From sequence record PZ386950.1: a stretch of DNA of 56,145 nucleotides. One strand, written 5' to 3'. Under the pieces are notes generated by a model. The model was not told where the DNA came from. It worked only from the letters and a program-made list of their open reading frames with translations, and searched no databases. The DNA comes from a phage. Both the position numbers and the translations under genes were made by a program. Of this stretch, positions 1 to 56,145 are shown one piece after another (the first letter of the stretch is position 1; each line of letters begins with the position of its first letter).

Positions 1-1764
1 ATGAATAAGTTTACTGGAAATATTCATAATTACCCGCGCTGGCGTGATGCCTACGCAAATGACGAACGTATCTGGCGAAAAGGTCAGCCACGCCCGGATT
101 ACAAACAGTGTTACATTGACCGTATTAACCTGTTAAATCGTATGCGCACGGATCGGGCAATTGTCCCGGTACTGAAAAAGTATTACGAAACAAACCCGGT
201 AGCGTTCATTCTTGACTGGGCGTTTACTTATGACCCGCGTAACGTCGGTACTGAATACCCGCCAAATATGCCTTTCTGCCTGTTCGAACGTCAAATCGAC
301 ATGGTTCAGTTTGTTTACGAAGCGCTTGAAGACAAAGAAAAAGGGCTTTGGGAAAAATCGCGAGATTATGGTGCAACCTGGGTAGCTTGTGGTTTGTCCG
401 TGTGGGCGTGGCTGTATCGTCCTGGTTCTTCAGTTGGCTGGGGATCACGTAAAGAGCAGCTTGTCGATAAACTGGGTGACCCGGATAGTATTTTTGAAAA
501 GATTCGCCAGATTATCCGTGCATTACCACCGGAATTACGCCCTGTTGGTCTGCGTGAAAAAGACCATCTGGTTTACATGAAATGTATCAACCCTGAAAAC
601 GGTGCGACAATTACTGGTGAAGCTGGCGATAACATCGGTCGTGGTGGTCGTAAATCTGTCTATTTTTTGGATGAAGCGGCACACGTAGATCGTCCTGAAC
701 TGATTGAAGCGTCGTTGTCAGCTAACACCAACGTTCGTATCGACATCAGTTCAGTTAATGGCGTTGGTAATGTTTTTTATCGTAATCGTAAAGCTGGTCT
801 GGAATGGGAACCGGGCAAGAAATTACCCCGTGGTAAATTGCGTGTAATGGTTCTTGACTGGCGTGATCACCCGGCTAAAGACGATGAATGGTATAAGCGA
901 GAAAAACAATCGTTCGCTGAAAAAGGTTTACAGCATATTTTCGCACAGGAAGTTGACCGCGATTATGCCGCTGCTGTTCAGGGTGTACTGATTAAAGCTG
1001 AATGGGTTCGCGCTGCTTTTGACGCTTTCCGTGACACAGAATGGCGCAAAGCTAATGGACTACTTACACCAACAGGTCAACGTATCGCCGGACAGGATGC
1101 CGCAGACGGTGGTGAAGACGCAAGCGCACTGGTAATTGCTCACGGTGTATTCCTGACACATCTACAACTTGACCACAGAGGCGCTGAACTGGCTGCACCA
1201 GGGATGTTGACGATGGCTAATATGCTGGGTGTTGATGAATATTGGTACGAAGTTAACGGTGTTGGTACAGGCGTTAAAGTAGCGGCAAATGACCGGAAAG
1301 ATACTTTACGCTTCCGTGTGCGCCCGTGGTTACCGAATGGAAAAGTTGTGGATCCGGGTGGTGATATTATCGGTGGTACGAAACCTGGCGATAAAGACCG
1401 TAAATCAAACAAAGATTATTTCTCAAATTATAAAGCACAGGCATCGTGGGCGTTACGCCTGCGTTGTCAGCGAATTTATAAATGGTATGTGGAAGGTCAA
1501 CCACAGGATCCGGACGAAATCATTCTGATTGATCCATCACTGGAAAATGCACAACGGTTAGAAGCTGAGTTAAGTCAGCCAACGTATACCAGTAACGGTG
1601 CCGGGAAGATTGTGATCGACAAGAAACCAAACGGAAGTAAGTCGCCAAACTTTTTCGATGCTGCGGTTATTGCACTATCACCAAAACGCACTGAATTTGT
1701 CGAAGAACCATTTACTGGTGGTGTGAATCCTGTTGGTACGCCTGATTACGGTGACATTTTTTAA
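1..1764 (+). CDS. terL: terminase large subunit
   Basis: 587-aa ORF; Walker-A-like KSRDYGATWV near N-terminus and acidic nuclease-like C-terminal half typical of phage large terminases; followed by two hairpin terminators. Confidence 0.85.
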   Translation: MNKFTGNIHNYPRWRDAYANDERIWRKGQPRPDYKQCYIDRINLLNRMRTDRAIVPVLKKYYETNPVAFILDWAFTYDPRNVGTEYPPNMPFCLFERQIDMVQFVYEALEDKEKGLWEKSRDYGATWVACGLSVWAWLYRPGSSVGWGSRKEQLVDKLGDPDSIFEKIRQIIRALPPELRPVGLREKDHLVYMKCINPENGATITGEAGDNIGRGGRKSVYFLDEAAHVDRPELIEASLSANTNVRIDISSVNGVGNVFYRNRKAGLEWEPGKKLPRGKLRVMVLDWRDHPAKDDEWYKREKQSFAEKGLQHIFAQEVDRDYAAAVQGVLIKAEWVRAAFDAFRDTEWRKANGLLTPTGQRIAGQDAADGGEDASALVIAHGVFLTHLQLDHRGAELAAPGMLTMANMLGVDEYWYEVNGVGTGVKVAANDRKDTLRFRVRPWLPNGKVVDPGGDIIGGTKPGDKDRKSNKDYFSNYKAQASWALRLRCQRIYKWYVEGQPQDPDEIILIDPSLENAQRLEAELSQPTYTSNGAGKIVIDKKPNGSKSPNFFDAAVIALSPKRTEFVEEPFTGGVNPVGTPDYGDIF

Positions 1765-1771
1765 ACAGTGT

Positions 1772-1796
1772 GGCGGGATTATTCCCGCCCGTTTTC
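1772..1796 (+). terminator. rho-independent terminator after terL
   Basis: GC stem ggcggg-attatt-cccgcc followed by cgttttc. Confidence 0.55.
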
Positions 1797-1879
1797 AGAG
1801 GGTTTACCAGTCCGTTCATAGTACCGTTACAGTTTTCCGCGTTCACGTTTAGGCCTTTTGTATTTTACTGATCGACTTC

Positions 1880-1906
1880 GCCCCGGAAAGTTCCGGGGCT
1901 TTTTTC
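1880..1906 (+). terminator. rho-independent terminator
   Basis: stem gccccgg-aaagtt-ccggggc followed by tttttt; overlaps 3' end of convergent minus-strand gene. Confidence 0.7.
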
Positions 1907-2180
1907 AACGTCTGAAAGATGAAAGAACAGCGAGGCTAACAGAACCTAAACCGAATATGACGGCGTATGTTAGCTGATGTTGAAGTTTCACAAAACCGTA
2001 ATAATCGCTTTGTAATTCCACGATGTCAAAAGCAATTGAAAAACTGGTTGCCAACAACATGATTGAAAGAACACGAATCAGAGCAACCGCTAACCCTATA
2101 ACACCTTGTTCTTTTTTCTCAGTTGTAACAACGACAACAATCATTAACAGAAGTGAGAAAGCAATGTACATGTATTCCAT
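1905..2180 (-). CDS. small membrane protein (about 3 predicted TM helices)
   Basis: 91-aa ORF with hydrophobic stretches LLLMIVVVV, IGLAVALIRVLSIMLLA, AVIFGLGSVSLAVL. Confidence 0.5.
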   Translation of the reverse strand: MEYMYIAFSLLLMIVVVVTTEKKEQGVIGLAVALIRVLSIMLLATSFSIAFDIVELQSDYYGFVKLQHQLTYAVIFGLGSVSLAVLSSFRR

Positions 2181-2340
2181 AATTATTAGTCCCGATAAAC
2201 TTCAGCACACCCATAAATTTTACCAGGGTTGTAAGCCTGTTCAGCTTGTAACGCACCCTGACACTGTTCGAACGTCATGATACGTTCTGTCACAGGTTCA
2301 ATAGCCACACCATGAAGAACGAGCACCAGTACGTAACCAA

Positions 2341-2688
2341 TTAACATTTTCTTAGAGTCTCCCGCCAGTTCAGCCCGTGTAGGTTTACAAAGCCGATACT
2401 TAGAACATTAAGTGAATCGCTAATCCAGTAACGGTTGTTACGTTGTGGTTCTTCATCAAAACAAAAAACTTCACCGTCACGATCTGTTGATATGTATTTT
2501 GCAAATAAAGGAACTTGTAATTCAAGTCCAAAATAATTAACTGTCTTATAACAACTTTCAATCAGTGTCATTTTACAATCTGGCGCTTCTTCGTGGATAT
2601 CCCACGATTTACCACAGTGTGAACACTGATATTCATCGTTACAGCGAATAGCGTTTACATGATTCATGATTATTCTCCTGTTATTCAA
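2341..2688 (-). CDS. hypothetical Cys-containing protein
   Basis: 115-aa ORF with CxxC (CSHCGKSW) and further Cys; tightly packed with neighbours in same orientation. Confidence 0.5.
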   Translation of the reverse strand: MNNRRIIMNHVNAIRCNDEYQCSHCGKSWDIHEEAPDCKMTLIESCYKTVNYFGLELQVPLFAKYISTDRDGEVFCFDEEPQRNNRYWISDSLNVLSIGFVNLHGLNWRETLRKC

Positions 2689-2885
2689 TTGACTAAGTAA
2701 TAAATGTTATCACGGGCCAATTCATCAGCGTCTTCCTGACATTCGATTAAGGTGTTATCGTCATGCCATTCTTTAGCACATTCACGCGCTTGCTTACGAC
2801 GTTTTTTCTTACTGTTACGAAGGTCTAAAAATATTTTTAATTCTTTATCATAAGCTCTTACCATACGTTTCATTGTACTTTTCAT
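2685..2885 (-). CDS. hypothetical basic small protein
   Basis: 66-aa ORF, 4-nt overlap with downstream gene, K/R-rich. Confidence 0.45.
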   Translation of the reverse strand: MKSTMKRMVRAYDKELKIFLDLRNSKKKRRKQARECAKEWHDDNTLIECQEDADELARDNIYYLVN

Positions 2886-2887
2886 GA

Positions 2888-3154
2888 TTATTCTCCTATT
2901 GCTTTAGCAACAATAGCTTTCATTTTCATATAAAGTTCATATTCAGAATTACGTTTTGCGATAGCTAATTGTAAAACTTTTAACAGTTCCGGCGCTGCAG
3001 CGATTAATCGTGCGTTTGCTAATTGTTCTGTTTTGTCACCGTTATAAGTTGGTGTATATGCAATCTCAACACCTGAGTCTGAAACAATATCGGGAGTATT
3101 ATCATCATTGATAATAACTTTCCACGAACCTTTTGTACCTTTAAACTGGTTCAT
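2888..3154 (-). CDS. hypothetical protein
   Basis: track ORF 2888..3187 trimmed to internal ATG at 3154 (MNQFKG...) so it no longer overlaps the upstream gene. Confidence 0.45.
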   Translation of the reverse strand: MNQFKGTKGSWKVIINDDNTPDIVSDSGVEIAYTPTYNGDKTEQLANARLIAAAPELLKVLQLAIAKRNSEYELYMKMKAIVAKAIGE

Positions 3155-3159
3155 AATTA

Positions 3160-3582
3160 TTACCCTGCGTCCTGAATATCTTCCCATTTTTCATCGGATA
3201 CATTTTGCCCATAAACACCGCCGTAAAAATAATTTTCACCGGGCCAAACGATACTACCACCATAATAACCGTTCGAACTATTACGATAGTCAATAACCAA
3301 ATCGCCTTTATCAGTGGTTATTTTTGCACCGTAGAACTGAAGACATTCATATTCTTCATTTTCTAGCGGTTCTTTGTTCATATCTAAATCGTCGCAAGCA
3401 ATGACGGTAAACGGAAAACCCAATGCAGGAAGTTCTACTGATTCAATCCATGTATACGAACAGCAATCAGCATCAACGCGAACGATCAGTTGCTGACCAT
3501 CATCAGTGACAAAAAGAAGTGCTTCTTTATCCGAAGCGATTTGCATTTTAACGATTTTCTTATTCAATAATAAGTTATTCAT
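3160..3582 (-). CDS. hypothetical protein
   Basis: 140-aa ORF, ATG preceded by aagg; same orientation as block. Confidence 0.5.
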   Translation of the reverse strand: MNNLLLNKKIVKMQIASDKEALLFVTDDGQQLIVRVDADCCSYTWIESVELPALGFPFTVIACDDLDMNKEPLENEEYECLQFYGAKITTDKGDLVIDYRNSSNGYYGGSIVWPGENYFYGGVYGQNVSDEKWEDIQDAG

Positions 3583-3585
3583 AAT

Positions 3586-3732
3586 TCAAAACCCCTTACT
3601 TTTAGCAATTTGTTGTGCACGTTTTTTAGTGTGACCAGTGACAATCAAGCGTTTAATTTCGGCTTTACGACGTTCAAAGTGATCGGCGCGTGAATTTTCA
3701 ACCAGTGACCGGCTAATATTTCTCGGATTCAT
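3586..3732 (-). CDS. small basic protein (about 48 aa), first gene after promoter
   Basis: ATG at 3732 about 30 nt downstream of predicted -10 at 3764-3769; not in ORF track (below 60 aa); translation MNPRNISRSLVENSRADHFERRKAEIKRLIV... Confidence 0.3.
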   Translation of the reverse strand: MNPRNISRSLVENSRADHFERRKAEIKRLIVTGHTKKRAQQIAKSKGF

Positions 3733-3763
3733 AGTCTCGTACCCCTGTTCATTTGATGACTAA

Positions 3764-3803
3764 AGCATAATCGCACGTTTGCAATCCGTCAAGAATTATT
3801 TTA
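3764..3803 (-). promoter_or_regulatory. sigma70-type promoter with UP element (conserved family, copy 1)
   Basis: minus-strand AAAATAATTCTTGACGGATTGCA, 17-bp spacer, TATGCT; identical core recurs 11 times in window. Confidence 0.6.
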
Positions 3804-3874
3804 ACACCGTGCAAAAAAACCATCACTGATATAACATACGTTAAGAACCGTAAACCGTATGGAGCCTGTAGAAC

Positions 3875-5230
3875 ATGGCTGATCAACAATTCGAACAACT
3901 AGCCGTTGCCGGGTACAGTCGAACAGGCAACCAGGTAAACGACGATTTCCTTCCTAAGCTGAACGGTAAACAAGGCCGTCGTATTCTTCGTCAGATGGCT
4001 GAGAACGACGAAACGATCGGTGGTGTACTGTTTGCCATGAGCAGTGTTTATCGTTCTGTACAGTGGATTTTTGACCCGTCTGACAAAGATGATCCAGAAG
4101 CTATCCGTTATTCAGAATGGTTACAGGACGCTATTGAAAATAAAATGGGTGATCCGCGTGGTGCACTCCCGGATGATACCTGGTCCGCGTTCGTTCAGAC
4201 ATGGACAGACGTTGATGTATTCGGCTGGGGTTGGTATGACATTTGGGTGAAAGACCTTGATGATGGCACGGTGGGTATTGCCCGTCTGGTTCCTGTAGCA
4301 CCTGAAACGCTTGCTGGATGGGATATTGAAGAACCGACAGGTTATGTTCGTGGTATTTATCAACGTTCACCTAACCAGGGTACAACGACGTTAATCACGC
4401 GTGACCGTTCGCTTCATTTGATTTCAAGTCCGAATAAAGGTAACCCGGAAGGTTTATCACTGCTGCGCACAGCTTATCGCCCGTGGTACTACAAAAAAGT
4501 GAATATGGAAATCGAATCCATACTTGCCGAACGTGGTACAGGGTTCCCGGTAATTACTGTTAACGCAGATATTAAAAAAGCGGCTAATGATCCTAATGTT
4601 CCTGAACAACAGCGTCAGGCAGCACAGGCGATGATTGATAACTATGAAAACATCGTCGCTAATATCAAACGCAATGAACAATCAGGACTGGTGATTTATT
4701 CTAAACCGTATATCACGGGTTATGATAACGAAACAGGTGTTACCACGTATGGTGGTGAACAACAGGTGAAACTGGAATTCGTTACACCTAACCAGACCAG
4801 TTCTGTGGATATTGACCGGACGATTAAACGTCTGGATACCAGTATTGCCCGTGCGTTACTGGCAGACTTTTTATTTTTTGGCAGTTCGGGTAATACAAGT
4901 AATGGTGCTAACCTGGGTAATCGTACTGAACTGTGGATCCGCGCAATGCAATCACGTATTGATAGTATTGTAGAATGTGTTAATCGTCAGTTGATACCGC
5001 AGTTATGGTCGTTAAACGCATTTCCTGATGAATACCGCCCGTCGATTCGCGCCGGGTCAATCAGTAAAGACAGTATCGAAACGTTGACTACGGCACTTGC
5101 TCGTTTAGCACAAGCTGGTGCGCCTGTATTCCCGGATCCAGACCTTCAGGAATACGTATATAAAGAGGCGGGTCTACCTATTACGGGGATTGATAAAGCC
5201 GGAGACGGATTACCGTCTATTGACGACTGA
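3875..5230 (+). CDS. portal protein
   Basis: 451-aa ORF directly downstream of terminase region; size, acidic C-terminus and position typical of portal proteins. Confidence 0.8.
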   Translation: MADQQFEQLAVAGYSRTGNQVNDDFLPKLNGKQGRRILRQMAENDETIGGVLFAMSSVYRSVQWIFDPSDKDDPEAIRYSEWLQDAIENKMGDPRGALPDDTWSAFVQTWTDVDVFGWGWYDIWVKDLDDGTVGIARLVPVAPETLAGWDIEEPTGYVRGIYQRSPNQGTTTLITRDRSLHLISSPNKGNPEGLSLLRTAYRPWYYKKVNMEIESILAERGTGFPVITVNADIKKAANDPNVPEQQRQAAQAMIDNYENIVANIKRNEQSGLVIYSKPYITGYDNETGVTTYGGEQQVKLEFVTPNQTSSVDIDRTIKRLDTSIARALLADFLFFGSSGNTSNGANLGNRTELWIRAMQSRIDSIVECVNRQLIPQLWSLNAFPDEYRPSIRAGSISKDSIETLTTALARLAQAGAPVFPDPDLQEYVYKEAGLPITGIDKAGDGLPSIDD

Positions 5231-5233
5231 ATG

Positions 5234-5266
5234 AAAAAGGGACCGTTTCTGGTCCCTTAATTTTTA
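5234..5266. terminator. bidirectional rho-independent terminator
   Basis: stem agggacc-gtttct-ggtccct flanked by aaaaa upstream and taattttt downstream, between convergent genes. Confidence 0.7.
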
Positions 5267-5596
5267 CTTAGTTTCAGGCTGCACGATTGACAGTAATTTA
5301 CTCGCTTCATCAACCGCAGTCTGAATACGAGTCTGTAACGGATAACTGTTGTTGATCGCACGTTCCAGCGTTTTATCAAGCAATTGCAGTTTGACTTCAT
5401 CATCGCCAGTGAACGCGTACATATCAGCAACGACTTCTTTAAACTGTGATGCTTGCTCAACAATAGTCGTGGTTACAATGTATTTCCAGACTTTGTTTAG
5501 CAGTTTAAATTTCACTTCGTTATCAGCAACTGCATCAACCAGAATTTCAGCAGCAGTCTTGTCATATTTAACAAGTTCAAGAATTTCAAAACGCAT
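5264..5596 (-). CDS. hypothetical protein
   Basis: 110-aa ORF in minus-strand block. Confidence 0.5.
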   Translation of the reverse strand: MRFEILELVKYDKTAAEILVDAVADNEVKFKLLNKVWKYIVTTTIVEQASQFKEVVADMYAFTGDDEVKLQLLDKTLERAINNSYPLQTRIQTAVDEASKLLSIVQPETK

Positions 5597-5611
5597 TTAA
5601 GTCTTCTCCTG

Positions 5612-5956
5612 TCAGTTAACATACTTCGCGATTAGTTTATCACAGTCCTCGCGACAGGTAGCATACTTAAACAGGTCACTGGCTGCTTCTGCCCGGTAGT
5701 CAGTATCAATGGTGTAATGTTCATTGACATAGTTATAGGCTGCAAGGTAATTGCTGAACATCCCCGTGGTTACCACTTTCGGTAGTTCCCTTACGACCTT
5801 ACCGTTAAACAGATATGCGATTACCAGAATCAGACCACCGATCACAGGACTTGTGAGAAATGCGATAAAGAACCATGCACCAGGATTACGACCCGTTTGT
5901 TTGGCAACACCCGCGACAACCAGACAGAAAAGAATCCATAAAATAGTGAATAACAT
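5612..5956 (-). CDS. membrane protein
   Basis: 114-aa ORF; strong RBS AAGGAGG 7 nt upstream of ATG; two hydrophobic helices in N-terminal half. Confidence 0.6.
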   Translation of the reverse strand: MLFTILWILFCLVVAGVAKQTGRNPGAWFFIAFLTSPVIGGLILVIAYLFNGKVVRELPKVVTTGMFSNYLAAYNYVNEHYTIDTDYRAEAASDLFKYATCREDCDKLIAKYVN

Positions 5957-5986
5957 GATTGTGTCCTCCTTTGTTTTGATGTTTGT

Positions 5987-6027
5987 AGGTTACACGTCCT
6001 TGTGTAATCCGTCAAGAATTATTTTAA
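5987..6027 (-). promoter_or_regulatory. sigma70-type promoter with UP element (copy 2)
   Basis: minus-strand AAAATAATTCTTGACGGATTACA plus 17-bp spacer and TAACCT. Confidence 0.55.
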
Positions 6028-6267
6028 ATTATCGTATACAGGCGGTAAACCCATTGCTGCCTGAACAGACCGTTTTTCGTATTCCTCCCGAAGTTTCTGA
6101 AGCCGTTCAATACCGATGTCACAACCACGCATAATATCAGCGCACAGATCGTTGTAGGTCGCTTCAGATTGCTTGCTGTGTGGGTAATCAACACAGGATG
6201 GATCTGCCATAATGACTTTCGGCAGATACGCGACAGTATCGCCCATTGCGTTTTTAAATATCGTCAT
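6019..6267 (-). CDS. hypothetical protein
   Basis: 82-aa ORF; 3' end overlaps promoter copy 2. Confidence 0.4.
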   Translation of the reverse strand: MTIFKNAMGDTVAYLPKVIMADPSCVDYPHSKQSEATYNDLCADIMRGCDIGIERLQKLREEYEKRSVQAAMGLPPVYDNLK

Positions 6268-6593
6268 AAATACGACCCCACAATTGCTGCACAGTTGACG
6301 ATCGCTAAACGCGTTGCTTTTTCACGGTCTTCTCCGTGGCTAACTGGTTGCTTATAACTAACGCCAGTGTCAGGGTTATTAACCGTCACTTCGTTGTCAC
6401 GAATATCCAGATCCATGTACATGTTAACCATCAGACTGAAAGCATCCTCATTACGTGTAAGAGGGTTCCACAGGCGACCGTTGCCTATATCAATACCTTC
6501 GTTTATGTAACGTTCGTCGTACGCGACGTAATATTTACCATGGATTTCAGCAGCCCGTGCTGCGTTGACTAATAAATCACGATTGTTCATCAT
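6264..6593 (-). CDS. hypothetical protein
   Basis: 109-aa ORF, 4-nt overlaps with both neighbours. Confidence 0.5.
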   Translation of the reverse strand: MMNNRDLLVNAARAAEIHGKYYVAYDERYINEGIDIGNGRLWNPLTRNEDAFSLMVNMYMDLDIRDNEVTVNNPDTGVSYKQPVSHGEDREKATRLAIVNCAAIVGSYL

Positions 6594-6949
6594 ACCCGTC
6601 CTGTTGTACGTTTATATTCTTGAACACAGTAATCAAAGTATTCACCATATGTTTTAACATAATTAATTAGTTCAATTATTACGTCACCGTGGCATGGTTT
6701 AGGGGAACAGAAACAAACTAAATCTTTACCATCTAATGATAAAATATCAGATTTAGTTATGTTTCCTTTCAAACATTCATTCCATAACCATGTTTTATAA
6801 CGAAATAATGTCGCACCTCGTTCTTCATTTTCCGAAAGTTTAAAAGGGTTTGCGAATTTACTTTGTGTTAACCCTTTACCACCGCGACCGATATAAACAG
6901 CACCTTCTGGGATTTGTTTACCAATACGATAGAAGTTTAACACTCTCAT
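6590..6949 (-). CDS. DUF4326-like protein
   Basis: track ORF trimmed to ATG at 6949 (MRVLNFY...); motifs FANPF and CFCSPKPCHGD recalled as DUF4326 hallmarks. Confidence 0.45.
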   Translation of the reverse strand: MRVLNFYRIGKQIPEGAVYIGRGGKGLTQSKFANPFKLSENEERGATLFRYKTWLWNECLKGNITKSDILSLDGKDLVCFCSPKPCHGDVIIELINYVKTYGEYFDYCVQEYKRTTGRV

Positions 6950-6950
6950 G

Positions 6951-7455
6951 TTACATGTTCCCCGTTGATCCAAACCCGCCATTACGCTGACTATCAACAT
7001 CTGGTAATTCTTCCACTTCAACCAGGTTAACAGGTTCGACACGTTCAACCATGAGCTGACAAACACGTTCACCGTCTGCGATAGTCTGTAATTTCTGCCC
7101 GTGGTTAGTCAGCGTAACGTAGTATTCTTCTTTGTAATCACGATCACCGATACCCACACAGTTGATTAGTGACAAACCGTGTTTAAGACTCATGCCGGAA
7201 CGTGGATAGAATTTAATGCAATATCCGCTATCAACTGACATTTTCAGACCAGTGGGGATCATAGCGCGGTCGCCGGGCCATAATGCGATTGTTCCTGCAA
7301 CAACCGGACGTTCCACTTTAGCGCCTGATTCTGTGAATATAGTTACCGATTCTTCCCACAGACAAGCACGAACGTCTAACCCTGCGCTGTCTGGTGTTGC
7401 CCGTGTCGGAAGTTCAGCGTGGGGTGTTAGTTTTTTTGATATACAGGTTAGTCAT
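6951..7455 (-). pseudogene. dut: dUTP diphosphatase interrupted by frameshift in A7 run
   Basis: all five dUTPase motifs present (AGLDVRA, PRSG, GIGDRDY, RVCQLMV, GGFGSTG); motif 1 lies upstream of the track ORF in a frame with no start codon; ATG at 7455 with RBS GAGGAA is in the +1 frame and joins after the A7 run at 7431-7437. Confidence 0.75.
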
Positions 7456-7489
7456 TGTTTGATTCCTCAGTGTGTTTCGTTCGTGACAA

Positions 7490-7531
7490 ATGTTAGTGTT
7501 ACTGCTTGCAATGTGTCAAGAATTATTTTAA
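7490..7531 (-). promoter_or_regulatory. sigma70-type promoter with UP element (copy 3)
   Basis: minus-strand TAAAATAATTCTTGACACATTGCA then about 17-18 bp and TAACAT-like -10. Confidence 0.55.
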
Positions 7532-7562
7532 ACTTCTGTCAACGTTAACCAATGAGGAACGA

Positions 7563-8222
7563 ATGATGTTTGAACATCCGTGGAACATACCTGCATATGA
7601 TGCTGAAAGTGAAAAACAATCACTTGACTATCGAATGTACGCACCAATTTTAAGAAATCCGTCACAAATTATGGAGAATGCTGATGACTTTGAAATCTTT
7701 GAAAAACGCCCTTGTGGTCCAGCAACACCTGTCAAAACAAAACTGTTAATGACACCGAAAGCCCGTGGTAATACTTACGAAGAATTCATTGCGACCGGGT
7801 GGAATGACGACCAGTTAGTCGAACATGGTTATGCTGTTCGTACTACAGACAAACGTTCCTGGTCACCAATGACCGTCGGAACTGAAACAATTACACCACC
7901 TTCAAACTGTCGGTGCACATTCACCCCTGTTCAACAACCATCAACAGCGTCTGACTTGCTGAAACAGGCTGAACAGCTACTGACAGAACGTGGTAAGCAG
8001 TATGACACGTCTGGTCAGGAACGTTCGTCAGCTAAAATCGTTGCTGCGTTTAACACAATTACCGGGCGCGACTTAACACCGGGTGAAGGGTGGTTGTTCC
8101 TGATGTTGTTAAAAGCGGTTCGTTTCTATTCCAACACTGAAACACCACATCGTGACAGTCTGGAAGACCTGATCAGCTATGCTGCATTACACGCAGAGGA
8201 ATATCTTAACGATGAACGGTGA
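7563..8222 (+). CDS. hypothetical protein with conserved 35-aa module and all-alpha C-terminal domain
   Basis: track ORF trimmed to ATG 7563 (RBS tgaggaa); contains TYEEFIATGWNDDQLVEHGYAV module shared with the SSB-like protein. Confidence 0.5.
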   Translation: MMFEHPWNIPAYDAESEKQSLDYRMYAPILRNPSQIMENADDFEIFEKRPCGPATPVKTKLLMTPKARGNTYEEFIATGWNDDQLVEHGYAVRTTDKRSWSPMTVGTETITPPSNCRCTFTPVQQPSTASDLLKQAEQLLTERGKQYDTSGQERSSAKIVAAFNTITGRDLTPGEGWLFLMLLKAVRFYSNTETPHRDSLEDLISYAALHAEEYLNDER

Positions 8223-8394
8223 ACAAGCATTCGACCTTCTGGTTAAATACGACATTATTGTTATTCACTGTGACCGTGAACAAATCGTTTTCACAGACGA
8301 TCTTCGTTATGAAGAACCTTATGACGGTGATAAACGGTCAGCCACGATTCGGTTAATCGAACGTGTGGCACGTGACAGAGGGGAACTATTATAA
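8212..8394 (+). CDS. hypothetical small protein
   Basis: internal ATG at 8212 overlapping upstream stop. Confidence 0.4.
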   Translation: MNGEQAFDLLVKYDIIVIHCDREQIVFTDDLRYEEPYDGDKRSATIRLIERVARDRGELL

Positions 8395-8588
8395 TGGTTC
8401 AAACTATTTCTGAATTACTACCCACCGTTTATGGCAACGTGACAGAACTTGCCAGGCGGATTGGGTGTAACAAAGCGACAGTTTATAAATACATGGATGA
8501 CACCAACGGTGAATTTCACGCAGTGGTGAATGGTAAGTTGATGGTCAGACCCGGTTTTAAAGGACGTTATACTCGTGACAAAAGATGA
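8394..8588 (+). CDS. small putative DNA-binding protein
   Basis: 64-aa ORF; ELARRIGCNKATVYKYM resembles helix-turn-helix. Confidence 0.45.
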   Translation: MVQTISELLPTVYGNVTELARRIGCNKATVYKYMDDTNGEFHAVVNGKLMVRPGFKGRYTRDKR

Positions 8589-8732
8589 AAAATTATTACG
8601 TGAACTTGAAATAGACTACGAACGAGCGCAAAAAGCGTTACAGTTTCTGGAAGAACAGATCCGCGAAGTTAAGAACCGCATTCAGGGAACTGAAAAACGT
8701 AATCTTCCACGCCCGTAACACGTGATATAATC

Positions 8733-8761
8733 AGCCTCAGTGTGTTAACTGAGGCTTTTTT
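8733..8761 (+). terminator. rho-independent terminator
   Basis: stem agcctcag-tgtgttaa-ctgaggct followed by ttttt immediately before ATG of next gene. Confidence 0.65.
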
Positions 8762-9721
8762 ATGGCTACTAAAGACCCATACCCGGATATTTCAGACAAG
8801 TATGACGCTCGTATTCGCGAAGCACTTGATGTCGTGTGGGAAAACGTGCGTCGTAGTGAGTCGTTAGCTAACCTGGAATACATCATTGAAACTCAGGGTA
8901 TTGCCGGATTACTCCCCATTCTTGAAACACTCCCTGATGAACTTAGTGCACAGTTGCGCCCGGTTATTGAAGATGCGATCGCCGAATCAGGTCGTGTAGT
9001 CGTTCAGGTTTTACCGAAAGCGGCTGTGACAGGTCCGGTTGTGTTCAGTCTGGTCACCCCACAGGTCAGTACATACATCAACAACTATGTCGGGCAACTG
9101 ATCCGTGAAGTCAGTGATGAAACAGTCAAAGCTGTTCAGATTGCAGTTAACCAGGGTGTGGTAACCGGACGAAATCCGCGTCAGATAGCCCGTGATTTTC
9201 GATCATCAATAGGGTTAACAACACGGCAGGAAATGACGGTTCAACGTCTGCGATCAGCACTGGAAAAAGGTGAAGCAGGTTATGTGAACAGTCTGACCAC
9301 TGTTACAGACAGTGCAAAGAACGCTGTAAGTGCCGGGAAACTATCACAGGCGAAGATTGACCAGATAATCGAACAGACACGCTTGCGTTATGTAAAACAG
9401 CGCACAGAGACGATTGCGCGTACTGAATCACTTCGTGCTGTATCAGTTGGTCAGGATAAGGCTATTCGTCAAGGGCAGGTTACCGGGGCTATTAGTAATG
9501 AATTGCTGAAGCGCTGGTTATACAGAAAGGATGGTAGGACACGTGACGCGCATATTTCCACGGGCGAAACGAACGGCTGGATACCAATGGACAGACCGTT
9601 TTCAACACCGTTAGGACCACTTATGTTTCCTCGTGATCCTAACGGTAGTGCTGCGAACACGATCAACTGCAGGTGCCGGGTTCAGTATAGTTTACCTGAA
9701 GATATTGGTTCACTGGGTTAG
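8762..9721 (+). CDS. head morphogenesis protein (Mu gpF / SPP1 gp7-like)
   Basis: 319-aa ORF with C-terminal NTINCRCRV motif typical of F-like head morphogenesis proteins. Confidence 0.7.
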   Translation: MATKDPYPDISDKYDARIREALDVVWENVRRSESLANLEYIIETQGIAGLLPILETLPDELSAQLRPVIEDAIAESGRVVVQVLPKAAVTGPVVFSLVTPQVSTYINNYVGQLIREVSDETVKAVQIAVNQGVVTGRNPRQIARDFRSSIGLTTRQEMTVQRLRSALEKGEAGYVNSLTTVTDSAKNAVSAGKLSQAKIDQIIEQTRLRYVKQRTETIARTESLRAVSVGQDKAIRQGQVTGAISNELLKRWLYRKDGRTRDAHISTGETNGWIPMDRPFSTPLGPLMFPRDPNGSAANTINCRCRVQYSLPEDIGSLG

Positions 9722-10227
9722 ATGTGACACGGCATTACAATCATATATGCATCGTTTGGAAAATGAATATGAACCGGTCGATTAGAACTTTGCATACTAA
9801 TTTTTGCTTTACACACCCCGAAATATTTAGCCGCTTTAGCAGCGTCGTTTAAATATTGCAAATTCAGTCCGATTTCCGAAATTTTACATTCATCATAGCG
9901 AGCAACTCTACGCCAGTCTGGGTAACGCCCGTCAACAATGTCCAATGGTGTTTGTTGAACAGTCTCACCATTAACATCACAAAATGTTGCTGTATTATGT
10001 GTCACATCGATTAATACATGGTCAAATTTAGCTGGTGCTTTACCTTTAACAGATACAATAACAGTTTCATCATCTGTCATTGCTTTACCAACGAACATCC
10101 TGTAACCATCGGTTGACACAATAAAACCATCACTGTCAATACAGACCCCGTTGAAACAACAACGAACGTCGTTTTTTGCAGCGCAAAGAATTGCACACAT
10201 AAATTCAGGTCTACTAACTCTAATCAT
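9718..10227 (-). CDS. single-domain DNA polymerase III beta-clamp-like protein
   Basis: 169 aa from ATG 10227; VRCCFNGVCID...STDGYRMFV and IVDGRYPDWRRV closely match DnaN motifs (RYYLNG...ATDGHRLAV; LVDGRFPDYRRV). Confidence 0.6.
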   Translation of the reverse strand: MIRVSRPEFMCAILCAAKNDVRCCFNGVCIDSDGFIVSTDGYRMFVGKAMTDDETVIVSVKGKAPAKFDHVLIDVTHNTATFCDVNGETVQQTPLDIVDGRYPDWRRVARYDECKISEIGLNLQYLNDAAKAAKYFGVCKAKISMQSSNRPVHIHFPNDAYMIVMPCHI

Positions 10228-10499
10228 TCCTGTTTCTCCCCGCAGAACGGACAATAAGACATTTTGATGTTGGTTTCCAGGCGTGTGAAGTTCTTCGCCA
10301 GTTCACCGTTTTTCTTTTTGGCACGGTATGCAAGACGATATTTCAACATAACGTGAATTTTACCAGACGTCAGACCGAAACACTGATTATCCCAGCCAAC
10401 TTTATCAAACAGGTTAGTGCTGACTTCCGAACCTACTGGTACTTTTACCATCAGACGTTTTTGAAGTTCGTCACCAACTTTTTTCATGCAATCACACAT
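10224..10499 (-). CDS. zinc-ribbon protein
   Basis: 91 aa, N-terminal CDC and C-terminal CPFCG. Confidence 0.5.
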   Translation of the reverse strand: MCDCMKKVGDELQKRLMVKVPVGSEVSTNLFDKVGWDNQCFGLTSGKIHVMLKYRLAYRAKKKNGELAKNFTRLETNIKMSYCPFCGEKQE

Positions 10500-10660
10500 T
10501 ATGTATACCTCGATAGACGTTTTAATTTAACTATTAATCTTGTGACTTTACTCCAGTCAGATTCAGTAAAGTCGTCCACGTCTTTAGCCCATAACTCATT
10601 AACATGTCGTGGGTTATATGGTTCTTTCTTGACAGGCTGTTTCCGTTTCTTTTTACCCAT
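10499..10660 (-). CDS. small basic protein (about 53 aa)
   Basis: ATG at 10660 with GGGGAA RBS; TAATG overlap with downstream gene; not in track. Confidence 0.35.
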   Translation of the reverse strand: MGKKKRKQPVKKEPYNPRHVNELWAKDVDDFTESDWSKVTRLIVKLKRLSRYT

Positions 10661-10663
10661 AGG

Positions 10664-11044
10664 TTATTCCCCAGGGTGACGGATATTCAGATCCGGGAGA
10701 ATTTGCATCGGGTTAAACGTAACACGATAACGATACTGATCTGTTGGTGAAGGGTCTGTTTGTTCAATGAAATAAGTTACCTCCGTGGTTAACCCCATAA
10801 AGTGTTTCTTAACGTCGTTCGGACCAGTTTTACAGGTGATTTCGATCTCTTTGCTAGTGTTCTCACGGGCACAACGACCTTCGATAGACAAAAGATACTC
10901 ACCGTTACGAACATTATAGAAAACGATACGACGATTTACTTCAAAGTTAGCTGCAGCGGTTGCAACGTTACGACTGGCAACATCAGCAGCGTTATCACAG
11001 GCTGTCAGGGTTGTTAACATTGCGCATAGAATCAGTTTCTTCAT
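10664..11044 (-). CDS. lipoprotein
   Basis: MKKLILCAMLTTLTAC: signal peptide with lipobox LTAC. Confidence 0.65.
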   Translation of the reverse strand: MKKLILCAMLTTLTACDNAADVASRNVATAAANFEVNRRIVFYNVRNGEYLLSIEGRCARENTSKEIEITCKTGPNDVKKHFMGLTTEVTYFIEQTDPSPTDQYRYRVTFNPMQILPDLNIRHPGE

Positions 11045-11059
11045 TTTAGTGTCTCGGAG

Positions 11060-11461
11060 TTATTTAATGATTAATGTTGGTTGTAAGTCTTCTTCATACC
11101 AAGTCCAACCAATGCATGTACCATCTTCAGCATCAACATATGGTTTCAACCAGTCGATAAATTGTTCAATCTCACCACCATAATTTTTAATATCGCTACG
11201 ACTAAAAATATATTGAGTATCGGTGAAATCAAATTTAGGACAACTATTTATTACTTCCGGGTGATGATAAAAACTGCTACAACTACCAATAAAATTCCAT
11301 CTGGGGAGACTGAAAAACTTATGTTGTGGTAGTTTCTCTGGTTCTTTTTCACCACAGAACATGTGTGCAATAATAGCTTTCACATCCACAGGTACATCTG
11401 CTTTAATCTGACACTTCAACACTAATTCGGTATACATTCCCATTTTCACATCCTCATTCAC
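11060..11461 (-). CDS. hypothetical protein
   Basis: 133-aa ORF; alternative start at 11443 has better RBS (GAGGA). Confidence 0.5.
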   Translation of the reverse strand: MNEDVKMGMYTELVLKCQIKADVPVDVKAIIAHMFCGEKEPEKLPQHKFFSLPRWNFIGSCSSFYHHPEVINSCPKFDFTDTQYIFSRSDIKNYGGEIEQFIDWLKPYVDAEDGTCIGWTWYEEDLQPTLIIK

Positions 11462-11489
11462 CAGCGACCCATTGTCGCTTCCTGTAATA

Positions 11490-11530
11490 AAGATATCCTA
11501 CCGTCTGTAATCCGTCAAGAATTATTTTAA
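11490..11530 (-). promoter_or_regulatory. sigma70-type promoter with UP element (copy 4)
   Basis: minus-strand TTAAAATAATTCTTGACGGATTACA plus 17 bp and TATCTT. Confidence 0.6.
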
Positions 11531-11619
11531 AGATACAGTTAATACAGAACGTGTACTAACTGTACATGGTTTTACATAGGTTTCATGATTTTGAGTTGCA
11601 GCTAATACTGAATCTGTAT

Positions 11620-11760
11620 TAGTAGATCATAGATTCATAGATCGCGTCATGTTTATTTTTGACCAACCCATCTCTATCTTATTCTTTTTATTATCTTTTT
11701 ATAGAAAACATAGAAAACATAGATAAATAGAAGAGTAGTATAAGTAGTAAAAGTTGCTGC
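11620..11760. repeat. AT-rich element copy A (about 90 percent identical to 50985-51125)
   Basis: cgtcatgtttatttttgaccaacccatctctatcttattctttttattatctttttatagaaaacatagaaaacatagata matches second copy nearly base for base. Confidence 0.8.
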
Positions 11761-11816
11761 AAGTAGGAGAGGTTTAAAAGGTATAGAGAGTCGCATACTT
11801 CCCATGAATCTATACG

Positions 11817-11856
11817 TAAAATAATTCTTGACGAATTACACCGACACAACTACTCT
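11817..11856 (+). promoter_or_regulatory. sigma70-type promoter with UP element (copy 5, plus strand)
   Basis: AAAATAATTCTTGACGAATTACA plus 17 bp and TACTCT. Confidence 0.55.
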
Positions 11857-11886
11857 GTGGTTAAGAAAACAAGAAGGGTTGAATGT

Positions 11887-12255
11887 ATGGATCCGAACAT
11901 CAGAGTTGCCACAGACGAATTCATTCGTCGCGCCTGTAAAATTCATGGTGATCGTTACGACTACTCATTCAGCATTGTTGAAGATAGTTCCAGCACAGTG
12001 GTTATTATTGACCGTGAAACTAATACAGTGTTTTTCCAGGTTGTCGCTGAACATCTGGACGGTGTTGAACCAGTAACGACTGCTGTTGAACCGGTAACGA
12101 CTGCTGTTGAACCGGTAACGACTGTTGTTGAACCGGTCAAGAATCTTTCTGAGACATTCGGTAACGTTGCAAACAGCGTGTATCACCAGTGCAATTATTC
12201 ATCTGAAATGTTAGAATTTAGTCATGTTGAAACAATACGAGGACAGTCCCCGTGA
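11887..12255 (+). CDS. hypothetical protein with VEPVTTA tandem repeats
   Basis: track ORF starts at GTG inside the promoter -10; trimmed to in-frame ATG 11887 with RBS AAGAAGGG. Confidence 0.55.
   Translation: MDPNIRVATDEFIRRACKIHGDRYDYSFSIVEDSSSTVVIIDRETNTVFFQVVAEHLDGVEPVTTAVEPVTTAVEPVTTVVEPVKNLSETFGNVANSVYHQCNYSSEMLEFSHVETIRGQSP
12064..12137 (+). repeat. 21-bp coding tandem repeat (about 3.5 copies)
   Basis: gttgaaccRgtaacgactgct repeated, encoding VEPVTTA. Confidence 0.85.
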
Positions 12256-12662
12256 TAAATGTAAAAGTCAGCAAAACAGACCCCGGTTTACGAATGGTAT
12301 TCGGCTGGGGAACGATTTGTAAGAAAAGAAATTCTGAAAACGGTTTGTTAGAGGAGTACATCGACACTGACAACGAAATATTTCCCGAAGATGTTGTTCT
12401 AAAAGCATGGTTGGAATTCATGTCTGGCGACCAGCGTATTATGGACAATATGCACAATGAACAACCTGTAGGGAAAGTTGTGTTTGCGTTCCCGATGACT
12501 GAAGACATTGCGGAAAGTTTTGGGCTGGTTGATAAACTGGATCAGACAGGCATCATTGTTGGTACGTTGATAACTGATGACGAAGTTTTGAAAAAGTTTC
12601 AGACTGGTGAATATACGGGCTACAGCATCGGTGGTTCAGCTTATTATAAGGATGTGGAATAA
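12252..12662 (+). CDS. putative prohead protease (S78/U35-like catalytic region)
   Basis: MHNEQPVGKV and TGEYTGYSIGG resemble His and Ser motifs of HK97-type prohead proteases as I recall them; position before scaffold and capsid. Confidence 0.45.
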   Translation: MINVKVSKTDPGLRMVFGWGTICKKRNSENGLLEEYIDTDNEIFPEDVVLKAWLEFMSGDQRIMDNMHNEQPVGKVVFAFPMTEDIAESFGLVDKLDQTGIIVGTLITDDEVLKKFQTGEYTGYSIGGSAYYKDVE

Positions 12663-13921
12663 TGCGTACAGATGGTACTAATCATTTACGTCGCGCTAAA
12701 TCGATGAAGATCGGTTTTCTGTCCGGCGTGACAAAACCTGCTCACGAGGGAGCAAATGCTCTTGTTCTTAAATCACATTCAGAACCGCCTGCCGTTGCTC
12801 TTTTAAAGTCAACATTCAGTGCAGCACTGGCTGAAAAAGAACTTGAACAGAAAGTTCGCGATTTCCTCTCTAATTCGTGGATGTTGAACGATGCGCTTTA
12901 TGAAGCAGCAGAGGATATTGCAAAAGATGATTCTGTTACCGATAAACAAGCAGCATTGCGTGACGCGGTAAATGAATATATTATAACGTTGCAACAGGCC
13001 GCTGGTATTTCGATGAATAAAGCGAAAGGTGGTAAAACTGAAGACGGTGAAGTTTTCCCGGCATCTGATTATGCATATGTACCAGATCCAGAAAAACCTT
13101 CAACCTGGAAACTTCGTTTAACAGCTACCCCTGGCGGTGAACCTGATGCGCGTATTGTAGGCGCTGCACTTGCTGCATTAGGTCCGGGTTATCGCGGTAA
13201 CAAAGTTGAAATCCCTGAAGCCGATTTAGCAGGTGTGAAAAACAAAGTCCGATCCGCGTGGAAAAAATTACACCCGGACCAGGAAGTACCTCAAGTTTTA
13301 AAAACGGCAGAGGAAATCGAAATGTCCGAACTGGAAAAATACAAAGCCCTGGCTGAGATGAACGACGTCCATAAGGCGTATCATAATTCTCTGCCTGAAT
13401 CTGATCAGGAAGCATTCCGTAAAATGGATGTGACTGCTCGCGATGCCCTCGTGACGATGGCTAAACAGGCTGATGAATCGTTTACCACGATTGCGGGTCA
13501 GGTTGTTCAGAAATCTGTAGCTGGTCCGATGTATGACGTTCTGAAATCTCAGGACGAACAACTTCGCAAAGCACAGACTGAAGCGGCACTGGCGAAAGCT
13601 AAAGAAACCGTGAACACTGATTTCGCACATATTCCGGGTGAAATGGTACAGAAAACCCAGATGGTCATGACTCTTGAGCGTTTACCGGAAGCGGATCGTA
13701 ACTTCCTGGTTGAAAAGCTCAAACAGGCCGACGAACTCTGGAAAGCACGTAAAGAGCCAGCCGCGCCGAACGGCAGTGGTAAAGGTTCCAGTGCACTGGA
13801 AGACATGATCAACGAATGGCTGAAAGCAAATCCGGGTAAAACACGCACCCAGGCTATGCAGGCCATTTCTGCAACTAAAAAAGGTCAGGAAGCAATCGAA
13901 GCGATGCGAGGTGACGAATAA
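12662..13921 (+). CDS. scaffolding-like protein
   Basis: 419-aa acidic, helix-rich protein between protease-like and capsid genes. Confidence 0.55.
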   Translation: MRTDGTNHLRRAKSMKIGFLSGVTKPAHEGANALVLKSHSEPPAVALLKSTFSAALAEKELEQKVRDFLSNSWMLNDALYEAAEDIAKDDSVTDKQAALRDAVNEYIITLQQAAGISMNKAKGGKTEDGEVFPASDYAYVPDPEKPSTWKLRLTATPGGEPDARIVGAALAALGPGYRGNKVEIPEADLAGVKNKVRSAWKKLHPDQEVPQVLKTAEEIEMSELEKYKALAEMNDVHKAYHNSLPESDQEAFRKMDVTARDALVTMAKQADESFTTIAGQVVQKSVAGPMYDVLKSQDEQLRKAQTEAALAKAKETVNTDFAHIPGEMVQKTQMVMTLERLPEADRNFLVEKLKQADELWKARKEPAAPNGSGKGSSALEDMINEWLKANPGKTRTQAMQAISATKKGQEAIEAMRGDE

Positions 13922-14331
13922 TGGCTAAGAACAGCAAAATCTACTGGAACTATGAGCGCCCGACCCGTGCCGTTGCATCCGTGGCTATTTCGGCAGGTAT
14001 TGGTCTTGTTCTGGATACCAGTTTAGGTGACACTAACCAATGTGTACCTAAATACAAACTCCCAACGGCTGGCGGTCGTATTGACGGTGTAGCTGTTGAT
14101 GATGCCACTGCTGGTGTATTCTTCGACCTGGTAAACGAAAAAGAAAAATTCGTACCAGTAAAAGCATCTGCAGCGTTCGGTACAGGTGTCGAACTTGCTG
14201 TTGGTGCTGACGGACGATTCCAGACCGCTACTACTGATCAACTGGTTGTGGCTATTTCTCAAACTGGTGCCACTGCTGAAAACCAGGTAGTTACCGCATT
14301 ACTTATTGCACCGTATTCTAAAGGAGCATAA
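13921..14331 (+). CDS. capsid-associated protein (possible decoration protein)
   Basis: 136-aa ORF immediately upstream of major capsid gene. Confidence 0.45.
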   Translation: MAKNSKIYWNYERPTRAVASVAISAGIGLVLDTSLGDTNQCVPKYKLPTAGGRIDGVAVDDATAGVFFDLVNEKEKFVPVKASAAFGTGVELAVGADGRFQTATTDQLVVAISQTGATAENQVVTALLIAPYSKGA

Positions 14332-14334
14332 CCG

Positions 14335-15354
14335 ATGAGTTACAAACAGAATTTTCGCGACGTTGGCGCACCAGATACATTCCTGTCTAACTTTTCTGTA
14401 AGTTACTGGCAGGATACATCACTGTTTGTCGGTACTCGTTATTTCCCGGTAGTTCCTGTTAATCAGGCTGCTGGTAAGTTTCTGACTTACCCGAAAGGTT
14501 ATTTCGGTCGTCCGGTTAACTCCAAACGTGCCGAAGATGGTGTTGCTAACACTATTGGTTACAAAACCAAAAACCAGGGTTACACCGTTGATGACGATGC
14601 GATCCGTATCTTCATTTCTGACAAAAAACGTGCAAACGTTCAGAACGGTCAGCAACTGGATATGGAAGCGTCTGCAGTAACCACAGATGCGTTACTGATC
14701 AACAAAGAAGTGGATTTTGCTGAAAAATTCCTGACCGCTGGTAAATGGGGTCTTGATTTCCAGGGCAAAGACGCGTCTCCGTCCACGGGCGAATTCCTGA
14801 AATGGTCTAATGCGAATGCCGATCCGATTGGTGATATCCTGTCACGTCGTGTTGCGTTCTCTCTGGCATCCGGTGGTCGTCGCTGGAATAAAGCACTGAT
14901 GACGCTGGACGTGTATGACGCACTGACCCGTAGTCCGGCTGTTATTGACCGCATTAATGGTGGTTCTACCACTCAGAATCCGGGAATCGTGACTAAACAG
15001 GCACTGGCTGCACTGCTGGAAGTTGACGAACTGGAAATCATGCAGTCCGTGGTCAACATGGCTGCTGATGGCGTTGAAGACGGTGATGGCAATCCGATGT
15101 CAGACTTCCAGTTTGCTAAAACTGGTGTGCTGATGCTCAACTATGTTGAACCGACTGTTGGTAACATGAAACCTGTTGCTGCTGCGGGCTTCGTGTGGAA
15201 CGAGTTCATCGATCTGGGTGTTAACAACGGACCGTCTATCCGCACCTATCCGGGTGTTGAAGGTCGCCGTGGTAATTTCGTTGAAGCGGAATTTGCCATT
15301 GATGTTCAGATGGTTGCACCTGACCTGGGCGTTCTATTCTACGACGCGGTTTAA
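14335..15354 (+). CDS. major capsid protein
   Basis: 339-aa ORF with strong codon usage, followed by a terminator; position after scaffold. Confidence 0.7.
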   Translation: MSYKQNFRDVGAPDTFLSNFSVSYWQDTSLFVGTRYFPVVPVNQAAGKFLTYPKGYFGRPVNSKRAEDGVANTIGYKTKNQGYTVDDDAIRIFISDKKRANVQNGQQLDMEASAVTTDALLINKEVDFAEKFLTAGKWGLDFQGKDASPSTGEFLKWSNANADPIGDILSRRVAFSLASGGRRWNKALMTLDVYDALTRSPAVIDRINGGSTTQNPGIVTKQALAALLEVDELEIMQSVVNMAADGVEDGDGNPMSDFQFAKTGVLMLNYVEPTVGNMKPVAAAGFVWNEFIDLGVNNGPSIRTYPGVEGRRGNFVEAEFAIDVQMVAPDLGVLFYDAV

Positions 15355-15373
15355 TAACAACTGTGGTATCATT

Positions 15374-15402
15374 AAGGGGTGGCTTATGCTGCCCCTTTTT
15401 TC
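15374..15402 (+). terminator. rho-independent terminator after capsid gene
   Basis: GC-rich imperfect stem aagggg...cccctt followed by ttttt. Confidence 0.5.
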
Positions 15403-15416
15403 ATGAGGTTAAAATC

Positions 15417-15770
15417 ATGCGTAATTCATATGACCCGTCACTGAAATATGTTTTCACCCGTCCGATGCTGTGGAACGGTAAACAGATGTCCGCTGGCGAT
15501 AAAGTATCAACATCAAAAGCTACCCCGGCTGTTTTAAATGCCCTTGTGCGTATGCGCCACATTGAACCAGCTACTGCGACCGTTGAAGAACCAGTGACTA
15601 TAGCAAACGAAGAATCGGCATCAACCACATCTGCTGAAATCCGACGTGATGCGCCAAAAACCTATAACGTTTATGTTATGGGTATGCCGATGAATTCAGA
15701 ATCGTTTAGTAGTAAAAGTGCCGCTGCTGAATGGTGTGAATCTCAAGGCTTGACATATAACTATTCTTGA
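15417..15770 (+). CDS. hypothetical protein
   Basis: ATG 15417 with RBS GAGG; 117 aa. Confidence 0.5.
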   Translation: MRNSYDPSLKYVFTRPMLWNGKQMSAGDKVSTSKATPAVLNALVRMRHIEPATATVEEPVTIANEESASTTSAEIRRDAPKTYNVYVMGMPMNSESFSSKSAAAEWCESQGLTYNYS

Positions 15771-15996
15771 CCTATTGTTAAGTCAGTGACAGAACTGCAT
15801 AGCAGACACTATCACTTAATCGGTCGAAAGACGCCGGATAAACGTAACCGGCACACAACAGGTAAGAGCATTGAGTTGTTTAAAGTGGTGCTGCGACGAT
15901 TATCATACATCTCAGTGCTCTTATCGTTGTGGTGAATTGCAGTTCTCAGAAACAACCAGAAGATAAGCGCCTGGCACTGCAACCAAACACTCGCTG

Positions 15997-16010
15997 ATAA
16001 GGAGGTGATC
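15997..16010 (+). promoter_or_regulatory. extended Shine-Dalgarno-like 14-mer complementary to 16S rRNA 3' end
   Basis: TAAGGAGGTGATCC is the exact reverse complement of GGATCACCTCCTTA. Confidence 0.5.
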
Positions 16011-16184
16011 CTTATCTTGCTGGCGGGAAAGCCGCAAATCGTGGGTAAAGCATGTTGTGAAACATCCTGAACTGCGTGTCGTTTTACATAACTGGTTATT
16101 CACGTGTCACGCATAGGGGTATGTTGGGACGTCAGGTGTGGATGACCAGTTATGTAAAACCCTCATTATCACCCAGAGCCATTT

Positions 16185-16210
16185 GCCGTCTGTTTAAGAC
16201 GGCTTTTTTT
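16185..16210 (+). terminator. rho-independent terminator
   Basis: stem gccgtct-gttta-agacggc followed by ttttttt. Confidence 0.7.
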
Positions 16211-16249
16211 CGTGCTAATATAACGAAAACATTTCTCACAGGTGATCAC

Positions 16250-16660
16250 ATGGCTATTACAGTTGAAGGTATTCGTTATTTGATCAGTGTCCCTGATGTT
16301 ACTGATGAACAAATTCAGTGGTACATTGACAACGGTTATACAAATCCTCTCAGTATTTGCGTTGCTCTCTGTGATTATATGGCGTCTATCGCCAGCAACG
16401 ATACTGATATTAAAGTAGGTCCGATCTCACTCAGCAGTAGTCAGTCAGCAGACGCCTGGAATAAACTTAAAAAAGATTTTATTTTACGTATTAATACTGG
16501 CGCTGATTCAGGTGGTGGTTTGTTAGGTAGTTTTATGGGTGTTGGTGGAGCTACATTAACTGGCGCTGGTATGCAACCTGCTATTCAACGTGGTCAGTTC
16601 GACAACCCACCTGTAACACTTGAAAGCGGTGGTCGTGCACTTAACGAGGGTGAACGGTGA
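16250..16660 (+). CDS. structural protein (head-tail region)
   Basis: track ORF trimmed to ATG 16250; glycine-rich C-terminus. Confidence 0.4.
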   Translation: MAITVEGIRYLISVPDVTDEQIQWYIDNGYTNPLSICVALCDYMASIASNDTDIKVGPISLSSSQSADAWNKLKKDFILRINTGADSGGGLLGSFMGVGGATLTGAGMQPAIQRGQFDNPPVTLESGGRALNEGER

Positions 16661-17034
16661 TGGCAGATAAACGTCAAAGTGTCCTGAACGGTGTTACTCG
16701 TGCACTTGCTGAAGTAGGTGAAGATTTAACGGTAAAACGTGTGACAACGGTTCCCAATCCATCAAACCCTACATTACCGGGCACAACCGTTACCGAATCA
16801 CATACCTGTCGTGGTTATATTTACCCATTGGAAAAATGGGATTCGACTACTATGACCCGAATAACCACGACGATGGTAATTATGGATAGTCAGAGTTTTG
16901 AACCACGATTTGTTCCTGATCGGGGTGATATTGTGGTTGATGAACGTGGTAAAGAATATCGCCTTCTTGATCGTCAAAACCCACGATTGTTAGGGGATGA
17001 TATGGCATTTATTCACCCTGTTGGAGCGGCCTGA
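16657..17034 (+). CDS. head-tail joining protein (putative)
   Basis: 125-aa ORF by position between capsid and tail genes. Confidence 0.4.
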   Translation: MMADKRQSVLNGVTRALAEVGEDLTVKRVTTVPNPSNPTLPGTTVTESHTCRGYIYPLEKWDSTTMTRITTTMVIMDSQSFEPRFVPDRGDIVVDERGKEYRLLDRQNPRLLGDDMAFIHPVGAA

Positions 17035-17035
17035 T

Positions 17036-17467
17036 ATGGCTAAGGCTAACGTTAATGACATAAACCGTATAACAGGTGTCTTTAAAGACATTAAAGCTGA
17101 CCTGCGAGATTTTACCGATCGTGAAGTCATCCGGTATGTCCTGACGTTACGTAATATTCTTGTCAGTGAACCACCTGACGGTACACCAATATTGAGTGGC
17201 TGGGCAAGCAACAACTGGTGGTTCGATCAGGGGCAACCCGCTAATAGTCCTGATACACCAACAGGTAATGTTGAAGCCAGTAAAGCACGTATCGAACAGG
17301 ATACGGTCACTATCAGCAGTATTAAAGTTAATGGTCAGGAACTGCATATTACTAACAACGTTCCTTACATTGGGGTTCTCAATGGTGGTAGCAGTACACA
17401 GACACCTTCCGGGTTTGTCGAACGTGCTATATTAAAAGCCGGAATAATGGTGAGGTTTAATCAGTGA
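17036..17467 (+). CDS. tail-associated protein (putative)
   Basis: internal ATG 17036 overlapping upstream stop. Confidence 0.4.
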   Translation: MAKANVNDINRITGVFKDIKADLRDFTDREVIRYVLTLRNILVSEPPDGTPILSGWASNNWWFDQGQPANSPDTPTGNVEASKARIEQDTVTISSIKVNGQELHITNNVPYIGVLNGGSSTQTPSGFVERAILKAGIMVRFNQ

Positions 17468-17889
17468 TGACACTCTCAGATGTTTCAGGAATTGTTTATA
17501 ATCGCGTTCTGGCGAATCTCCCCGTGGAAATTACGCCTGACAGATTTACAATCGCTTCTGGTCAACTCCCTGATGACACTACAGAAAAACCCGGTCTGAT
17601 TCTGACACACAATCCCGGTCCGTGGACAATAACCACGTTGGGTGGGGAAGGTGTTTGTCGTCGTCGTTTAAGAACAGGAAACGTTTTTTTACAGGTACGC
17701 ACACCTGCTCAGTATGGTATGGACACTTTGAGTATTGATATTGCGGATCGGCTTGCAAAATTATTTGAAGGTGTCTGGCAGGATCGCCCGTTAATTTACA
17801 CGAGTGTTGATATTCGTCATCAGGGTCGTGATAACGCGTGGTTTTTAACGAACGTCGTACTTAGTTACGAATACGAAGAAATATATTAA
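17464..17889 (+). CDS. tail-associated protein (putative)
   Basis: 141-aa ORF by position. Confidence 0.4.
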   Translation: MMTLSDVSGIVYNRVLANLPVEITPDRFTIASGQLPDDTTEKPGLILTHNPGPWTITTLGGEGVCRRRLRTGNVFLQVRTPAQYGMDTLSIDIADRLAKLFEGVWQDRPLIYTSVDIRHQGRDNAWFLTNVVLSYEYEEIY

Positions 17890-17925
17890 ACTACGAATGA
17901 TTGCAATCAAACGAGGCTTAGAACA

Positions 17926-19383
17926 ATGGCTGAATCAATTTTTAAATGTTCGCAAACACCTGCGGCTGATGTAAACGCAACACGACTCAGTGTAGCAAAA
18001 GTCTGTGAACCTGTTTCTGGTACACCCTGGACGGTTCAACAACCGAATGAAATCAGTTCTTATAGTGCTGATATTACAAAGACTCAACGCACACCGATCA
18101 GTACGGACCGATCTGCACGTAAAGGCACGGTAACTAACGTTGAAGTTGCACCGGGTTTTCAGACAGACCTGACACTTGATACGTTCCGCTACTGGGGTGA
18201 CGGATTCCTTTATAGTAAATGGGTCGGTGCTGGTGCAATTGATATTGACGTTACCAGTGTTGGCGCTGACGCTTATAACGTTACTACTCTTGATGCTGCG
18301 CTACCACAAGGCGCACTTGTTTATGCAACAGGTTTTACACTGGCTGCAAACAACGGTTTGAAAACAGTAGGTGCTGATAGTACCACTACTGCTATCAACG
18401 TGTCAGGGCTTACTGCTGAAGCGTTACCGCCTCCTGAAGCTCGTTTGTATCTCGTGGGTTATGTAGCAACGTCTGGTGATATCGCTGTTAACAGTAATGG
18501 TCAGTTGACGTCAACCACCCTGGATTTTTCCACACTGGGTTTAGTACCGGGCCAGTATATTTATATTGACGGTCTAACACAGCCCGTGACCAGTAAAATG
18601 GCCCGTGTGACTATGGTTGGTGATCATGTTCTGACTCTCGCTAACAGTGAATTCACCACTGAAGAAGGTACGGGTAAAACTGTACGTTTATTTGTTTCCA
18701 GTTTTGTTCGAAACGTTCCTGTTGACTCTGCAGAGTTCGTTAAAACCGAATACACAATGGAAGCACGTTACAACACGACACCTGTTATTTATGAATATGC
18801 GCGTGCTGTAGCTGCAAACCAGATGACGATCAACGCGCCGTTGACTGAAAAAATGACAATGGATTTGACGTTTGTCGCACAAGACTTGTCAGCACCGTCA
18901 GAAACCGCGTTACCGGGTTCCGGGTATATTGAATTCGTGGCTAACGAAGCGTACAACACCGTAACGAACCTGAACCGTGTACGACTGACCGGTATTGATG
19001 ATAGTGGCCTCAGTACGTTCCTGAAAGACGTTACTGTCACCGTGAATAATAACGTGTCAGGTGAAAACGTGCTGGGCGTGATGGGTGCTGCGTTTACTAA
19101 CATCGGTAACCTGGAAATCACGATGGAAACTGAAACGGTGATGACGGACGGTGCTGTATTGGCTGCGATCCGTAACAACGCAACAGTCAACTTCGAACTT
19201 GCCGGGGTAAACGGTGACGGTGCCATCGTGGTTAACATCCCCGCTATGACACTGGGTGATGGTTCCAAGAACCTTGCGACGGGCGAAAAAGTGAAAGTTA
19301 CTGTGTCCGGTAACGCCCACGAAGAAGAGTCAATTGGTTTTATGATTGGGTTTAGCTTGTTCCCGTACTTGCCTACAGCATGA
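17926..19383 (+). CDS. major tail protein
   Basis: 485-aa ORF upstream of chaperone and tape measure genes; strong terminator after it. Confidence 0.6.
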   Translation: MAESIFKCSQTPAADVNATRLSVAKVCEPVSGTPWTVQQPNEISSYSADITKTQRTPISTDRSARKGTVTNVEVAPGFQTDLTLDTFRYWGDGFLYSKWVGAGAIDIDVTSVGADAYNVTTLDAALPQGALVYATGFTLAANNGLKTVGADSTTTAINVSGLTAEALPPPEARLYLVGYVATSGDIAVNSNGQLTSTTLDFSTLGLVPGQYIYIDGLTQPVTSKMARVTMVGDHVLTLANSEFTTEEGTGKTVRLFVSSFVRNVPVDSAEFVKTEYTMEARYNTTPVIYEYARAVAANQMTINAPLTEKMTMDLTFVAQDLSAPSETALPGSGYIEFVANEAYNTVTNLNRVRLTGIDDSGLSTFLKDVTVTVNNNVSGENVLGVMGAAFTNIGNLEITMETETVMTDGAVLAAIRNNATVNFELAGVNGDGAIVVNIPAMTLGDGSKNLATGEKVKVTVSGNAHEEESIGFMIGFSLFPYLPTA

Positions 19384-19403
19384 CATGGTGGATGGTAGTG
19401 GTT

Positions 19404-19428
19404 GCCCGGTTAACGCCGGGCTTTTTTG
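19404..19428 (+). terminator. rho-independent terminator
   Basis: stem gcccgg-ttaacg-ccgggc followed by tttttt. Confidence 0.7.
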
Positions 19429-19488
19429 TTGCGTAATTTGTACAGAACTATTACTATCTAATCGTCTACTACATAAAAGGTAAAAACC

Positions 19489-19911
19489 ATGTCAAAGTTT
19501 GACCATCTGAAAAAAGCACTTTCTCCACTGGTGCTGAAGTCTTCTGCTGAACTGATTTTAAATGAAAATTTCAGTATCACCGTGTTGAACCTGAACACCG
19601 CTAACCAGGTATATAACGTAACAGTCGCGGACTATGTAAAACAGAACGGTGTGTTGTCTGAAAACTTCTTTGAAAAACTGTGGAGTCAGGAATATACACC
19701 AGAAGGTGTTAAGTTCGTGGCTAACGTTCTTATGCTGGACTGGAAACTGATTGGTGAAGATGACAAACCGGAACCATTCAGTGTCGAAGAAGCTATTGAA
19801 CTGTTAAGTGATGAACGTTTCGGTCAGGTGATCTACAGTCGTGTTATTCAGTTCGCAATTAATTCCGCATTCTTCAAGGACGAATGGGAAAAACAGATTG
19901 AAAAAAACTGA
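19489..19911 (+). CDS. tail assembly chaperone (G-like)
   Basis: 140-aa ORF directly upstream of tape measure gene, ends at slippery A_AAA_AAC. Confidence 0.7.
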   Translation: MSKFDHLKKALSPLVLKSSAELILNENFSITVLNLNTANQVYNVTVADYVKQNGVLSENFFEKLWSQEYTPEGVKFVANVLMLDWKLIGEDDKPEPFSVEEAIELLSDERFGQVIYSRVIQFAINSAFFKDEWEKQIEKN

Positions 19912-20207
19912 TTGACTTCCTCTTGTGGAACGATAAGACAGACGGGGACGACCTGGACTGGGTTACACAAGGGGCGGTTGCACGTGGTATATCTGTTCCG
20001 GTTGTTGTACAGAAACGTCCTAAACTGCGACCTGATGCTGTTTTTTACTGGAATGCTTTTTTGGATTTGATAGGTGCTGATTGGGTTGCTTGTGAGCGTT
20101 ATGCACGGGTGTATAACGTTGATGTACAATTCTTGTGGAAATTATTGATAGCATTGCGGTCTGCACGTGTTGCCGAGATGAAGAAAAATAAACATAAGCC
20201 CGGTTAG
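19489..20207 (+). CDS. tail assembly chaperone frameshift product (GT-like)
   Basis: -1 slip at A_AAA_AAC (19902-19908) continues into the 19923..20207 frame (KKLIDFLLWNDKTDG...). Confidence 0.6.
19902..19908 (+). other. programmed -1 ribosomal frameshift slippery heptamer
   Basis: A_AAA_AAC immediately before the stop codon of the chaperone ORF. Confidence 0.6.
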
Positions 20208-20221
20208 TTCCGGGCTTTTTC
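20197..20221 (+). terminator. rho-independent terminator
   Basis: stem agcccgg-ttagtt-ccgggct followed by ttttt. Confidence 0.6.
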
Positions 20222-20278
20222 ATATCTCGTGGTTAACGTGTTAAACTATATACATGCTTCACGAAAAGGTTAACCAAC

Positions 20279-23194
20279 ATGGCACAATATCCTATTGATA
20301 TTAAGATTGACACCGGTTCGGCTGACCGCAATCTTAATAACCTTAACAGTCAGTTAGATCAGACTGAAAAATCAACCATAGCTGCTGCACAGGCTGCTAA
20401 TCAGTTATCTGAGGCTGAACAGCAGGTTGCAAAAGCAGCACAGCAACTGGCACAGCAACAAGCTAATCAGGCTGCGCGTACTATAGCAACTGCTCGCGCT
20501 ACTCGTGAAGCGGCAACAGCACAACTACAGCTTGAAAAATCACTTTCTGCATCTACTGACAACTTTCATGTTATTGCACGTTTACAGGCGCAAGTTAAAC
20601 AAGCTACTGAAGCTGAAACAAAAGCTACAGAACAATTAAAAAACAGTCTTAAACAACTTGTACCTGAACAGAAAAAAGTCATAGAAAATACTAAGCAGGT
20701 AGAAACCAGCACTAACAAAACAACAGGCGCTCTTGAAACACTTGTCACTGGTGCAAAAGCGTTTGTCGGTTTACAGATTGCAGGATCGCTTTACGACTGG
20801 GGTAAAGCCTTTGTAGATACTGCAACGAAAGTCGAACTGCTACAAAGTCGTATCAATCTGTACACATCAACGTCTGTCGAATCACAACAGATATTTGCGC
20901 AATTAGTACAACAAGCTAACCGTGCTGGTACAGATATTGACGCTGTGGCAAACAGTTTTCAGCGTTTTGCCGCTGCTGGTAAAGATGCCGGGATTAGTAA
21001 TCAGGTTATTTTACAGTTTACCGACAACCTGCAAAAAATGGCCCGTGTATCTGGTGCATCCAGTGCTGAAGCATCTGCGGCTATTTATCAATTATCACAG
21101 GCATTTGCATCTGGTCGTTTGCAGGGTGATGAATTCCGATCTGTGTCAGAACAGTTACCAACTGTTCTTCAGGTGCTGGCTAAACAGATGGGTGTCACCA
21201 CGGGGGAACTTAAACATTTAGGTTCTGATGGTGAAATTACCCGTGATAAACTGTTGTTGTTAAACAACGCGACTGATGAAATCAGCGCACAGTTCGATAA
21301 ACTTCCTCGTTCTGTAGATCAGTCTGCCACTGCGTTACGTAACAACCTGTCTGTGGCTATTGCTGAACTCGATCAGCAGATTGGCGCATCTAAATTCCTG
21401 GCTAAATTCCTGGACCTGTTAGCAGGTGGTGTATCGGGTACAACAGAGTTAATAAAAGCCGCTGCAGGTGCTGACAAACTGGCACAAGCCACTAACAATC
21501 TGAACAGTGTTACCGCAAAACGTGAAGCCAATCTGAAAGAAATTGCAGATCTGGAAGCACAAATTCAGCGTGGGTATACAACACAGTCAATTGGTGGGTA
21601 TACAAAATTTGTTGGTGACACCAGTGCTGCACAGAAGAAATTAAACGAACTTAAAAAACTTGATGTTCAGTTAACAAAACAACAAGCAGAAGCACAACGA
21701 GGGGTTGTTCAGGCTACTCCGTTGGGTAAGGGTGTTGCTGAAAATCTTGCAAATCAGGCAAGCACTTTACAGGCGAGTATTACGGCTGCTCAGGCTGCCG
21801 GACGTCCTGATGCCGAATCTGCAAAACAGATTAAAAATCTGAAAGAACAGATCACCTATACCCAGGCGCTTGCTGACGGTAACTATGAACTGGCAGCAAG
21901 TCAGAAACTGGGTAATAAAGCAACGAAGGAACAGATTGCAGACTACGCCGCGTTGTTGAAACAACAGGCAGAATATAAAGAAAATCAAAAGAACCAGAAG
22001 AAATCAGCCAGTGCTGAAGCATCTGCTGCTAAACGTGCACAGAAAGAACTGGAACGTAATCAGGCTGCTAACCAGAAATACCTGAAAACGCTTCAGGATA
22101 AAATCAATGCTGGTAATTATGATGTTCAGTTAGCACGCGAACAGGTTCAGATTGCTTTAACACAGGGGTCGTCTGTTGAACAACTTACAGCAACGTATCA
22201 GAAAGAATATCAGGTACGTCAACAGTTAACGCTGGCATCACAACAGGCAGAAGCACAATCACGACTGAATAAAGACGCGACTGATGCTGAACGTGCCGCT
22301 GTTGATGCACATGTGGCTGCATTGCAACGACAACAGCAGATAGCACAGTTAAGCGCAGATGTAAAACAAGTTGACATTGATGTGAAAGCACAGTTGAACC
22401 CGTATCAATCACAAATTGATCAGGTTAATCAACAGGAAGCAACACGTCTTAGTATTATTCAAACTGCCCGTGAACAAGATTTAATCAACGAGCAACAATA
22501 CCAGGATATGAAAACGCAGATTCAACAGGCTGGGGAACAAGCCCGTACGAATCTTGCAAACGCTAACTACAGCTTGTTGCTACAATCCAGTGCTGATTTT
22601 TTGGGTCAAATGGCTGCTGGTCTGGCACAATCTAAAGGTGAGCAATCAAACGCGTATAAAGCGATGTTTGCACTGTCTAAAGCCTTTAGTATCGCACAGG
22701 CAAGCATTAACCTGTGGACAGCAGTTAGCCAGGCTATGGCGTTGCCGTTCCCGGCGAATATTCCGTTCATTGCACAGGCTTTGTCATATGGAACAAGCGT
22801 GTTAGGTAATATTCAGTCTGTGGCTGCAACAGGTTTTGCAACGGGTGGTTATGTTAAAGGTCCGGGTACAGGTCAGAGTGACAGTATAAACGCACGTTTG
22901 AGTAATGGTGAGTTTGTCAGTACCAAACAGGCTACCAGTCGTTATCGTAGCACTCTGGAAGCAATGAATCGTGGGACATATACCCCCGGATCTGAAGGTG
23001 GTTCATCACCTAATATTCAGGTTCATAACTACGGTGGTGAACGTGTTCAGGTGAAACAAGGATTAACACGGGATGACGTAGTGCTTATCATAGGTGAAGA
23101 ATTCCCACGACAATCAGCGGCACAATGGAATGACCCGTACAGTCAGACAAATAAAGCGTTCAGGTCTAACTATGATGCGAACAGGAAAATATAA
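20279..23194 (+). CDS. tail tape measure protein
   Basis: 971 aa, long Q/A/K-rich coiled-coil N-terminal two thirds, location after chaperone pair. Confidence 0.85.
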   Translation: MAQYPIDIKIDTGSADRNLNNLNSQLDQTEKSTIAAAQAANQLSEAEQQVAKAAQQLAQQQANQAARTIATARATREAATAQLQLEKSLSASTDNFHVIARLQAQVKQATEAETKATEQLKNSLKQLVPEQKKVIENTKQVETSTNKTTGALETLVTGAKAFVGLQIAGSLYDWGKAFVDTATKVELLQSRINLYTSTSVESQQIFAQLVQQANRAGTDIDAVANSFQRFAAAGKDAGISNQVILQFTDNLQKMARVSGASSAEASAAIYQLSQAFASGRLQGDEFRSVSEQLPTVLQVLAKQMGVTTGELKHLGSDGEITRDKLLLLNNATDEISAQFDKLPRSVDQSATALRNNLSVAIAELDQQIGASKFLAKFLDLLAGGVSGTTELIKAAAGADKLAQATNNLNSVTAKREANLKEIADLEAQIQRGYTTQSIGGYTKFVGDTSAAQKKLNELKKLDVQLTKQQAEAQRGVVQATPLGKGVAENLANQASTLQASITAAQAAGRPDAESAKQIKNLKEQITYTQALADGNYELAASQKLGNKATKEQIADYAALLKQQAEYKENQKNQKKSASAEASAAKRAQKELERNQAANQKYLKTLQDKINAGNYDVQLAREQVQIALTQGSSVEQLTATYQKEYQVRQQLTLASQQAEAQSRLNKDATDAERAAVDAHVAALQRQQQIAQLSADVKQVDIDVKAQLNPYQSQIDQVNQQEATRLSIIQTAREQDLINEQQYQDMKTQIQQAGEQARTNLANANYSLLLQSSADFLGQMAAGLAQSKGEQSNAYKAMFALSKAFSIAQASINLWTAVSQAMALPFPANIPFIAQALSYGTSVLGNIQSVAATGFATGGYVKGPGTGQSDSINARLSNGEFVSTKQATSRYRSTLEAMNRGTYTPGSEGGSSPNIQVHNYGGERVQVKQGLTRDDVVLIIGEEFPRQSAAQWNDPYSQTNKAFRSNYDANRKI

Positions 23195-23697
23195 TGAGCA
23201 ATACAGATGATTTACCACGGCTTGAGTACGGCGCGAAAATGGTGTTACCTGAGCGTGATAATTACAGTTATAACCCGCCGTGGGGTGTAACTAAATCTGA
23301 TATTTCCGGGACGCTATCACGGTTAGGTCGTAGCGCCTTTGGTGGTCCTGCTCAGGTATCGTGTACAATTCAGTTATATAGTCCTGCGATGCTTCAGTGG
23401 TGGGACGATTTTTATAATCTGGAAATCGCTGAAGGTAGTAAGCGGTTTGTGATGCAACTGTTTGTGAACGGTTTGATTCAGGAACACGTTGTTCAGATTG
23501 TCAGTAACCCGTCGTCCTCTGTTGTAGGATGGAAAGGATCTGTCGATCTACAGTTGCAAGCTGTTCCTGTAATCGACCGTTGCGCAATGGCATCACGATT
23601 GTTAATCACTAAATGCCAGGGTGATTACGCTGCTTGTTACCTTAAAGAAATTATTGATACTGGCCTACTCTTAAATAACGCGTGGACACCAGAATGA
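23194..23697 (+). CDS. minor/distal tail protein
   Basis: 167-aa ORF immediately after tape measure gene. Confidence 0.55.
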   Translation: MSNTDDLPRLEYGAKMVLPERDNYSYNPPWGVTKSDISGTLSRLGRSAFGGPAQVSCTIQLYSPAMLQWWDDFYNLEIAEGSKRFVMQLFVNGLIQEHVVQIVSNPSSSVVGWKGSVDLQLQAVPVIDRCAMASRLLITKCQGDYAACYLKEIIDTGLLLNNAWTPE

Positions 23698-24200
23698 AAG
23701 ACGAACTGCGTGAATTATTAACGGTCGCAACAACTGGTAAAGGTGTTGTTGACGGTGTGAAACTGAATCATAGTTCATGGCCTAATCCGCTATACATCAC
23801 CAGTATTTATCCGGGATTTATCGCTGTACATGAAGACGGTAAGGAATATGAGTACGAATACGTTCCGATGTCCGTCAAGAAGGCGAATAAACAAAACGAT
23901 TTATCACAGGATTATTCATTCACCATTCAGGATCTGAATGAAGTTGTCGGTGTATATCTGGACTTAATTCCGCTTGACAGTAATGAAAAACCATCTGTTG
24001 AGTTACGAACATTTGTTTACCGTGAAGATGGTTCCATGTCTGATATTCAGGATGGGCCATATCTTCTGGAATCTGGTGACATTACTACCGAACCACAGGG
24101 TTGTACGTTCACAGCATCACCACCTATTACAAACTTCGCCGGGACAGGTGAATTATATACGTTCGAACGTTTTCCTACATTGCTGGCGTATGCAACATGA
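23694..24200 (+). CDS. minor tail protein
   Basis: ATG 23694 in ATGA overlap. Confidence 0.5.
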   Translation: MKDELRELLTVATTGKGVVDGVKLNHSSWPNPLYITSIYPGFIAVHEDGKEYEYEYVPMSVKKANKQNDLSQDYSFTIQDLNEVVGVYLDLIPLDSNEKPSVELRTFVYREDGSMSDIQDGPYLLESGDITTEPQGCTFTASPPITNFAGTGELYTFERFPTLLAYAT

Positions 24201-24556
24201 TCGGTGATCGCTACGATATTGATAAATGGAATTGTACACACGAGGTCAGTCAGTGGTATCAGGTGCACAATTACCCACACGTATTGAAAACTGTTTCAGG
24301 TGATGAATGGGATATTGCGTTTGTCAGATGGATGCGAAAACGTTTTTCACCAATTACCACACCGGAACAAGGCGCGCTTGTACTGATGAAGAACCGATAT
24401 TCAGGCGGTTTTCATGTCGGCGTGTGGGATTGTGGAATGGTTCATCATTGTTATCAGCCACCTGGTGATTCACCAGGACAGACAATCAGATCACCTTTAA
24501 GTATAATCAAGACAGCACATAAAGAAATCACGTTCTGGAGAATGAAAAGTGTCTAA
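24197..24556 (+). CDS. tail protein with Cys/His peptidase-like motif
   Basis: 119 aa with conserved Cys and His spacing. Confidence 0.45.
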   Translation: MIGDRYDIDKWNCTHEVSQWYQVHNYPHVLKTVSGDEWDIAFVRWMRKRFSPITTPEQGALVLMKNRYSGGFHVGVWDCGMVHHCYQPPGDSPGQTIRSPLSIIKTAHKEITFWRMKSV

Positions 24557-27080
24557 AGTCATTTATCACACTAATCCTGTTGAACACGCGGATAACGTTG
24601 ACTTTGGTGAATGGATGCTGAAACGCTGGCCCGTGGGTACAGTTCGTCCGCGTGGGTTACTGATTTATAAAAACGACGAAAACATTACCCAGAAATGGGT
24701 CACTGACCCCAGCGTATTAACTGATCCTGATGCTGTTTATCACATTTATGAATTACCAAAAGGTGGGGTGGTTAGTGCAATAACGAAAGTTATTAGCACA
24801 ATTTTAAACCCCGTTTTAAAATTGTTCATGCCGAATACCAGTGCGTCGGCTAATCTTAAGAACTCACGTTCAGCGTCGTCTAACAACGCGCTTCAGGGGC
24901 GTACTAATGCTTCACGACCGGGTGAACGTATTTCTGATATCCGCGGTCGTGTACTGGCATATCCTGACCTGTTAATGGACTACCGAATCTTCATTGACCG
25001 AACAGAATATGAAGTTCAGTTTCTGTGTCTGGGTGCTGGTGAATACGAAGTCGAAGATGTTCGTGATGGTATTACACCTGCTGTAAATATCAGCGGTGAA
25101 AAATTAGACTTTTATAAAAAAGGTAATGCACCAGGGTATGGTTCTCCATATATGAATATCGGTGGTGCAATTGATATTAACACTTTTCCGATCATGGTTG
25201 CTAAGTCATCGAACGAAGCAGACGGATCTGAAGTCAAGCCACCAAACTATGCTGATATCAGCAAAGCGAGTTTTAAAATTTACAGCACTGGTGAAATTGA
25301 CACTATGATTTCCAGTGATGATAACACTACGGTTGACTGGTCGGAACGTGCACCAATCGGTAGTAAAATTCGTTTATCACAATTTTACAGTTTTACACCT
25401 AATACTTTACCGTTAAACACGTATGTACGTAATGACCTATCCGGTGAATATGATGTTATTTATGCAGGTGAGAATACGTTAATCATTGATACTACTGGTC
25501 GTGAAGGTTGGGATGCTCTGTCTGAAAGTGGTCAGGCTGCGTATACACAGGCTTACTTGCGAAATGACGGTTACTGGGAATTTGAAACCACTGAAGGAAG
25601 TGGAAGTTTTTTATACAAATTTTCACCATCTCTTGACAGTACTATGCCGTATATTGTCGGACCTTATCTGATCGATAGTGCGGATAAGCTGATGATCAAC
25701 TTGTATGCGCAGAACGGTGTGTATAAAACTGATGGTGATATTTATCCGTTTACCTGTGATTTCCAGGTAGTGTTGTCAGATCCTAATGGTGTGAAAGCGA
25801 ATGTGACACACTCTATGTCTGTTCGTGGTCGTTATACAGAAGCCGTAGGTAATTCATTAATCGTGGACAACCCTTTTGATGGTCCTGTTAACGTGTCTGT
25901 AAGACGACTATCAAATACAGACAAAGATTTCGAAGGATCTGTTGTTGACAACATTAAGTGGCGCGATTTATACGCTATCACGAACGTTTCTCCGCGTTCC
26001 TATGGTGATGTGACATTGATCCATACAGTAACGAAAGCAACAAACGCGGCACTGAAACAAAAAGAACGTAAGCTAAATATGATTGCAACACGTGTGTATA
26101 ACGGTGTTGCAAGTAGTAATTTTGCAGATGTTGCAATGTCAATGCACACAGATTCTTTATTTGGTCGTCGCACATTAGACACTATTGATCGTGATGCTTT
26201 ATATGCTGTTCAGGCACAACTTCTTGAATATTTTGGTGACCAACGAGCAATTGAGGTTGGCTATACATTCGATAACAACAGTACGACGTACGAAGAAGGA
26301 TTAGACATCATCTGTAACACGGTGAATGTTAAACCATATCAGATTGGTAGTGTATTATATTTCTGGCCCGAATTACCACAGGATCAGTCAGCAATGCAAT
26401 TTGGTCACGCGTTTAAAATTCCTGACAGTGATAAACGCACACGTTCTTTTGCACCACCTAAAGAATACACTGGTGTTCAGGTTAAATACTTCGACCACGA
26501 TGAAAAATCATATTTATACGTAACTAAAGGTGAAGAAACAAACCTTAATAAGATAGACCTTGTTGCGTGTCAGTCGAGATATCTGGCTACAATTCGCGCT
26601 AATCGTGAAATGAATAAACTACGTTATCAGCGTATTACGCACGAATGCACCGCGCTTAGTATCGGGTTGCAGGCTACCCCAGGAATGCGAGTGGATATGA
26701 TTGATAATACGAGAATGAAACAACATGAAGGAGTGATCATCGATGTTGATGGTTTAGTACTGACATTAAGTGACCCTGTTGATTTTGTTACAGGTAATAC
26801 ATATTCGATCACGATAACCGGGCGTTTAGGTACGCTTGAAAACATCCCTGTTTCACCGGGCGATGATGAATTTACAGTTATTTTACAATCTGCACCAACG
26901 GAAGAAATTTACACAGGATGGTTACAGGATCGGACAAGTTATATTATCAGAACAGATGATGAACGTAGTAAGCTGGCGATGCTGGTACAGACTATGGAAC
27001 CATCAGGCGCTGATAACAACTATCAGGTGGGTTTAACGTGCATCAATTACGATGCACGTTATTATCAAGATGACGTTTAA
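24549..27080 (+). CDS. tail tip / host-specificity protein
   Basis: 843-aa ORF after minor tail genes; GTG start preceded by GGAGAA. Confidence 0.6.
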   Translation: MSKVIYHTNPVEHADNVDFGEWMLKRWPVGTVRPRGLLIYKNDENITQKWVTDPSVLTDPDAVYHIYELPKGGVVSAITKVISTILNPVLKLFMPNTSASANLKNSRSASSNNALQGRTNASRPGERISDIRGRVLAYPDLLMDYRIFIDRTEYEVQFLCLGAGEYEVEDVRDGITPAVNISGEKLDFYKKGNAPGYGSPYMNIGGAIDINTFPIMVAKSSNEADGSEVKPPNYADISKASFKIYSTGEIDTMISSDDNTTVDWSERAPIGSKIRLSQFYSFTPNTLPLNTYVRNDLSGEYDVIYAGENTLIIDTTGREGWDALSESGQAAYTQAYLRNDGYWEFETTEGSGSFLYKFSPSLDSTMPYIVGPYLIDSADKLMINLYAQNGVYKTDGDIYPFTCDFQVVLSDPNGVKANVTHSMSVRGRYTEAVGNSLIVDNPFDGPVNVSVRRLSNTDKDFEGSVVDNIKWRDLYAITNVSPRSYGDVTLIHTVTKATNAALKQKERKLNMIATRVYNGVASSNFADVAMSMHTDSLFGRRTLDTIDRDALYAVQAQLLEYFGDQRAIEVGYTFDNNSTTYEEGLDIICNTVNVKPYQIGSVLYFWPELPQDQSAMQFGHAFKIPDSDKRTRSFAPPKEYTGVQVKYFDHDEKSYLYVTKGEETNLNKIDLVACQSRYLATIRANREMNKLRYQRITHECTALSIGLQATPGMRVDMIDNTRMKQHEGVIIDVDGLVLTLSDPVDFVTGNTYSITITGRLGTLENIPVSPGDDEFTVILQSAPTEEIYTGWLQDRTSYIIRTDDERSKLAMLVQTMEPSGADNNYQVGLTCINYDARYYQDDV

Positions 27081-27081
27081 T

Positions 27082-27345
27082 CTAAACATCATCTTCAACA
27101 GCGCTGGAAAATTTTTCCAGCGTTTTTAAATAATTATAAGCCTGAATAAAAGGGTTATCCCCCATAATGTCATAAGGGCATTCGTACTGTTCTGAATACA
27201 ACTCTTCTATCTCTTCTTTATTGGCAAAAAATCTAACGCCAAAAGATATAATTTGTTTATCACGAATGATGGCTGGCATGTTAACCCTGGCCACGCCCTG
27301 TGCCACGGTAAGACCACGAAAACTGATAGGTAAAATCAACGCCAT
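27082..27345 (-). CDS. putative tail fiber assembly/chaperone protein
   Basis: ATG 27345 with GGGGG RBS directly downstream of tail fiber gene on same strand. Confidence 0.4.
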   Translation of the reverse strand: MALILPISFRGLTVAQGVARVNMPAIIRDKQIISFGVRFFANKEEIEELYSEQYECPYDIMGDNPFIQAYNYLKTLEKFSSAVEDDV

Positions 27346-27356
27346 AAATCCCCCTA

Positions 27357-29783
27357 TTACCACGCAGCGACGGCAACGCGCCGCCATGTGTTAGTTGCTG
27401 TGCAAATATAAAGATAAGAGCCATCAGAAGCCCATTGCCCCTCCTGGCCTCCAGACGTTGCTGTTGCTGGGACTGGCACCTTCATGGAAAAAATATACCC
27501 ATCTGTAGCAGAAGCAGGCTCTGAACCTGGTTTATATAGAATCCCTACTGAGCTTTTGAAAAGCCAGCCTTGCCCCCACTGAATTCTACGTCTGTCGTAT
27601 GCTGGCTGTGTCGATGACTTTGTTCCAATAGCAAGATCGCTCTCTATTTTATACGGACCGGAATAGCTGCCAATGTTAATTGCGTTTTTAAGGTCGTGCG
27701 GGCCGATACAAATGCGACCAGAAACGTTGGAAGTCGACGTGTTAACGGAATAAGCAAGTCCGGGAAAGTCTTTAAGGTTTAAGACATCAAGATTGTTGAT
27801 GTTCTGAAAATACAGTGTTGTATCCGTCGAGACGGTTGAATAGTTAACGCCATCAATAATCCGCACGTCGTTGCCGACCGTTACCGCCCACGGGCCTGAT
27901 GCCGACCCCGCAATACTAATACACCGCCCCGCGTTTTTATCGTCGGCTTTGCGGACCGTGGGAATGAGGTCCAGATACTGAGGCCCGGTTACCTGTATGA
28001 AATTTGCGTCTACGGTCATTTTCGACCGGATAGGGTTTCGAATAAAAACACCAAAGTCGCAAGTCATTTCGGCAGTAAAATTAACAAGTTCATACAAACG
28101 GCTATCCGCGCCGCCGTGTGAGTTTGATAACGAACCGCCTTTAATACCATCAAGCCAGATCCCCAGACCGCCACGGTCCTTCCCTGTGCTTATCCCGGAG
28201 AAATGCACATTACGGCCCCAGTTGTAATATGGGGTGAAGAGGAAGTCTACATAGAAGCCGTTAATGGATTGTGACCCTGAAGAGATCCCGTAGTCGGTGG
28301 CGACCACGCCATCAACCGTACACTCGATAGGACTCATCATCTTAAATGCGGCGTTGTCCGTTGTGCCGGTAGCGCCAGACGTTACGATATTGTCAATCGT
28401 CATCCTGCGAGCATAAGTGAAGCTCATCGCGCTCGGAGTGGATGCCGTAACGATACAGTCCCCGAAGTTACCTGCGTAAGAGTAATCGTTAATGCTTCGA
28501 TTAAACCGGCAGCCTTTCACCTGCAGCGACGTTATCGCCCTGAGCTGTAAAACGTCAAAATTCGCATTCAGAATATTAAGTTTATTAAGGAACGCGGCGG
28601 GTACGATAAACGGATCGCCAAAGGCGGTAACCAGAGGGTCCTCTAAAACGAGCTGGGAAGCGCTGGCGGATTTAACCCGGGAATGTTCAAAATAGACGGT
28701 CCCGGAGTTAACGGAGTCTGTTCCGGTAATGTTTTCGAAGCGTACAACGTCACCAGCTGAAAATGCGCTGAAATCGCCGGTGATAGTTGTCGTCCCTACC
28801 GCCAGGGTGCCAGAGTATTTTACAAAAGTAGTTTTACTAATCACAAATTTATCAAAGGCAAAACGTAGCCCATCGGCGATAACCAATTGTGAAGAGTCAG
28901 CTGAAACTACAGTTGAGAAATGTATACCAATCTGATTTATACTACCATTGAATGCGGTATCTGCGGCTAGTTCAATTACAATCTTATCACCGGGACTATA
29001 CGCAGAAAAATTACCAGGAAAAGTTGTAGTACCTACAGCATAAGTTGTATAATCATTAACAGTACCAACAGTTACAGAATTAGTACGAGTTTTTAATATA
29101 TCGCCTTTTATGACAACAAAACCGCTGATAACACCAGGACCAGTTAGGTTAAGACCACCTCTGGAAAATACAAGGCCGTCCCAATTGACGTTAATATCTA
29201 CTACTGCTTGCTTATTGTTATCTATGCAGTAATTTAAAAAAGTGGTCGCTAATGCAGCCTCGTTTCCAGAACCTGTAAAGCCAAAAGATGACGCTGTAAC
29301 AGACGATAACCCGCCAACCATCATAGCACCGTTTACTGATGCCAGTTCCTGGCGTAAATTAGCATCACCAACACTCACCATATGAGTAACATCAGTTGCC
29401 CACGATGTACTATTTGTACCCGTGGTTGTGTATGGTGGAGTTGTGGCCGCGTTTAATCGCCAGAATTCATTCTGATAACGAATAATCTGGTTACGAGCTG
29501 CAATTGTGTATGGTCCGTTTTCATAATCTCCCAGGAACTGATACCCAGAATTTAAAAGGAATTGCTGAAAACGTGCTTCTTTATCAGCCTGAGCATCCTG
29601 AAACTGAGTCTCCATACCATCAAGTGTCAAGTTCGTTACTTGCTCACCGCGAATGGTATCAGTTACAGTTAACGCATGTGCACCGTTAGCATCTTTACTT
29701 TTAGCCACATGTTCTATGTGCTGGACTGCTTGTTTACCTGTTTTAAGGTCGTCAGCACTGATATAATCACTGCAGTTAGCCAT
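27357..29783 (-). CDS. tail fiber / tailspike protein
   Basis: 808-aa ORF; G/T/S/N-rich repetitive central region consistent with beta-helix; encoded opposite to the rest of the tail module. Confidence 0.65.
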   Translation of the reverse strand: MANCSDYISADDLKTGKQAVQHIEHVAKSKDANGAHALTVTDTIRGEQVTNLTLDGMETQFQDAQADKEARFQQFLLNSGYQFLGDYENGPYTIAARNQIIRYQNEFWRLNAATTPPYTTTGTNSTSWATDVTHMVSVGDANLRQELASVNGAMMVGGLSSVTASSFGFTGSGNEAALATTFLNYCIDNNKQAVVDINVNWDGLVFSRGGLNLTGPGVISGFVVIKGDILKTRTNSVTVGTVNDYTTYAVGTTTFPGNFSAYSPGDKIVIELAADTAFNGSINQIGIHFSTVVSADSSQLVIADGLRFAFDKFVISKTTFVKYSGTLAVGTTTITGDFSAFSAGDVVRFENITGTDSVNSGTVYFEHSRVKSASASQLVLEDPLVTAFGDPFIVPAAFLNKLNILNANFDVLQLRAITSLQVKGCRFNRSINDYSYAGNFGDCIVTASTPSAMSFTYARRMTIDNIVTSGATGTTDNAAFKMMSPIECTVDGVVATDYGISSGSQSINGFYVDFLFTPYYNWGRNVHFSGISTGKDRGGLGIWLDGIKGGSLSNSHGGADSRLYELVNFTAEMTCDFGVFIRNPIRSKMTVDANFIQVTGPQYLDLIPTVRKADDKNAGRCISIAGSASGPWAVTVGNDVRIIDGVNYSTVSTDTTLYFQNINNLDVLNLKDFPGLAYSVNTSTSNVSGRICIGPHDLKNAINIGSYSGPYKIESDLAIGTKSSTQPAYDRRRIQWGQGWLFKSSVGILYKPGSEPASATDGYIFSMKVPVPATATSGGQEGQWASDGSYLYICTATNTWRRVAVAAW

Positions 29784-29810
29784 CTTTTAACCCTCGTGGG
29801 AGTGTGAACA

Positions 29811-30134
29811 ATGTCCGATAATCCGGTATTGAAATATTGGCCTATTATAACATTTATTGCAACGGGTGCGGTAGGTTTTGGCGTACTCCAGCAACAGGTT
29901 AACGCAACGGCTAAAGATGTAGCTGACGCAAAAGTAAACGCCACCAACGCCTATAACCTCGCAAAACGTATTGAATCTCGTGTTGATGTACACGATGTAA
30001 AGTTAGAGTATCAGGCTGTTCAAAATACTCAAATCCTTTCCAGCGTCAAAGAACTTACCCAGTCTACTAACGATCTAAAAGTCGTTATTGAAGGTCTTAA
30101 AAATCAACGTCGTACAGAAGGTGAAACAAGATGA
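29811..30134 (+). CDS. holin-like protein (single TM helix plus coiled coil)
   Basis: N-terminal hydrophobic helix WPIITFIATGAVGFGVL; ATGA overlap with endolysin gene. Confidence 0.45.
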   Translation: MSDNPVLKYWPIITFIATGAVGFGVLQQQVNATAKDVADAKVNATNAYNLAKRIESRVDVHDVKLEYQAVQNTQILSSVKELTQSTNDLKVVIEGLKNQRRTEGETR

Positions 30135-30691
30135 GCACAGGCAACGTATCTGTTGATAAAATCATTGATACAACTATTGGTCACGAAGGAGGTTATTCAA
30201 ATAATAGCGCCGATCGTGGTGGTGCAACAATGTGGGGCATTACTGAGACTGTAGCACGTGCACACGGATACAAAGGTGATATGCGTTTATTACCACGGGC
30301 AACCGCTGTAAGCATTTACGAGGCTGATTACTGGTTTAGTCCTCGTTTCGATCTGGTACAACAAGTTTCACCGCTAATTGCCGCTGAACTTTTTGATACT
30401 GGTGTTAACATGGGGCCATCAGTTCCGTGCAAGTTTTTTCAACGGTGGCTGAATGTCTTCAATAATCAGCAAAAACTTTACCCTGATTTGATCGCAGACG
30501 GTCAAATCGGACCGCGAACTATTAATGCTCTTAAACAGTATTTAACCACCCGTGGTAAAGATGCTGAAAAAGTCATGGTGCGTGCGTTGAACTGTTCACA
30601 AGGTAATCGTTATCTGGAACTGTCAGAGGCACGGGAAGCGAATGAAACGTTTACTTATGGTTGGTTACTTAATCGCGTGGGGTCACTCTGA
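30131..30691 (+). CDS. endolysin (GH108-like N-terminal domain with peptidoglycan-binding C-terminal domain)
   Basis: GHEGGYSNNSADRGGATMWGIT matches the GH108 motif E-G-G-Y...D-x-G-G-x-T-x-x-G-I as I recall it. Confidence 0.75.
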   Translation: MSTGNVSVDKIIDTTIGHEGGYSNNSADRGGATMWGITETVARAHGYKGDMRLLPRATAVSIYEADYWFSPRFDLVQQVSPLIAAELFDTGVNMGPSVPCKFFQRWLNVFNNQQKLYPDLIADGQIGPRTINALKQYLTTRGKDAEKVMVRALNCSQGNRYLELSEAREANETFTYGWLLNRVGSL

Positions 30692-30933
30692 TGGATATGT
30701 TCAGCATGTTTCGTAACGCAGCGGGTGGTATCTCGTTAAGCCGTGCGCAGGCTGCGCTGGGGTTCCTTGTGGTAACCGGGATCCTGATTTACCAGGCAGT
30801 CGATCAGACATTAGATAACACGGTTCTGTTAACGTACTTCGGTTTTTGTATCGGTCAGTATGTTGGCGCTAAGAAAATTGCCGTTGATAAGGATATCAAA
30901 GAACAGAAAATTGATGCGGGGTTAAACCCATGA
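30691..30933 (+). CDS. holin (two TM helices)
   Basis: 80 aa with two hydrophobic helices and charged C-terminus. Confidence 0.55.
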   Translation: MDMFSMFRNAAGGISLSRAQAALGFLVVTGILIYQAVDQTLDNTVLLTYFGFCIGQYVGAKKIAVDKDIKEQKIDAGLNP

Positions 30934-31328
30934 CTATTCGTAGCATTGCCATTACAGCGGTCGCACTTTTACTGGCTTTAGCGGCAGGTGGTATAACCTG
31001 TTACAAGGCTGGATATAAAGCGCGATTGAATGAAGAAAAACAGGAAAAGTTAAATGATGCACAACAGGAACAGTTGCGTTTAAAAGCACAGCAACAGTTG
31101 GCAGATAACGTTTTACGTGGTCTTGCTGACTGGTCACAAAATACTAAAATCGTGGAAATTCGTCATGAAAAAACTAATACTGTTTTTCGTAATGAGTGTC
31201 TTACTCCTGAATATCAGCGCCTGTACAACGAACGAGTTACCGAAGCAGAAAGCCGTTTATCAGGCCGCATTAGTTCAGAAGTGTCAGACCGAAAACCTTC
31301 CACGGCTGAACGGTCTGACAGGAAGTGA
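30930..31328 (+). CDS. i-spanin (Rz-like)
   Basis: N-terminal TM helix then coiled coil; contains nested o-spanin ORF. Confidence 0.65.
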   Translation: MTIRSIAITAVALLLALAAGGITCYKAGYKARLNEEKQEKLNDAQQEQLRLKAQQQLADNVLRGLADWSQNTKIVEIRHEKTNTVFRNECLTPEYQRLYNERVTEAESRLSGRISSEVSDRKPSTAERSDRK

Positions 31329-31413
31329 TTCAACAGATGTTAATGACAAGTGGTTAGATATTTATTTCAAATGTGCAACTATTCACAACGCATTAGTAGA
31401 CAGTCTTCAGTAA
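31165..31413 (+). CDS. o-spanin (Rz1-like lipoprotein), overlapping i-spanin in +1 frame
   Basis: MKKLILFFVMSVLLLNISAC lipobox; ORF starts inside the i-spanin gene and extends past its stop. Confidence 0.7.
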   Translation: MKKLILFFVMSVLLLNISACTTNELPKQKAVYQAALVQKCQTENLPRLNGLTGSDSTDVNDKWLDIYFKCATIHNALVDSLQ

Positions 31414-31626
31414 ATCTTCAACCGATACTTCAATCCACGATGCGGGAACCGGATATTCAGTCCGGTACATGAACAAGGATGTTCCTATCAACCCGTGTGG
31501 ATCTGTTTTAATCCCTCGCATGTTCAACAACGGAAAAAACTGTTCGCGTGTTTGTGGCAATCGTGCAAAGCGTCCTGTCGGGCGTTTAGCAGGATCCATA
31601 GGGTTGAATTCAACGATTGTGGACAT
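31393..31626 (-). CDS. hypothetical protein
   Basis: 77-aa ORF at end of minus-strand replication operon. Confidence 0.45.
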   Translation of the reverse strand: MSTIVEFNPMDPAKRPTGRFARLPQTREQFFPLLNMRGIKTDPHGLIGTSLFMYRTEYPVPASWIEVSVEDLLKTVY

Positions 31627-32131
31627 AACAATAACTCCTGTACGCTTGTCGTTTTATTTTCTGATAGTCGGAAACTTTTACAGATCTCGTTTTACATTCA
31701 CCGATATGATGTGGGTCGAAAACAAACATCACCTGTGAACGGTCATTTCCGCCTGCAGGTAACCCGGTGTCAGGATCTACAAACGCTATACGACCTTTAA
31801 ATACCCATAGTTCTGAACAATGTGTCAGTGCTTTATGAAACCAGTCTGCAGACGTCATAGCGTTCACAAGTAATAACGAACCAGTTCCCTGATAAACAGT
31901 GGTTATTATTTTATTAACCCAGGGGGACGGATCGCTGTACGGTGGGTTACACCAGACGAACCCACCACCATTACTTTGAACAATCGAATGCCAGTCTTTA
32001 TTCAGACTATCAGTGATAAACAACGAACATTTAGCGTTAGAACCATCGGTACACACATCAAGAACAAGTGGGAATTCACGAGAAACATTATCAATAAAAT
32101 CCCACGGTGTTTCCCAGTTGTCTTTAGCCAT
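31610..32131 (-). CDS. dam: DNA N6-adenine methyltransferase (phage Dam-like)
   Basis: FVWCNPPY catalytic motif, WETPWDF N-terminus; trimmed to ATG 32131 (MAKDNWETPW). Confidence 0.8.
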   Translation of the reverse strand: MAKDNWETPWDFIDNVSREFPLVLDVCTDGSNAKCSLFITDSLNKDWHSIVQSNGGGFVWCNPPYSDPSPWVNKIITTVYQGTGSLLLVNAMTSADWFHKALTHCSELWVFKGRIAFVDPDTGLPAGGNDRSQVMFVFDPHHIGECKTRSVKVSDYQKIKRQAYRSYCYVHNR

Positions 32132-32477
32132 GTTCCGGTACGCTCTCCACGCTGTAATACACAGGAATACCCAGACGTTCAGCTTCTGCAATTTCCGCAA
32201 TAGTCCCGGACGAACGACGATAATCAGGAAGCACCAGAACAGCGTCACACCGACGCATAACTTCTAATGTGCCTGACAGGTAGTATTCGGGTTGTATATT
32301 GCGTAAACCACCGTCAAAGTCCCACAATTCGGTGTTTTTGTGAGGGATGATCGGGAACCACCCCGGACGTTGTAACGCCAGTCGTTTACCTGCCTGTTCA
32401 GCGCGTGACACGTTACGGGAGGTTTTAAGCGCACAATCAGCACGATAAGGCCCGGCAATGTAACAGAGTTTAATCAT
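32124..32477 (-). CDS. DUF4406-like protein (nucleoside 2-deoxyribosyltransferase-like fold)
   Basis: CYIAGPY...CDAVLVLPDY...GTIAEIAEAERLGIPVYY pattern; trimmed to ATG 32477. Confidence 0.55.
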   Translation of the reverse strand: MIKLCYIAGPYRADCALKTSRNVSRAEQAGKRLALQRPGWFPIIPHKNTELWDFDGGLRNIQPEYYLSGTLEVMRRCDAVLVLPDYRRSSGTIAEIAEAERLGIPVYYSVESVPEHG

Positions 32478-32811
32478 GGTTGTTTTCCTGCATCTGTAAG
32501 AACACAATCATTGCGGCACGGAGTGGGTTAGCGTGAATAACACATGAGTCATCCGCATAAATCATTTCTGTCGCATCACCAGTAATTCCATCAATAGCAG
32601 CATTGTCAGGTAAAGCGATCCATGATGAATCTGTTGAAACAATACTAATTTTATTTTCAATAATAATCGGCATTGCATCGTCTGGTTTATTACAATAATC
32701 GACTACTTGATTCACCAGTTTGAGACGATGTTCATGTGATGGTTCACCGTACAATTTACGACTAACCATTGCGTTGATTGAAATATCACTTAAAACACTG
32801 TAATCAGTCAT
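32470..32811 (-). CDS. hypothetical protein
   Basis: 113-aa ORF. Confidence 0.5.
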   Translation of the reverse strand: MTDYSVLSDISINAMVSRKLYGEPSHEHRLKLVNQVVDYCNKPDDAMPIIIENKISIVSTDSSWIALPDNAAIDGITGDATEMIYADDSCVIHANPLRAAMIVFLQMQENNHD

Positions 32812-33340
32812 GACGATTCATTCCCTCTAACATGTCCCAGATAAGCGCAACACGACGCGGATCCGTGCTGATAGTGTGTAAAGTTTCACATCCGTAATGC
32901 CATCCCCAACGAACGGATAATTCAGACAGCAGATAACCACGGGAATTAGCTAGTTCAGCCAGTTCACCAGGTTTGAACGTCGTTGTATTAGGTTCTGTAA
33001 GAACACGAGTACCACAGATAGCGTCACTGATGCGCCACGGTTTCATCAGGTCATCAACCTTGTACCAGTTACTGATACTGATTTCAGACGTTCCCCAGCG
33101 TGCAGCCAGTTTCAGACGTTCCTGACGGGCCGGGAACATTGGCATCTGTGGTAAACGCAGTTGAATCTGTTCTGCAGGTTCGAACATATCGTCGTCTGTT
33201 AAACGGAATTCACCACGGTCATCAATATAAAAACCACGGGAACGACCGTCGCGGGTGAACCCGTCAACACGGTTATAAATTTTACCGGGAGTAAAGACAC
33301 CAATCGGTGAACCAGCTACGAATTTGTGTGAAGTATGCAT
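32804..33340 (-). CDS. hypothetical protein
   Basis: 178-aa ORF downstream of polymerase gene. Confidence 0.5.
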   Translation of the reverse strand: MHTSHKFVAGSPIGVFTPGKIYNRVDGFTRDGRSRGFYIDDRGEFRLTDDDMFEPAEQIQLRLPQMPMFPARQERLKLAARWGTSEISISNWYKVDDLMKPWRISDAICGTRVLTEPNTTTFKPGELAELANSRGYLLSELSVRWGWHYGCETLHTISTDPRRVALIWDMLEGMNRHD

Positions 33341-33379
33341 TGTTATCGCCTCAATAAGTTTTAAATAATTCTATACGGT

Positions 33380-35236
33380 TTACCGAAGTGGTGCAACGAG
33401 TTTTTCAGCTTCTTTGATGTAAAAATCATAATTGAGTGTTGCCCGGTTAAAACGTTTCATGTCGTTACACTCAGTGGTCAACCAACCTTTACACACTGAC
33501 ATGCGGCGTTCAGGCGCATCAGGGTTCAGTTTCAGTGATTTTGCCAGCGGTGGCATGACTTTTGTTAATGGTGCACCATCTGTGCTGACATAATAACGGG
33601 TAATGTTCTGAACCTGTTTGTCACCCCATAGTAATTTGCTATTACGCGGTACTTTCGTCACCAACATAAAATCGTGAATGTCTTCGTGTGATGTTATAAA
33701 ATCACGAATGTCTTTATTGTGTACCAGTGCTGCTTCAGCCGCTTTTGCAACAACCTGCATACTGTGGTTTTGATGCCAACCCAGATCAACACTGTGGCAA
33801 TAAGCACCTTTACGTTTAACCTTCTTACCACCTTCATAAACAGCGATGTAGTTATTTACATCGCGGATAAACATCACGTCATAAATCGCTTCTTCAAGCT
33901 GGAGTCTGGTTAATTTTTCCCACGCGTGACGAACCTGTTCTACTTGTTCGGTAAACACTCGTGGCACGTAAACCGTAAGACCATCTGTGTTAGCCTGGAT
34001 CATGGACAAACCAGGGATTTTCAGAAGTTCTTCAGCCAACATGCACAAAAGTAACTGTCCATTAATCGTAATAGCCATTGTATAAGCAGGATCGTAGAAC
34101 GGGCTGTATACGTTATTACTGTCGCCATACACACCGTTTAACGCCAGTTTTAACATTGCATTTTCTGGTGTACCTTTCGGGTAACTGGAACGCATGTCAT
34201 AAACATTTTTATAAATGGTGCAAAATTGTTTTCCCAAATGTGCAGGGTAAAGTTCATTACTAATCGCAAGGTTTGGATAAAAACTGGCAACGTCCAGATC
34301 GATGATCACATAATTTTCAGTGGACCTGATAGTTTGAGATTCAATAGACCCGTGGATACCACCCGTACCAAAATCAAACGAGAACCCGTTAATGTCTGCG
34401 CTTAAATCAGTAAACACACCTTTTGTTTCAGTGATGACCTGTTGACGTAACCAGTTAAGAACACGATTAAATTCAGGCTGTTCAAAACGAACATAAGGGA
34501 AAATCACACTGTTCAATGCGATTGATGGTCTGTGCGTCTGCCGTGGTTTTCTGCTACCCGGTTCGAAACATTGAATACCTGATTTTTTAAGTTCCATGAT
34601 GAAATAGTCTTTACCGATTTTCGTGTCGTTATGGTTCATGAAATTACGACCGTATTTAGCAGAAAGTTCACGACGAAAATCGATCAGCTTTTTACTGTGT
34701 TTATAAAACATCAAAGTCGCTTTTAAATCGTGTATCAGATATTGACGAAGCGTATCAATTTGAGAATCGGTTAAATAAGTCCCTGGGGTAAACGGAAGGT
34801 CTTCAATGTTTTCCATTCTCATGTTGAACTCAAGTGTTTTCAGACTTGTTCGTTTTGCCTGGTTGTCGAAATGATGAATTTTATACAAATCAAGTTGGGG
34901 AACTATCCAGTCTTTTTCCCACACCATATGAGCAAAACGATTTTCATCACCAGCGTTAATTATCGAATCACCTTTTTTGTAAATGTCTGCGTTGGTGATA
35001 TACATGATGTTGTTCAAAATAGAATGCTGAACAGGATAGTCGTAACCTAGATTGTTATAACCAACTTCTTCAGCACGATGTTCACGCAAATATTCTGTGA
35101 ACAGGTAAAAAGCCTGACGATCGTCGCGACGATGTGAAATCTCAAAAATATAAGGTGTTTCAGTTAATGCGTGAATAGCACCGAACAGGAAAACATTAGG
35201 ATAATTTTCAATATCGTGAATGTAAGCATCTGACAT
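33380..35236 (-). CDS. family B DNA polymerase (compact, with 3'-5' exonuclease motifs)
   Basis: Exo I HDIEN, Exo II YNNLGYDYP, Exo III YLIHD; polymerase motif A DLDVASFYPN, motif B KLALNGVYG, motif C ANTDG. Confidence 0.75.
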   Translation of the reverse strand: MSDAYIHDIENYPNVFLFGAIHALTETPYIFEISHRRDDRQAFYLFTEYLREHRAEEVGYNNLGYDYPVQHSILNNIMYITNADIYKKGDSIINAGDENRFAHMVWEKDWIVPQLDLYKIHHFDNQAKRTSLKTLEFNMRMENIEDLPFTPGTYLTDSQIDTLRQYLIHDLKATLMFYKHSKKLIDFRRELSAKYGRNFMNHNDTKIGKDYFIMELKKSGIQCFEPGSRKPRQTHRPSIALNSVIFPYVRFEQPEFNRVLNWLRQQVITETKGVFTDLSADINGFSFDFGTGGIHGSIESQTIRSTENYVIIDLDVASFYPNLAISNELYPAHLGKQFCTIYKNVYDMRSSYPKGTPENAMLKLALNGVYGDSNNVYSPFYDPAYTMAITINGQLLLCMLAEELLKIPGLSMIQANTDGLTVYVPRVFTEQVEQVRHAWEKLTRLQLEEAIYDVMFIRDVNNYIAVYEGGKKVKRKGAYCHSVDLGWHQNHSMQVVAKAAEAALVHNKDIRDFITSHEDIHDFMLVTKVPRNSKLLWGDKQVQNITRYYVSTDGAPLTKVMPPLAKSLKLNPDAPERRMSVCKGWLTTECNDMKRFNRATLNYDFYIKEAEKLVAPLR

Positions 35237-35316
35237 AATAAAACCCTGATAAATAAATGGGGCACTATGGCCCCATGTCTGTTTAAAGCGGTATGTTGTC
35301 CCAGTTCCAGTAACTA

Positions 35317-36300
35317 TCAGTAACCGTTACCGTTGAGAAAATTCGGGGCCGGGGTGGTCATTACCATATAACCGTTAGCGATCAGTTGTTCATCATTCCA
35401 ACCTTGCGCAATAAACTGTTCGTAAGTAGCACCACCTGCTTTTTCAGTCATTACCTTCACAGGCGTTGCTACAGGTGCTGCCGCTGGTGTAGGCGTTGCT
35501 ACAGGTGCTGCCGCTGCTACAGGCGCTGCTACAGGTGCTGCCGCTGGTGTAGGCGCTGCTACAGGTGCTGCCGCTGGTGTAGGCGCTGCTACAGGTGCTG
35601 CCGCTGGTGTAGGCGCTGCTACAGGTGCTGCCGCTGGTGTAGGCGCTGCTACAGGTGCTGCCGCTGGTGTAGGCGCTGCTACAGGTGCTGCCGCTGGTGT
35701 TACGCCGATCGGACGTGCACCTTCAGGCATTGCAGGAGCAGCACCGAACACAGATGCAGGAGCCGGACCAGAAATAATTTCTTCACCTGCATAAAGCAAT
35801 TGCGCCATTTCCATGTTGATATACACACCGGCCTGGTTACCTGTACGACCGTTTGCAACAGATGATCCGCTGATACGGTAGTAATAACCTTTTTTCGCCA
35901 GATTTTTATCAATAACTGGCTGGTACGCTGCGTTATAAACCGGACACGCGTCAATAGCCACGTTGCGTGAGAAACCAATTACCCAGTGACCAGCATAACC
36001 AGTTTTACTCGCATGTTTCGGATCGTCACCGTTAATAATTTTCCATGCGAAAGTGGGTTGTTGTGGTTCGCCGTTCACATAGTGTGAGTTAGCCGCTCGC
36101 ATGATGGCCTGGAACACCGCACCCAGTTCACCTTGTTCTTCCCACCAGTTCGCCGCTGTTTTAGGAAACGCCAGACCAACCCACCAGTTATGTTTTTCAG
36201 GTGCTAACGGTTTATTTTCGTGGTCATGGGTGTTGATATCGAAAAAAGAACCGCCAACCAGACGACCAACCGGAGTTACAAAAGATTCTTTCTGTGCCAT
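35317..36300 (-). CDS. putative ssDNA-binding protein (DUF2815/gp2.5-like) with P/A-rich repeat linker
   Basis: position between DUF2800 nuclease and polymerase genes; strong RBS AAGAAGG; long PTPAAAPVAA repeats; C-terminal conserved module. Confidence 0.45.
   Translation of the reverse strand: MAQKESFVTPVGRLVGGSFFDINTHDHENKPLAPEKHNWWVGLAFPKTAANWWEEQGELGAVFQAIMRAANSHYVNGEPQQPTFAWKIINGDDPKHASKTGYAGHWVIGFSRNVAIDACPVYNAAYQPVIDKNLAKKGYYYRISGSSVANGRTGNQAGVYINMEMAQLLYAGEEIISGPAPASVFGAAPAMPEGARPIGVTPAAAPVAAPTPAAAPVAAPTPAAAPVAAPTPAAAPVAAPTPAAAPVAAPTPAAAPVAAPVAAAAPVATPTPAAAPVATPVKVMTEKAGGATYEQFIAQGWNDEQLIANGYMVMTTPAPNFLNGNGY
35461..35700 (-). repeat. 30-bp coding tandem repeat (about 8 copies)
   Basis: aggcgYtgctacaggtgctgccgctggtgt repeated nearly perfectly. 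Confidence 0.9.
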
Positions 36301-36315
36301 GTTATTAACCTTCTT

Positions 36316-37461
36316 TTAAAGTGGACGTGCGCCAGTCGGCATCGTCACGGGTTTATTAAAAACAGATTCTGCCAGTGTGCTGTGACCTTTACGCGGGTCA
36401 CTGTCAGGTACTAAAACTGGCTGACCTTCTGGTTTTGTCGTACACATGTCAACAAGTGCCGGAGGCAGTGATTTTTCCAGTGTTGACAATGGTTTTAATT
36501 TACGTTCGTACAATGTTTCAGGGTTTACACCAAACATTGGTGCAGCACCGATCAGTTTTCCTTCGTCCGTAAGCTGACGTCGGGTTTGTTTTGTTGCAAG
36601 TTTAAAACCCGGTAAAGCCTTACCCATGCGAACAAAATGTAACCCCTGAGTATGTAACGCTGTTTTTGCTTCAGAAGAACGCGTATACAGTTCTTCAAGA
36701 AGTGCCAGACGACGCGCTACTTCTTCTGGTGTAAGTGATGGTGGTGCGTCAAGAACAGTAGCCAATTCTAAAACCCTCTCATACATTGCCGGACACATAC
36801 CACGCGCCGGACAGTAATGACAATGACTACCAACATTTAACGGTGCGTCTGGTTTATGTGCTTCGTTAAACCCGTGTTTAAATCGTTCAGCCCATTCCAT
36901 CAATGTTGCCCGGTTAAACTCCCATCGTCTTACAGGTCCGAGTGGGTGATAAGCCCGTGGCTGAACAATTGTGAACACAACGCGCTTAACAGTGTCGATG
37001 CAACGTTGGTCCAGTGCATAATAGACCCCCTGTGAGTTATCAACTGCGTCAACTGCAACATGACCGTATTTATAATCCCATACATAAAGCGTATCAGTAT
37101 TAAAGTCATACCAGCGATAATCACAGGTTCCGTACTGACCGGGTAACAACCAGTCAATGTGAATGCGAACTTCTGAAAACAGCGGATCAAGTTTCGCACC
37201 AACTGAAAGAACATCTGCTATAAAGTCATCCGCGTAAATGTGCATGTCTTCAGTAACCTGAACACCGTTAGGAGCAATACACGGCATTAATGGCGGTTTA
37301 CCTTTAATCTTCTGTTCTAACACCCAGTGCCCGGCTGTACCTTCTTCAGCACTGGGTGATGATGGTTCTACATAATCAATCCGCTGTGACAGTTGAACGC
37401 TACCAGGACAAGCTAACCAACGTTTTGATCCACTGGCACTAAAGGTAGCGTGACTTGTCAT
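36316..37461 (-). CDS. PD-(D/E)xK nuclease, DUF2800 / Cas4-like
   Basis: N-terminal FSASGSKRWLACPG and C-terminal Cys cluster CHYCPARGMCPA. Confidence 0.7.
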   Translation of the reverse strand: MTSHATFSASGSKRWLACPGSVQLSQRIDYVEPSSPSAEEGTAGHWVLEQKIKGKPPLMPCIAPNGVQVTEDMHIYADDFIADVLSVGAKLDPLFSEVRIHIDWLLPGQYGTCDYRWYDFNTDTLYVWDYKYGHVAVDAVDNSQGVYYALDQRCIDTVKRVVFTIVQPRAYHPLGPVRRWEFNRATLMEWAERFKHGFNEAHKPDAPLNVGSHCHYCPARGMCPAMYERVLELATVLDAPPSLTPEEVARRLALLEELYTRSSEAKTALHTQGLHFVRMGKALPGFKLATKQTRRQLTDEGKLIGAAPMFGVNPETLYERKLKPLSTLEKSLPPALVDMCTTKPEGQPVLVPDSDPRKGHSTLAESVFNKPVTMPTGARPL

Positions 37462-38231
37462 CAGAATGTCCCACCCATTTGTTTAACAGATTCAGCCTGA
37501 CCAACAATGTTTTCAGCATCAGCCGGGGCCGCGTTAATGCGTTCAATCAGTTCGATGATAGATTTCAGTTTTACCGGGTCGTCAATCTGCATCACGTTCT
37601 GAGTTTCATACAGCCCCATGATTCGCTGACTTAATGGCGCAGCACGGTCACCCGTAATTTGTCCAAACATCTGCATCAGTGCTGACTGAAGAACCTGTGT
37701 GTTATAAACTTTAGCCGGATCCGTGGTTACAGGTTGCTCGACAGGCGCGACTGGTGCAGCCGGTGCTGCTGGTACAACTGGAGCTACCGGAGCGGCAGGA
37801 ACCGCTGGAGCAGGATCAACAGGTGCTACATAACCCGGTGCAAGTTCTGCAGGTCCGGTATAACGCCCTGCTTCAACTGCTTCAGCGATAAGTTCACGTT
37901 TAACACCGTCAACAAACGCTTCATCCAGTTTTTTCTTCTGACGCCACAGACCGTCACCTTTGTTCAGGGATTTACTGTCAGTGTGGATACGCGGATCATG
38001 ACGCAAACCCCATTTGTCGAACTCTTCAGTGCTGGTTTCGTTATCGTCAACATCTTCAGTTGGTGCAGATACAACAGGCAGTGATTCAGCAACGACAGTT
38101 ACCGTTTCTTTAGTGATACCATCACCCTGAGCAGTCATGAGTGGTGCAGCACCAGTCGCAATAGCATTTGCCAGATTGTTGATCGCAGTTTCCAGACCCG
38201 GAGCAGTTACAAGTAATTTAACTTCGAACAT
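37461..38231 (-). CDS. hypothetical P/A-rich protein, first gene of replication operon
   Basis: 256 aa with PAAPVAPV-type low-complexity linker. Confidence 0.5.
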   Translation of the reverse strand: MFEVKLLVTAPGLETAINNLANAIATGAAPLMTAQGDGITKETVTVVAESLPVVSAPTEDVDDNETSTEEFDKWGLRHDPRIHTDSKSLNKGDGLWRQKKKLDEAFVDGVKRELIAEAVEAGRYTGPAELAPGYVAPVDPAPAVPAAPVAPVVPAAPAAPVAPVEQPVTTDPAKVYNTQVLQSALMQMFGQITGDRAAPLSQRIMGLYETQNVMQIDDPVKLKSIIELIERINAAPADAENIVGQAESVKQMGGTF

Positions 38232-38263
38232 TACGTTTTCCTCTTGTTGTTTGGTTGTCGCTA

Positions 38264-38305
38264 ACTTTAAAAGGTGTTGTGTAATCTGTCAAGAATTATT
38301 TTACA
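38264..38305 (-). promoter_or_regulatory. sigma70-type promoter with UP element (copy 6)
   Basis: minus-strand TAAAATAATTCTTGACAGATTACA plus 17 bp and TAAAGT. Confidence 0.6.
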
Positions 38306-38326
38306 CGCGCCTTTCGTTGATGCAGA

Positions 38327-38367
38327 TGTTAGAGGAATAAGTTGCAATGCGTCAAGAACTATTTTAA
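38327..38367 (-). promoter_or_regulatory. sigma70-type promoter with UP element (copy 7, tandem)
   Basis: minus-strand AAAATAGTTCTTGACGCATTGCA, about 60 bp upstream of copy 6. Confidence 0.5.
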
Positions 38368-38401
38368 ACTTTTTTCACGATTCGATATTACAGGGTAGAA
38401 A

Positions 38402-40063
38402 ATGAAAGCTCGTTATTATCAGACTGAAGCTATCAATAACGTATGTCAGGCATGGTCAAGCGGTGCTGACGACGTGATTCTTGTGCTTCCCACGGGGGCA
38501 GGAAAAACGTTCTGTATGTCTGAACTGGTAAAAACAAGAGACGGTGTAAAAGTCATCCAGGCGCACCGTAAAGAACTGGTTAGTCAAATCGCAATGGCTG
38601 TTGCTCGCCAGGGGTTAGCACACAGATTTATAGCGCAAAAAGATACTGTTAAGTTTGCAACTAATCAGCAGATGAAAACGCTTGGTTACAGTACCTATTC
38701 CCCCGGTGCTGACATCGTTATTACCAGTTCACAAACGTTAAGAACAAAACAGTACGAACGATGGTACAACGACGTGTCTCTTGTATTCAGCGACGAAGCG
38801 CATCACCTGGTGCGTGGCACACAGTGGGGAGACTGCCGGGAAAAATTCCCTAACGCTAAAGGTCTGGGTGTTACAGCTACACCGATCCGTGCTGACGGTA
38901 AAGGCTTGGGTCGTCATGCGTCAGGTTACGCAGATCAGATGATCATCGGTCCATCAATGCGTGAGTTAATCAGCCAACAACACCTGGCTGATTATCGCCT
39001 GATCATGGCTGAAACAGACCTGGAATTAACTGCAGAAATGATTTCCCATACTACGGGTGATTACAAACCCTCTGCGTTAAAAAAAGCGATGGAAGATTCA
39101 AACATCGTTGGTGATACCGTCAGTACGTGGAAAACGTATGCAGATGGTTTACTCACCGTTGTGTTTACGTGTGATGTGGATTCTGCTGAAGCACTTGCAA
39201 AAGAATTTCGCGATGCTGGTATTCCTGCAGAGGCGATCAGTTCACGAAACAGTAATCAGGAACGAGCGGATATTCTGGAACGTTTTGAACGACGTAAAAC
39301 ACTCGTGCTATGTAACAACGATTTATTCGGTGAAGGATACGACTGTCCGGCAATGGAATGTGCTGTAATGGACCGTCCAACAGAATCTTACTCTTTGTTT
39401 GTACAACAAATGGGTCGACCATTGCGTTTCAAACCGGGTAAAAAAGCACTGATTATTGATAAAGTCGGTAATGTTCGTCGATTTCTGGCCCGTGGTTTTC
39501 CACTTCCTGATCAGCATTACAACTGGTCTTTAGATGACCGTGACCGTCGTTCATCTAACAGCAGTGGGAACAGTAATACAACATGTACAAACAAGGGTGA
39601 TCCTGATAACGGTATTCCACCGTGTCTGAAGCCTTATCCGTCTGGTCTTCCGTGCTGCCCGTATTGTGGTCATGTTCCTGAAAAAGCCGAACGTTCAGGC
39701 CCGGATCGTGTAGAAGGTAATTTACGTGAACTGACACCTGAAGAACTGGAAGAATTACGCCGGGCAGTTGTGATAATCGACCGTGACCCTGTTGCGGTAA
39801 AAGAACAAATGTTAAACGCTGGTGCACCCCCTGTTGTAGCTTACAGTGCAATGAAAAACATTCAGGCAATGAACGATGCACAGCGTAAGTTACGCAGCAT
39901 GATCACCACATGGGCAGGTATTCAGCGTGATAAAGGTATACCCGTTGATGACGCTTACAAGATGTTTTACAGGGTGTTTGGTGTTGATGTACTTAGTGCA
40001 CAGGGCTTACGTACTCGTGAAGCTAACGAACTCGCCGCAAGGGTTGCAAGTTCATTAATCTGA
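38402..40063 (+). CDS. superfamily II DNA helicase
   Basis: Walker A LPTGAGKT, DEAH box FSDEAHH, helicase C-terminal region. Confidence 0.8.
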   Translation: MKARYYQTEAINNVCQAWSSGADDVILVLPTGAGKTFCMSELVKTRDGVKVIQAHRKELVSQIAMAVARQGLAHRFIAQKDTVKFATNQQMKTLGYSTYSPGADIVITSSQTLRTKQYERWYNDVSLVFSDEAHHLVRGTQWGDCREKFPNAKGLGVTATPIRADGKGLGRHASGYADQMIIGPSMRELISQQHLADYRLIMAETDLELTAEMISHTTGDYKPSALKKAMEDSNIVGDTVSTWKTYADGLLTVVFTCDVDSAEALAKEFRDAGIPAEAISSRNSNQERADILERFERRKTLVLCNNDLFGEGYDCPAMECAVMDRPTESYSLFVQQMGRPLRFKPGKKALIIDKVGNVRRFLARGFPLPDQHYNWSLDDRDRRSSNSSGNSNTTCTNKGDPDNGIPPCLKPYPSGLPCCPYCGHVPEKAERSGPDRVEGNLRELTPEELEELRRAVVIIDRDPVAVKEQMLNAGAPPVVAYSAMKNIQAMNDAQRKLRSMITTWAGIQRDKGIPVDDAYKMFYRVFGVDVLSAQGLRTREANELAARVASSLI

Positions 40064-40104
40064 TGGTAATCTGCATAGAAATATTTTAAACGTAAGGAAC
40101 TGTA

Positions 40105-40596
40105 ATGACAACGCTTGAACAATGGGCGATTCGTCACGGTATTAGTCAGATGGCGTTGTACGAGTTATACGCGCTTTATCAGCCTGATGGGACACCACAC
40201 GAAGACGGTGTAAGTGAAAGCGCCACCAGTAAAGAGTGTGAACTGATTGCGGCACGTTCCGGGCAACGTATCTGGCGTAATAACTCAGGTGCTCTGAAAA
40301 ACGAAAAAGGAATGATGGTTCGTTATGGTCTTGGTAACACCAGTGCGAAAATCAACGCTGTTATGAAGTCAAGCGACTACATCGGCATTAAAACCAAAAT
40401 CGTTACACCTGATATGATCGGTTCGAAAGTGGGCGTCTTTATTGCTGCCGAAATGAAACGCCCTGACTGGCACATGATCCCCAGTGATAAACGTGCACAA
40501 GCACAGGCCACTTTCGGTGCGATTGTTGAAAACGCAGGTGGTGAATTTCGTTTCATCACTCATCCTTCACAATTTGAAAAATGGATTAAACAATGA
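40105..40596 (+). CDS. VRR-NUC domain nuclease
   Basis: 163 aa with RNNSGAL and conserved acidic/Lys residues. Confidence 0.65.
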   Translation: MTTLEQWAIRHGISQMALYELYALYQPDGTPHEDGVSESATSKECELIAARSGQRIWRNNSGALKNEKGMMVRYGLGNTSAKINAVMKSSDYIGIKTKIVTPDMIGSKVGVFIAAEMKRPDWHMIPSDKRAQAQATFGAIVENAGGEFRFITHPSQFEKWIKQ

Positions 40597-40868
40597 ATAA
40601 AAAATCTTTAATCGCAACAATTGTAAGTCCTGAATACAAACAAAAACGTGAATCAATAACGTCTGAAATTGTTTCTGAATTTGATGACGTTAAAAAAACA
40701 AACCAGCGCGTATCACGTCTACAAAAACTGATTGATAACCACGGTATTGAAGCTGTTGCTAAACGTCTGAACGTTACTGAAATTCATGTTAAACGTAATC
40801 TGCTTACAGGGCGATCTGCTATCAACCTGGTCAAACTGATGGCTGCTGAACGTCAGTTCGGAGCGTAA
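40593..40868 (+). CDS. small putative DNA-binding protein
   Basis: 91-aa ORF, ATGA overlap. Confidence 0.4.
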   Translation: MNKKSLIATIVSPEYKQKRESITSEIVSEFDDVKKTNQRVSRLQKLIDNHGIEAVAKRLNVTEIHVKRNLLTGRSAINLVKLMAAERQFGA

Positions 40869-40871
40869 ATT

Positions 40872-43226
40872 ATGAAAGGGTTACTGAACCGTAAACAGTG
40901 GGTCATGTGGCGGCTTGAGACAGTCGCCGATCGTCCAAAACCAACGAAAGTACCATACAGTCCGGTACACGGTTACAAAGCCAGTACCACTAATCCTAAC
41001 GACTGGTCTGACTATCACACCGCGTTAGGTATGGCGCAAATGTACGGCATGTCTGGTGTTGGTTTTGTATTCACAGAAAACGACCCTTATTTCTTTATTG
41101 ATGTCGATAACTGTCTGGTAGATCAGGCAACAGCTACGTGGTCACCACTGGCGCATGAATTCGTAAACCGTTTTCCAAATGCTTACACTGAAGTCAGTCA
41201 GTCAGGAACAGGTTTGCATATAATCTGTGCTTATACCAGCATACCGGAAGGTTTTAACAGTCTGAACGACCAGAAAACCGGGCTGGAAATGTACTGGCGT
41301 GATCGTTTCGTCGCGATGACGCTCACGGGTAATGGTGATGTTGATATTGATTATACCCAGGGTATTCATGATTCTATTGCCCGGTATGGTCGCATCCGTT
41401 CAGACCGTTCCGCACGCTGGACAACAGCACCCTGTGATGACTGGTCAGGCCCGGCAGACGATGATGAACTGATTAAAATGGCGTTAAATTCGTCCAGTGC
41501 TGCTTCAGTATTTGGTAATAAAGCGTCATTTGCGGATCTGTGGAATGCAAACGTTGAACGCCTGTCTGTGTCATATCCCAGCGACCAGGGAAAAGACTAC
41601 AATGCATCTGCCGCTGATGCTGCCCTGTGCTCACACCTTGCTTTCTGGACCGGGAAAGATTGCGAACGTATTGAACGTCTATTTAACCGTTCCGGGCTGG
41701 TTCGTGGTAAATGGACAGACCGTCAGGATTACCGTGAGAATACGATTCTGGGCGCTGTGGAACGTTGCGATACTGTTTATCGTAGTCAACCGACGCTGAC
41801 ACCAGAACTGATGAAAGCAGTCACACCAGCGCCTACCATCGTTCCTAACGGTGGAACACCTGCGTACATGAGTGTGAAACCCGGTGAAGGTGCATATGGT
41901 TCAAACCACACGGTTAACGCATCCACTTTCGTTAATAACTATTATCCGAACAACACATTGATTTTCGTCCAGCAACAACCATACCGGTTCAACGGTCGCG
42001 TGTGGGAACGTGTCAGTGAAGATGAACTGAAACATCAAATTTCTATGGCAATGCTCGCCAGCGAACCAAAAGCTGACGTGATTAATGGTACGTACAAGGT
42101 TTTGTCGTATTTATTCACACGGGCTGATCGTGAGCTTGGAACATGGCCCGGCGTTGATGTATCACACTATATTGTTTGTCAGAACGGGATACTGGATGTA
42201 CACACGGGTAAATGTGATGCACATAACCCTGATTTCTTTACGACCAGTATTTTACCGTATAGCTACGATCCATTTGCTCGTGCACCAGCGTTTGAACAGT
42301 TTTTAAATACAACTCTGGAAGGTGATCAGGAACGTATTGCATTGTTGCAGGAATGGCTGGGTTACATGCTTGTCAACTCGTATGACTATCAGAAAGCGAT
42401 GCTGTTGATTGGTGCACCACGTTCCGGTAAAGGTACGATTGGTCGCATCATTCAGGCACTGGTAGGTGATGAAGCGTATGCAGGGATCACACTGGAGGGT
42501 TTAGCAAGTGATGCGGTACTTGAAACTGTGCTGGATAAATCTGTGCTATTTATCGGTGATGCTCACAGTGTGTCCGGGCCTGATCGCAACCGAATTCTGG
42601 ACCGTTTCAAATCTATTACAGGTTGTGATGCGATTCCGGTTAATCGTAAATATAAAGGTGCATGGAACGGTCGTTTACCGGGACGTATGACACTGGCTGC
42701 TAACAACATACCTGCATTTGCTGATGATTCCGGTGCAATGGCTAACCGTTTGCTGATCCTACCATTCAACATTTCGTTCCTGGGTCGTGAAGATACCACT
42801 CTGGAAGCACGACTGATGAAAGAACTACCGGGGATCTGTAACTGGGCGATTGAAGGTTTACAACGGTTACGTGCAAACGGACGGTTTACTGAACCAAAAG
42901 CAAGTCTGGAAGAACGTCAGGAAATTATGGATCAACAATCACCACTTAGAAGTTTTATCAGAGATTGTTGCGAATTGGTATCTGATGGTGAGGTGCACAC
43001 TGAAGAACTCTATGGTCGTTATCGTCTCTGGAAAACACAGGAAGGTGGTCCAGCAATGACTAAAACTGCATTTAGTCGGGCGTTTAAATCCACCCTTCGT
43101 GGTAAAGTGAAAAAAGACGTTGTTAATATAAATAACGTTCGACTAAACGGTTTCAGGGGTATTCGTCTTCTCCCTTTTCAGTCAACAGCTAATGTAGTGC
43201 CTTTCCCACCTGCGAGTAACGGTTAG
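40872..43226 (+). CDS. primase-helicase (primase-polymerase N-terminal domain plus P4/D5-type SF3 helicase)
   Basis: N-terminal SQSGTGLHIIC, C-terminal Walker A GAPRSGKGT. Confidence 0.8.
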   Translation: MKGLLNRKQWVMWRLETVADRPKPTKVPYSPVHGYKASTTNPNDWSDYHTALGMAQMYGMSGVGFVFTENDPYFFIDVDNCLVDQATATWSPLAHEFVNRFPNAYTEVSQSGTGLHIICAYTSIPEGFNSLNDQKTGLEMYWRDRFVAMTLTGNGDVDIDYTQGIHDSIARYGRIRSDRSARWTTAPCDDWSGPADDDELIKMALNSSSAASVFGNKASFADLWNANVERLSVSYPSDQGKDYNASAADAALCSHLAFWTGKDCERIERLFNRSGLVRGKWTDRQDYRENTILGAVERCDTVYRSQPTLTPELMKAVTPAPTIVPNGGTPAYMSVKPGEGAYGSNHTVNASTFVNNYYPNNTLIFVQQQPYRFNGRVWERVSEDELKHQISMAMLASEPKADVINGTYKVLSYLFTRADRELGTWPGVDVSHYIVCQNGILDVHTGKCDAHNPDFFTTSILPYSYDPFARAPAFEQFLNTTLEGDQERIALLQEWLGYMLVNSYDYQKAMLLIGAPRSGKGTIGRIIQALVGDEAYAGITLEGLASDAVLETVLDKSVLFIGDAHSVSGPDRNRILDRFKSITGCDAIPVNRKYKGAWNGRLPGRMTLAANNIPAFADDSGAMANRLLILPFNISFLGREDTTLEARLMKELPGICNWAIEGLQRLRANGRFTEPKASLEERQEIMDQQSPLRSFIRDCCELVSDGEVHTEELYGRYRLWKTQEGGPAMTKTAFSRAFKSTLRGKVKKDVVNINNVRLNGFRGIRLLPFQSTANVVPFPPASNG

Positions 43227-43245
43227 TCATTGCACAAGGATGTGT

Positions 43246-43285
43246 AAAATAATTCTTGACGAATTACAGACGTGTGCGCTATAGT
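43246..43285 (+). promoter_or_regulatory. sigma70-type promoter with UP element (copy 8)
   Basis: AAAATAATTCTTGACGAATTACA plus 18 bp and TATAGT. Confidence 0.65.
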
Positions 43286-43316
43286 CTGTACATCAAGTGA
43301 ACAAGGAGTGATTGTT

Positions 43317-43529
43317 ATGAAACCACATTACCGATTAATGAGACTTTCACAGTGTCCTAACGGAACACGGTTTTATTTTTATCGTCTGAAGCAACTATTA
43401 CCTTTCACGTTAATTGCTAACAGCTTCAAGAAACACGAAAGTATTTATCACGAAGGTCACGATTTTAATATAACCGCGCGAAAATACAGAACGTCTACTC
43501 ATAAACTTGTGTGGGCTAAGGTGGGTTAA
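43317..43529 (+). CDS. hypothetical protein
   Basis: ATG 43317 with RBS AAGGAG; 70 aa. Confidence 0.5.
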   Translation: MKPHYRLMRLSQCPNGTRFYFYRLKQLLPFTLIANSFKKHESIYHEGHDFNITARKYRTSTHKLVWAKVG

Positions 43530-43531
43530 TA

Positions 43532-43771
43532 ATGGGTGGTCGTGGATCATGTCGTCGAACTCGTTCATTACGCTGCAGTAAGTGTTATGAACAGAATTTA
43601 CATGGATATCTTTTAGGATACGGTACACGCAACTGGGAAAACGTTGAAGTTACTGGTGAAAATGGAAACACTTACACCTGCCGTTGTGAATCCTGTGGTC
43701 ACACTTATCAAACAACATCAGCGGCTGCACGTCGCGAATGGAAGTGGAAGAAAAACCATGTTGATAACTAG
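43532..43771 (+). CDS. zinc-ribbon protein
   Basis: CSKC ... CRCESCGH. Confidence 0.5.
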   Translation: MGGRGSCRRTRSLRCSKCYEQNLHGYLLGYGTRNWENVEVTGENGNTYTCRCESCGHTYQTTSAAARREWKWKKNHVDN

Positions 43772-44015
43772 TATTTTCATACTTGTATTTTGGATAATCA
43801 TCGTTATACGTATAATTATTTGTGCTGTCATACAAAGAAAAATGATTGATTTTTATTATTCTGATAAAAGTGGTTGGGACACACATCAACAGAGTATGTT
43901 TGATGCTTACCCACAATTAGATACTTTCAAAATGATTTTTAAATTCTGGGTGTGGCCTATGTCAAAATTCTATCCTGAATACAGGAAAGGTAAAAACCAT
44001 GAAAAACATATTTGA
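43758..44015 (+). CDS. small membrane protein
   Basis: MLITSIFILVFWIIIVIRIIICAVI hydrophobic N-terminus. Confidence 0.45.
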   Translation: MLITSIFILVFWIIIVIRIIICAVIQRKMIDFYYSDKSGWDTHQQSMFDAYPQLDTFKMIFKFWVWPMSKFYPEYRKGKNHEKHI

Positions 44016-44196
44016 CCGTTTAATTACTGTTATCGTGTTCCTTGTGTCCGTAACACTAGCGTCTTGTATTGTCGGACTAATGACCCGTGGTAATCATGCG
44101 GAAACTCCGTGGTGGTTTCTGGCGGGTCTTGGATTATTAGCGGCTGCTGCATCAATTGGCGCTTGCATGTGGGGAGTGAAAAACGATCATGACTGA
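43999..44196 (+). CDS. small membrane protein (two TM helices)
   Basis: 65 aa with two hydrophobic helices. Confidence 0.5.
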   Translation: MKNIFDRLITVIVFLVSVTLASCIVGLMTRGNHAETPWWFLAGLGLLAAAASIGACMWGVKNDHD

Positions 44197-44404
44197 GTTC
44201 GGTGCTGTAATCAAAAAAGAAGACCGTTATGCACATATTGACACCAGGATTACCTGGGTTGATATCAGTGAAGCTACTCTGTTCAGTTCAACTTACATGG
44301 CTGGTGTTGCACTTAAAGCACTTCGTGATCAAGGTTTCAATTGTAAAAAAGTAACAATCGCGCCTGTTAAAATCACGCGGATCGTCGAGGAGACAGAAGG
44401 ATGA
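44189..44404 (+). CDS. hypothetical protein
   Basis: 71-aa ORF, ATGA overlap downstream. Confidence 0.45.
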   Translation: MTEFGAVIKKEDRYAHIDTRITWVDISEATLFSSTYMAGVALKALRDQGFNCKKVTIAPVKITRIVEETEG

Positions 44405-45081
44405 AAATTGTCTGGTCATTATTCGACGGTTCCGGGATTATGGGTTTACCGTGGGCTAAGGCTGGCTATCAGGTTTATTGCTTTAATGCTGATTCCGGTA
44501 ATCACGGGGAATATAAAATCAAAATGCAACACCCCAATCTTCATTACATTAATCAATGGATTGATCCACAGTTTGCAATTAAGCGGGAAATACTGGGAAC
44601 ACCTTTACCGTCAATTATTTTTGGTTTTCCGGATTGCACCCTGTTTGCTCAAAGCGGTTCGCAACATGACCGGGATGACGCTGAACTACAGTATGCACTG
44701 GCAAACGCAAAACTGATCCGTGAACTCGGAGAACGTTATAACGTACCCTGGATGGTCGAAAACCCTGTCGGTGCTTTATCGCGTCCTGAAATGATGGGGA
44801 CACCTGACGCTTATTTTCACCCATGGGAATATGGCGGTTATATGACAACAGATGACAAACCTTTTCACCCTAAAATGCCGATGTTTGACGGGTACACGAA
44901 GAAAACGTGTCTGTGGTTCGGTAACGGTTTCAGAATGCCTGAAAAACGTCCCGGACCGATTAACATCGGCTTTTTCTGGGGCTGGAAATATCTGGGTGGT
45001 AAATCTGAAACAACTAAACAGTTACGTTCATTAACCCCGCGTGGTTTTGCTCGCGCTGTATTTGAGGCTAATAAACAATGA
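44401..45081 (+). CDS. short DNA (cytosine-5)-methyltransferase-like protein
   Basis: motif I SLFDGSGIMG, motif IV-like GFPDCTLFAQSG, motif VI-like ENPVGAL; only 226 aa with no recognisable target-recognition domain. Confidence 0.5.
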   Translation: MKIVWSLFDGSGIMGLPWAKAGYQVYCFNADSGNHGEYKIKMQHPNLHYINQWIDPQFAIKREILGTPLPSIIFGFPDCTLFAQSGSQHDRDDAELQYALANAKLIRELGERYNVPWMVENPVGALSRPEMMGTPDAYFHPWEYGGYMTTDDKPFHPKMPMFDGYTKKTCLWFGNGFRMPEKRPGPINIGFFWGWKYLGGKSETTKQLRSLTPRGFARAVFEANKQ

Positions 45082-45473
45082 TAATAGTCGTTACAGGTGG
45101 TCGTGACTTCAACGACAGAACAGCAGTATTTTCCGCGTTAGGACTACTTCACAAACAATTCCCCATTACCGAACTAATTGAAGGTGGTGCGTCAGGTGTT
45201 GATAACCTGTGTAAGCAATGGGCGCAATTACACGGTATTCCTGTACGTAGTTGCCCGGCAGCATGGGACGATCTGACTGTACCAGGTGCGGTTGTAAAAC
45301 AAGGTAAGCACGGGCCTTATAACGCTGTTGCAGGTCATCAACGTAATCAGGCGATGTTAGAGGGTGAGCCACGCCCTACATACGGTGTTGTGTTCCCCGG
45401 TGGTCGTGGTACTGCTGATATGCACCGTCGCATGTTGAAAGCTGGTTTAACTGTGTGGGTGCCGTATGGTTGA
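45078..45473 (+). CDS. SLOG-family protein (DUF2493-like)
   Basis: IIVVTGGRDF ... EGGASGVD Rossmann-like motifs in 131 aa. Confidence 0.55.
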   Translation: MIIVVTGGRDFNDRTAVFSALGLLHKQFPITELIEGGASGVDNLCKQWAQLHGIPVRSCPAAWDDLTVPGAVVKQGKHGPYNAVAGHQRNQAMLEGEPRPTYGVVFPGGRGTADMHRRMLKAGLTVWVPYG

Positions 45474-45828
45474 TGCGTATCATATTACTAAAGTGGAAAA
45501 CCGTGAAAGTATCCTGATGAAAGGTATCGTACCAGGGATAAAACTGATCACCAATAATTTAGATGGTCGTCAGGGATTAGGTGTTCCCATCCGTTCCTGT
45601 AGTTATGATAATTTATACGGTTTCCACCCCGTGTTCATTACCTTTAATCCTGTTGAGGCTATATCAATAATGAGTTATCGTGGTTCTGCTGATGAATGGT
45701 GTGTTGCTGTTATAAACGCTACTAATTTACAACATAAACCCGGTCGTTTTTCGTGGGAGTCAATCACTGATTATGTACCTGCTGATTGTATAAAACGTTT
45801 CGAACCCCTGACCAACTTCTTAAAATAA
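45466..45828 (+). CDS. hypothetical protein
   Basis: 120-aa ORF; stop overlaps promoter copy 9. Confidence 0.45.
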   Translation: MVDAYHITKVENRESILMKGIVPGIKLITNNLDGRQGLGVPIRSCSYDNLYGFHPVFITFNPVEAISIMSYRGSADEWCVAVINATNLQHKPGRFSWESITDYVPADCIKRFEPLTNFLK

Positions 45829-45860
45829 TTCTTGACAGATTACCAAACCTCCCCGATAAT
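45822..45860 (+). promoter_or_regulatory. sigma70-type promoter with UP element (copy 9)
   Basis: AAAATAATTCTTGACAGATTACC plus 17 bp and GATAAT. Confidence 0.65.
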
Positions 45861-45894
45861 TAGCCTCAGTTAACATACATGAGGCTAAACACAA

Positions 45895-46662
45895 ATGGCT
45901 AACATTAACTCCCTTCGCAAGCTGTCTGATACCGATAAAACCAACGTAAAACGTGGTAATGCATATCGTATTGATCCGCGTATCATCAAGATTCGCCCTG
46001 GTCATAATCCACGTGGTGTGTTTACCGACAACTACTGGGAAACTGAAGCAGCACTGGCACACATTGAAAACTTTCGTCAGGCTTATACCAACGGCGATTT
46101 CGTTCCACCGATCGTGGTACAGGTTGTTGATGGTGTTCCTTATGTTCAGGATGGTGAGCATCGTTTACGTGGCGTATTGGCAGCTATTGAGGCCGGGACG
46201 CCGATTCTGACAGTAGACGTTGTTGAATCGTCCGGTGACGAACTACAACAGACCCTGACACTGTTAAAAGGTAATGAAGGTAAACCGTGGTCCCCTGTTG
46301 AACGTGCTGTTATTTACGGTCGTTTCCGTTCATATGGCATGAGTGTTGAGCAGATTGCTACACAAGTCGGTAAAACCGTTCAGCACGTTTACGAACAACT
46401 GAATATTCTTGATATGCCGCTGGAACTTAAACGTCGTATTCAGAACGGTGAAATCAGCGCATCAGCAGCCATACGCCAGTTCAAAGCAGGTGATAAAGAA
46501 CCAGTAATAACGCGTCGTCCGCCTGCTAAACTGGTACGATCTGCAGTGGAAGCAATCCGTGGTGAATGGTCTGTAACCCGCCAGGAAGGTGGTAAAGTCC
46601 TGGTTGAACTTACCGCTGAACAGTTCGAAGCGTTAAAAGCACTGAAGGAGCACCAGTTATGA
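45895..46662 (+). CDS. ParB-like nuclease domain protein
   Basis: VQDGEHRLRG motif and HTH-like middle region. Confidence 0.6.
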   Translation: MANINSLRKLSDTDKTNVKRGNAYRIDPRIIKIRPGHNPRGVFTDNYWETEAALAHIENFRQAYTNGDFVPPIVVQVVDGVPYVQDGEHRLRGVLAAIEAGTPILTVDVVESSGDELQQTLTLLKGNEGKPWSPVERAVIYGRFRSYGMSVEQIATQVGKTVQHVYEQLNILDMPLELKRRIQNGEISASAAIRQFKAGDKEPVITRRPPAKLVRSAVEAIRGEWSVTRQEGGKVLVELTAEQFEALKALKEHQL

Positions 46663-47003
46663 TTATTAACAAACAACAACTGCGTGACGATATTAAAAAG
46701 CGCAAAAATTTACCTGAACCGGGTATTAGTGTTGAAGAAACTTTTCAACGTATACAAATCATCGCTGAAACACAAAAAAGTTTCACACCAGAAATCGTTG
46801 AAGCGCTGTTGGACGAAATTAAATTTAAAGATGTTCGAATCGCTGAACTTACAGATGCTCTTATGCAAATGGTTAATGCATATAAGCGTATTATTCACGA
46901 TGGTTACAATCGTATTGTTGAATATGGGGGGGGTGATTGTGATTCACCGGAAGAAATGATTTCAAGAGAACCGGATATCAACAAAGCGCTAAAAGCATTG
47001 TAA
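46659..47003 (+). CDS. hypothetical protein
   Basis: 114-aa ORF, ATGA overlap. Confidence 0.5.
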   Translation: MIINKQQLRDDIKKRKNLPEPGISVEETFQRIQIIAETQKSFTPEIVEALLDEIKFKDVRIAELTDALMQMVNAYKRIIHDGYNRIVEYGGGDCDSPEEMISREPDINKALKAL

Positions 47004-47017
47004 GAAGGAGACTAGTT

Positions 47018-47221
47018 ATGAAAAACCGCAAGGCAAAGATTCTGTTAGTTCGTAGAAACGGTCCCGGCGTCTGGCAGTGGGTAAGACTCAGCAACCGACG
47101 AATGGGGTTGATGAAATATTACGGGATGATGGATTGTGGTTTTTGCAAAAAGCCCAGCGCGGCGCAAAACCGCTGGAAAAACCACCGGCACCCTAAAGGA
47201 GACAGAATTTATGTCAGATAA
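47018..47221 (+). CDS. hypothetical small protein
   Basis: RBS AAGGAG 8 nt upstream. Confidence 0.5.
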   Translation: MKNRKAKILLVRRNGPGVWQWVRLSNRRMGLMKYYGMMDCGFCKKPSAAQNRWKNHRHPKGDRIYVR

Positions 47222-47372
47222 CTTAACACCAATTTACGGTACGTTGACCTGTCGTTCTAAATTTAAACCGTTGACAAAAGAAGAAGAACGTCAGTGTAAG
47301 TTCAATAACAGTTTTCCCAGCGTTAATGAAAATCGTTGGATTGCTAAACTAACCGGGAGTAAAAAGAAATGA
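47211..47372 (+). CDS. hypothetical small protein
   Basis: ATG 47211 with RBS AAGGAG. Confidence 0.4.
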   Translation: MSDNLTPIYGTLTCRSKFKPLTKEEERQCKFNNSFPSVNENRWIAKLTGSKKK

Positions 47373-47632
47373 CTAAAATCTACGTTACAAAATATGCGTT
47401 AACAACTGGTATTTTCAGTGTAGATGCTAAAATAAAATCAGATGGTACAAGTGCAACTTTCGACGACAAAAGAAACATGCGACAGTTTGTTTATGGTAAA
47501 GATTTTTGGTTGACACCGGAAGAGGCTTTTATTGATTGCGAGCGCCGTCGAATAAACAAATTAAAATCTCTGGAGAAACAGAAACAAAAAGTTGAAAGTT
47601 TAAACTTTCAACTTATTAAGGAACATTTATGA
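47369..47632 (+). CDS. hypothetical protein
   Basis: ATGA overlap chain. Confidence 0.45.
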   Translation: MTKIYVTKYALTTGIFSVDAKIKSDGTSATFDDKRNMRQFVYGKDFWLTPEEAFIDCERRRINKLKSLEKQKQKVESLNFQLIKEHL

Positions 47633-47853
47633 CTATCAGACTGATGAATCCAACCGTTGCCCGTGATATTAAACCGGGTGACAAGATTGAAGTATTTAAC
47701 GAATGGTACTGGGTGCGCTATATCAATTACCACGGGTCACAGATTACGCTTCGTTTACAACCGGAAGATGAACCGCTATCACCATTTTGTGAAAACGACC
47801 GTGTTGTGGTGACAGTACCAGAAGATCTAATGATTGATGTCGAGGTGCGTTAA
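47629..47853 (+). CDS. hypothetical protein
   Basis: ATGA overlap chain. Confidence 0.45.
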   Translation: MTIRLMNPTVARDIKPGDKIEVFNEWYWVRYINYHGSQITLRLQPEDEPLSPFCENDRVVVTVPEDLMIDVEVR

Positions 47854-48105
47854 ATGACTGTGTACGAAATGGAATATTTTCTTCGTGGTAAATGTGTTCC
47901 GGGTGATTTGAAAGTTAACGAAACAAACGCTGAATATCTGGTGCGTAAATTAACACTTGTGGATCAACAACTGGAAGCACTGGATAAACTAGCAGGTCAA
48001 TTTCTACAATTATCAATGGAACGTGGCGGTCGTGTTTCAACCGCGTATGCTGAGTGTGCTGATTTGTTGGCTAGAACTGTTCGCGACATAAGGAAAAACA
48101 CATGA
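47854..48105 (+). CDS. hypothetical protein
   Basis: TAAATG junction. Confidence 0.45.
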   Translation: MTVYEMEYFLRGKCVPGDLKVNETNAEYLVRKLTLVDQQLEALDKLAGQFLQLSMERGGRVSTAYAECADLLARTVRDIRKNT

Positions 48106-48308
48106 ATACTAACGATTATTTATATCTTGTATTAGTTCCAATTGCTGAGGTATTCAGATCACGTTTTCCGAAGGGTTCTGCGCCTTTTAGTGCTATTCGT
48201 AACAATAAAACCTGTCGCGTTAAATTTACAAGCAAACGGCTTGAAAAAGAATGGCAGGAATTTTGTAAAAATAACGAATTGAAAAATGATCCAAAACTGG
48301 AATACTAA
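48102..48308 (+). CDS. hypothetical protein
   Basis: RBS AAGGAAA. Confidence 0.45.
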   Translation: MNTNDYLYLVLVPIAEVFRSRFPKGSAPFSAIRNNKTCRVKFTSKRLEKEWQEFCKNNELKNDPKLEY

Positions 48309-48537
48309 CAGGTTCCCTCGTAACGGTTTGAAGTGGTCCGCACGAGATCTGGTGTTATTAAAAATTAATGCGGGGAAGATCAGTGCGGGCGAAATAGCGT
48401 ATTACCTTCGCCGGGACGTTGAAGCGTCACGTCTCGGTATATCACTGGTAACCAATAAATGTAAACGTGGTCATGCGCGAGTTTACCAAAAAGGTAGATG
48501 GCGCTGTCCTGAGTGTAGAAAATTAAAAGGGTATTAA
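48286..48537 (+). CDS. hypothetical protein with C-terminal zinc ribbon
   Basis: CKRGH ... CPECRK; start uncertain. Confidence 0.4.
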   Translation: MIQNWNTNRFPRNGLKWSARDLVLLKINAGKISAGEIAYYLRRDVEASRLGISLVTNKCKRGHARVYQKGRWRCPECRKLKGY

Positions 48538-48539
48538 AT

Positions 48540-48773
48540 ATGAAAATTAAAAATATGGCTGCAAGTGGTCTGTCAGGCCGTATCTTTTACGGTACGATGG
48601 AAACAAAAGACGGTGGTCAGTCTGGTAAATGGTTAGCAGGAAAGCAAGACGTTACTGATATGGCGATCCGCGCCGTTGCTGAACATTGTCATCTGACAGG
48701 AAACGAATATTCATTTACTATTAACGACGGTCGTGTGATTACACTGACAGTAACAGAGGTACAACCATCATGA
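48540..48773 (+). CDS. hypothetical protein
   Basis: 77-aa ORF. Confidence 0.45.
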   Translation: MKIKNMAASGLSGRIFYGTMETKDGGQSGKWLAGKQDVTDMAIRAVAEHCHLTGNEYSFTINDGRVITLTVTEVQPS

Positions 48774-49339
48774 CACCTGAACAATTTGCAAAAGCAGCAC
48801 ACGGTGATCAACTGCGTAAATATACCAACGACCCATATGTTAACCACTGCCGGAACGTTGCTGAACTGGTTAAACGCTATGGTGGTACGCCGGATATGGT
48901 TACTGCTGCCTGGCTGCATGACGTCGTTGAAGATACGCCCGTGACCGTGGGTGATGTGTGTTCGCAGTTCGGTGAGACTGTGGCACGTTATGTTGATCAG
49001 CTTACTGATGTGAGTCGTCCACACCACGGCAACCGTGTTAAGCGTAAAGCACGGGACATCGACCATTTATCACGGGCTGAACCTGTGGTGAAAACTATAA
49101 AACTGTGTGATCTGCTGGATAACACCTCTTCAATTGTCCGACACGATCCGAAGTTTGCTGTAACTTACCTGGCTGAAAAACAACTCATGCTTGCTCATCT
49201 GTCAGACGCAAGCAACCAGGAGTTATACGCGCTTGTTGAGCGTGAATTGTTTAAAGCCAAATACAAACTAACGAACGTCCAGTTGACCGCGTTTGACAAG
49301 CACTACGACGCACTGGTTAAAGCGATGGGGAATCTGTGA
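48770..49339 (+). CDS. HD-domain phosphohydrolase, SpoT/Mesh1-like (putative (p)ppGpp hydrolase)
   Basis: HGDQLRKYTNDPYVNH ... AAWLHDVVEDT matches the RelA/SpoT hydrolase-domain signature. Confidence 0.65.
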   Translation: MTPEQFAKAAHGDQLRKYTNDPYVNHCRNVAELVKRYGGTPDMVTAAWLHDVVEDTPVTVGDVCSQFGETVARYVDQLTDVSRPHHGNRVKRKARDIDHLSRAEPVVKTIKLCDLLDNTSSIVRHDPKFAVTYLAEKQLMLAHLSDASNQELYALVERELFKAKYKLTNVQLTAFDKHYDALVKAMGNL

Positions 49340-49341
49340 TT

Positions 49342-49512
49342 ATGAAAGAAATAGAACAACTGGTTGAACGTTTACGTGCTGCTGGTCATCAACTTACTGT
49401 TGAAAATAACTGGATAGTGGTTAACCCACCATGTTCTTTATCTGATACGCTTTTAATTCAGAAATTGAATAAAGGTGAAAAACTGGCTAAGTATATTAAG
49501 GAAAATCCGTAA
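49342..49512 (+). CDS. hypothetical small protein (56 aa)
   Basis: ATG 49342, TAATG overlap downstream; not in track. Confidence 0.3.
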   Translation: MKEIEQLVERLRAAGHQLTVENNWIVVNPPCSLSDTLLIQKLNKGEKLAKYIKENP

Positions 49513-49652
49513 TGAAACTAAAAATTCCCGGTTACTGGTTCGCCGTAAGCTGGAACAGTTACAGTAAGTGGGGTTATTTCAAACTGTGGCATGACGGGCC
49601 GTACCGCGCGTTCTGGATCGGTCGTCTTTGTTTCGAATGGTGGTGGCGATGA
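49512..49652 (+). CDS. hypothetical small Trp-rich protein (46 aa)
   Basis: coupled by overlaps on both sides; not in track. Confidence 0.3.
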   Translation: MKLKIPGYWFAVSWNSYSKWGYFKLWHDGPYRAFWIGRLCFEWWWR

Positions 49653-49936
49653 CCATAAGACGTGTTGTGTGTGCGGCAAATAAATATGAGCTTAACGACG
49701 GTTCAACTAAAATTTTCACGGGTATTCGTCACTATTGTCCCGTTATGCGTCAGAATATGGAATTCTGGAAATTATCCATCAAACGTTCTACAGAAATACA
49801 AGGCTTTGTAGATCAGTATGGTGTTTTTATGGACCGTTTTGAAGCACTTCAGGTTGCAAAAGATGCCGGGCAACTGAATATTGCCAGACCAAAAACATCA
49901 CCTGAAGATCGGTTGTTTAGCGAGGACTTATACTAA
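49649..49936 (+). CDS. hypothetical protein
   Basis: trimmed to ATG 49649 in ATGA overlap. Confidence 0.45.
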   Translation: MTIRRVVCAANKYELNDGSTKIFTGIRHYCPVMRQNMEFWKLSIKRSTEIQGFVDQYGVFMDRFEALQVAKDAGQLNIARPKTSPEDRLFSEDLY

Positions 49937-49966
49937 CAAAAAGCGGGGATAATTACCCCGCTATCT

Positions 49967-50764
49967 TTATTGACCCATCATATCTTTATACATCATCAAA
50001 ACAATATCATCCGGCATATTGTCTACATCACAATGTGGGTTGTGTGATAACGCATACAGTCTGATTTTCTCCTTCAAATCGCTGACATCGACTACAGGTG
50101 CTTCCACTCGTGTTACAGGTGCTTCCACTCGTGTTACAGGTGGAAGCACTCGTGTTACAGGTGGTTCCACTCGTGCTACAGGTGCTTCCACTCGTGCTAC
50201 AGGTGCTTCACAAACCATCACATTAAACGGTGTACCGGTGCCTTCGTATTTTTCAAGCAAATCGACCATTACGTTTACACATTCCGGGATCCATCCCCGG
50301 CGCAAACCATTCTGAATCCAACTGTCAGTAATTGTGTGTTCGTTTAAATTCCTGCGTAGCACATATCTTGCACATTCAAAATTACCGCACATCGCCTCAA
50401 ACCGTGTCCACACGTCGTGACCGTGAACAGCTTCCAGGATCTGTGAATCAACGTATCTGACACGTTGCCAGTAGTTATTAGCAAAACGCCTGTGTGGTAA
50501 TTTCTGACGCAGTTCGGTAACCGGTATTGTGTGTTTAAGAACAATGTTTTCGTCAGAATGTTGTACTGACGAAGGTGACAGTGTGAAGTCAGTAATCTCT
50601 TCAAGAATAATACTGATCGTTTCATATTTAGGATGAAACCTACCGCTTAACCATTGGTTGTAACGACCAATGGTTACCTTAACACCTCGACGATTAAGGT
50701 ATTCAACAGCATTTTGTACCCCGCCTTTTAAATCTATCAATTCGTCTAAAAGGTTCTTTTTCAT
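49967..50764 (-). CDS. hypothetical protein with EAPVARV tandem repeats
   Basis: ATG 50764 with perfect RBS AAGGAGG; divergent from terS across the iteron region. Confidence 0.55.
   Translation of the reverse strand: MKKNLLDELIDLKGGVQNAVEYLNRRGVKVTIGRYNQWLSGRFHPKYETISIILEEITDFTLSPSSVQHSDENIVLKHTIPVTELRQKLPHRRFANNYWQRVRYVDSQILEAVHGHDVWTRFEAMCGNFECARYVLRRNLNEHTITDSWIQNGLRRGWIPECVNVMVDLLEKYEGTGTPFNVMVCEAPVARVEAPVARVEPPVTRVLPPVTRVEAPVTRVEAPVVDVSDLKEKIRLYALSHNPHCDVDNMPDDIVLMMYKDMMGQ
50092..50212 (-). repeat. 21-bp coding tandem repeat (about 6 copies)
   Basis: acaggtgcttccactcgtgtt repeated with point variants. Confidence 0.85.
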
Positions 50765-50809
50765 TATCACCCCTCCTTATTTGACCACGGATAAATCATA
50801 ACGCGCGTT

Positions 50810-50980
50810 AGCAGCTAGTGCAAGACGTGCTTTATATGTTAGTGTATTTACACTTAGTGCATGTTGTGCTTTAGCAGTTAGTGCAAGATGCACGTTGTGT
50901 ATTAGCTGTTAGTGCACGTTGTGTATCTATGTTGGTACAGCTAATGCACGTTGTGAATTATATAGTGCATGTTGTGCATT
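50810..50980. repeat. iteron array TTAGTGCAYGTTGTG (about 6 copies)
   Basis: ctagtgcaagacgtgc, ttagtgcatgttgtgc, ttagtgcaagatgcacgttgtg, ttagtgcacgttgtg, ctaatgcacgttgtg, tagtgcatgttgtgc. Confidence 0.8.
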
Positions 50981-50984
50981 AAAG

Positions 50985-51125
50985 TTATACTTAACATAGA
51001 TTTCGTCATGTTTACTTTTTAACCAACCCCTCTCTATCTTATTCTTTTTATTATCTTTTTATAGATAACATAGAAAACATAGATATAAATAAGAAGTAGT
51101 ATAGAAAAATAGAGATAGTGCATAT
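50985..51125. repeat. AT-rich element copy B
   Basis: near-identical to 11620-11760; followed by further iteron copies at 51117-51310. Confidence 0.8.
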
Positions 51126-51374
51126 AGTGTATTAGCTGTAAATAGAGCTAAAATAAAAGTCTGGGAGATACCTATTGTAATCTATGTTTTTATGCAAGTC
51201 TTTGAAATTATTGTGATTATTGGATACGTATTTATGTATGTGATCGAAAATTAGTGCATGTTGTGCACTAACTGTAAACTTAATACTAACGTTGTATTAG
51301 CTGTAAAACAGGGCGTGTGGACAACCCGTGGGTATCTGTGGGAAACTAATTTAAAATTTATGGGAGACAAATTT

Positions 51375-52010
51375 ATGAAAATTTCAGACCGGGCTAAAAG
51401 GGCTGCTCTGGAGTTAACAACCGATCAACTCCGTTTCGCTAACCTGTGGTTAGATCGTGTCAATAACGGCTTCAGCAACGCTCAGTGCGTCTTACACGCT
51501 TATCCGGGACATAAAGACCCTGACGCAGCTAAAGTCACCGCACATCGCCTCCTGTCGAATACGAAGGTGTTGAACTATCTGGACGCGATGGGAAGTCATG
51601 CGCTTGAGTCTGTCGGGGAATCGTTAACGAGTCGTGTCGAGTGGTGGAAACGAGCGGCAAGTACGGCTGAAGAATTACTGGAACCGTATTGTCAACGTGT
51701 CATCGTTCCTGGCGAAGACGACACAGAAGCGAAACACCTGTGGGTGAACAGTACCGGCGATATCCCCAGCCATCTGCAACAGTACGTAGTTTGCTACAAA
51801 CGTTACATGCTGGGTGGATACATTCTGGTGACACGTGAACTGTTCGATCCGAAAACTCGTGCAAAAGCGTCTGAACAACTGGATAAGATCACCGGGAACA
51901 GTATCGACCGTGTGGAATTGTCTGGCGTGGTTGGTAACGTGGTTCAGAGTGTTCCTGAAGGTGCAACTATCGACGACATCGCGCAATTGTATCAGAAGGC
52001 GCTTAAATAA
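51375..52010 (+). CDS. terS: terminase small subunit
   Basis: trimmed to ATG 51375 (RBS GGGAGA); N-terminal HTH-like region FANLWLDRVNNGFSNAQCVLHAY resembles small-terminase DNA-binding domains. Confidence 0.65.
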   Translation: MKISDRAKRAALELTTDQLRFANLWLDRVNNGFSNAQCVLHAYPGHKDPDAAKVTAHRLLSNTKVLNYLDAMGSHALESVGESLTSRVEWWKRAASTAEELLEPYCQRVIVPGEDDTEAKHLWVNSTGDIPSHLQQYVVCYKRYMLGGYILVTRELFDPKTRAKASEQLDKITGNSIDRVELSGVVGNVVQSVPEGATIDDIAQLYQKALK

Positions 52011-52108
52011 CGCCGGAAACCGTTTGCGTTTTCGATAAACAGGATAGAGTAGTGCAAGTGTACTGATAAGGGTATTAAGTTCGTCATAGAGCGTTTTAGA
52101 AAGCCCGG

Positions 52109-52312
52109 TTAATTCCGGGCGATATTCTGGAAGTGAACGTAAATCCCAGGCGTACCATCGACAGCTAATTTTTCAAAATCGAATGGTTGTGGTTTTCCGT
52201 TGTCGTCGAAAACTTTTTCAGACTTTTGGTTTACCAGATAACATTTGCCAACAGTAAATAGTTCGCGGTAACGGTCTGCAATTTTTGTAAAACCTGAACA
52301 CTTAACAATCAT
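52109..52312 (-). CDS. hypothetical small protein
   Basis: ATG 52312 with RBS GAGGG. Confidence 0.4.
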   Translation of the reverse strand: MIVKCSGFTKIADRYRELFTVGKCYLVNQKSEKVFDDNGKPQPFDFEKLAVDGTPGIYVHFQNIARN

Positions 52313-52325
52313 GATTACCCTCGTA

Positions 52326-52350
52326 TTAAAAACCCCGGTTAGTTCCGGGG
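52326..52350 (-). terminator. rho-independent terminator (minus strand)
   Basis: stem ccccgg-aactaa-ccgggg followed by ttttt on minus strand. Confidence 0.55.
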
Positions 52351-52359
52351 TAATGTTCA

Positions 52360-52695
52360 TTATTCGCCCAACGCTTCTTTCAACAACCGATACGTTTCAG
52401 GACATTTACCGGATCCGCGTTCACGTTCATAAGCTGCGCTGATTGTGTCCCAGTTTTCAATCACTCCTTTAAACGCCGGACATTTTTCAGCAATCAATGG
52501 AAAACTGTTTCTGATTTCTGGTACAGCTTCAACCAGGAACCAACAACGGCAAAAATCAGCAACATCCCGTGGTGCACGAAATCCCCAGTCGCCATCCATT
52601 TCATTACCTGTGTGAATGCAGACCATCGTTTTAGAACTTAGTCCAGTTTCACCAGAGCATAACCACTGAATAATACGTTCCTGTTCTGTTTTCAT
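52360..52695 (-). CDS. hypothetical protein
   Basis: 111-aa ORF. Confidence 0.5.
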   Translation of the reverse strand: MKTEQERIIQWLCSGETGLSSKTMVCIHTGNEMDGDWGFRAPRDVADFCRCWFLVEAVPEIRNSFPLIAEKCPAFKGVIENWDTISAAYERERGSGKCPETYRLLKEALGE

Positions 52696-52856
52696 TTCAC
52701 ATCACCTTTTAAATATTTATCATCACCCGAAATCCAAAAACGGCTACCAATATTTGGTGCGTTGTCCCACGGCATCTGTTCAGTTACTTCAATTTCAACT
52801 TCTCCGTGTTCATTACGGTTAACGATTTTCACGGGCACACCGTCATAGGTTTTCAT
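52692..52856 (-). CDS. hypothetical small protein (54 aa)
   Basis: ATGA overlaps at both ends; not in track. Confidence 0.35.
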
Positions 52857-53767
52857 CGTTTAGTCTCCCCACCCAAAGCCGTGATAAGTTGTTTAATCAG
52901 CGCCTGAAGTTCACCTGTCATTAGTACAAAATCAGCGTCGAATCGTGCCAGACTGTCTTCGCAGTCAATATCGTCGTTCTGGTCGAGCAACCCATCACAG
53001 AACTTCACACGGTTTAACGTCATGTTGTAAGTTAGCGTAAACGTTACCCGTTGCTGCCAGTCCATCGCCAGCTTTGTAACGATTTTCCCGGCTTCAATAT
53101 GCGTGGCTATTTCATCACTGGTTAAATCCTGTTTTTTAACGCGTGCAACACCGCCATCAGTCAGGTTTGCTTTCAGTTCAGCAGAATCACCCATTGTGAA
53201 ACCTGTTGGCGCGTTTCCTGAACGTACCCACTCCGTCATCGTCAGTTCAACAGGGTTTTCCATCGTCAGCGGGACGACTGGCAGACTACCCAGGGGTTTA
53301 CGCAACAGTGCTAATGCGTCTTCAGCCCGTTTAGCACTGGACGCATCAACCACGATTAATCCGTTAGTAATATCAATCCACAACTGTGTACGACTGTTTT
53401 TAACAAATGCTCGTGGTAACAGACTATGCAACACTTCATCTTTCAGTGCGTCTTTCTCTGTTTTCTTCAGCTTACGTGCCTGTTCCGCTTCCAGTTTGAC
53501 GATTCGCGCGTTCAGATGCTGTTTAATGACCGGACCCGGAATAATCTTTTCCTGTTTCTGGATGGTCAGCAAATATTGCCCGTTAGCCTGGTGAACCAGC
53601 GTATGATGTTGTTCAGTTGCCGGAACCCACCCAGTACGCGCCATATCCTGTGAACCACATGGGGTAAACTGAAATGCACACAGGCTGTCTTCCAACGTTG
53701 GTAAATGGGCCATTAATTGCATCGGGTTAGTCAGACGATAAATGATTGCGTTTTTAAAGAAGTTCAT
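52853..53767 (-). CDS. rdgC: recombination-associated protein RdgC
   Basis: [16 protein letters not shown] ... [38 protein letters not shown] near-identical in pattern to E. coli RdgC. Confidence 0.8.
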
Positions 53768-53961
53768 AGTTCAATGTCCTGTGGTTTGATAGTAACTTTT
53801 CCGTCAAGAACAACAGTGTTTACACCACTTAGTTTTTGTTCTTCGTATAAATCAAGTTCAACATTAATTCCGACGATTGAGGCTTCGTGTATCGCACAGT
53901 TTAACTGTTTAATGAGGTCTGAAATTCTACGCTGATAATCTTGTGCTTCTGATAGTTTCAT
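53764..53961 (-). CDS. hypothetical small protein
   Basis: 65-aa ORF. Confidence 0.4.
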
Positions 53962-54109
53962 TTCCTGTTCCTTCTTTTCTTCGCCTCGCGTCTGGCTTTT
54001 GCAATACCTGTTTTACGATGTGGTTGTTTACGGTCAGTAATAATTCCGTATGGTGGGATATCCCACAAAGTGTTAGCGGAACCTAATAATTTAATCATGT
54101 AATCTAAGA

Positions 54110-54403
54110 TCATACGTTCACCACTCTTAAATCGGGTGTCAGGCTACGATGGTCATGATGACCGTTCATAGTAAATGAGAAAGTGTAATCGCACTGCTTA
54201 CCGTCGAACGTGAAGGGGATTTGAAACCCTGTATCGTCAACGATGCGAACTTTAACCGGGTATTCAGCTTGCGGATCGACTGCTACAACAGTGCCGAACG
54301 GTTTAGATTTGCGACGTGCGAGAATTTCTAACAGTCGTGGATTGGTGATTTCTACGTATTGACCAGTTTTAAACATGGCGATAACTCCAGTTGTTTTACA
54401 CAA
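54110..54403 (-). CDS. hypothetical protein
   Basis: 97-aa ORF downstream of promoter copy 10. Confidence 0.45.
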   Translation of the reverse strand: MCKTTGVIAMFKTGQYVEITNPRLLEILARRKSKPFGTVVAVDPQAEYPVKVRIVDDTGFQIPFTFDGKQCDYTFSFTMNGHHDHRSLTPDLRVVNV

Positions 54404-54408
54404 ACTGA

Positions 54409-54450
54409 AGTCTATCTGATAATGTGTAAACCGTCAAGAATTATTTTAAA
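54409..54450 (-). promoter_or_regulatory. sigma70-type promoter with UP element (copy 10)
   Basis: minus-strand TTAAAATAATTCTTGACGGTTTACA. Confidence 0.5.
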
Positions 54451-54627
54451 CTGTCCGTCACTGTCTGCAGCGTAACAAATACCGTGACTGTAGATTGTCG
54501 CAGTTCGTGTAATGCGTTGATAGTCTGAGCATTGGTTACGAACACGAAGGTCATACCCGGACTGTATGATCAGCCAGGTTGCAATAATAGCGAGTAATTT
54601 TAAAACGTATCTGAACATGTTCCGCAC
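54412..54627 (-). CDS. hypothetical small protein
   Basis: 71-aa ORF with hydrophobic N-terminus. Confidence 0.35.
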   Translation of the reverse strand: MRNMFRYVLKLLAIIATWLIIQSGYDLRVRNQCSDYQRITRTATIYSHGICYAADSDGQFKIILDGLHIIR

Positions 54628-54689
54628 TCCTGTTTGATAGTTTCAGGGTAGTGCGGAACTGGTAAGAATGGTATGGGTTTTACAATAAT

Positions 54690-55085
54690 TTAACAGGGGT
54701 TTCGGCTGGCGTAAAACTTTGTACCTACTGGCATACGTTCCATGCCGAGTTTTCCACGCAAGTATTTGTATGTTTCACCGGGAGAACGTAGTTCTGCTTC
54801 ACACGGTCTTTCAACAATTTCACCCACGGGATCACCTAACGCGCCTTTCCACCCTTCCCACATTGCACTCATAGTGATAAACCAGACACTACCTAAACTG
54901 GCTTTCTTGTTCTCCCAAAACCAATCGATGAACTCTATCGACATTCCGTGCTGTTTTGCAATTTCGTAACGGTCATCCACTTTTTCAACCCTCCACCCAT
55001 ATTTGGCACGATTCATAGCGGTCCGTTCATCATTCGTGGTGAACAGTACGCGCCCGGATTTATGACAAATGTTCCAAGTCGTCAT
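54690..55085 (-). CDS. hypothetical protein
   Basis: 131-aa ORF. Confidence 0.5.
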   Translation of the reverse strand: MTTWNICHKSGRVLFTTNDERTAMNRAKYGWRVEKVDDRYEIAKQHGMSIEFIDWFWENKKASLGSVWFITMSAMWEGWKGALGDPVGEIVERPCEAELRSPGETYKYLRGKLGMERMPVGTKFYASRNPC

Positions 55086-55299
55086 TTCGCTAATACACCA
55101 ATAATGAAAATTAGCATATAGAATAAAACATTACGGGTCATAATTCATAAACCTTAAAACTACCGCCTGAATAGCGATGTTTATTACACAAATTACAACG
55201 GTGTTCCTGATTTGCGTAGTTACGTTCATCACCGTGTATAGTACGATATAAACACCATTCGTGTTTGCAGAATAATCGTTTGATAAATATCTTCATAGT

Positions 55300-55494
55300 T
55301 CAATAACCCCTCCTCGACTGGTAATCAATTTTCTTCAGTGATTGTTGCACGATCTGCCAGGATGACAACATGAATAATTGCGCGTATTGTCCCAGTGCTA
55401 AATTTCGTGGTTTATCCTGGTAAGCGTAAATGGTCGCAATGTCATCACCATTTAAACGGATCCGCCACGGTGTCAGAGTTGGTTTATCACCCAT
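55300..55494 (-). CDS. hypothetical small protein
   Basis: trimmed to ATG 55494. Confidence 0.4.
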   Translation of the reverse strand: MGDKPTLTPWRIRLNGDDIATIYAYQDKPRNLALGQYAQLFMLSSWQIVQQSLKKIDYQSRRGY

Positions 55495-55816
55495 GTTCGA
55501 CGCGCTCCAGTAGTTCACGAATGTTTTGCAACACCTGTTGTTTTGTCTGAGTAGTGACACATACACCATCAGTACGCCCAAAAGTTTCTAACACAGTTTG
55601 AAGTGCTTGATATATTTCAGGACTATTTAACATTAATGACAGGTTACCCCGGAGTTCCTGGAGTTTTTCTTGTTCTTCGTTTGGTAAATAACAAGGGTCT
55701 TCCATTTTAATAACCACTTGCGCGATTGCCCCGTGGTCTGGTGATGAAATACTCACATGATTTTCAACCCATCCTTCATCTTTAAACCACGGTAATTGTG
55801 AACATTTCATACTCAT
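55487..55816 (-). CDS. hypothetical protein, first gene after promoter copy 11
   Basis: 109-aa ORF. Confidence 0.5.
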   Translation of the reverse strand: MSMKCSQLPWFKDEGWVENHVSISSPDHGAIAQVVIKMEDPCYLPNEEQEKLQELRGNLSLMLNSPEIYQALQTVLETFGRTDGVCVTTQTKQQVLQNIRELLERVEHG

Positions 55817-56040
55817 GACCCTCTTGTTTTTTGTTTAGTGAAAAGATATCTCTTCAACCCGTCGCAACTAATTTCACAATCCCCGCAGGAACCACCATCC
55901 AACCAGATGATGCATAGTGTGTGATTTCGTGGGGTGAGTTACGCTTTATACTCACCGTAGCGCCTGACAATCAGCGGTATCTTCAGCCGGACAATTCCGG
56001 GTTACTACATACTTGGTCAGGTATCTTTTCTATGGCAATA

Positions 56041-56082
56041 ACTATACAGATACATGAGTAATCTGTCAAGAATTATTTTAAA
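56041..56082 (-). promoter_or_regulatory. sigma70-type promoter with UP element (copy 11)
   Basis: minus-strand TTAAAATAATTCTTGACAGATTACT plus 17 bp and TATAGT. Confidence 0.65.
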
Positions 56083-56145
56083 TCTCTGTCACCACCAATC
56101 ACCCGTGGTAAACTGTATAGAACAGTTACAAACGGGCCGATAACC

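Follow-up and report, generated by a model that had tools for sequence, protein, structure and literature searches.

A probable compact Dcm-like cytosine methyltransferase among apparently independent accessory genes of a 9NA-like phage

Introduction

Phage K42, a KarlJaspers-like member of the Drexlerviridae, encodes a small Dcm protein (236 aa, 711-bp gene) that is the characterised relative of the methyltransferase-like protein described here. Expression of K42 Dcm raises the level of 5mC on the msDNA of retron Ec86, as measured by LC-MS, and no such rise is obtained with a C82A/E128A/K175A/K176A mutant (bioRxiv 10.1101/2023.08.16.553469). [quoted passage not shown] The CCWGG specificity of the enzyme was assumed by analogy with the host Dcm and is backed solely by msDNA mutants. 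Regarding the Drexlerviridae as a group, the BASEL authors reported that methyltransferase content is not linked to restriction resistance.

We analysed a 56,145-nucleotide stretch of phage DNA (PZ386950.1), hereafter called the window, in which a first-pass annotation had singled out a group of four genes containing a short C5-methyltransferase-like protein of 226 aa. In our assessment, this protein is likely a compact Dcm-like enzyme that sits in a mosaic of accessory genes and whose neighbours act independently.

Results

Gene organization of the locus

The four genes are clustered on the + strand, as the first-pass annotation had listed them. They encode a compact Dcm-like C5-cytosine methyltransferase assigned by phrog_757 (226 aa, 44401..45081), a SLOG protein of the YAcAr/DUF2493 family assigned by PF10686 (131 aa, 45078..45473), a protein that we call ORF120 (120 aa, 45466..45828), and a ParB/KorB-like DNA-binding protein assigned by HTH_ParB and phrog_1033 (255 aa, 45895..46662). 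The Dcm-like and SLOG genes share an ATGA overlap (CAATGATAATAG), in agreement with the coupling of the 226-aa and 131-aa genes noted previously, and the SLOG and ORF120 genes overlap by 8 nt. Upstream, the ORF of a 71-aa hypothetical protein matching a PHROG profile (phrog_26050; 44189..44404, + strand) likewise shares an ATGA overlap with the Dcm-like gene and is kept in relatives with or without Dcm.

Directly 3' of the primase gene, a promoter-like site on the + strand (TTGACG-18-TATAGT, 43256..43285, 10/12 consensus matches) is the probable start of a unit comprising small ORFs and the Dcm-like, SLOG and ORF120 genes. The annotation of phage AVIO78A places a promoter at the equivalent position; in the region as a whole, the number of promoter-like sites is not above chance (11 found, 9.9 expected), so the site counts as a consensus match and no more. 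At the DNA level, the region is 94-96% identical to the Sashavirus phages BDX09P1, PJ16 and PDP46 and ~83% identical to 9NA. It would thus appear to be a mosaic accessory stretch in the early/replication arm of a virulent siphophage of the 9NA-like group (Sashavirus/Nonanavirus).

The 226-aa protein belongs to a family of compact Dcm-like proteins

C5-methyltransferase motifs I, IV and VI had been reported in the 226-aa protein, and we located all three in its sequence: motif I (SLFDGSGIMG, residues 6-15, with FDGSG at residues 8-12), motif IV (GFPDCTLFAQSG, residues 75-86, nucleotides 44623-44658, containing Cys79) and motif VI (ENPVGAL, residues 120-126, with ENP at residues 120-122, from nucleotide 44758). 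Two further segments, YTKKTCLW (residues 165-172) and RSLTPRGFARA (residues 209-219), are invariant across the family and resemble motifs VIII and IX. The protein had been judged too short to hold a target-recognition domain (TRD) and the C-terminal motifs. This view is correct for the TRD, which is drastically reduced, and for motif X, which is unrecognisable, but not for the VIII-like and IX-like motifs, which are present. Only about 35 residues lie between YTKKT (165-169) and RSLTP (209-213), and the C terminus is 13 residues beyond RSLTP.

Compared to the canonical C5-methyltransferases M.HhaI, M.HaeIII and E. coli Dcm (PF00145), the 226-aa protein has in common the FxGxG of motif I, the Cys of motif IV, the EN- of motif VI and an IX-like R-x-L-T-P-R segment. 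In contrast, it is ~100 residues shorter than the canonical type II enzymes, it lacks the large TRD and the recognisable motif X (GNAV-type) that they possess, and its motif VIII reads YxKxT instead of QxRxR. The match to Pfam PF00145 was below threshold (12 bits for a cut-off of 22, E 0.14) and involved the N-terminal half alone. Searches of the PDB by sequence, either with the single sequence or with the family profile (E <= 0.01), gave no significant match for the Dcm-like protein.

Membership in phrog_757 is established by a profile match that covers residues 1-225 (E 2.5e-79). We obtained 637 homologous clusters at 90% identity, nearly all of them 200-260 aa long and matching end to end. 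Since such a length is the norm for the family, which comprises at least 894 clusters at 50% identity, the short 226-aa protein is not a truncation. Homologues are found in 1,492 phage records from Drexlerviridae, Webervirus-like Klebsiella phages, Dhillonvirus, rV5-like phages and other groups. The catalytic residues are conserved, as 80 diverse family members all carry C79, E120, P122, Y165, K167 and T169. The residue preceding the catalytic Cys is P in 57 of these 80 members and D in 42 of 54 close homologues, the variants across the family being P, D, E, V and S, and the Pro located two residues upstream of the Cys is nearly invariant. The first-pass annotation had described a catalytic Pro-Cys placed in PDC rather than PCQ; we do observe F-P-D-C-T, with Asp78 before Cys79 in place of the Pro-Cys dipeptide of canonical motif IV, but the position preceding the Cys varies throughout the family.

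As a match for K42 Dcm, we used the 711-bp dcm of Warwickvirus, whose product has the same length (236 aa) and exactly the residues C82, E128, K175 and K176. This protein is 42% identical to the 226-aa protein over the full length (E 2e-61), and its C82/E128/K175/K176 align with C79/E120/K167/K168. K42 Dcm and the 226-aa protein thus share family and architecture (236 versus 226 aa), the spacing of 47 residues between E and K, and their status as orphan phage genes amid replication genes. They differ in the residue ahead of the catalytic Cys (PPC in K42 Dcm, Asp in the 226-aa protein), and K42 belongs to another phage lineage and has other gene neighbours. Moreover, the segment intervening between the VIII-like and IX-like motifs, presumed to be the target-recognition region, is unrelated in sequence in the two proteins, so the target motif may differ from that of K42 Dcm. 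The phage sequence contains 95 CCWGG sites, which is below the Markov expectation (observed/expected, 0.72) and above the composition expectation, a count that is uninformative as to target or selection.

The Warwickvirus-type dcm is kept in about 94 Tempevirinae genomes. Among these is BASEL phage FritzSarasin, whose annotation names the product a Dcm-like C5 cytosine methyltransferase. The first-pass annotation had not recognised the locus as a described system. Given the phrog_757 membership, this BASEL annotation and the relative tested in K42, that statement has to be abandoned for the methyltransferase: the compact Dcm-like family is already recognised, and the 226-aa protein is a further member of it.

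Predicted structure and substrate of the Dcm-like protein

Structure prediction, which had been suggested as a check on the 226-aa protein, yielded an AF2 model with a pLDDT of 90.7, and fold comparison placed this model squarely within the C5-cytosine methyltransferase fold. The closest structural neighbours are the DNMT3 enzymes, in which the target-recognition region (~35 residues in the 226-aa protein) is likewise reduced. The catalytic domains of DNMT3A and DNMT3B have only 12-13% sequence identity to the 226-aa protein, and these enzymes are DNMT3L-assisted oligomers with regulatory domains. Because the predicted structure has a C5-cytosine methyltransferase fold, the Dcm-like gene very probably modifies DNA.

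According to this model, the FDGSG loop would bind SAM, Cys79 would attack C6 of a flipped-out cytosine, and Glu120 of the ENP motif together with Lys167/Lys168 would activate and hold the base, after which the methyl group would go to C5. We infer that the 226-aa protein catalyses such a reaction at a target sequence and that it has an anti-restriction role. The likely function would be to methylate the replicating phage DNA and thereby blunt restriction, with the potential cost that retron Eco1/Ec86 can sense the phage.

We also considered that a protein of the PDC clade might not be a sequence-specific double-stranded DNA methylase. Its substrate might instead be single-stranded DNA, a hairpin, RNA or free nucleotides, the group transferred might be another one, or the protein might bind with little catalytic activity. 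The replacement of the canonical Pro by Asp78 and the target-recognition region of only about 35 residues are compatible with this idea, and one of the top structural neighbours of the model, 8yf3, is a C5-carboxymethyltransferase. In addition, the host Dcm, which also has CCWGG specificity, is no trigger of Ec86, whereas the phage Dcm is, which may hint that the phage enzyme prefers another substrate, for example the msDNA hairpin. However, the Dcm-like protein keeps all the invariant catalytic residues of the family, and the one tested family member, K42 Dcm, gives 5mC in DNA. Furthermore, the residue ahead of the Cys is naturally variable, and the prevalence of D at this position in close homologues argues for a functional protein. 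Overall, we regard a substrate or activity of this other kind as unlikely and favour a Dcm-like methylase acting on DNA.

Interest in the family stems in part from retron Eco1, which senses one of its members as a trigger. How enzymes of 220-240 aa with almost no TRD select their cytosine is a question of interest, as is the likeness of the Asp-Cys variant, common in the family, to the Pro-Cys enzymes. Close relatives with and without Dcm, for example this phage and AVIO78A or Bas82, constitute natural isogenic-like pairs in which cost and benefit could be compared.

The SLOG protein and the co-occurrence of the clustered genes

The 131-aa protein had been called SLOG/DUF2493-like, and it indeed matches Pfam YAcAr PF10686 well above the cut-off (E 5.3e-20; 71.4 bits for a cut-off of 28.2) as well as phrog_289 (E 9.8e-24). 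It carries GGASGVD (residues 36-42) and PGGRGT (residues 107-112). [quoted passage not shown] To our knowledge, no YAcAr/DUF2493 domain has a demonstrated biochemical function. The ligand of the SLOG protein is probably a nucleotide-derived molecule or DNA.

The first-pass annotation had proposed that the cluster could be a modification or anti-defense system. SLOG homologues occur in 642 phage records of many lineages and, with the 1,492 records that contain a Dcm-like gene, the union amounts to 2,067 records, so that about 67 contain both. The Dcm-like and SLOG genes are adjacent in only 14 of the ~2,067 records carrying either gene, and 13 of these 14 are 9NA-like; the fourteenth is ETEP102, a single-piece 84% match. 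Among 80 Dcm-like loci from IMG/VR, SLOG was present within 4 kb in 6, all 9NA-like, ParB was nearby in 9 and ORF120 in none. Within the 9NA-like lineage (nine relatives), Dcm, SLOG and ORF120 vary independently, and every combination of presence and absence was found. Co-occurrence is therefore not conserved across phage genomes, a result that the annotation itself had named as one part of what would count against its proposal.

A single module for DNA or nucleotide modification or for anti-defence, formed by the Dcm-like and SLOG proteins and possibly ORF120, would imply some functional connection, for example a SLOG protein that supplies or senses a ligand of the methyltransferase. The ATGA and 8-nt overlaps suggest co-translation of the three genes, and the Dcm-SLOG adjacency is held in the 13 9NA-like records, some of which come from Klebsiella phages (DNA identity about 80%) and some from Sasha-type phages, whose Dcm allele is just 51% identical. 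Yet this adjacency is encountered in no other lineage apart from the ETEP102 match, and each gene occurs without its presumed partners: SLOG without Dcm in AVIO78A and Bas82, Dcm without SLOG in 9NA, L003, e270 and >1,400 other phages, and ORF120 without SLOG in L003, while the closest IMG/VR relative, with a 99% identical Dcm, has no ORF120. A Pfam scan revealed a Dcm-SLOG fusion in none of 10 longer Dcm-like proteins, and K42 Dcm supplied on a plasmid is active by itself. We therefore consider a common module very unlikely. The same Pfam scan showed an HNH_2 domain in one of the ten longer proteins.

Nothing that we found links the SLOG and ORF120 proteins to the methylase. The SLOG, ORF120 and ParB-like genes are best seen as acting independently, and the data do not support a new multi-gene system; SLOG and ORF120 probably represent cassettes gained and lost by recombination. 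In practical terms, the gain is in annotation, the first gene being a compact Dcm-like orphan C5-methyltransferase, and the cluster is not worth chasing as a new modification system.

ORF120 and the slot downstream of the SLOG gene

Relatives of ORF120 amount to only 7 clusters out of 5.8 billion proteins and to 3 phage records, all from 9NA-like phages, and a profile search of the 5.8 billion proteins added just two further members of the lineage. The AF2 model of ORF120 is poor (pLDDT 60). In relatives, the position after SLOG is occupied by NADAR in AVIO78A (E 1.4e-22), by HNH in Sergei, L006 and L016, and by a 76-aa gene in PDP46 and Bas82, the cassettes being swapped at the SLOG stop codon. 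ORF120 is thus a lineage-restricted orphan in a swappable slot 3' of SLOG.

The NADAR of AVIO78A lies in exactly the slot of ORF120 and starts within the same 8-nt overlap with SLOG, and SLOG/YspA domains have been described as tied to ADP-ribose-type ligands. These features could point to a counter-defence unit related to NAD or ADP-ribose, made of SLOG and a variable cassette, in which ORF120 would serve either as a decoy or as a pared-down ADP-ribosyltransferase of the DarT type. If true, ORF120 would be an alternative to NADAR, and SLOG plus cassette a previously unrecognised two-gene anti-defence unit. The only matches found anywhere for the N terminus of ORF120 (AYHITKVENRESILMKG) are to DarT, but they are non-significant (Pfam, E 0.2; PDB 7omu, E 1.3), span about 20 residues and are seen in 2 of 6 family members by Pfam scan. 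The poor AF2 model matches no ADP-ribosyltransferase fold, and no significant profile match assigns ORF120 to DarT (PF14487). The slot also accepts HNH endonucleases and the unrelated 76-aa gene, and ORF120 is found without SLOG in L003. The neighbourhoods of SLOG in two other phage lineages, Seuratvirus and Kuttervirus, contained no Dcm, ParB or ADP-ribose-related genes or domains. Such a unit is accordingly highly improbable in our view, and we retain the description of ORF120 as an orphan that occupies an exchangeable position.

The ParB-like gene

The identification of the 255-aa protein as ParB-like was upheld by matches to HTH_ParB PF17762, above the cut-off (residues 133-192, E 1.4e-6; 28.8 bits for a cut-off of 22.6), and to phrog_1033 (E 3.5e-59); the score for TIGR00180 (37 bits, E 2.5e-9) was below the curated cut-off of 58. 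The protein has HTH_ParB in common with the ParB/KorB proteins of phages and plasmids, and its DGEHRLRG box (residues 86-93) resembles the ParB arginine patch. The gene is present in all nine relatives compared, and full-length matches occur in 25 phage records. Within the 9NA-like lineage, it serves as a conserved anchor.

A ParA partner and repeated parS-like sites were absent from the window, and the annotation of PDP46, a close relative, lists no ParA-like gene. As the 9NA-like phage group is virulent, a role of the ParB-like protein in plasmid partition is unlikely. With its own promoter and a putative leader hairpin, the protein would most likely be a DNA-binding regulator or organiser.

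The ParB-like gene had been placed under its own strong promoter, and a near-consensus sigma-70-type promoter-like site is present on the + strand (TTGACA-17-GATAAT, 45832..45860, 11/12 consensus matches), ending 35 nt upstream of the start codon. This site is kept in 7 of the 9 relatives whatever the cassette upstream and is absent from PDP46 and Bas82. Downstream of its -10 element and ahead of the ParB-like ORF lies an inverted repeat, TTAGCCTCA-N11-TGAGGCTAA (45860..45888, + strand), which would be an operator or else a hairpin in the 5' UTR. An extra exact copy of the repeat at 45063-45071 is not above chance, nor is the recurrence of the promoter-proximal repeat. In L003, L006 and 9NA, the changes in the arms of the repeat are paired or G-U-compatible.

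Gene organization of the locus

The window belongs to a 9NA-like siphophage, and the DNA of the region is 94-96% identical to that of Sashavirus BDX09P1 and of the E. coli phages PJ16 and PDP46 and ~83% identical to that of Salmonella phage 9NA. As described in the first-pass annotation, the ORF listing contains four consecutive + strand genes, encoding a Dcm-like protein of 226 amino acids (aa) (44401-45081), a 131-aa SLOG protein (45078-45473), the 120-aa protein ORF120 (45466-45828), and a 255-aa ParB-like protein (45895-46662). The C5-methyltransferase, SLOG, and ParB-like domain calls made for these proteins were correct. An upstream ORF of 71 aa (44189-44404, +) is ATGA-coupled to the Dcm-like gene. 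Of the couplings proposed among the first three genes, the ATGA overlap is present at the Dcm-like/SLOG junction, and the SLOG and ORF120 genes are joined by an 8-nt overlap. Further upstream, the 784-aa "primase" (40872-43226, +) combines an NrS-1 polymerase-like helix-bundle domain with D5_N and DUF5906 and is a D5-type primase-polymerase/helicase fusion.

The Dcm-like protein belongs to a very common, partly characterized phage family

Sequence methods scarcely connect the 226-aa protein with canonical C5-methyltransferases: Pfam PF00145 matched with an E value of 0.14 (12 bits, for a cut-off of 22), M.HaeIII in the PDB matched with an E value of 0.48, and the family profile found no match among PDB sequences at E ≤ 0.01. 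By structure prediction, the C5-methyltransferase fold was nonetheless rightly assigned. The phrog_757 "DNA methyltransferase" profile matched the protein with an E value of 2.5e-79. Homologues formed 637 clusters at 90% identity and 894 at 50% identity, nearly all of them 200 to 260 aa long and aligned end to end, and judged by these relatives, the protein is not a truncated oddity. By tblastn, the gene was found in 1,492 of 50,697 phage records, including Drexlerviridae, Webervirus-like Klebsiella phages, Dhillonvirus, rV5-like and Phapecoctavirus-like myophages, and even Arthrobacter and Vibrio phages.

Among 80 diverse members, C79, E120, P122, P141, Y165, K167, T169, and P180 are invariant, and almost no variation is seen in the segments F-P-x-C-T...G, E-N-P, Y-x-K-x-T-x-x-W, and R-S-x-T-P-x-G-F-A. 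Of these segments, the third resembles motif VIII and the fourth motif IX, so that the C-terminal half is not devoid of motifs. Thus, of the features reported missing, the large recognition domain is indeed absent, but the C-terminal motifs are not, motif X alone being unrecognizable; how such minimal C5-methyltransferases recognize DNA is of continuing interest. The unusual PDC at the catalytic cysteine is likewise real but is a clade variant within the family: the Pro two positions before the Cys is almost invariant, and the residue directly before it is P in 57 of the 80 diverse members, whereas 42 of the 54 close members have D there. This Asp-Cys variant also merits attention.

One member has been studied experimentally. 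All the isolated mutants of the Drexlerviridae phage K42 that escape retron Ec86 disrupt a 711-bp "dcm" gene, whose product was modeled against DNMT3A and mutated at C82, E128, K175, and K176; expression of wild-type Dcm increased 5mC in msDNA, as measured by LC-MS, and activated the retron, whereas the mutant did neither (bioRxiv 10.1101/2023.08.16.553469). The result has been restated in a later paper. The CCWGG specificity of K42 Dcm was assumed from that of host Dcm, with support from msDNA mutants (bioRxiv 10.1101/2023.08.16.553469), and even for this enzyme is not firmly established. In Escherichia phage XY3 (Warwickvirus), the product of a 711-bp ORF is 236 aa long and has exactly C82, E128, K175, and K176, and this protein is 42% identical to the window protein over the full length of the latter (E = 2e-61), with C79, E120, K167, and K168 standing opposite the four residues. 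We infer that the window copy has methyltransferase activity. The XY3-type gene is kept at 89-100% identity in ~94 Tempevirinae genomes, among them that of BASEL phage FritzSarasin; the FritzSarasin copy and a 62%-identical one in PaulSarasin are both labeled "Dcm-like C5 cytosine methyltransferase." Thus, this kind of protein is already known and named.

In the XY3 GenBank record (L008, our XY3 locus, 2254-3199), the dcm ORF starts 21 codons further upstream (774 bp), and a further ORF that overlaps it is added as a "putative cytosine DNA methylase"; the 711-bp ORF, from an internal ATG, agrees with the experimental K42 gene in length and residue numbering.

The neighboring genes form a mosaic of independent accessory cassettes

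The SLOG protein matched Pfam YAcAr (E = 5.3e-20) and retains GGASGVD and PGGRGT segments, which we take to resemble the signature loops of DprA and LOG. Because the YAcAr domain occurs as a fusion with HelB, the accessory helicase of phage ICP1, and with Streptomyces DciA, a role involving a DNA or nucleotide ligand is predicted. ORF120 had relatives in only seven clusters among 5.8 billion proteins and in three phage records, all 9NA-like; its structure model was poor (pLDDT 60) and gave no match in structural comparison, and its sole sequence matches, of the N terminus to DarT, were nonsignificant. The 255-aa protein has a DGEHRLRG box in addition to its HTH_ParB domain but falls below the cut-off for partition ParB.

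Conserved co-occurrence of the Dcm-like, SLOG, and ORF120 genes across phages was not found. SLOG was present in 642 phage records spanning many lineages, and a fused Dcm-SLOG query matched 2,067; therefore, ~67 records carry both genes. They are adjacent in only 14, of which 13 come from 9NA-like Escherichia, Salmonella, and Klebsiella phages and one from ETEP102, a single-piece 84% match. Within the 4-kb flanks of 80 IMG/VR Dcm-like loci, SLOG was near 6 (all with the 9NA-type ParB), a ParB-like gene near 9, and ORF120 near none. A Pfam scan of ten longer Dcm-like proteins found no SLOG fusion, and in Seuratvirus and Kuttervirus, the genes next to SLOG are hypothetical and unrelated. The most fitting interpretation of the adjacency is synteny inherited within a single lineage rather than functional linkage.

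Within the 9NA-like lineage, every combination of the genes between the 71-aa ORF and the ParB-like gene was seen. Dcm and SLOG are followed by ORF120 in the window and BDX09P1, by a 76-aa gene in PDP46, and by HNH in Sergei, Sasha, and Solent (with a 51%-identical Dcm allele) and in IMG/VR locus L016 (Dcm 99% identical). Dcm is missing from AVIO78A (SLOG and NADAR) and Bas82 (65-aa gene, SLOG, and 76-aa gene), and SLOG from 9NA (Dcm, 65-aa gene, and HNH fragment) and the related locus L003 (Dcm, 65-aa gene, ORF120 homologue, and HNH); locus L006 has Dcm, a 67-aa gene, SLOG, an ORF120 homologue, and HNH. All compared genomes of the lineage have the ParB-like gene. As the genes vary independently, the proposal of a new multigene modification or antidefense system is unsupported.

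The ORF120 slot (45466-45828) holds in Escherichia phage AVIO78A (L012:3391-3813) a bona fide NADAR protein (Pfam E = 1.4e-22), mislabeled "ParB-like protein" in GenBank, and in other relatives an HNH endonuclease or the 76-aa gene. Whatever its gene, the post-SLOG cassette starts inside one and the same 8-nt overlap, which takes in the SLOG stop codon (MVDA... for ORF120, MVDS... for NADAR), and this shared start marks a recombination joint. The alternation with NADAR adds to the interest of the orphan ORF120. The Dcm-like alleles of Salmonella phage Sergei (L013:2903-3604) and the window (44401-45081) are 51% identical, with flanking genes at 97-99%, in phages that are otherwise ~96% identical and carry the gene at the same position. 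This comparison indicates that the methyltransferase gene was exchanged by allelic replacement through recombination.

Promoter and inverted repeat of the ParB-like gene

The strong promoter ascribed to the ParB-like gene is present in the window as TTGACA-17-GATAAT (45832-45860, +; 11/12 match); a weaker promoter-like site lies 3' of the primase gene (43256-43285, +). A hairpin-forming inverted repeat, TTAGCCTCA-N11-TGAGGCTAA, spans 45860-45888, downstream of the -10 element and ahead of the ParB-like start codon. Promoter and hairpin are kept in 7 of 9 relatives, whichever genes lie upstream, and are absent from PDP46 and Bas82, so the "own promoter" is not universal. Changes in the arms preserve pairing (TTAGCCTCA/TGAGGCTAA versus TCAGCCTCA/TGAGGCTGA), and other variants are G-U-compatible; such substitutions favor either a hairpin in an RNA leader or an operator.

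DNA modification and other genome features

The Nonanavirus isolate Bas82 is markedly sensitive to restriction-modification systems, and no recognizable additional functional locus was noted for this group (BASEL completion paper). In Drexlerviridae, methyltransferase content was not linked to restriction resistance (first BASEL paper). Neither paper suggests hypermodified DNA.

The window also carries a gene for a small DNA N6-adenine methyltransferase (31610-32131, -), overlapped by one annotated as a DNPH1-like 2'-deoxynucleoside 5'-phosphate N-hydrolase (32124-32477, -); both assignments come from annotated PDP46 genes with 95-96% DNA identity. A 189-aa protein (48770-49336, +), 98% identical to PDP46_0095, is variously labeled in relatives as a RelA/SpoT-family (p)ppGpp synthetase, a metal-dependent phosphohydrolase, or a polyphosphate hydrolase. 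Across the window, GGTACC and GGCGCC are absent (0 versus 11 and 9.5 expected, respectively), and CCGCGG (1 versus 4.6) and CTAG (12 versus 54) are strongly depleted, suggestive of restriction-site avoidance that is not related to the Dcm-like gene.

What the first reader, a model, noticed from the sequence alone, without database searches (positions are those of the whole stretch)
50771..51374. Iteron-rich AT-rich region between divergent genes, immediately upstream of terS
About 600 bp of noncoding DNA carries at least 8 copies of TTAGTGCAYGTTGTG, 3 copies of GTATTAGCTGTAAA, and a 115-bp AT-rich core with aacatagaaaacataga direct repeats. This layout is typical of replication origins (iterons plus an unwinding element) or of a pac/cos recognition region next to the small terminase gene.
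Basis: seen in the sequence. Interest (0 to 1): 0.65.

Follow-up and report, generated by a model that had tools for sequence, protein, structure and literature searches.

The report
Repeat array read by neighbouring HTH protein
The 600-bp gap upstream of the small-terminase gene of this 9NA/Sasha-like phage holds nine binding sites for the protein encoded next door, arranged around the most AT-rich DNA of the genome; this looks like a replication origin or control hub, and the repeats are not terminase recognition sites.

Summary
The window is a complete Sashavirus/9NA-like genome, 96% identical here to E. coli phage KarinMuster Bas82.

Nine copies lie in 50812-51303: six left of a 120-bp core, one just right of it, and two near terS. 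That core is the most AT-rich DNA in the genome (19% GC). The only other copies in 56 kb are two in a second divergent intergenic region (11462-11886), which also carries a 93%-identical copy of 91 bp of the core.

Comparison with relatives identifies the protein that reads the repeats. They change together with the N-terminal 60-70 residues of the divergent neighbour (49967-50764, 9NA gp84 family), which fold like an XRE/Cro helix-turn-helix. In Sashavirus BDX09P1 only that domain, the left-arm repeats and the single site right of the core are replaced. TerS stays 99% identical there, and across relatives its N-terminal domain does not track the repeats.

Best reading (not proven): an initiator-bound array beside an unwinding element, like lambda O and its origin, with autoregulation. 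The main rival is pure transcriptional control. The repeats are not a TerS/pac signal. Whether the pac cut lies in the conserved parts of the region could not be tested.

The parts
49967..50764 (-). Gene for the 265-aa 9NA gp84-family protein, the inferred reader of the repeats. It has an N-terminal helix-turn-helix domain, a conserved central region, a Pro-rich heptad linker and a conserved C-terminal tail.
   Evidence: It matches phrog_25538 (function unknown) and no Pfam family. It is 41% identical to 9NA gp84. The family is tiny: 12 hits among 1.84 billion representative proteins.
50579..50764 (-). Codons 1-62: the XRE/Cro-type helix-turn-helix domain that sets specificity.
50545..50995 (.). 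Mosaic cassette: the N-terminal ~73 codons plus the left-arm repeats. This stretch is unalignable with Sashavirus BDX09P1, while the flanks are near-identical.
   Evidence: Pairwise alignment; protein alignment.
50093..50209 (-). A 21-bp tandem repeat (5.6 copies) encoding the PVTRVEA heptad linker. Copy number varies among relatives.
   Evidence: the Sasha record annotates a 282-bp 'direct tandem repeat region' here.
50795..50823 (-). Candidate sigma-70 promoter of the gp84-family gene: -35 TTGCAC at 50823-50818, 17-bp spacer, -10 TATGAT at 50800-50795. The -35 lies inside the first dyad site.
   Evidence: Read from the sequence. It matches 8 of 12 positions, below the scan tool's threshold, so it is inferred only.
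50812..50985 (+). Left arm: six 27-bp dyad sites at 50812-838, 50851-877, 50882-908, 50906-932, 50938-964 and 50959-985. All have their better-conserved half on the same side. Centre-to-centre spacings are 39, 31, 24, 32 and 21 bp.
50995..51115 (.). AT-rich core with the lowest GC in the genome. It contains the 9-bp tandem ATAGAAAAC (51061-51083), and two plus-strand CATAGAT motifs lie inside it (two inverted copies lie in the flanking arms). The stretch 50995-51085 is duplicated at 11636-11725 (93% identical).
51112..51138 (+). Single dyad site on the far side of the core. It is the only patch of the right arm replaced in BDX09P1, where the patch instead fits BDX09P1's own repeat.
   Evidence: 11 of the 33 differences in the 350-bp right arm fall in these 23 bp (Fisher p = 6e-7). 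The BDX motif TAATMCT-N4-TAG occurs 6 times in its intergenic region, including this patch, and nowhere else in the DNA examined.
51248..51303 (+). Two terS-proximal dyad sites. 51248-51274 contains the perfect palindrome TTAGTGCA-TGTTG-TGCACTAA; the second is 51277-51303. Neither is replaced in BDX09P1.
   Evidence: The Sasha record annotates the palindrome as a minus-strand terminator.
51316..51347 (+). Block conserved in every lineage just upstream of the terS ribosome-binding site (GTGGACAACCCGTGGGTATCTGTGGGAAACT). Its function is unknown; it could be a terS promoter, a leader, or a possible pac element.
   Evidence: Comparison of the intergenic regions.
51375..52010 (+). terS (211 aa), a lone plus-strand gene followed by a convergent minus-strand block.
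   Evidence: It matches phrog_51 at 7.5e-12 and Pfam Terminase_2 weakly. It is 87% identical to 9NA gp1.
11462..11886 (.). Second, related intergenic region upstream of the head operon. It holds two dyad sites (11536-562, 11599-625), the duplicated core (11636-11725) and divergent early promoters (11509-528 minus strand, 11818-837 plus strand).
   Evidence: It is conserved in all lineages.

Best explanation
The region is an assembly site for the protein encoded by the divergent neighbour gene (9NA gp84 family).

Supported by comparison. Its N-terminal XRE/Cro-type helix-turn-helix domain, probably acting as a dimer, reads a 27-bp dyad unit. Six units lie in tandem next to the gene, one lies across the AT-rich core, and two lie near terS.

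Inferred. The first unit covers the gene's own -35, which would give autoregulation. The loaded array sits between divergent transcription units and helps open the 120-bp, 19%-GC core. The conserved C-terminal part of the protein, tethered by a flexible Pro-rich linker, then recruits the phage's NrS-1-like SF3 primase-polymerase/helicase. This would make the region the phage's replication origin, comparable to lambda O and ori-lambda. The second region at 11.5 kb would act as an auxiliary or secondary site. The terS-proximal sites may also couple terS expression to this protein.
For: Clustering. All 11 sites at or above the dyad-model cut-off (>=12 of 14 positions) lie in the two intergenic regions, and every weight-matrix score above 19 bits falls on one of them.

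Co-variation with the neighbour protein. BDX09P1 differs from this phage only in the N-terminal ~73 codons, the left-arm repeats and the single site right of the core. Sasha has a 98%-identical N-domain and identical repeats. 9NA, the metagenomic lineages L016 and L018, and the Klebsiella phages each have a diverged N-domain and their own repeat family, in the same layout.

Fold. The N-domain model (pLDDT 91) matches almost only XRE/Cro HTH domains, which bind dyad operators.

Unwinding element. The two cores are the two lowest-GC 100-bp windows of the genome, and they sit between divergent transcription units.

Genome context. The phage encodes its own replisome: an SF3 prim-pol/helicase, an SNF2-type helicase and an Enc34-type SSB. 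No initiator is annotated.

Parallels from established knowledge. A variable N-terminal specificity domain joined to a conserved C-terminal part is the pattern of lambdoid O proteins. A second cis site resembles P4 ori/crr and SPP1 oriL/oriR.
Against: There is no direct evidence of origin activity.

XRE-type HTH domains are typical of transcription regulators, not of known phage initiators. The protein has no similarity to lambda O, DnaD-type or Rep families.

The C-terminal part is modelled poorly and matches nothing.

A GC3-skew breakpoint analysis gave nothing. There are no DnaA or IHF boxes.

Both regions lie directly upstream of late genes, which also fits a regulatory role.

In Sasha the two sites of the second region do not fit Sasha's own gp84-type protein. 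In BDX09P1 they share only the TAATAC half-site with that phage's repeat. Binding at the second region is therefore not essential.
Confidence: 0.42

Rival explanations
1. Transcriptional control region only. The gp84-family protein is a Cro- or controller-protein-like regulator. It represses its own promoter and times terS and the promoters of the second region. The AT-rich core is curved or UP-like spacer DNA between divergent promoters.
For: The domain has an XRE/Cro fold. The sites are dyad operators, and one overlaps the predicted -35; in 9NA one overlaps the ribosome-binding site. Sites lie next to terS, and in the second region they are centred about 67 and 130 bp upstream of the inferred start of an early promoter. 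Both regions precede late genes. A -10-like TATGAT/TATGTT with no -35 is conserved 75-100 bp right of the core.
Against: Six to seven sites packed against the lowest-GC DNA of the genome is more than autoregulation needs. Other late blocks (terL, portal) have no such sites. Sasha carries sites in the second region that its own protein cannot be expected to read, and BDX09P1's fit its repeat only at one half-site. The protein is therefore not an essential activator of the head operon. The roughly 200-residue conserved C-terminal part with its tethered tail is left unexplained.
Confidence: 0.3
2. Packaging (pac) recognition region. TerS binds repeats here and the headful series starts here.
For: The region is directly upstream of terS in every relative, including distant ones with 31-34% TerS identity that also keep a 0.8-1.1 kb repeat-rich gap. 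9NA packages by pac-directed headful packaging (PMC4153490). From my recollection of the abstract of Zeng et al. 2019, which I could not read here, initiation cuts are spread over about 170 bp. Conserved elements exist here that a conserved TerS could read: CATAGAT motifs, and the block at 51316-51347.
Against: The lineage-specific repeats do not follow TerS. The conserved core and the CATAGAT motifs also occur in the second region, yet 9NA shows a single pac fragment (PMC4153490). No cleavage data could be obtained here.
Confidence: 0.15
3. Non-functional repeats: recombination scars or a decaying mobile element.
For: None specific. The region is mosaic.
Against: The same layout is kept in at least six diverged lineages with different repeat sequences. 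The single site right of the core changed in step with the protein domain.
Confidence: 0.02

Closest known systems
Lambda ori / O protein (and other lambdoid O-ori pairs)
   Same: There are several ~19-bp dyad-symmetric initiator sites in tandem beside an AT-rich region. The protein has a type-specific N-terminal DNA-binding part and a conserved C-terminal part, and relatives exchange the N-part together with the sites.
   Different: There is no sequence or fold relationship: an XRE HTH here versus the winged-helix Phage_rep_O domain. The sites lie upstream of the gene, not inside it. There are more sites (9), placed on both sides of the AT-rich DNA. The partner would be an SF3 prim-pol/helicase, not P/DnaB. 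Origin activity is untested.
P4 ori/crr and SPP1 oriL/oriR (two separated cis regions bound by one initiator)
   Same: A second locus about 17 kb away around the circular map carries the same site type and a copy of the AT-rich core. The phage has a P4-alpha-like prim-pol/SF3 helicase.
   Different: Here the site-binding protein is separate from the helicase-primase. In Sasha the second locus carries sites of another type, and in BDX09P1 they fit only in part, so it cannot be strictly required.
Papillomavirus E2/E1 origin
   Same: A dimeric sequence-specific protein with a flexible hinge binds palindromes flanking an AT-rich origin and would load an SF3 helicase. E2 also regulates transcription.
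   Different: The proteins are unrelated and the comparison is only an analogy. No interaction has been shown.
Cro/CI and restriction-modification controller (C-protein) operator arrays
   Same: XRE-type HTH domain, dyad operators, and a site over the gene's own promoter.
   Different: This is a virulent phage. There are far more sites, a large extra C-terminal region, and an association with the genome's most AT-rich DNA.
SPP1 pacL/pacC/pacR and P1 pac
   Same: A repeat-flanked region at the 5' side of terS in a headful-packaging phage.
   Different: The repeats here track another protein, not TerS. No cleavage data are available.

Membership tests
Initiator-bound iteron origin (lambda ori type) | A cluster of repeated initiator-binding sites | tested here: met
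   Nine 27-bp dyad units lie in 600 bp, and none occur outside the two related regions.
Initiator-bound iteron origin (lambda ori type) | An adjacent AT-rich unwinding element | tested here: met
   The lowest-GC 100-bp window of the genome (19%) lies between the sites. Unwinding itself was not tested.
Initiator-bound iteron origin (lambda ori type) | A cognate protein encoded nearby whose DNA-binding domain matches the sites | tested here: met
   The N-domain and the sites are swapped as one cassette in BDX09P1, and they co-vary across six lineages. Binding is inferred, not measured.
Initiator-bound iteron origin (lambda ori type) | Homology of the protein to known initiators (Phage_rep_O, DnaD-like, Rep_3, etc.) | tested here: not met
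   There are no significant Pfam or PDB sequence hits. Only the XRE HTH fold is recognisable.
Initiator-bound iteron origin (lambda ori type) | Replication starts here | not testable with these tools
   The GC3-skew analysis was uninformative.
pac site recognised by TerS | Recognition repeats are conserved, or co-vary, with the TerS DNA-binding domain | tested here: not met
   TerS is 99% identical in BDX09P1, whose repeats are unrelated. TerS 1-70 is 94% identical in Klebsiella VLCpiS10a, which has different repeats, and 81% in Sasha, which has identical repeats.
pac site recognised by TerS | The first headful cut maps to the region | not testable with these tools
   No virion reads were available. 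Zeng et al. 2019 is not held in the library.
XRE/Cro-type repressor with operators | XRE-type helix-turn-helix domain | tested here: inconclusive
XRE/Cro-type repressor with operators | Dyad-symmetric operators that overlap promoter elements | tested here: inconclusive
   Dyad symmetry is clear. The overlap rests on a promoter that is only predicted, at 8 of 12 positions.
Bipartite origins (P4 ori/crr, SPP1 oriL/oriR) | A second cis region with the same binding sites | tested here: inconclusive
   The sites match in this phage, 9NA and the Klebsiella relatives. In Sasha the second region carries another site type, and in BDX09P1 its sites share only a half-site with that phage's repeat.

The most novel reading that the evidence does not exclude
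9NA-like phages would use a previously uncharacterised, modular origin-binding protein. It has a swappable XRE-type specificity domain and a conserved effector part tethered by a variable Pro-rich linker. It would load an NrS-1-like SF3 primase-polymerase/helicase at an AT-rich core that is present twice per genome. Exchange of the domain together with its sites would create replicon specificity types among otherwise near-identical phages. The same hub would gate terS expression, and so packaging.
Probability: 0.3. Interest if true: 0.6.

Novelty: new variant of a known kind. Interest (0 to 1): 0.45.

Why it matters
The biology of 9NA/Sasha-like phages is little studied. Public records annotate nothing in this region except a 'terminator' placed on one palindrome, and the neighbour gene is listed as hypothetical.

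This analysis gives that gene a testable role as the sequence-specific reader of the array. It names its specificity domain and the exact sites, and it points to a natural swap experiment (this phage against BDX09P1).

If the origin reading holds, it would show how replication starts for a phage replisome built around an NrS-1-type prim-pol/helicase, for which no origin-binding protein is annotated in these genomes and none turned up in the papers read here. It would also give a simple marker for specificity types in phages that are being used for biocontrol and in the BASEL collection.

It also warns against reading repeats next to terS as pac sites without checking which protein they follow.

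Tried and rejected
- **Literature on the 9NA pac site.** The key paper (Zeng et al. 2019, J Virol) is not held. The papers that cite it and were read give no coordinates.
- **Start points of public records.** Several records open inside the AT-rich core. The positions differ between records and probably follow the 9NA convention, so I did not use them as evidence for physical ends.
- **Function of the protein from sequence.** Pfam, PHROGs and PDB sequence searches gave nothing significant. A hit to DNA_Packaging_2 covers only 16 residues and is chance-level.
- **Function of the protein from structure.** The full-length model is poor outside residues 1-58. Fold searches match only the N-domain.
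- **A second protein with a similar N-domain.** None was found in this genome or in Sasha that could explain the second region's sites.
- **Orientation-corrected GC3-skew breakpoints.** Not significant; 138 of 200 permutations did as well.
- **Host-factor boxes.** No IHF or DnaA boxes in either region.
- **Known RNA families.** Only chance-level Rfam matches.
- **Concerted evolution of the two cores.** Not supported in Klebsiella phage phi_270, whose two cores use different 9-mers.
- **A late-promoter motif, ACCCGTGGTWAACT.** It is over-represented in loose form, but no clear promoter family emerged.
- **The NrS-1 primase recognition sequence TTTGGTTA (PMC8718748).** A 7-of-8 match lies in the core (51016-51026, minus strand), but it is not statistically notable.

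Full report
**What the window is.** The region matches E. coli phage KarinMuster Bas82 (96% identity over all 604 bp), Salmonella phages Sasha, Sergei and Solent, and other Sashavirus records. The window starts at terL, as the Bas82 record does, and appears to be a whole genome of the 9NA-like siphophage cluster. 9NA is a virulent phage that packages by a pac-directed headful mechanism (PMC4153490). The paper that maps its packaging start (Zeng et al. 2019) is not in the library.

**The observation.** 50771-51374 is non-coding. On its left is a minus-strand gene (49967-50764, 265 aa) that matches only a PHROG of unknown function. On its right is terS (51375-52010). The 15-mer TTAGTGCAYGTTGTG has 3 exact copies here and 3 more with 1-3 mismatches. 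GTATTAGCTGTAAA has 2 exact copies and one with 2 mismatches. The core has the lowest GC content in the genome and carries a 9-bp tandem repeat.

**The real repeat unit.** The two motifs are the two halves of one unit. Aligning all copies gives the 27-bp consensus CAGTTAGTGCA-TGTTG-TGTATTAGCTG, a near-perfect palindrome. One copy, at 51251-51271, is a perfect 8-5-8 palindrome.
- A 19-bp dyad model finds 11 sites in 56 kb: six left of the core, one right of it, two near terS, and two in another intergenic region.
- With a weight matrix, every score above 19 bits falls on one of these 11 sites. The best score elsewhere is 15.9 bits.
- Simulated genomes never gave more than 2 sites in any 604 bp.

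**A second, related region.** 91 bp of the core (50995-51085) recurs at 11636-11725 with 93% identity. That copy sits in a divergent intergenic region (11462-11886) upstream of the protease-scaffold-capsid operon. The region also holds the two extra dyad sites, which are centred about 67 and 130 bp upstream of the inferred start of an early promoter. The two cores are the two lowest-GC windows of the genome. Seven of the eight CATAGAT heptamers in the genome lie in these two regions. The phage's standard early promoter, AAAATAATTCTTGACRGATT, occurs 11 times (0.01 expected), but never in the terS-upstream region.

**Who reads the repeats: the BDX09P1 comparison.** Sashavirus BDX09P1 is near-identical to this phage across the 3' 570 bp of the neighbour gene and across the core and right arm. 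Two stretches differ:
- 50545-50995 is unalignable. This is the N-terminal ~73 codons of the gene plus all left-arm repeats.
- One 23-bp patch is replaced: the site at 51116-51138. It holds 11 of the 33 right-arm differences (p = 6e-7).

BDX09P1 carries its own repeat, TAATMCT-N4-TAG, six times in its intergenic region. One of the six is at that patch, and there are none elsewhere in the DNA examined. At the protein level only residues ~5-75 differ.

**Who reads the repeats: the wider comparison.** 9NA, two metagenomic lineages (L016, L018), FSL SP-062 and the Klebsiella phages each have a diverged N-terminal domain and a repeat family of their own. Examples are GTAACACGTTGTGTTAKACGAAACTA and ACATCTGGTAAGCTGAAAC. 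All of them keep the same layout:
1. a tandem left arm of repeats;
2. an AT-rich core with a 9-bp tandem repeat (ATAGATAGT or ATAGATAAC);
3. one site just beyond the core;
4. a site near terS.

Sasha has a 98%-identical N-domain and identical repeats.

**TerS does not follow the repeats.**
- TerS is 99% identical in BDX09P1.
- TerS residues 1-70 are 94% identical in Klebsiella phage VLCpiS10a, which has different repeats.
- TerS residues 1-70 are only 81% identical in Sasha, which has the same repeats.

The repeats are therefore sites for the neighbour protein's N-terminal domain, not for TerS. Binding is inferred from this pattern and has not been measured.

**The protein.**
- The N-terminal 62 residues model confidently (pLDDT 91) as a four-helix bundle.
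- The W-x-x-G-K-x-x-P motif after the third helix also fits that family (my reading of the alignment).
- The rest of the protein is a conserved ~100-residue region (duplicated in the Klebsiella relatives), a PVTRVEA heptad linker of variable length, and a conserved ~40-residue tail. It models poorly and matches nothing.
- The family is very small: 12 hits among 1.84 billion representative proteins.

**How it most likely works.**
- Supported by comparison: there is a clustered array of dyad sites specific to this protein, on both sides of the genome's most easily melted DNA and between divergent transcription units.
- Inferred, autoregulation: the first site overlaps a plausible -35 for the protein's own gene. 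In 9NA a site covers the ribosome-binding site.
- Inferred, origin function: the loaded array promotes opening of the core, and the conserved C-terminal part recruits the phage replisome.
- The replisome here is an NrS-1-like prim-pol/D5_N/SF3 helicase (40872-43226), an SNF2-type helicase and an Enc34-type SSB. No initiator is annotated.
- The closest functional parallel is lambda O with ori-lambda, including the exchange of the N-terminal specificity part together with its sites. The second locus recalls P4 ori/crr or SPP1 oriL/oriR. These parallels come from established knowledge, not from homology.

**Why this is not settled.**
- XRE HTH domains usually belong to transcription regulators.
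- Both regions precede late genes.
- A -10-like TATGAT/TATGTT with no -35 is conserved 75-100 bp right of each core.
- A purely regulatory role is therefore the main rival.
- Against an essential activator role: Sasha, Sergei and Solent carry sites of another type in the second region (ACATATCTGGTAAGACGAAAC), although their protein is of the present type. BDX09P1's second-region sites share only the TAATAC half-site with its own repeat. No second protein of this kind exists in Sasha. Other late blocks lack such sites.
- No skew signal or host-factor box helps either way.

**Packaging.**
- The repeats are not TerS sites.
- The cut zone could still lie in the conserved parts of this region: the core, the CATAGAT motifs, or the 51316-51347 block.
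- Distant relatives with TerS 31-34% identical (PmiS-Isfahan, Henu15) also keep a large repeat-rich gap upstream of a solitary terS.
- Against this, the conserved core is present twice, while 9NA shows one pac fragment (PMC4153490).
- The question needs read-start or restriction data.

**Verdict.**
Its TerS/pac reading of the repeats is rejected.
- The feature is a new variant of a known kind: a repeat array with a cognate modular DNA-binding protein.
- It is of moderate interest, mainly because it assigns a role and exact sites to an uncharacterised protein family and offers a natural specificity swap to test.

Noticed in passing
window 11462-11886: This second divergent intergenic region carries a 93%-identical copy of 91 bp of the AT-rich core, two dyad sites of the same family, and two divergent copies of the early promoter. 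It is conserved in all 9NA-like lineages. In Sasha/Sergei/Solent its two sites are of a different type from that phage's terS-upstream repeats; in BDX09P1 they match its repeat only at the TAATAC half-site.
   Followed up: partly
window 3783, 6006, 7510, 11509, 11818, 38283, 38346, 43246, 45822, 54428, 56060: There are eleven copies of a 20-bp promoter consensus, AAAATAATTCTTGACRGATT (0.01 expected). They head the minus-strand small-gene blocks and some plus-strand blocks. This is probably the phage's early promoter set.
   Followed up: partly
window 50093-50209: A 21-bp tandem repeat (5.6 copies) inside the gp84-family gene encodes PVTRVEA heptads. Copy number differs among relatives, and Sasha has a 282-bp array. 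It looks like a length-variable flexible linker.
   Followed up: partly
window 51258-51374; Bas82 record 53526-54278: The Bas82 record annotates a 250-aa TerS that starts inside the perfect palindrome. In 9NA the equivalent upstream frame has an in-frame stop 21 nt before the ATG. The Texas A&M Center for Phage Technology (CPT) records Sasha and Solent use the 211-aa start, which has a GGGAG ribosome-binding site. The long form is probably an over-extension.
   Followed up: partly
L008 281-490 (Salmonella phage FSL SP-062): A stand-alone 69-aa ORF sits directly upstream of, and overlaps the start of, that phage's own gp84-family gene. It resembles the 9NA-type N-terminal HTH domain, whereas the full-length gene has a different N-domain. 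It looks like a footprint of N-domain cassette exchange.
   Followed up: no
window, both strands (36 places; exact copy at 56101-56114 upstream of terL): ACCCGTGGTWAACT with up to 3 mismatches is over-represented (36 against 9.8 expected). Good copies lie 20-35 nt upstream of terL here, upstream of the head operon in 9NA and Sasha, and, split by an insertion, upstream of terS. It may be a late-promoter or leader element.
   Followed up: partly
L020 1100-2500 (Proteus phage PmiS-Isfahan); L021 1600-2470 (Morganella phage Henu15): Distant relatives keep a 0.8-1.1 kb repeat-rich, AT-cored gap upstream of terS. The Isfahan gap contains a 21-bp tandem repeat (TAACAGGTGCTTGTGACTGTG x3) and a 74-nt duplication, which suggest an unannotated or disrupted gp84-like gene. 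Henu15's divergent neighbour (194 aa) has a weak N-terminal HTH_3 signal.
   Followed up: partly
window 51016-51026 (minus strand) and 11656-11666 (minus strand): Both cores contain TTGGTTAAAAA or TTGGTCAAAAA. These are 7 of 8 and 6 of 8 matches to TTTGGTTA, a primase recognition sequence of the NrS-1 prim-pol (PMC8718748), whose homologue this phage encodes. The matches are not statistically notable on their own.
   Followed up: partly
window 49937-49966: A GC-rich hairpin (agcggggataattaccccgct) lies between the end of the plus-strand operon and the end of the gp84-family gene. It is likely a bidirectional terminator.
   Followed up: no

Follow-up and report, generated by a model that had tools for sequence, protein, structure and literature searches.

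The rdgC gene described here lies in a window of 56,145 nucleotides (the whole stretch of phage DNA that was analysed, record PZ386950.1). The window begins at the terL ATG and ends just upstream of terL. Its last 5 kb match 9NA-like siphophages (Nonanavirus/Sashavirus) of E. coli, Salmonella, and Klebsiella, and its central 25 kb are 97.2% identical over 99% of their length to Escherichia phage PDP46. This terL-to-terL layout and these matches show the window to be a phage genome that is complete and circularly permuted. Its source is a virulent 9NA-like siphophage closest to coliphage PDP46; phages of the 9NA type are virulent and use pac/headful packaging. The genome supplies a DNA polymerase, helicase, and primase of its own. 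Between terS and terL, rdgC sits in a tightly packed leftward operon of ∼3.7 kb, a block of ten or eleven small genes. The features that matter for the argument are these:

1..1764, plus strand: terminase large subunit (terL), flanking the rdgC block by virtue of the circular permutation
35317..36300: gp2.5-like SSB/annealase
36316..37461: exonuclease
51258..52010, plus strand: terminase small subunit (terS), flanking the block on its other side; the start is possibly at 51375, as in PJ16 and Sergei
52332..52351, minus strand: intrinsic-terminator-like hairpin, a 7-bp stem with 6 GC pairs followed by TTTTT
52360..52695, minus strand: downstream operon gene, 111 aa, phrog_1229, directly preceding the terminator
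52692..52856, minus strand: downstream operon gene, 54 aa
52853..53767, minus strand: rdgC, 304 aa plus stop, an intact open reading frame (ORF list) with an ATG start
53764..53961, 53958..54113, 54110..54403, and 54412..54627, minus strand: small upstream operon genes with no assignable function
54110..54376, minus strand: clade-restricted ORFan of 88 aa, present in exactly the 16 phages with an intact rdgC
54690..55085, 55138..55296, 55300..55581, and 55487..55816, minus strand: further small upstream operon genes with no assignable function
55817..56035, minus strand: non-coding leader of ∼215 nt, from the promoter to the first ORF, with strong conservation in Sergei and 9NA
56041..56069, minus strand: sigma70-like promoter at the operon head, TTGACA-17-TATAGT, matching 11 of 12 consensus positions

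From 54403 down to 52360, each gene junction is a 4-bp overlap. rdgC itself shares ATGA with the gene before it, its ATG overlapping that gene's stop, and its own stop codon runs into the start of the gene that follows. The terminator-like hairpin lies 9 nt past the stop of 52360..52695, and a terminator is annotated at the matching position in Sergei. At the other end, the promoter occupies the intergenic region upstream of the block. Only two promoter matches of 11/12 or better occur in the 56-kb window, where ∼1.7 are expected by chance, and promoter-like sites show no enrichment over shuffled sequence. Because the count is near chance, the case for this promoter rests on its position and conservation rather than on number: its −35 box and spacing are kept in Bas82, Sergei, and 9NA, whereas the surrounding sequence varies. 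The original prediction had called the block early, and a promoter of host type makes early expression plausible. The leader that follows could have a regulatory or packaging-related role; its predicted RNA fold is no more stable than those of shuffled sequences (z = −0.57), and it has no match in Rfam.

The neighbours of rdgC are as obscure as had been proposed. The ORF list, together with Pfam, PHROG, and PADLOC scans, confirms the earlier description of a minus-strand block of small unknown genes, since neither Pfam nor PHROG (ten genes) nor PADLOC (nine genes) assigned a function to any of them. The only hits were a sub-threshold match to DUF5490 and a PHROG label, “radical SAM domain-containing protein,” on a 65-aa protein; we gave this label no weight, 65 aa being far too short. 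By eye, the sole membrane-looking neighbour is a 71-aa protein with a single pass. Separately, the phrog_1229 protein has homologues in 264 phage records, including phage 434, Stx-converting phages, P22-like phages, PY54, and 60-kb Vibrio phages.

When positions 1..32000 of the window are set against the Bas82 map, the run of virion-assembly genes is seen to be broken repeatedly by leftward blocks of small genes. Such interruptions follow terL, the portal gene, and the head-morphogenesis gene, and they also fall within the tail genes. The rdgC block belongs to this set of several accessory islands. Scans of the whole 56-kb stretch for tRNAs and for Rfam families gave no hits. Two further sequence features were observed around the block. 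The ∼56 nt before the terL start (56090..56145) hardly differ between the window and the phages Bas82, PJ16, Sergei, and 9NA, and divergence sets in beyond them; this element may be a signal for terL translation or for late transcription. In addition, a 21-bp tandem repeat at 50093..50209 (5.6 copies, 90% matches) lies inside the minus-strand ORF 49967..50770, which encodes a 267-aa protein of phrog_25538, and it specifies the heptad repeats EAPVARV / PPVTRV. The “direct tandem repeat region” annotated in Sergei falls in a different gene (gp17) of the terS–terL block.

The assignment of 52853..53767 to the RdgC family (PF04381 in Pfam, PRK00321 in NCBIfam) is near certain, and the gene is genuine, intact, and full-length. 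The Pfam RdgC profile (PF04381) matches with E = 7.3e-116 and 387 bits, where the gathering cut-off is 25, and the match spans residues 3–301 of the 304-residue protein and positions 2–298 of the 298-position profile. The NCBIfam equivalog NF001462 scores 414.7 bits over a cut-off of 330, and the subfamily model NF001464 scores 330.1 bits over 227. PHROG 724 (“exonuclease recombination-associated”) is matched end to end, with E = 1e-127, and nothing sets the window protein apart from this family. The E. coli RdgC crystal structure (PDB 2OWL) gives a full-length match at E = 2.8e-126, and P. aeruginosa RdgC (2OWY) matches at E = 1.5e-66. The profile and structure-sequence searches of all four libraries (Pfam, NCBIfam, PHROG, and PDB) thus bear out the claim of a full-length RdgC homolog at this position: a different family, the outcome that would have spoken against it, scored in none of them, and RdgC was the only one returned. 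The enterobacterial chromosomal equivalog NF001460 is the one model whose cut-off exceeds the score obtained (466.8 bits, below 501). This shortfall bears on orthology to the host gene and leaves membership in the RdgC family intact. It also agrees with the placement of the phage clade outside the Enterobacterales cluster, described below.

Alignment to the host protein points in the same direction. Window RdgC and E. coli RdgC (2OWL) have the same length and a global identity of 65.6%, and all functionally mapped residues are kept. The residues whose mutation abolishes the function of E. coli RdgC were defined by Briggs et al. 2010 (PMC2965237): R118 and F120 at the gate, Q212, E218, H222, and K227 in the horseshoe, and R97, K98, K100, and K101 at the fingertip. 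All 10 are retained in the window protein. Gate residues R118/F120 correspond to R119/F121 and are invariant in 121 phage-clade sequences, as is the horseshoe hydrogen-bond network (Q213, E219, H223, and K228 in the window). The basic fingertip, which E. coli RdgC requires for loading onto circular DNA, is present as R98, K99, K101, and K102. Across the 121 sequences, seven of the ten critical residues never vary. The other three change rarely or conservatively, most often from K98 to R, a substitution that occurs in 24 of the 121, and the other fingertip positions are at least 98% conserved.

The pore tells a similar story. Ha et al. 2007 (PMC1885664) showed that eight pore residues of P. aeruginosa RdgC are required for binding double-stranded DNA (R4, K70, R81, R122, K146, R198, R208, and R252), and all eight positions are basic in the window protein (K5, K71, K82, K123, R147, K199, R209, and R253). 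E. coli RdgC likewise has a basic pore. Given the 66% identity to 2OWL and the retained residues, phage RdgC is predicted from its sequence to form a toroidal dimer and to bind duplex DNA without sequence preference. An AlphaFold2 model of the monomer had low confidence (pLDDT 53 and pTM 0.40) and was set aside; it came from a shallow alignment of 25 sequences that included only relatives with at least 77% identity. When the gene is compared pairwise with its PJ16 and Sergei counterparts, dN/dS is 0.11–0.16, with dS of 0.35–0.78. Where the phage protein does depart from the cellular one, nine positions are fixed differently between the two clades. Most of these substitutions are conservative, and several adjoin the pore or the gate (R69Q, E71Q, R122K, and Q125R).

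The gene is already known in close relatives. The E. coli phages PJ16 (PJ16_006), PDP46, AVIO78A, and KarinMuster_Bas82 (Bas82_0099), the Salmonella phages Sergei (gp07), Solent, and FSL SP-062/SP069, and the Klebsiella phages KP13-27, Kpn BU9, and VLCpiS10a carry it in the same slot of the leftward terS–terL block, with 76–93% amino-acid identity. They differ from the window only by sequence drift and by the identity of the small flanking genes. Annotation varies: PJ16 has “recombination-associated protein,” Sergei and Solent have “putative recombination-associated protein,” and FSL SP-062/SP069 have “RdgC exonuclease.” The gene is likewise annotated in Bas82, AVIO78A, PDP46, and several Klebsiella phages. 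Across the whole set, most records name it as RdgC, a recombination-associated protein, or an exonuclease; in the e270/phi_270/phi_KPN_H2 group it is labelled hypothetical, and in BDX09P1 it is unannotated. The “exonuclease” label in many records stems from the Pfam name. With rdgC annotated in these relatives and PHROG 724 established as a family, the presence of the gene is not new.

How the gene is distributed says more about its history. We counted 20 distinct sequenced phages with a TerL identity of at least 87%, and rdgC is intact in 16 of them. Phages 9NA, Sasha, and 536P12 lack it. In the Klebsiella phage Carvaje, only the last ∼106 codons are left (CDS 2680..3012, annotated “RdgC exonuclease”), and this remnant directly adjoins a homologue of window gene 55138..55296, which in the window lies 1.3 kb upstream. 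The Carvaje remnant is a deletion scar, left by the loss of the genes upstream and of two thirds of rdgC from its N-terminal end. The window protein is 77–94% identical to its best 120 relatives in the database, many of which lie on contigs of ∼55–60 kb. The phage clade as a whole holds together at an identity of at least 74% across E. coli, Salmonella, and Klebsiella phages.

This clade stands well apart from cellular RdgC. Its identity to the Enterobacterales chromosomal proteins is flat, at 57–70% (∼65%), whereas those proteins are 70–91% identical to E. coli RdgC, with a cell–cell median of 81%; the phage clade falls outside their cluster. A tblastn search of 185,579 species representatives found no cellular genome with more than 66% identity to the window protein, and in a MAFFT alignment a cellular RdgC reached at most 70% identity to any phage-clade member. 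Nor does any E. coli genome contain a copy that spans 80% or more of the phage gene. On these results, we rejected both recent capture from a host and a prophage origin. The host gene itself is nearly universal: of 5426 complete E. coli genomes, 5425 have it, with ∼70% nucleotide identity to the phage gene. The flat and distant relationship to cellular RdgCs thus makes the phage gene an old resident of the phage lineage, and it is best described as an old, maintained, dispensable accessory gene. Because the host already has rdgC, infected cells gain a second, diverged RdgC.

The cellular survey turned up a few records that deserve separate mention. Contigs assigned to Vagococcus sp. WN89Y and Pseudomonas lundensis I31 carry rdgC genes 91% and 81% identical, respectively, to E. 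coli RdgC, values typical of Enterobacterales, and these assemblies are probably contaminated or mislabelled. Two rdgC copies were found in Serratia quinivorans, in Brenneria sp. hezel4-2-4, and in an Enterobacteriaceae MAG. In each, the second copy is the more divergent (64% identical to E. coli RdgC in the MAG), and these second copies may lie on a mobile element.

Beyond the 9NA-like group, tblastn detected RdgC homologues in 504 of 50,697 phage records, including HrdC of P1 and P7. HrdC is also a phage-borne, full-length RdgC homologue, and it is 58% identical to the window protein. In contrast to the window gene, it belongs to temperate plasmid-prophages, adjoins the dmt methyltransferase gene, and forms a separate lineage. 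P1 hrdC is non-essential by CRISPRi; apart from this result, we found no functional study of a phage RdgC in the literature. Relative to E. coli chromosomal RdgC, whose gate, horseshoe, and fingertip residues are identical, the phage copy is distinguished by the nine fixed substitutions and by its location in a phage operon rather than at the host locus.

What might such a gene do? The ring formed by cellular RdgC binds DNA, whether linear or circular, without specificity. It acts as an inhibitor of RecA, both of strand exchange and of the ATPase, and of LexA cleavage, and it counteracts RecFOR-mediated loading of RecA (PMC11077077, PMC2965237). The original prediction was that the phage may use RdgC to tune RecA-dependent recombination or to protect replication intermediates, and this appears reasonable. 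Our preferred account, to which we give somewhat better than even odds as a complete explanation, is that an orthodox RdgC expressed early from its operon restrains RecA and SOS in favour of the phage's own recombination. Host RNA polymerase would transcribe rdgC from the conserved sigma70-type promoter of the leftward operon, and the protein would probably be made soon after injection. Going by the biochemistry of E. coli RdgC, this extra, phage-timed dose would coat duplex DNA and thereby block strand exchange and ATP hydrolysis by RecA, as well as the LexA cleavage that RecA stimulates. Host RecA and RecFOR would be kept off the linear, terminally redundant phage genome and its replication intermediates. 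Circularisation and concatemer formation would then be left to the phage's gp2.5-like annealase and exonuclease, which constitute a RecA-independent recombination route, and SOS signalling would be damped.

Two qualifications shape this account. First, because the host already has rdgC, what the phage copy would contribute is dose and timing, not a novel function. Any benefit is also conditional, since 4 of the 20 relatives lack an intact copy. Second, RdgC promotes a RecA-dependent process in Neisseria, and “inhibitor” may therefore be too simple a term for it.

Among the alternatives, the one that survives best is that RdgC shields the genome or its ends, the ring threading onto linear DNA ends or coating the DNA in the manner of a nucleoid protein and so guarding it against RecBCD or other nucleases. 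We consider this unlikely, though several points favour it. The RdgC toroid binds linear and circular DNA without specificity, headful packaging means that the injected DNA is linear with free ends, and no recognisable Gam- or Abc2-type inhibitor of RecBCD is found among the annotated genes of Bas82. The genome also has zero Chi sites, but with only ∼0.5 expected per strand this count is uninformative. Against shielding, Bas82 bears rdgC and yet is reported to be highly sensitive to Old and to restriction-modification systems (PMC11990801), a sensitivity that argues against any broad protection from nucleases. Moreover, the protein would have to be synthesized first, by which time the ends are already exposed, and we found no literature evidence that RdgC blocks RecBCD.

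A slightly less probable reading turns on the 88-aa ORFan. All 16 rdgC carriers have it, none of the 4 non-carriers does, and it occurs in no other phage record; in a metagenome-scale search, it appeared only on contigs of 9NA-like size. It has no Pfam, PHROG, or PADLOC match, and its AlphaFold2 model, with a pLDDT of 58, was too poor to use. The small genes between it and rdgC differ among phages, over a separation of <1.3 kb, and this variability suggests that the two genes possibly form a functional module. Because the ORFan is clade-restricted and lies <1.3 kb from rdgC, its association with rdgC is equally what linkage would give. With low probability, rdgC and the ORFan would make up an early module of two genes that allows a strictly virulent phage to silence host RecA-dependent signalling. 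The signalling in question would be SOS induction, the induction of prophages or colicins, or defences triggered by RecA or SOS. If so, the module would be a phage counterpart of the anti-SOS PsiB/SSB genes in plasmid leading regions.

Less probable still is a role like that of lambda Rex, in which the protein would exclude co-infecting phages or act as a DNA-sensing switch. Lambda RexA has a distant fold similarity to the centre and base domains of RdgC (PMC11077077), and Casjens and colleagues propose such a role for the RdgC homologues of lambdoid phages (PMC12315714). RexA, however, has no sequence similarity to window RdgC, and it acts from a prophage, whereas the window phage is virulent. 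There is no RexB partner at the locus, and no PADLOC model is hit by RdgC or by the nine neighbours scanned.

The remaining two explanations are very improbable. Phage RdgC might act as a poison subunit, forming a heterodimer that inactivates the host copy and frees RecA for recombination-dependent replication. Its interface residues (R118, F120, Q212, E218, H222, and K227) are indeed identical to those of the host, and several of the nine fixed differences lie by the pore or gate; those differences are mostly conservative, however, and the DNA-binding and loading residues are kept under strong purifying selection, which a mere poison would not need. That rdgC is a neutral passenger, host-derived and simply not yet lost, would fit a highly plastic accessory block in which three relatives lack the gene and one keeps a deletion remnant, but it is hard to square with the low dN/dS, with intact copies in phages of three host genera and in >100 metagenomic relatives, and with ∼65% identity to every Enterobacterales RdgC and no recent donor.

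On its own, the finding of an RdgC homologue in a phage carries little weight, since such homologues have been catalogued since P1 HrdC and already form a PHROG family. It does raise a general question, namely what a phage RdgC does though every enterobacterial host has its own copy. The 9NA-like group provides a clean system in which to address it: these phages are virulent, and rdgC-plus and rdgC-minus relatives occur naturally among them. One of the carriers, Bas82, belongs to the BASEL collection and grows on E. coli K-12 whose O16 O-antigen has been restored.
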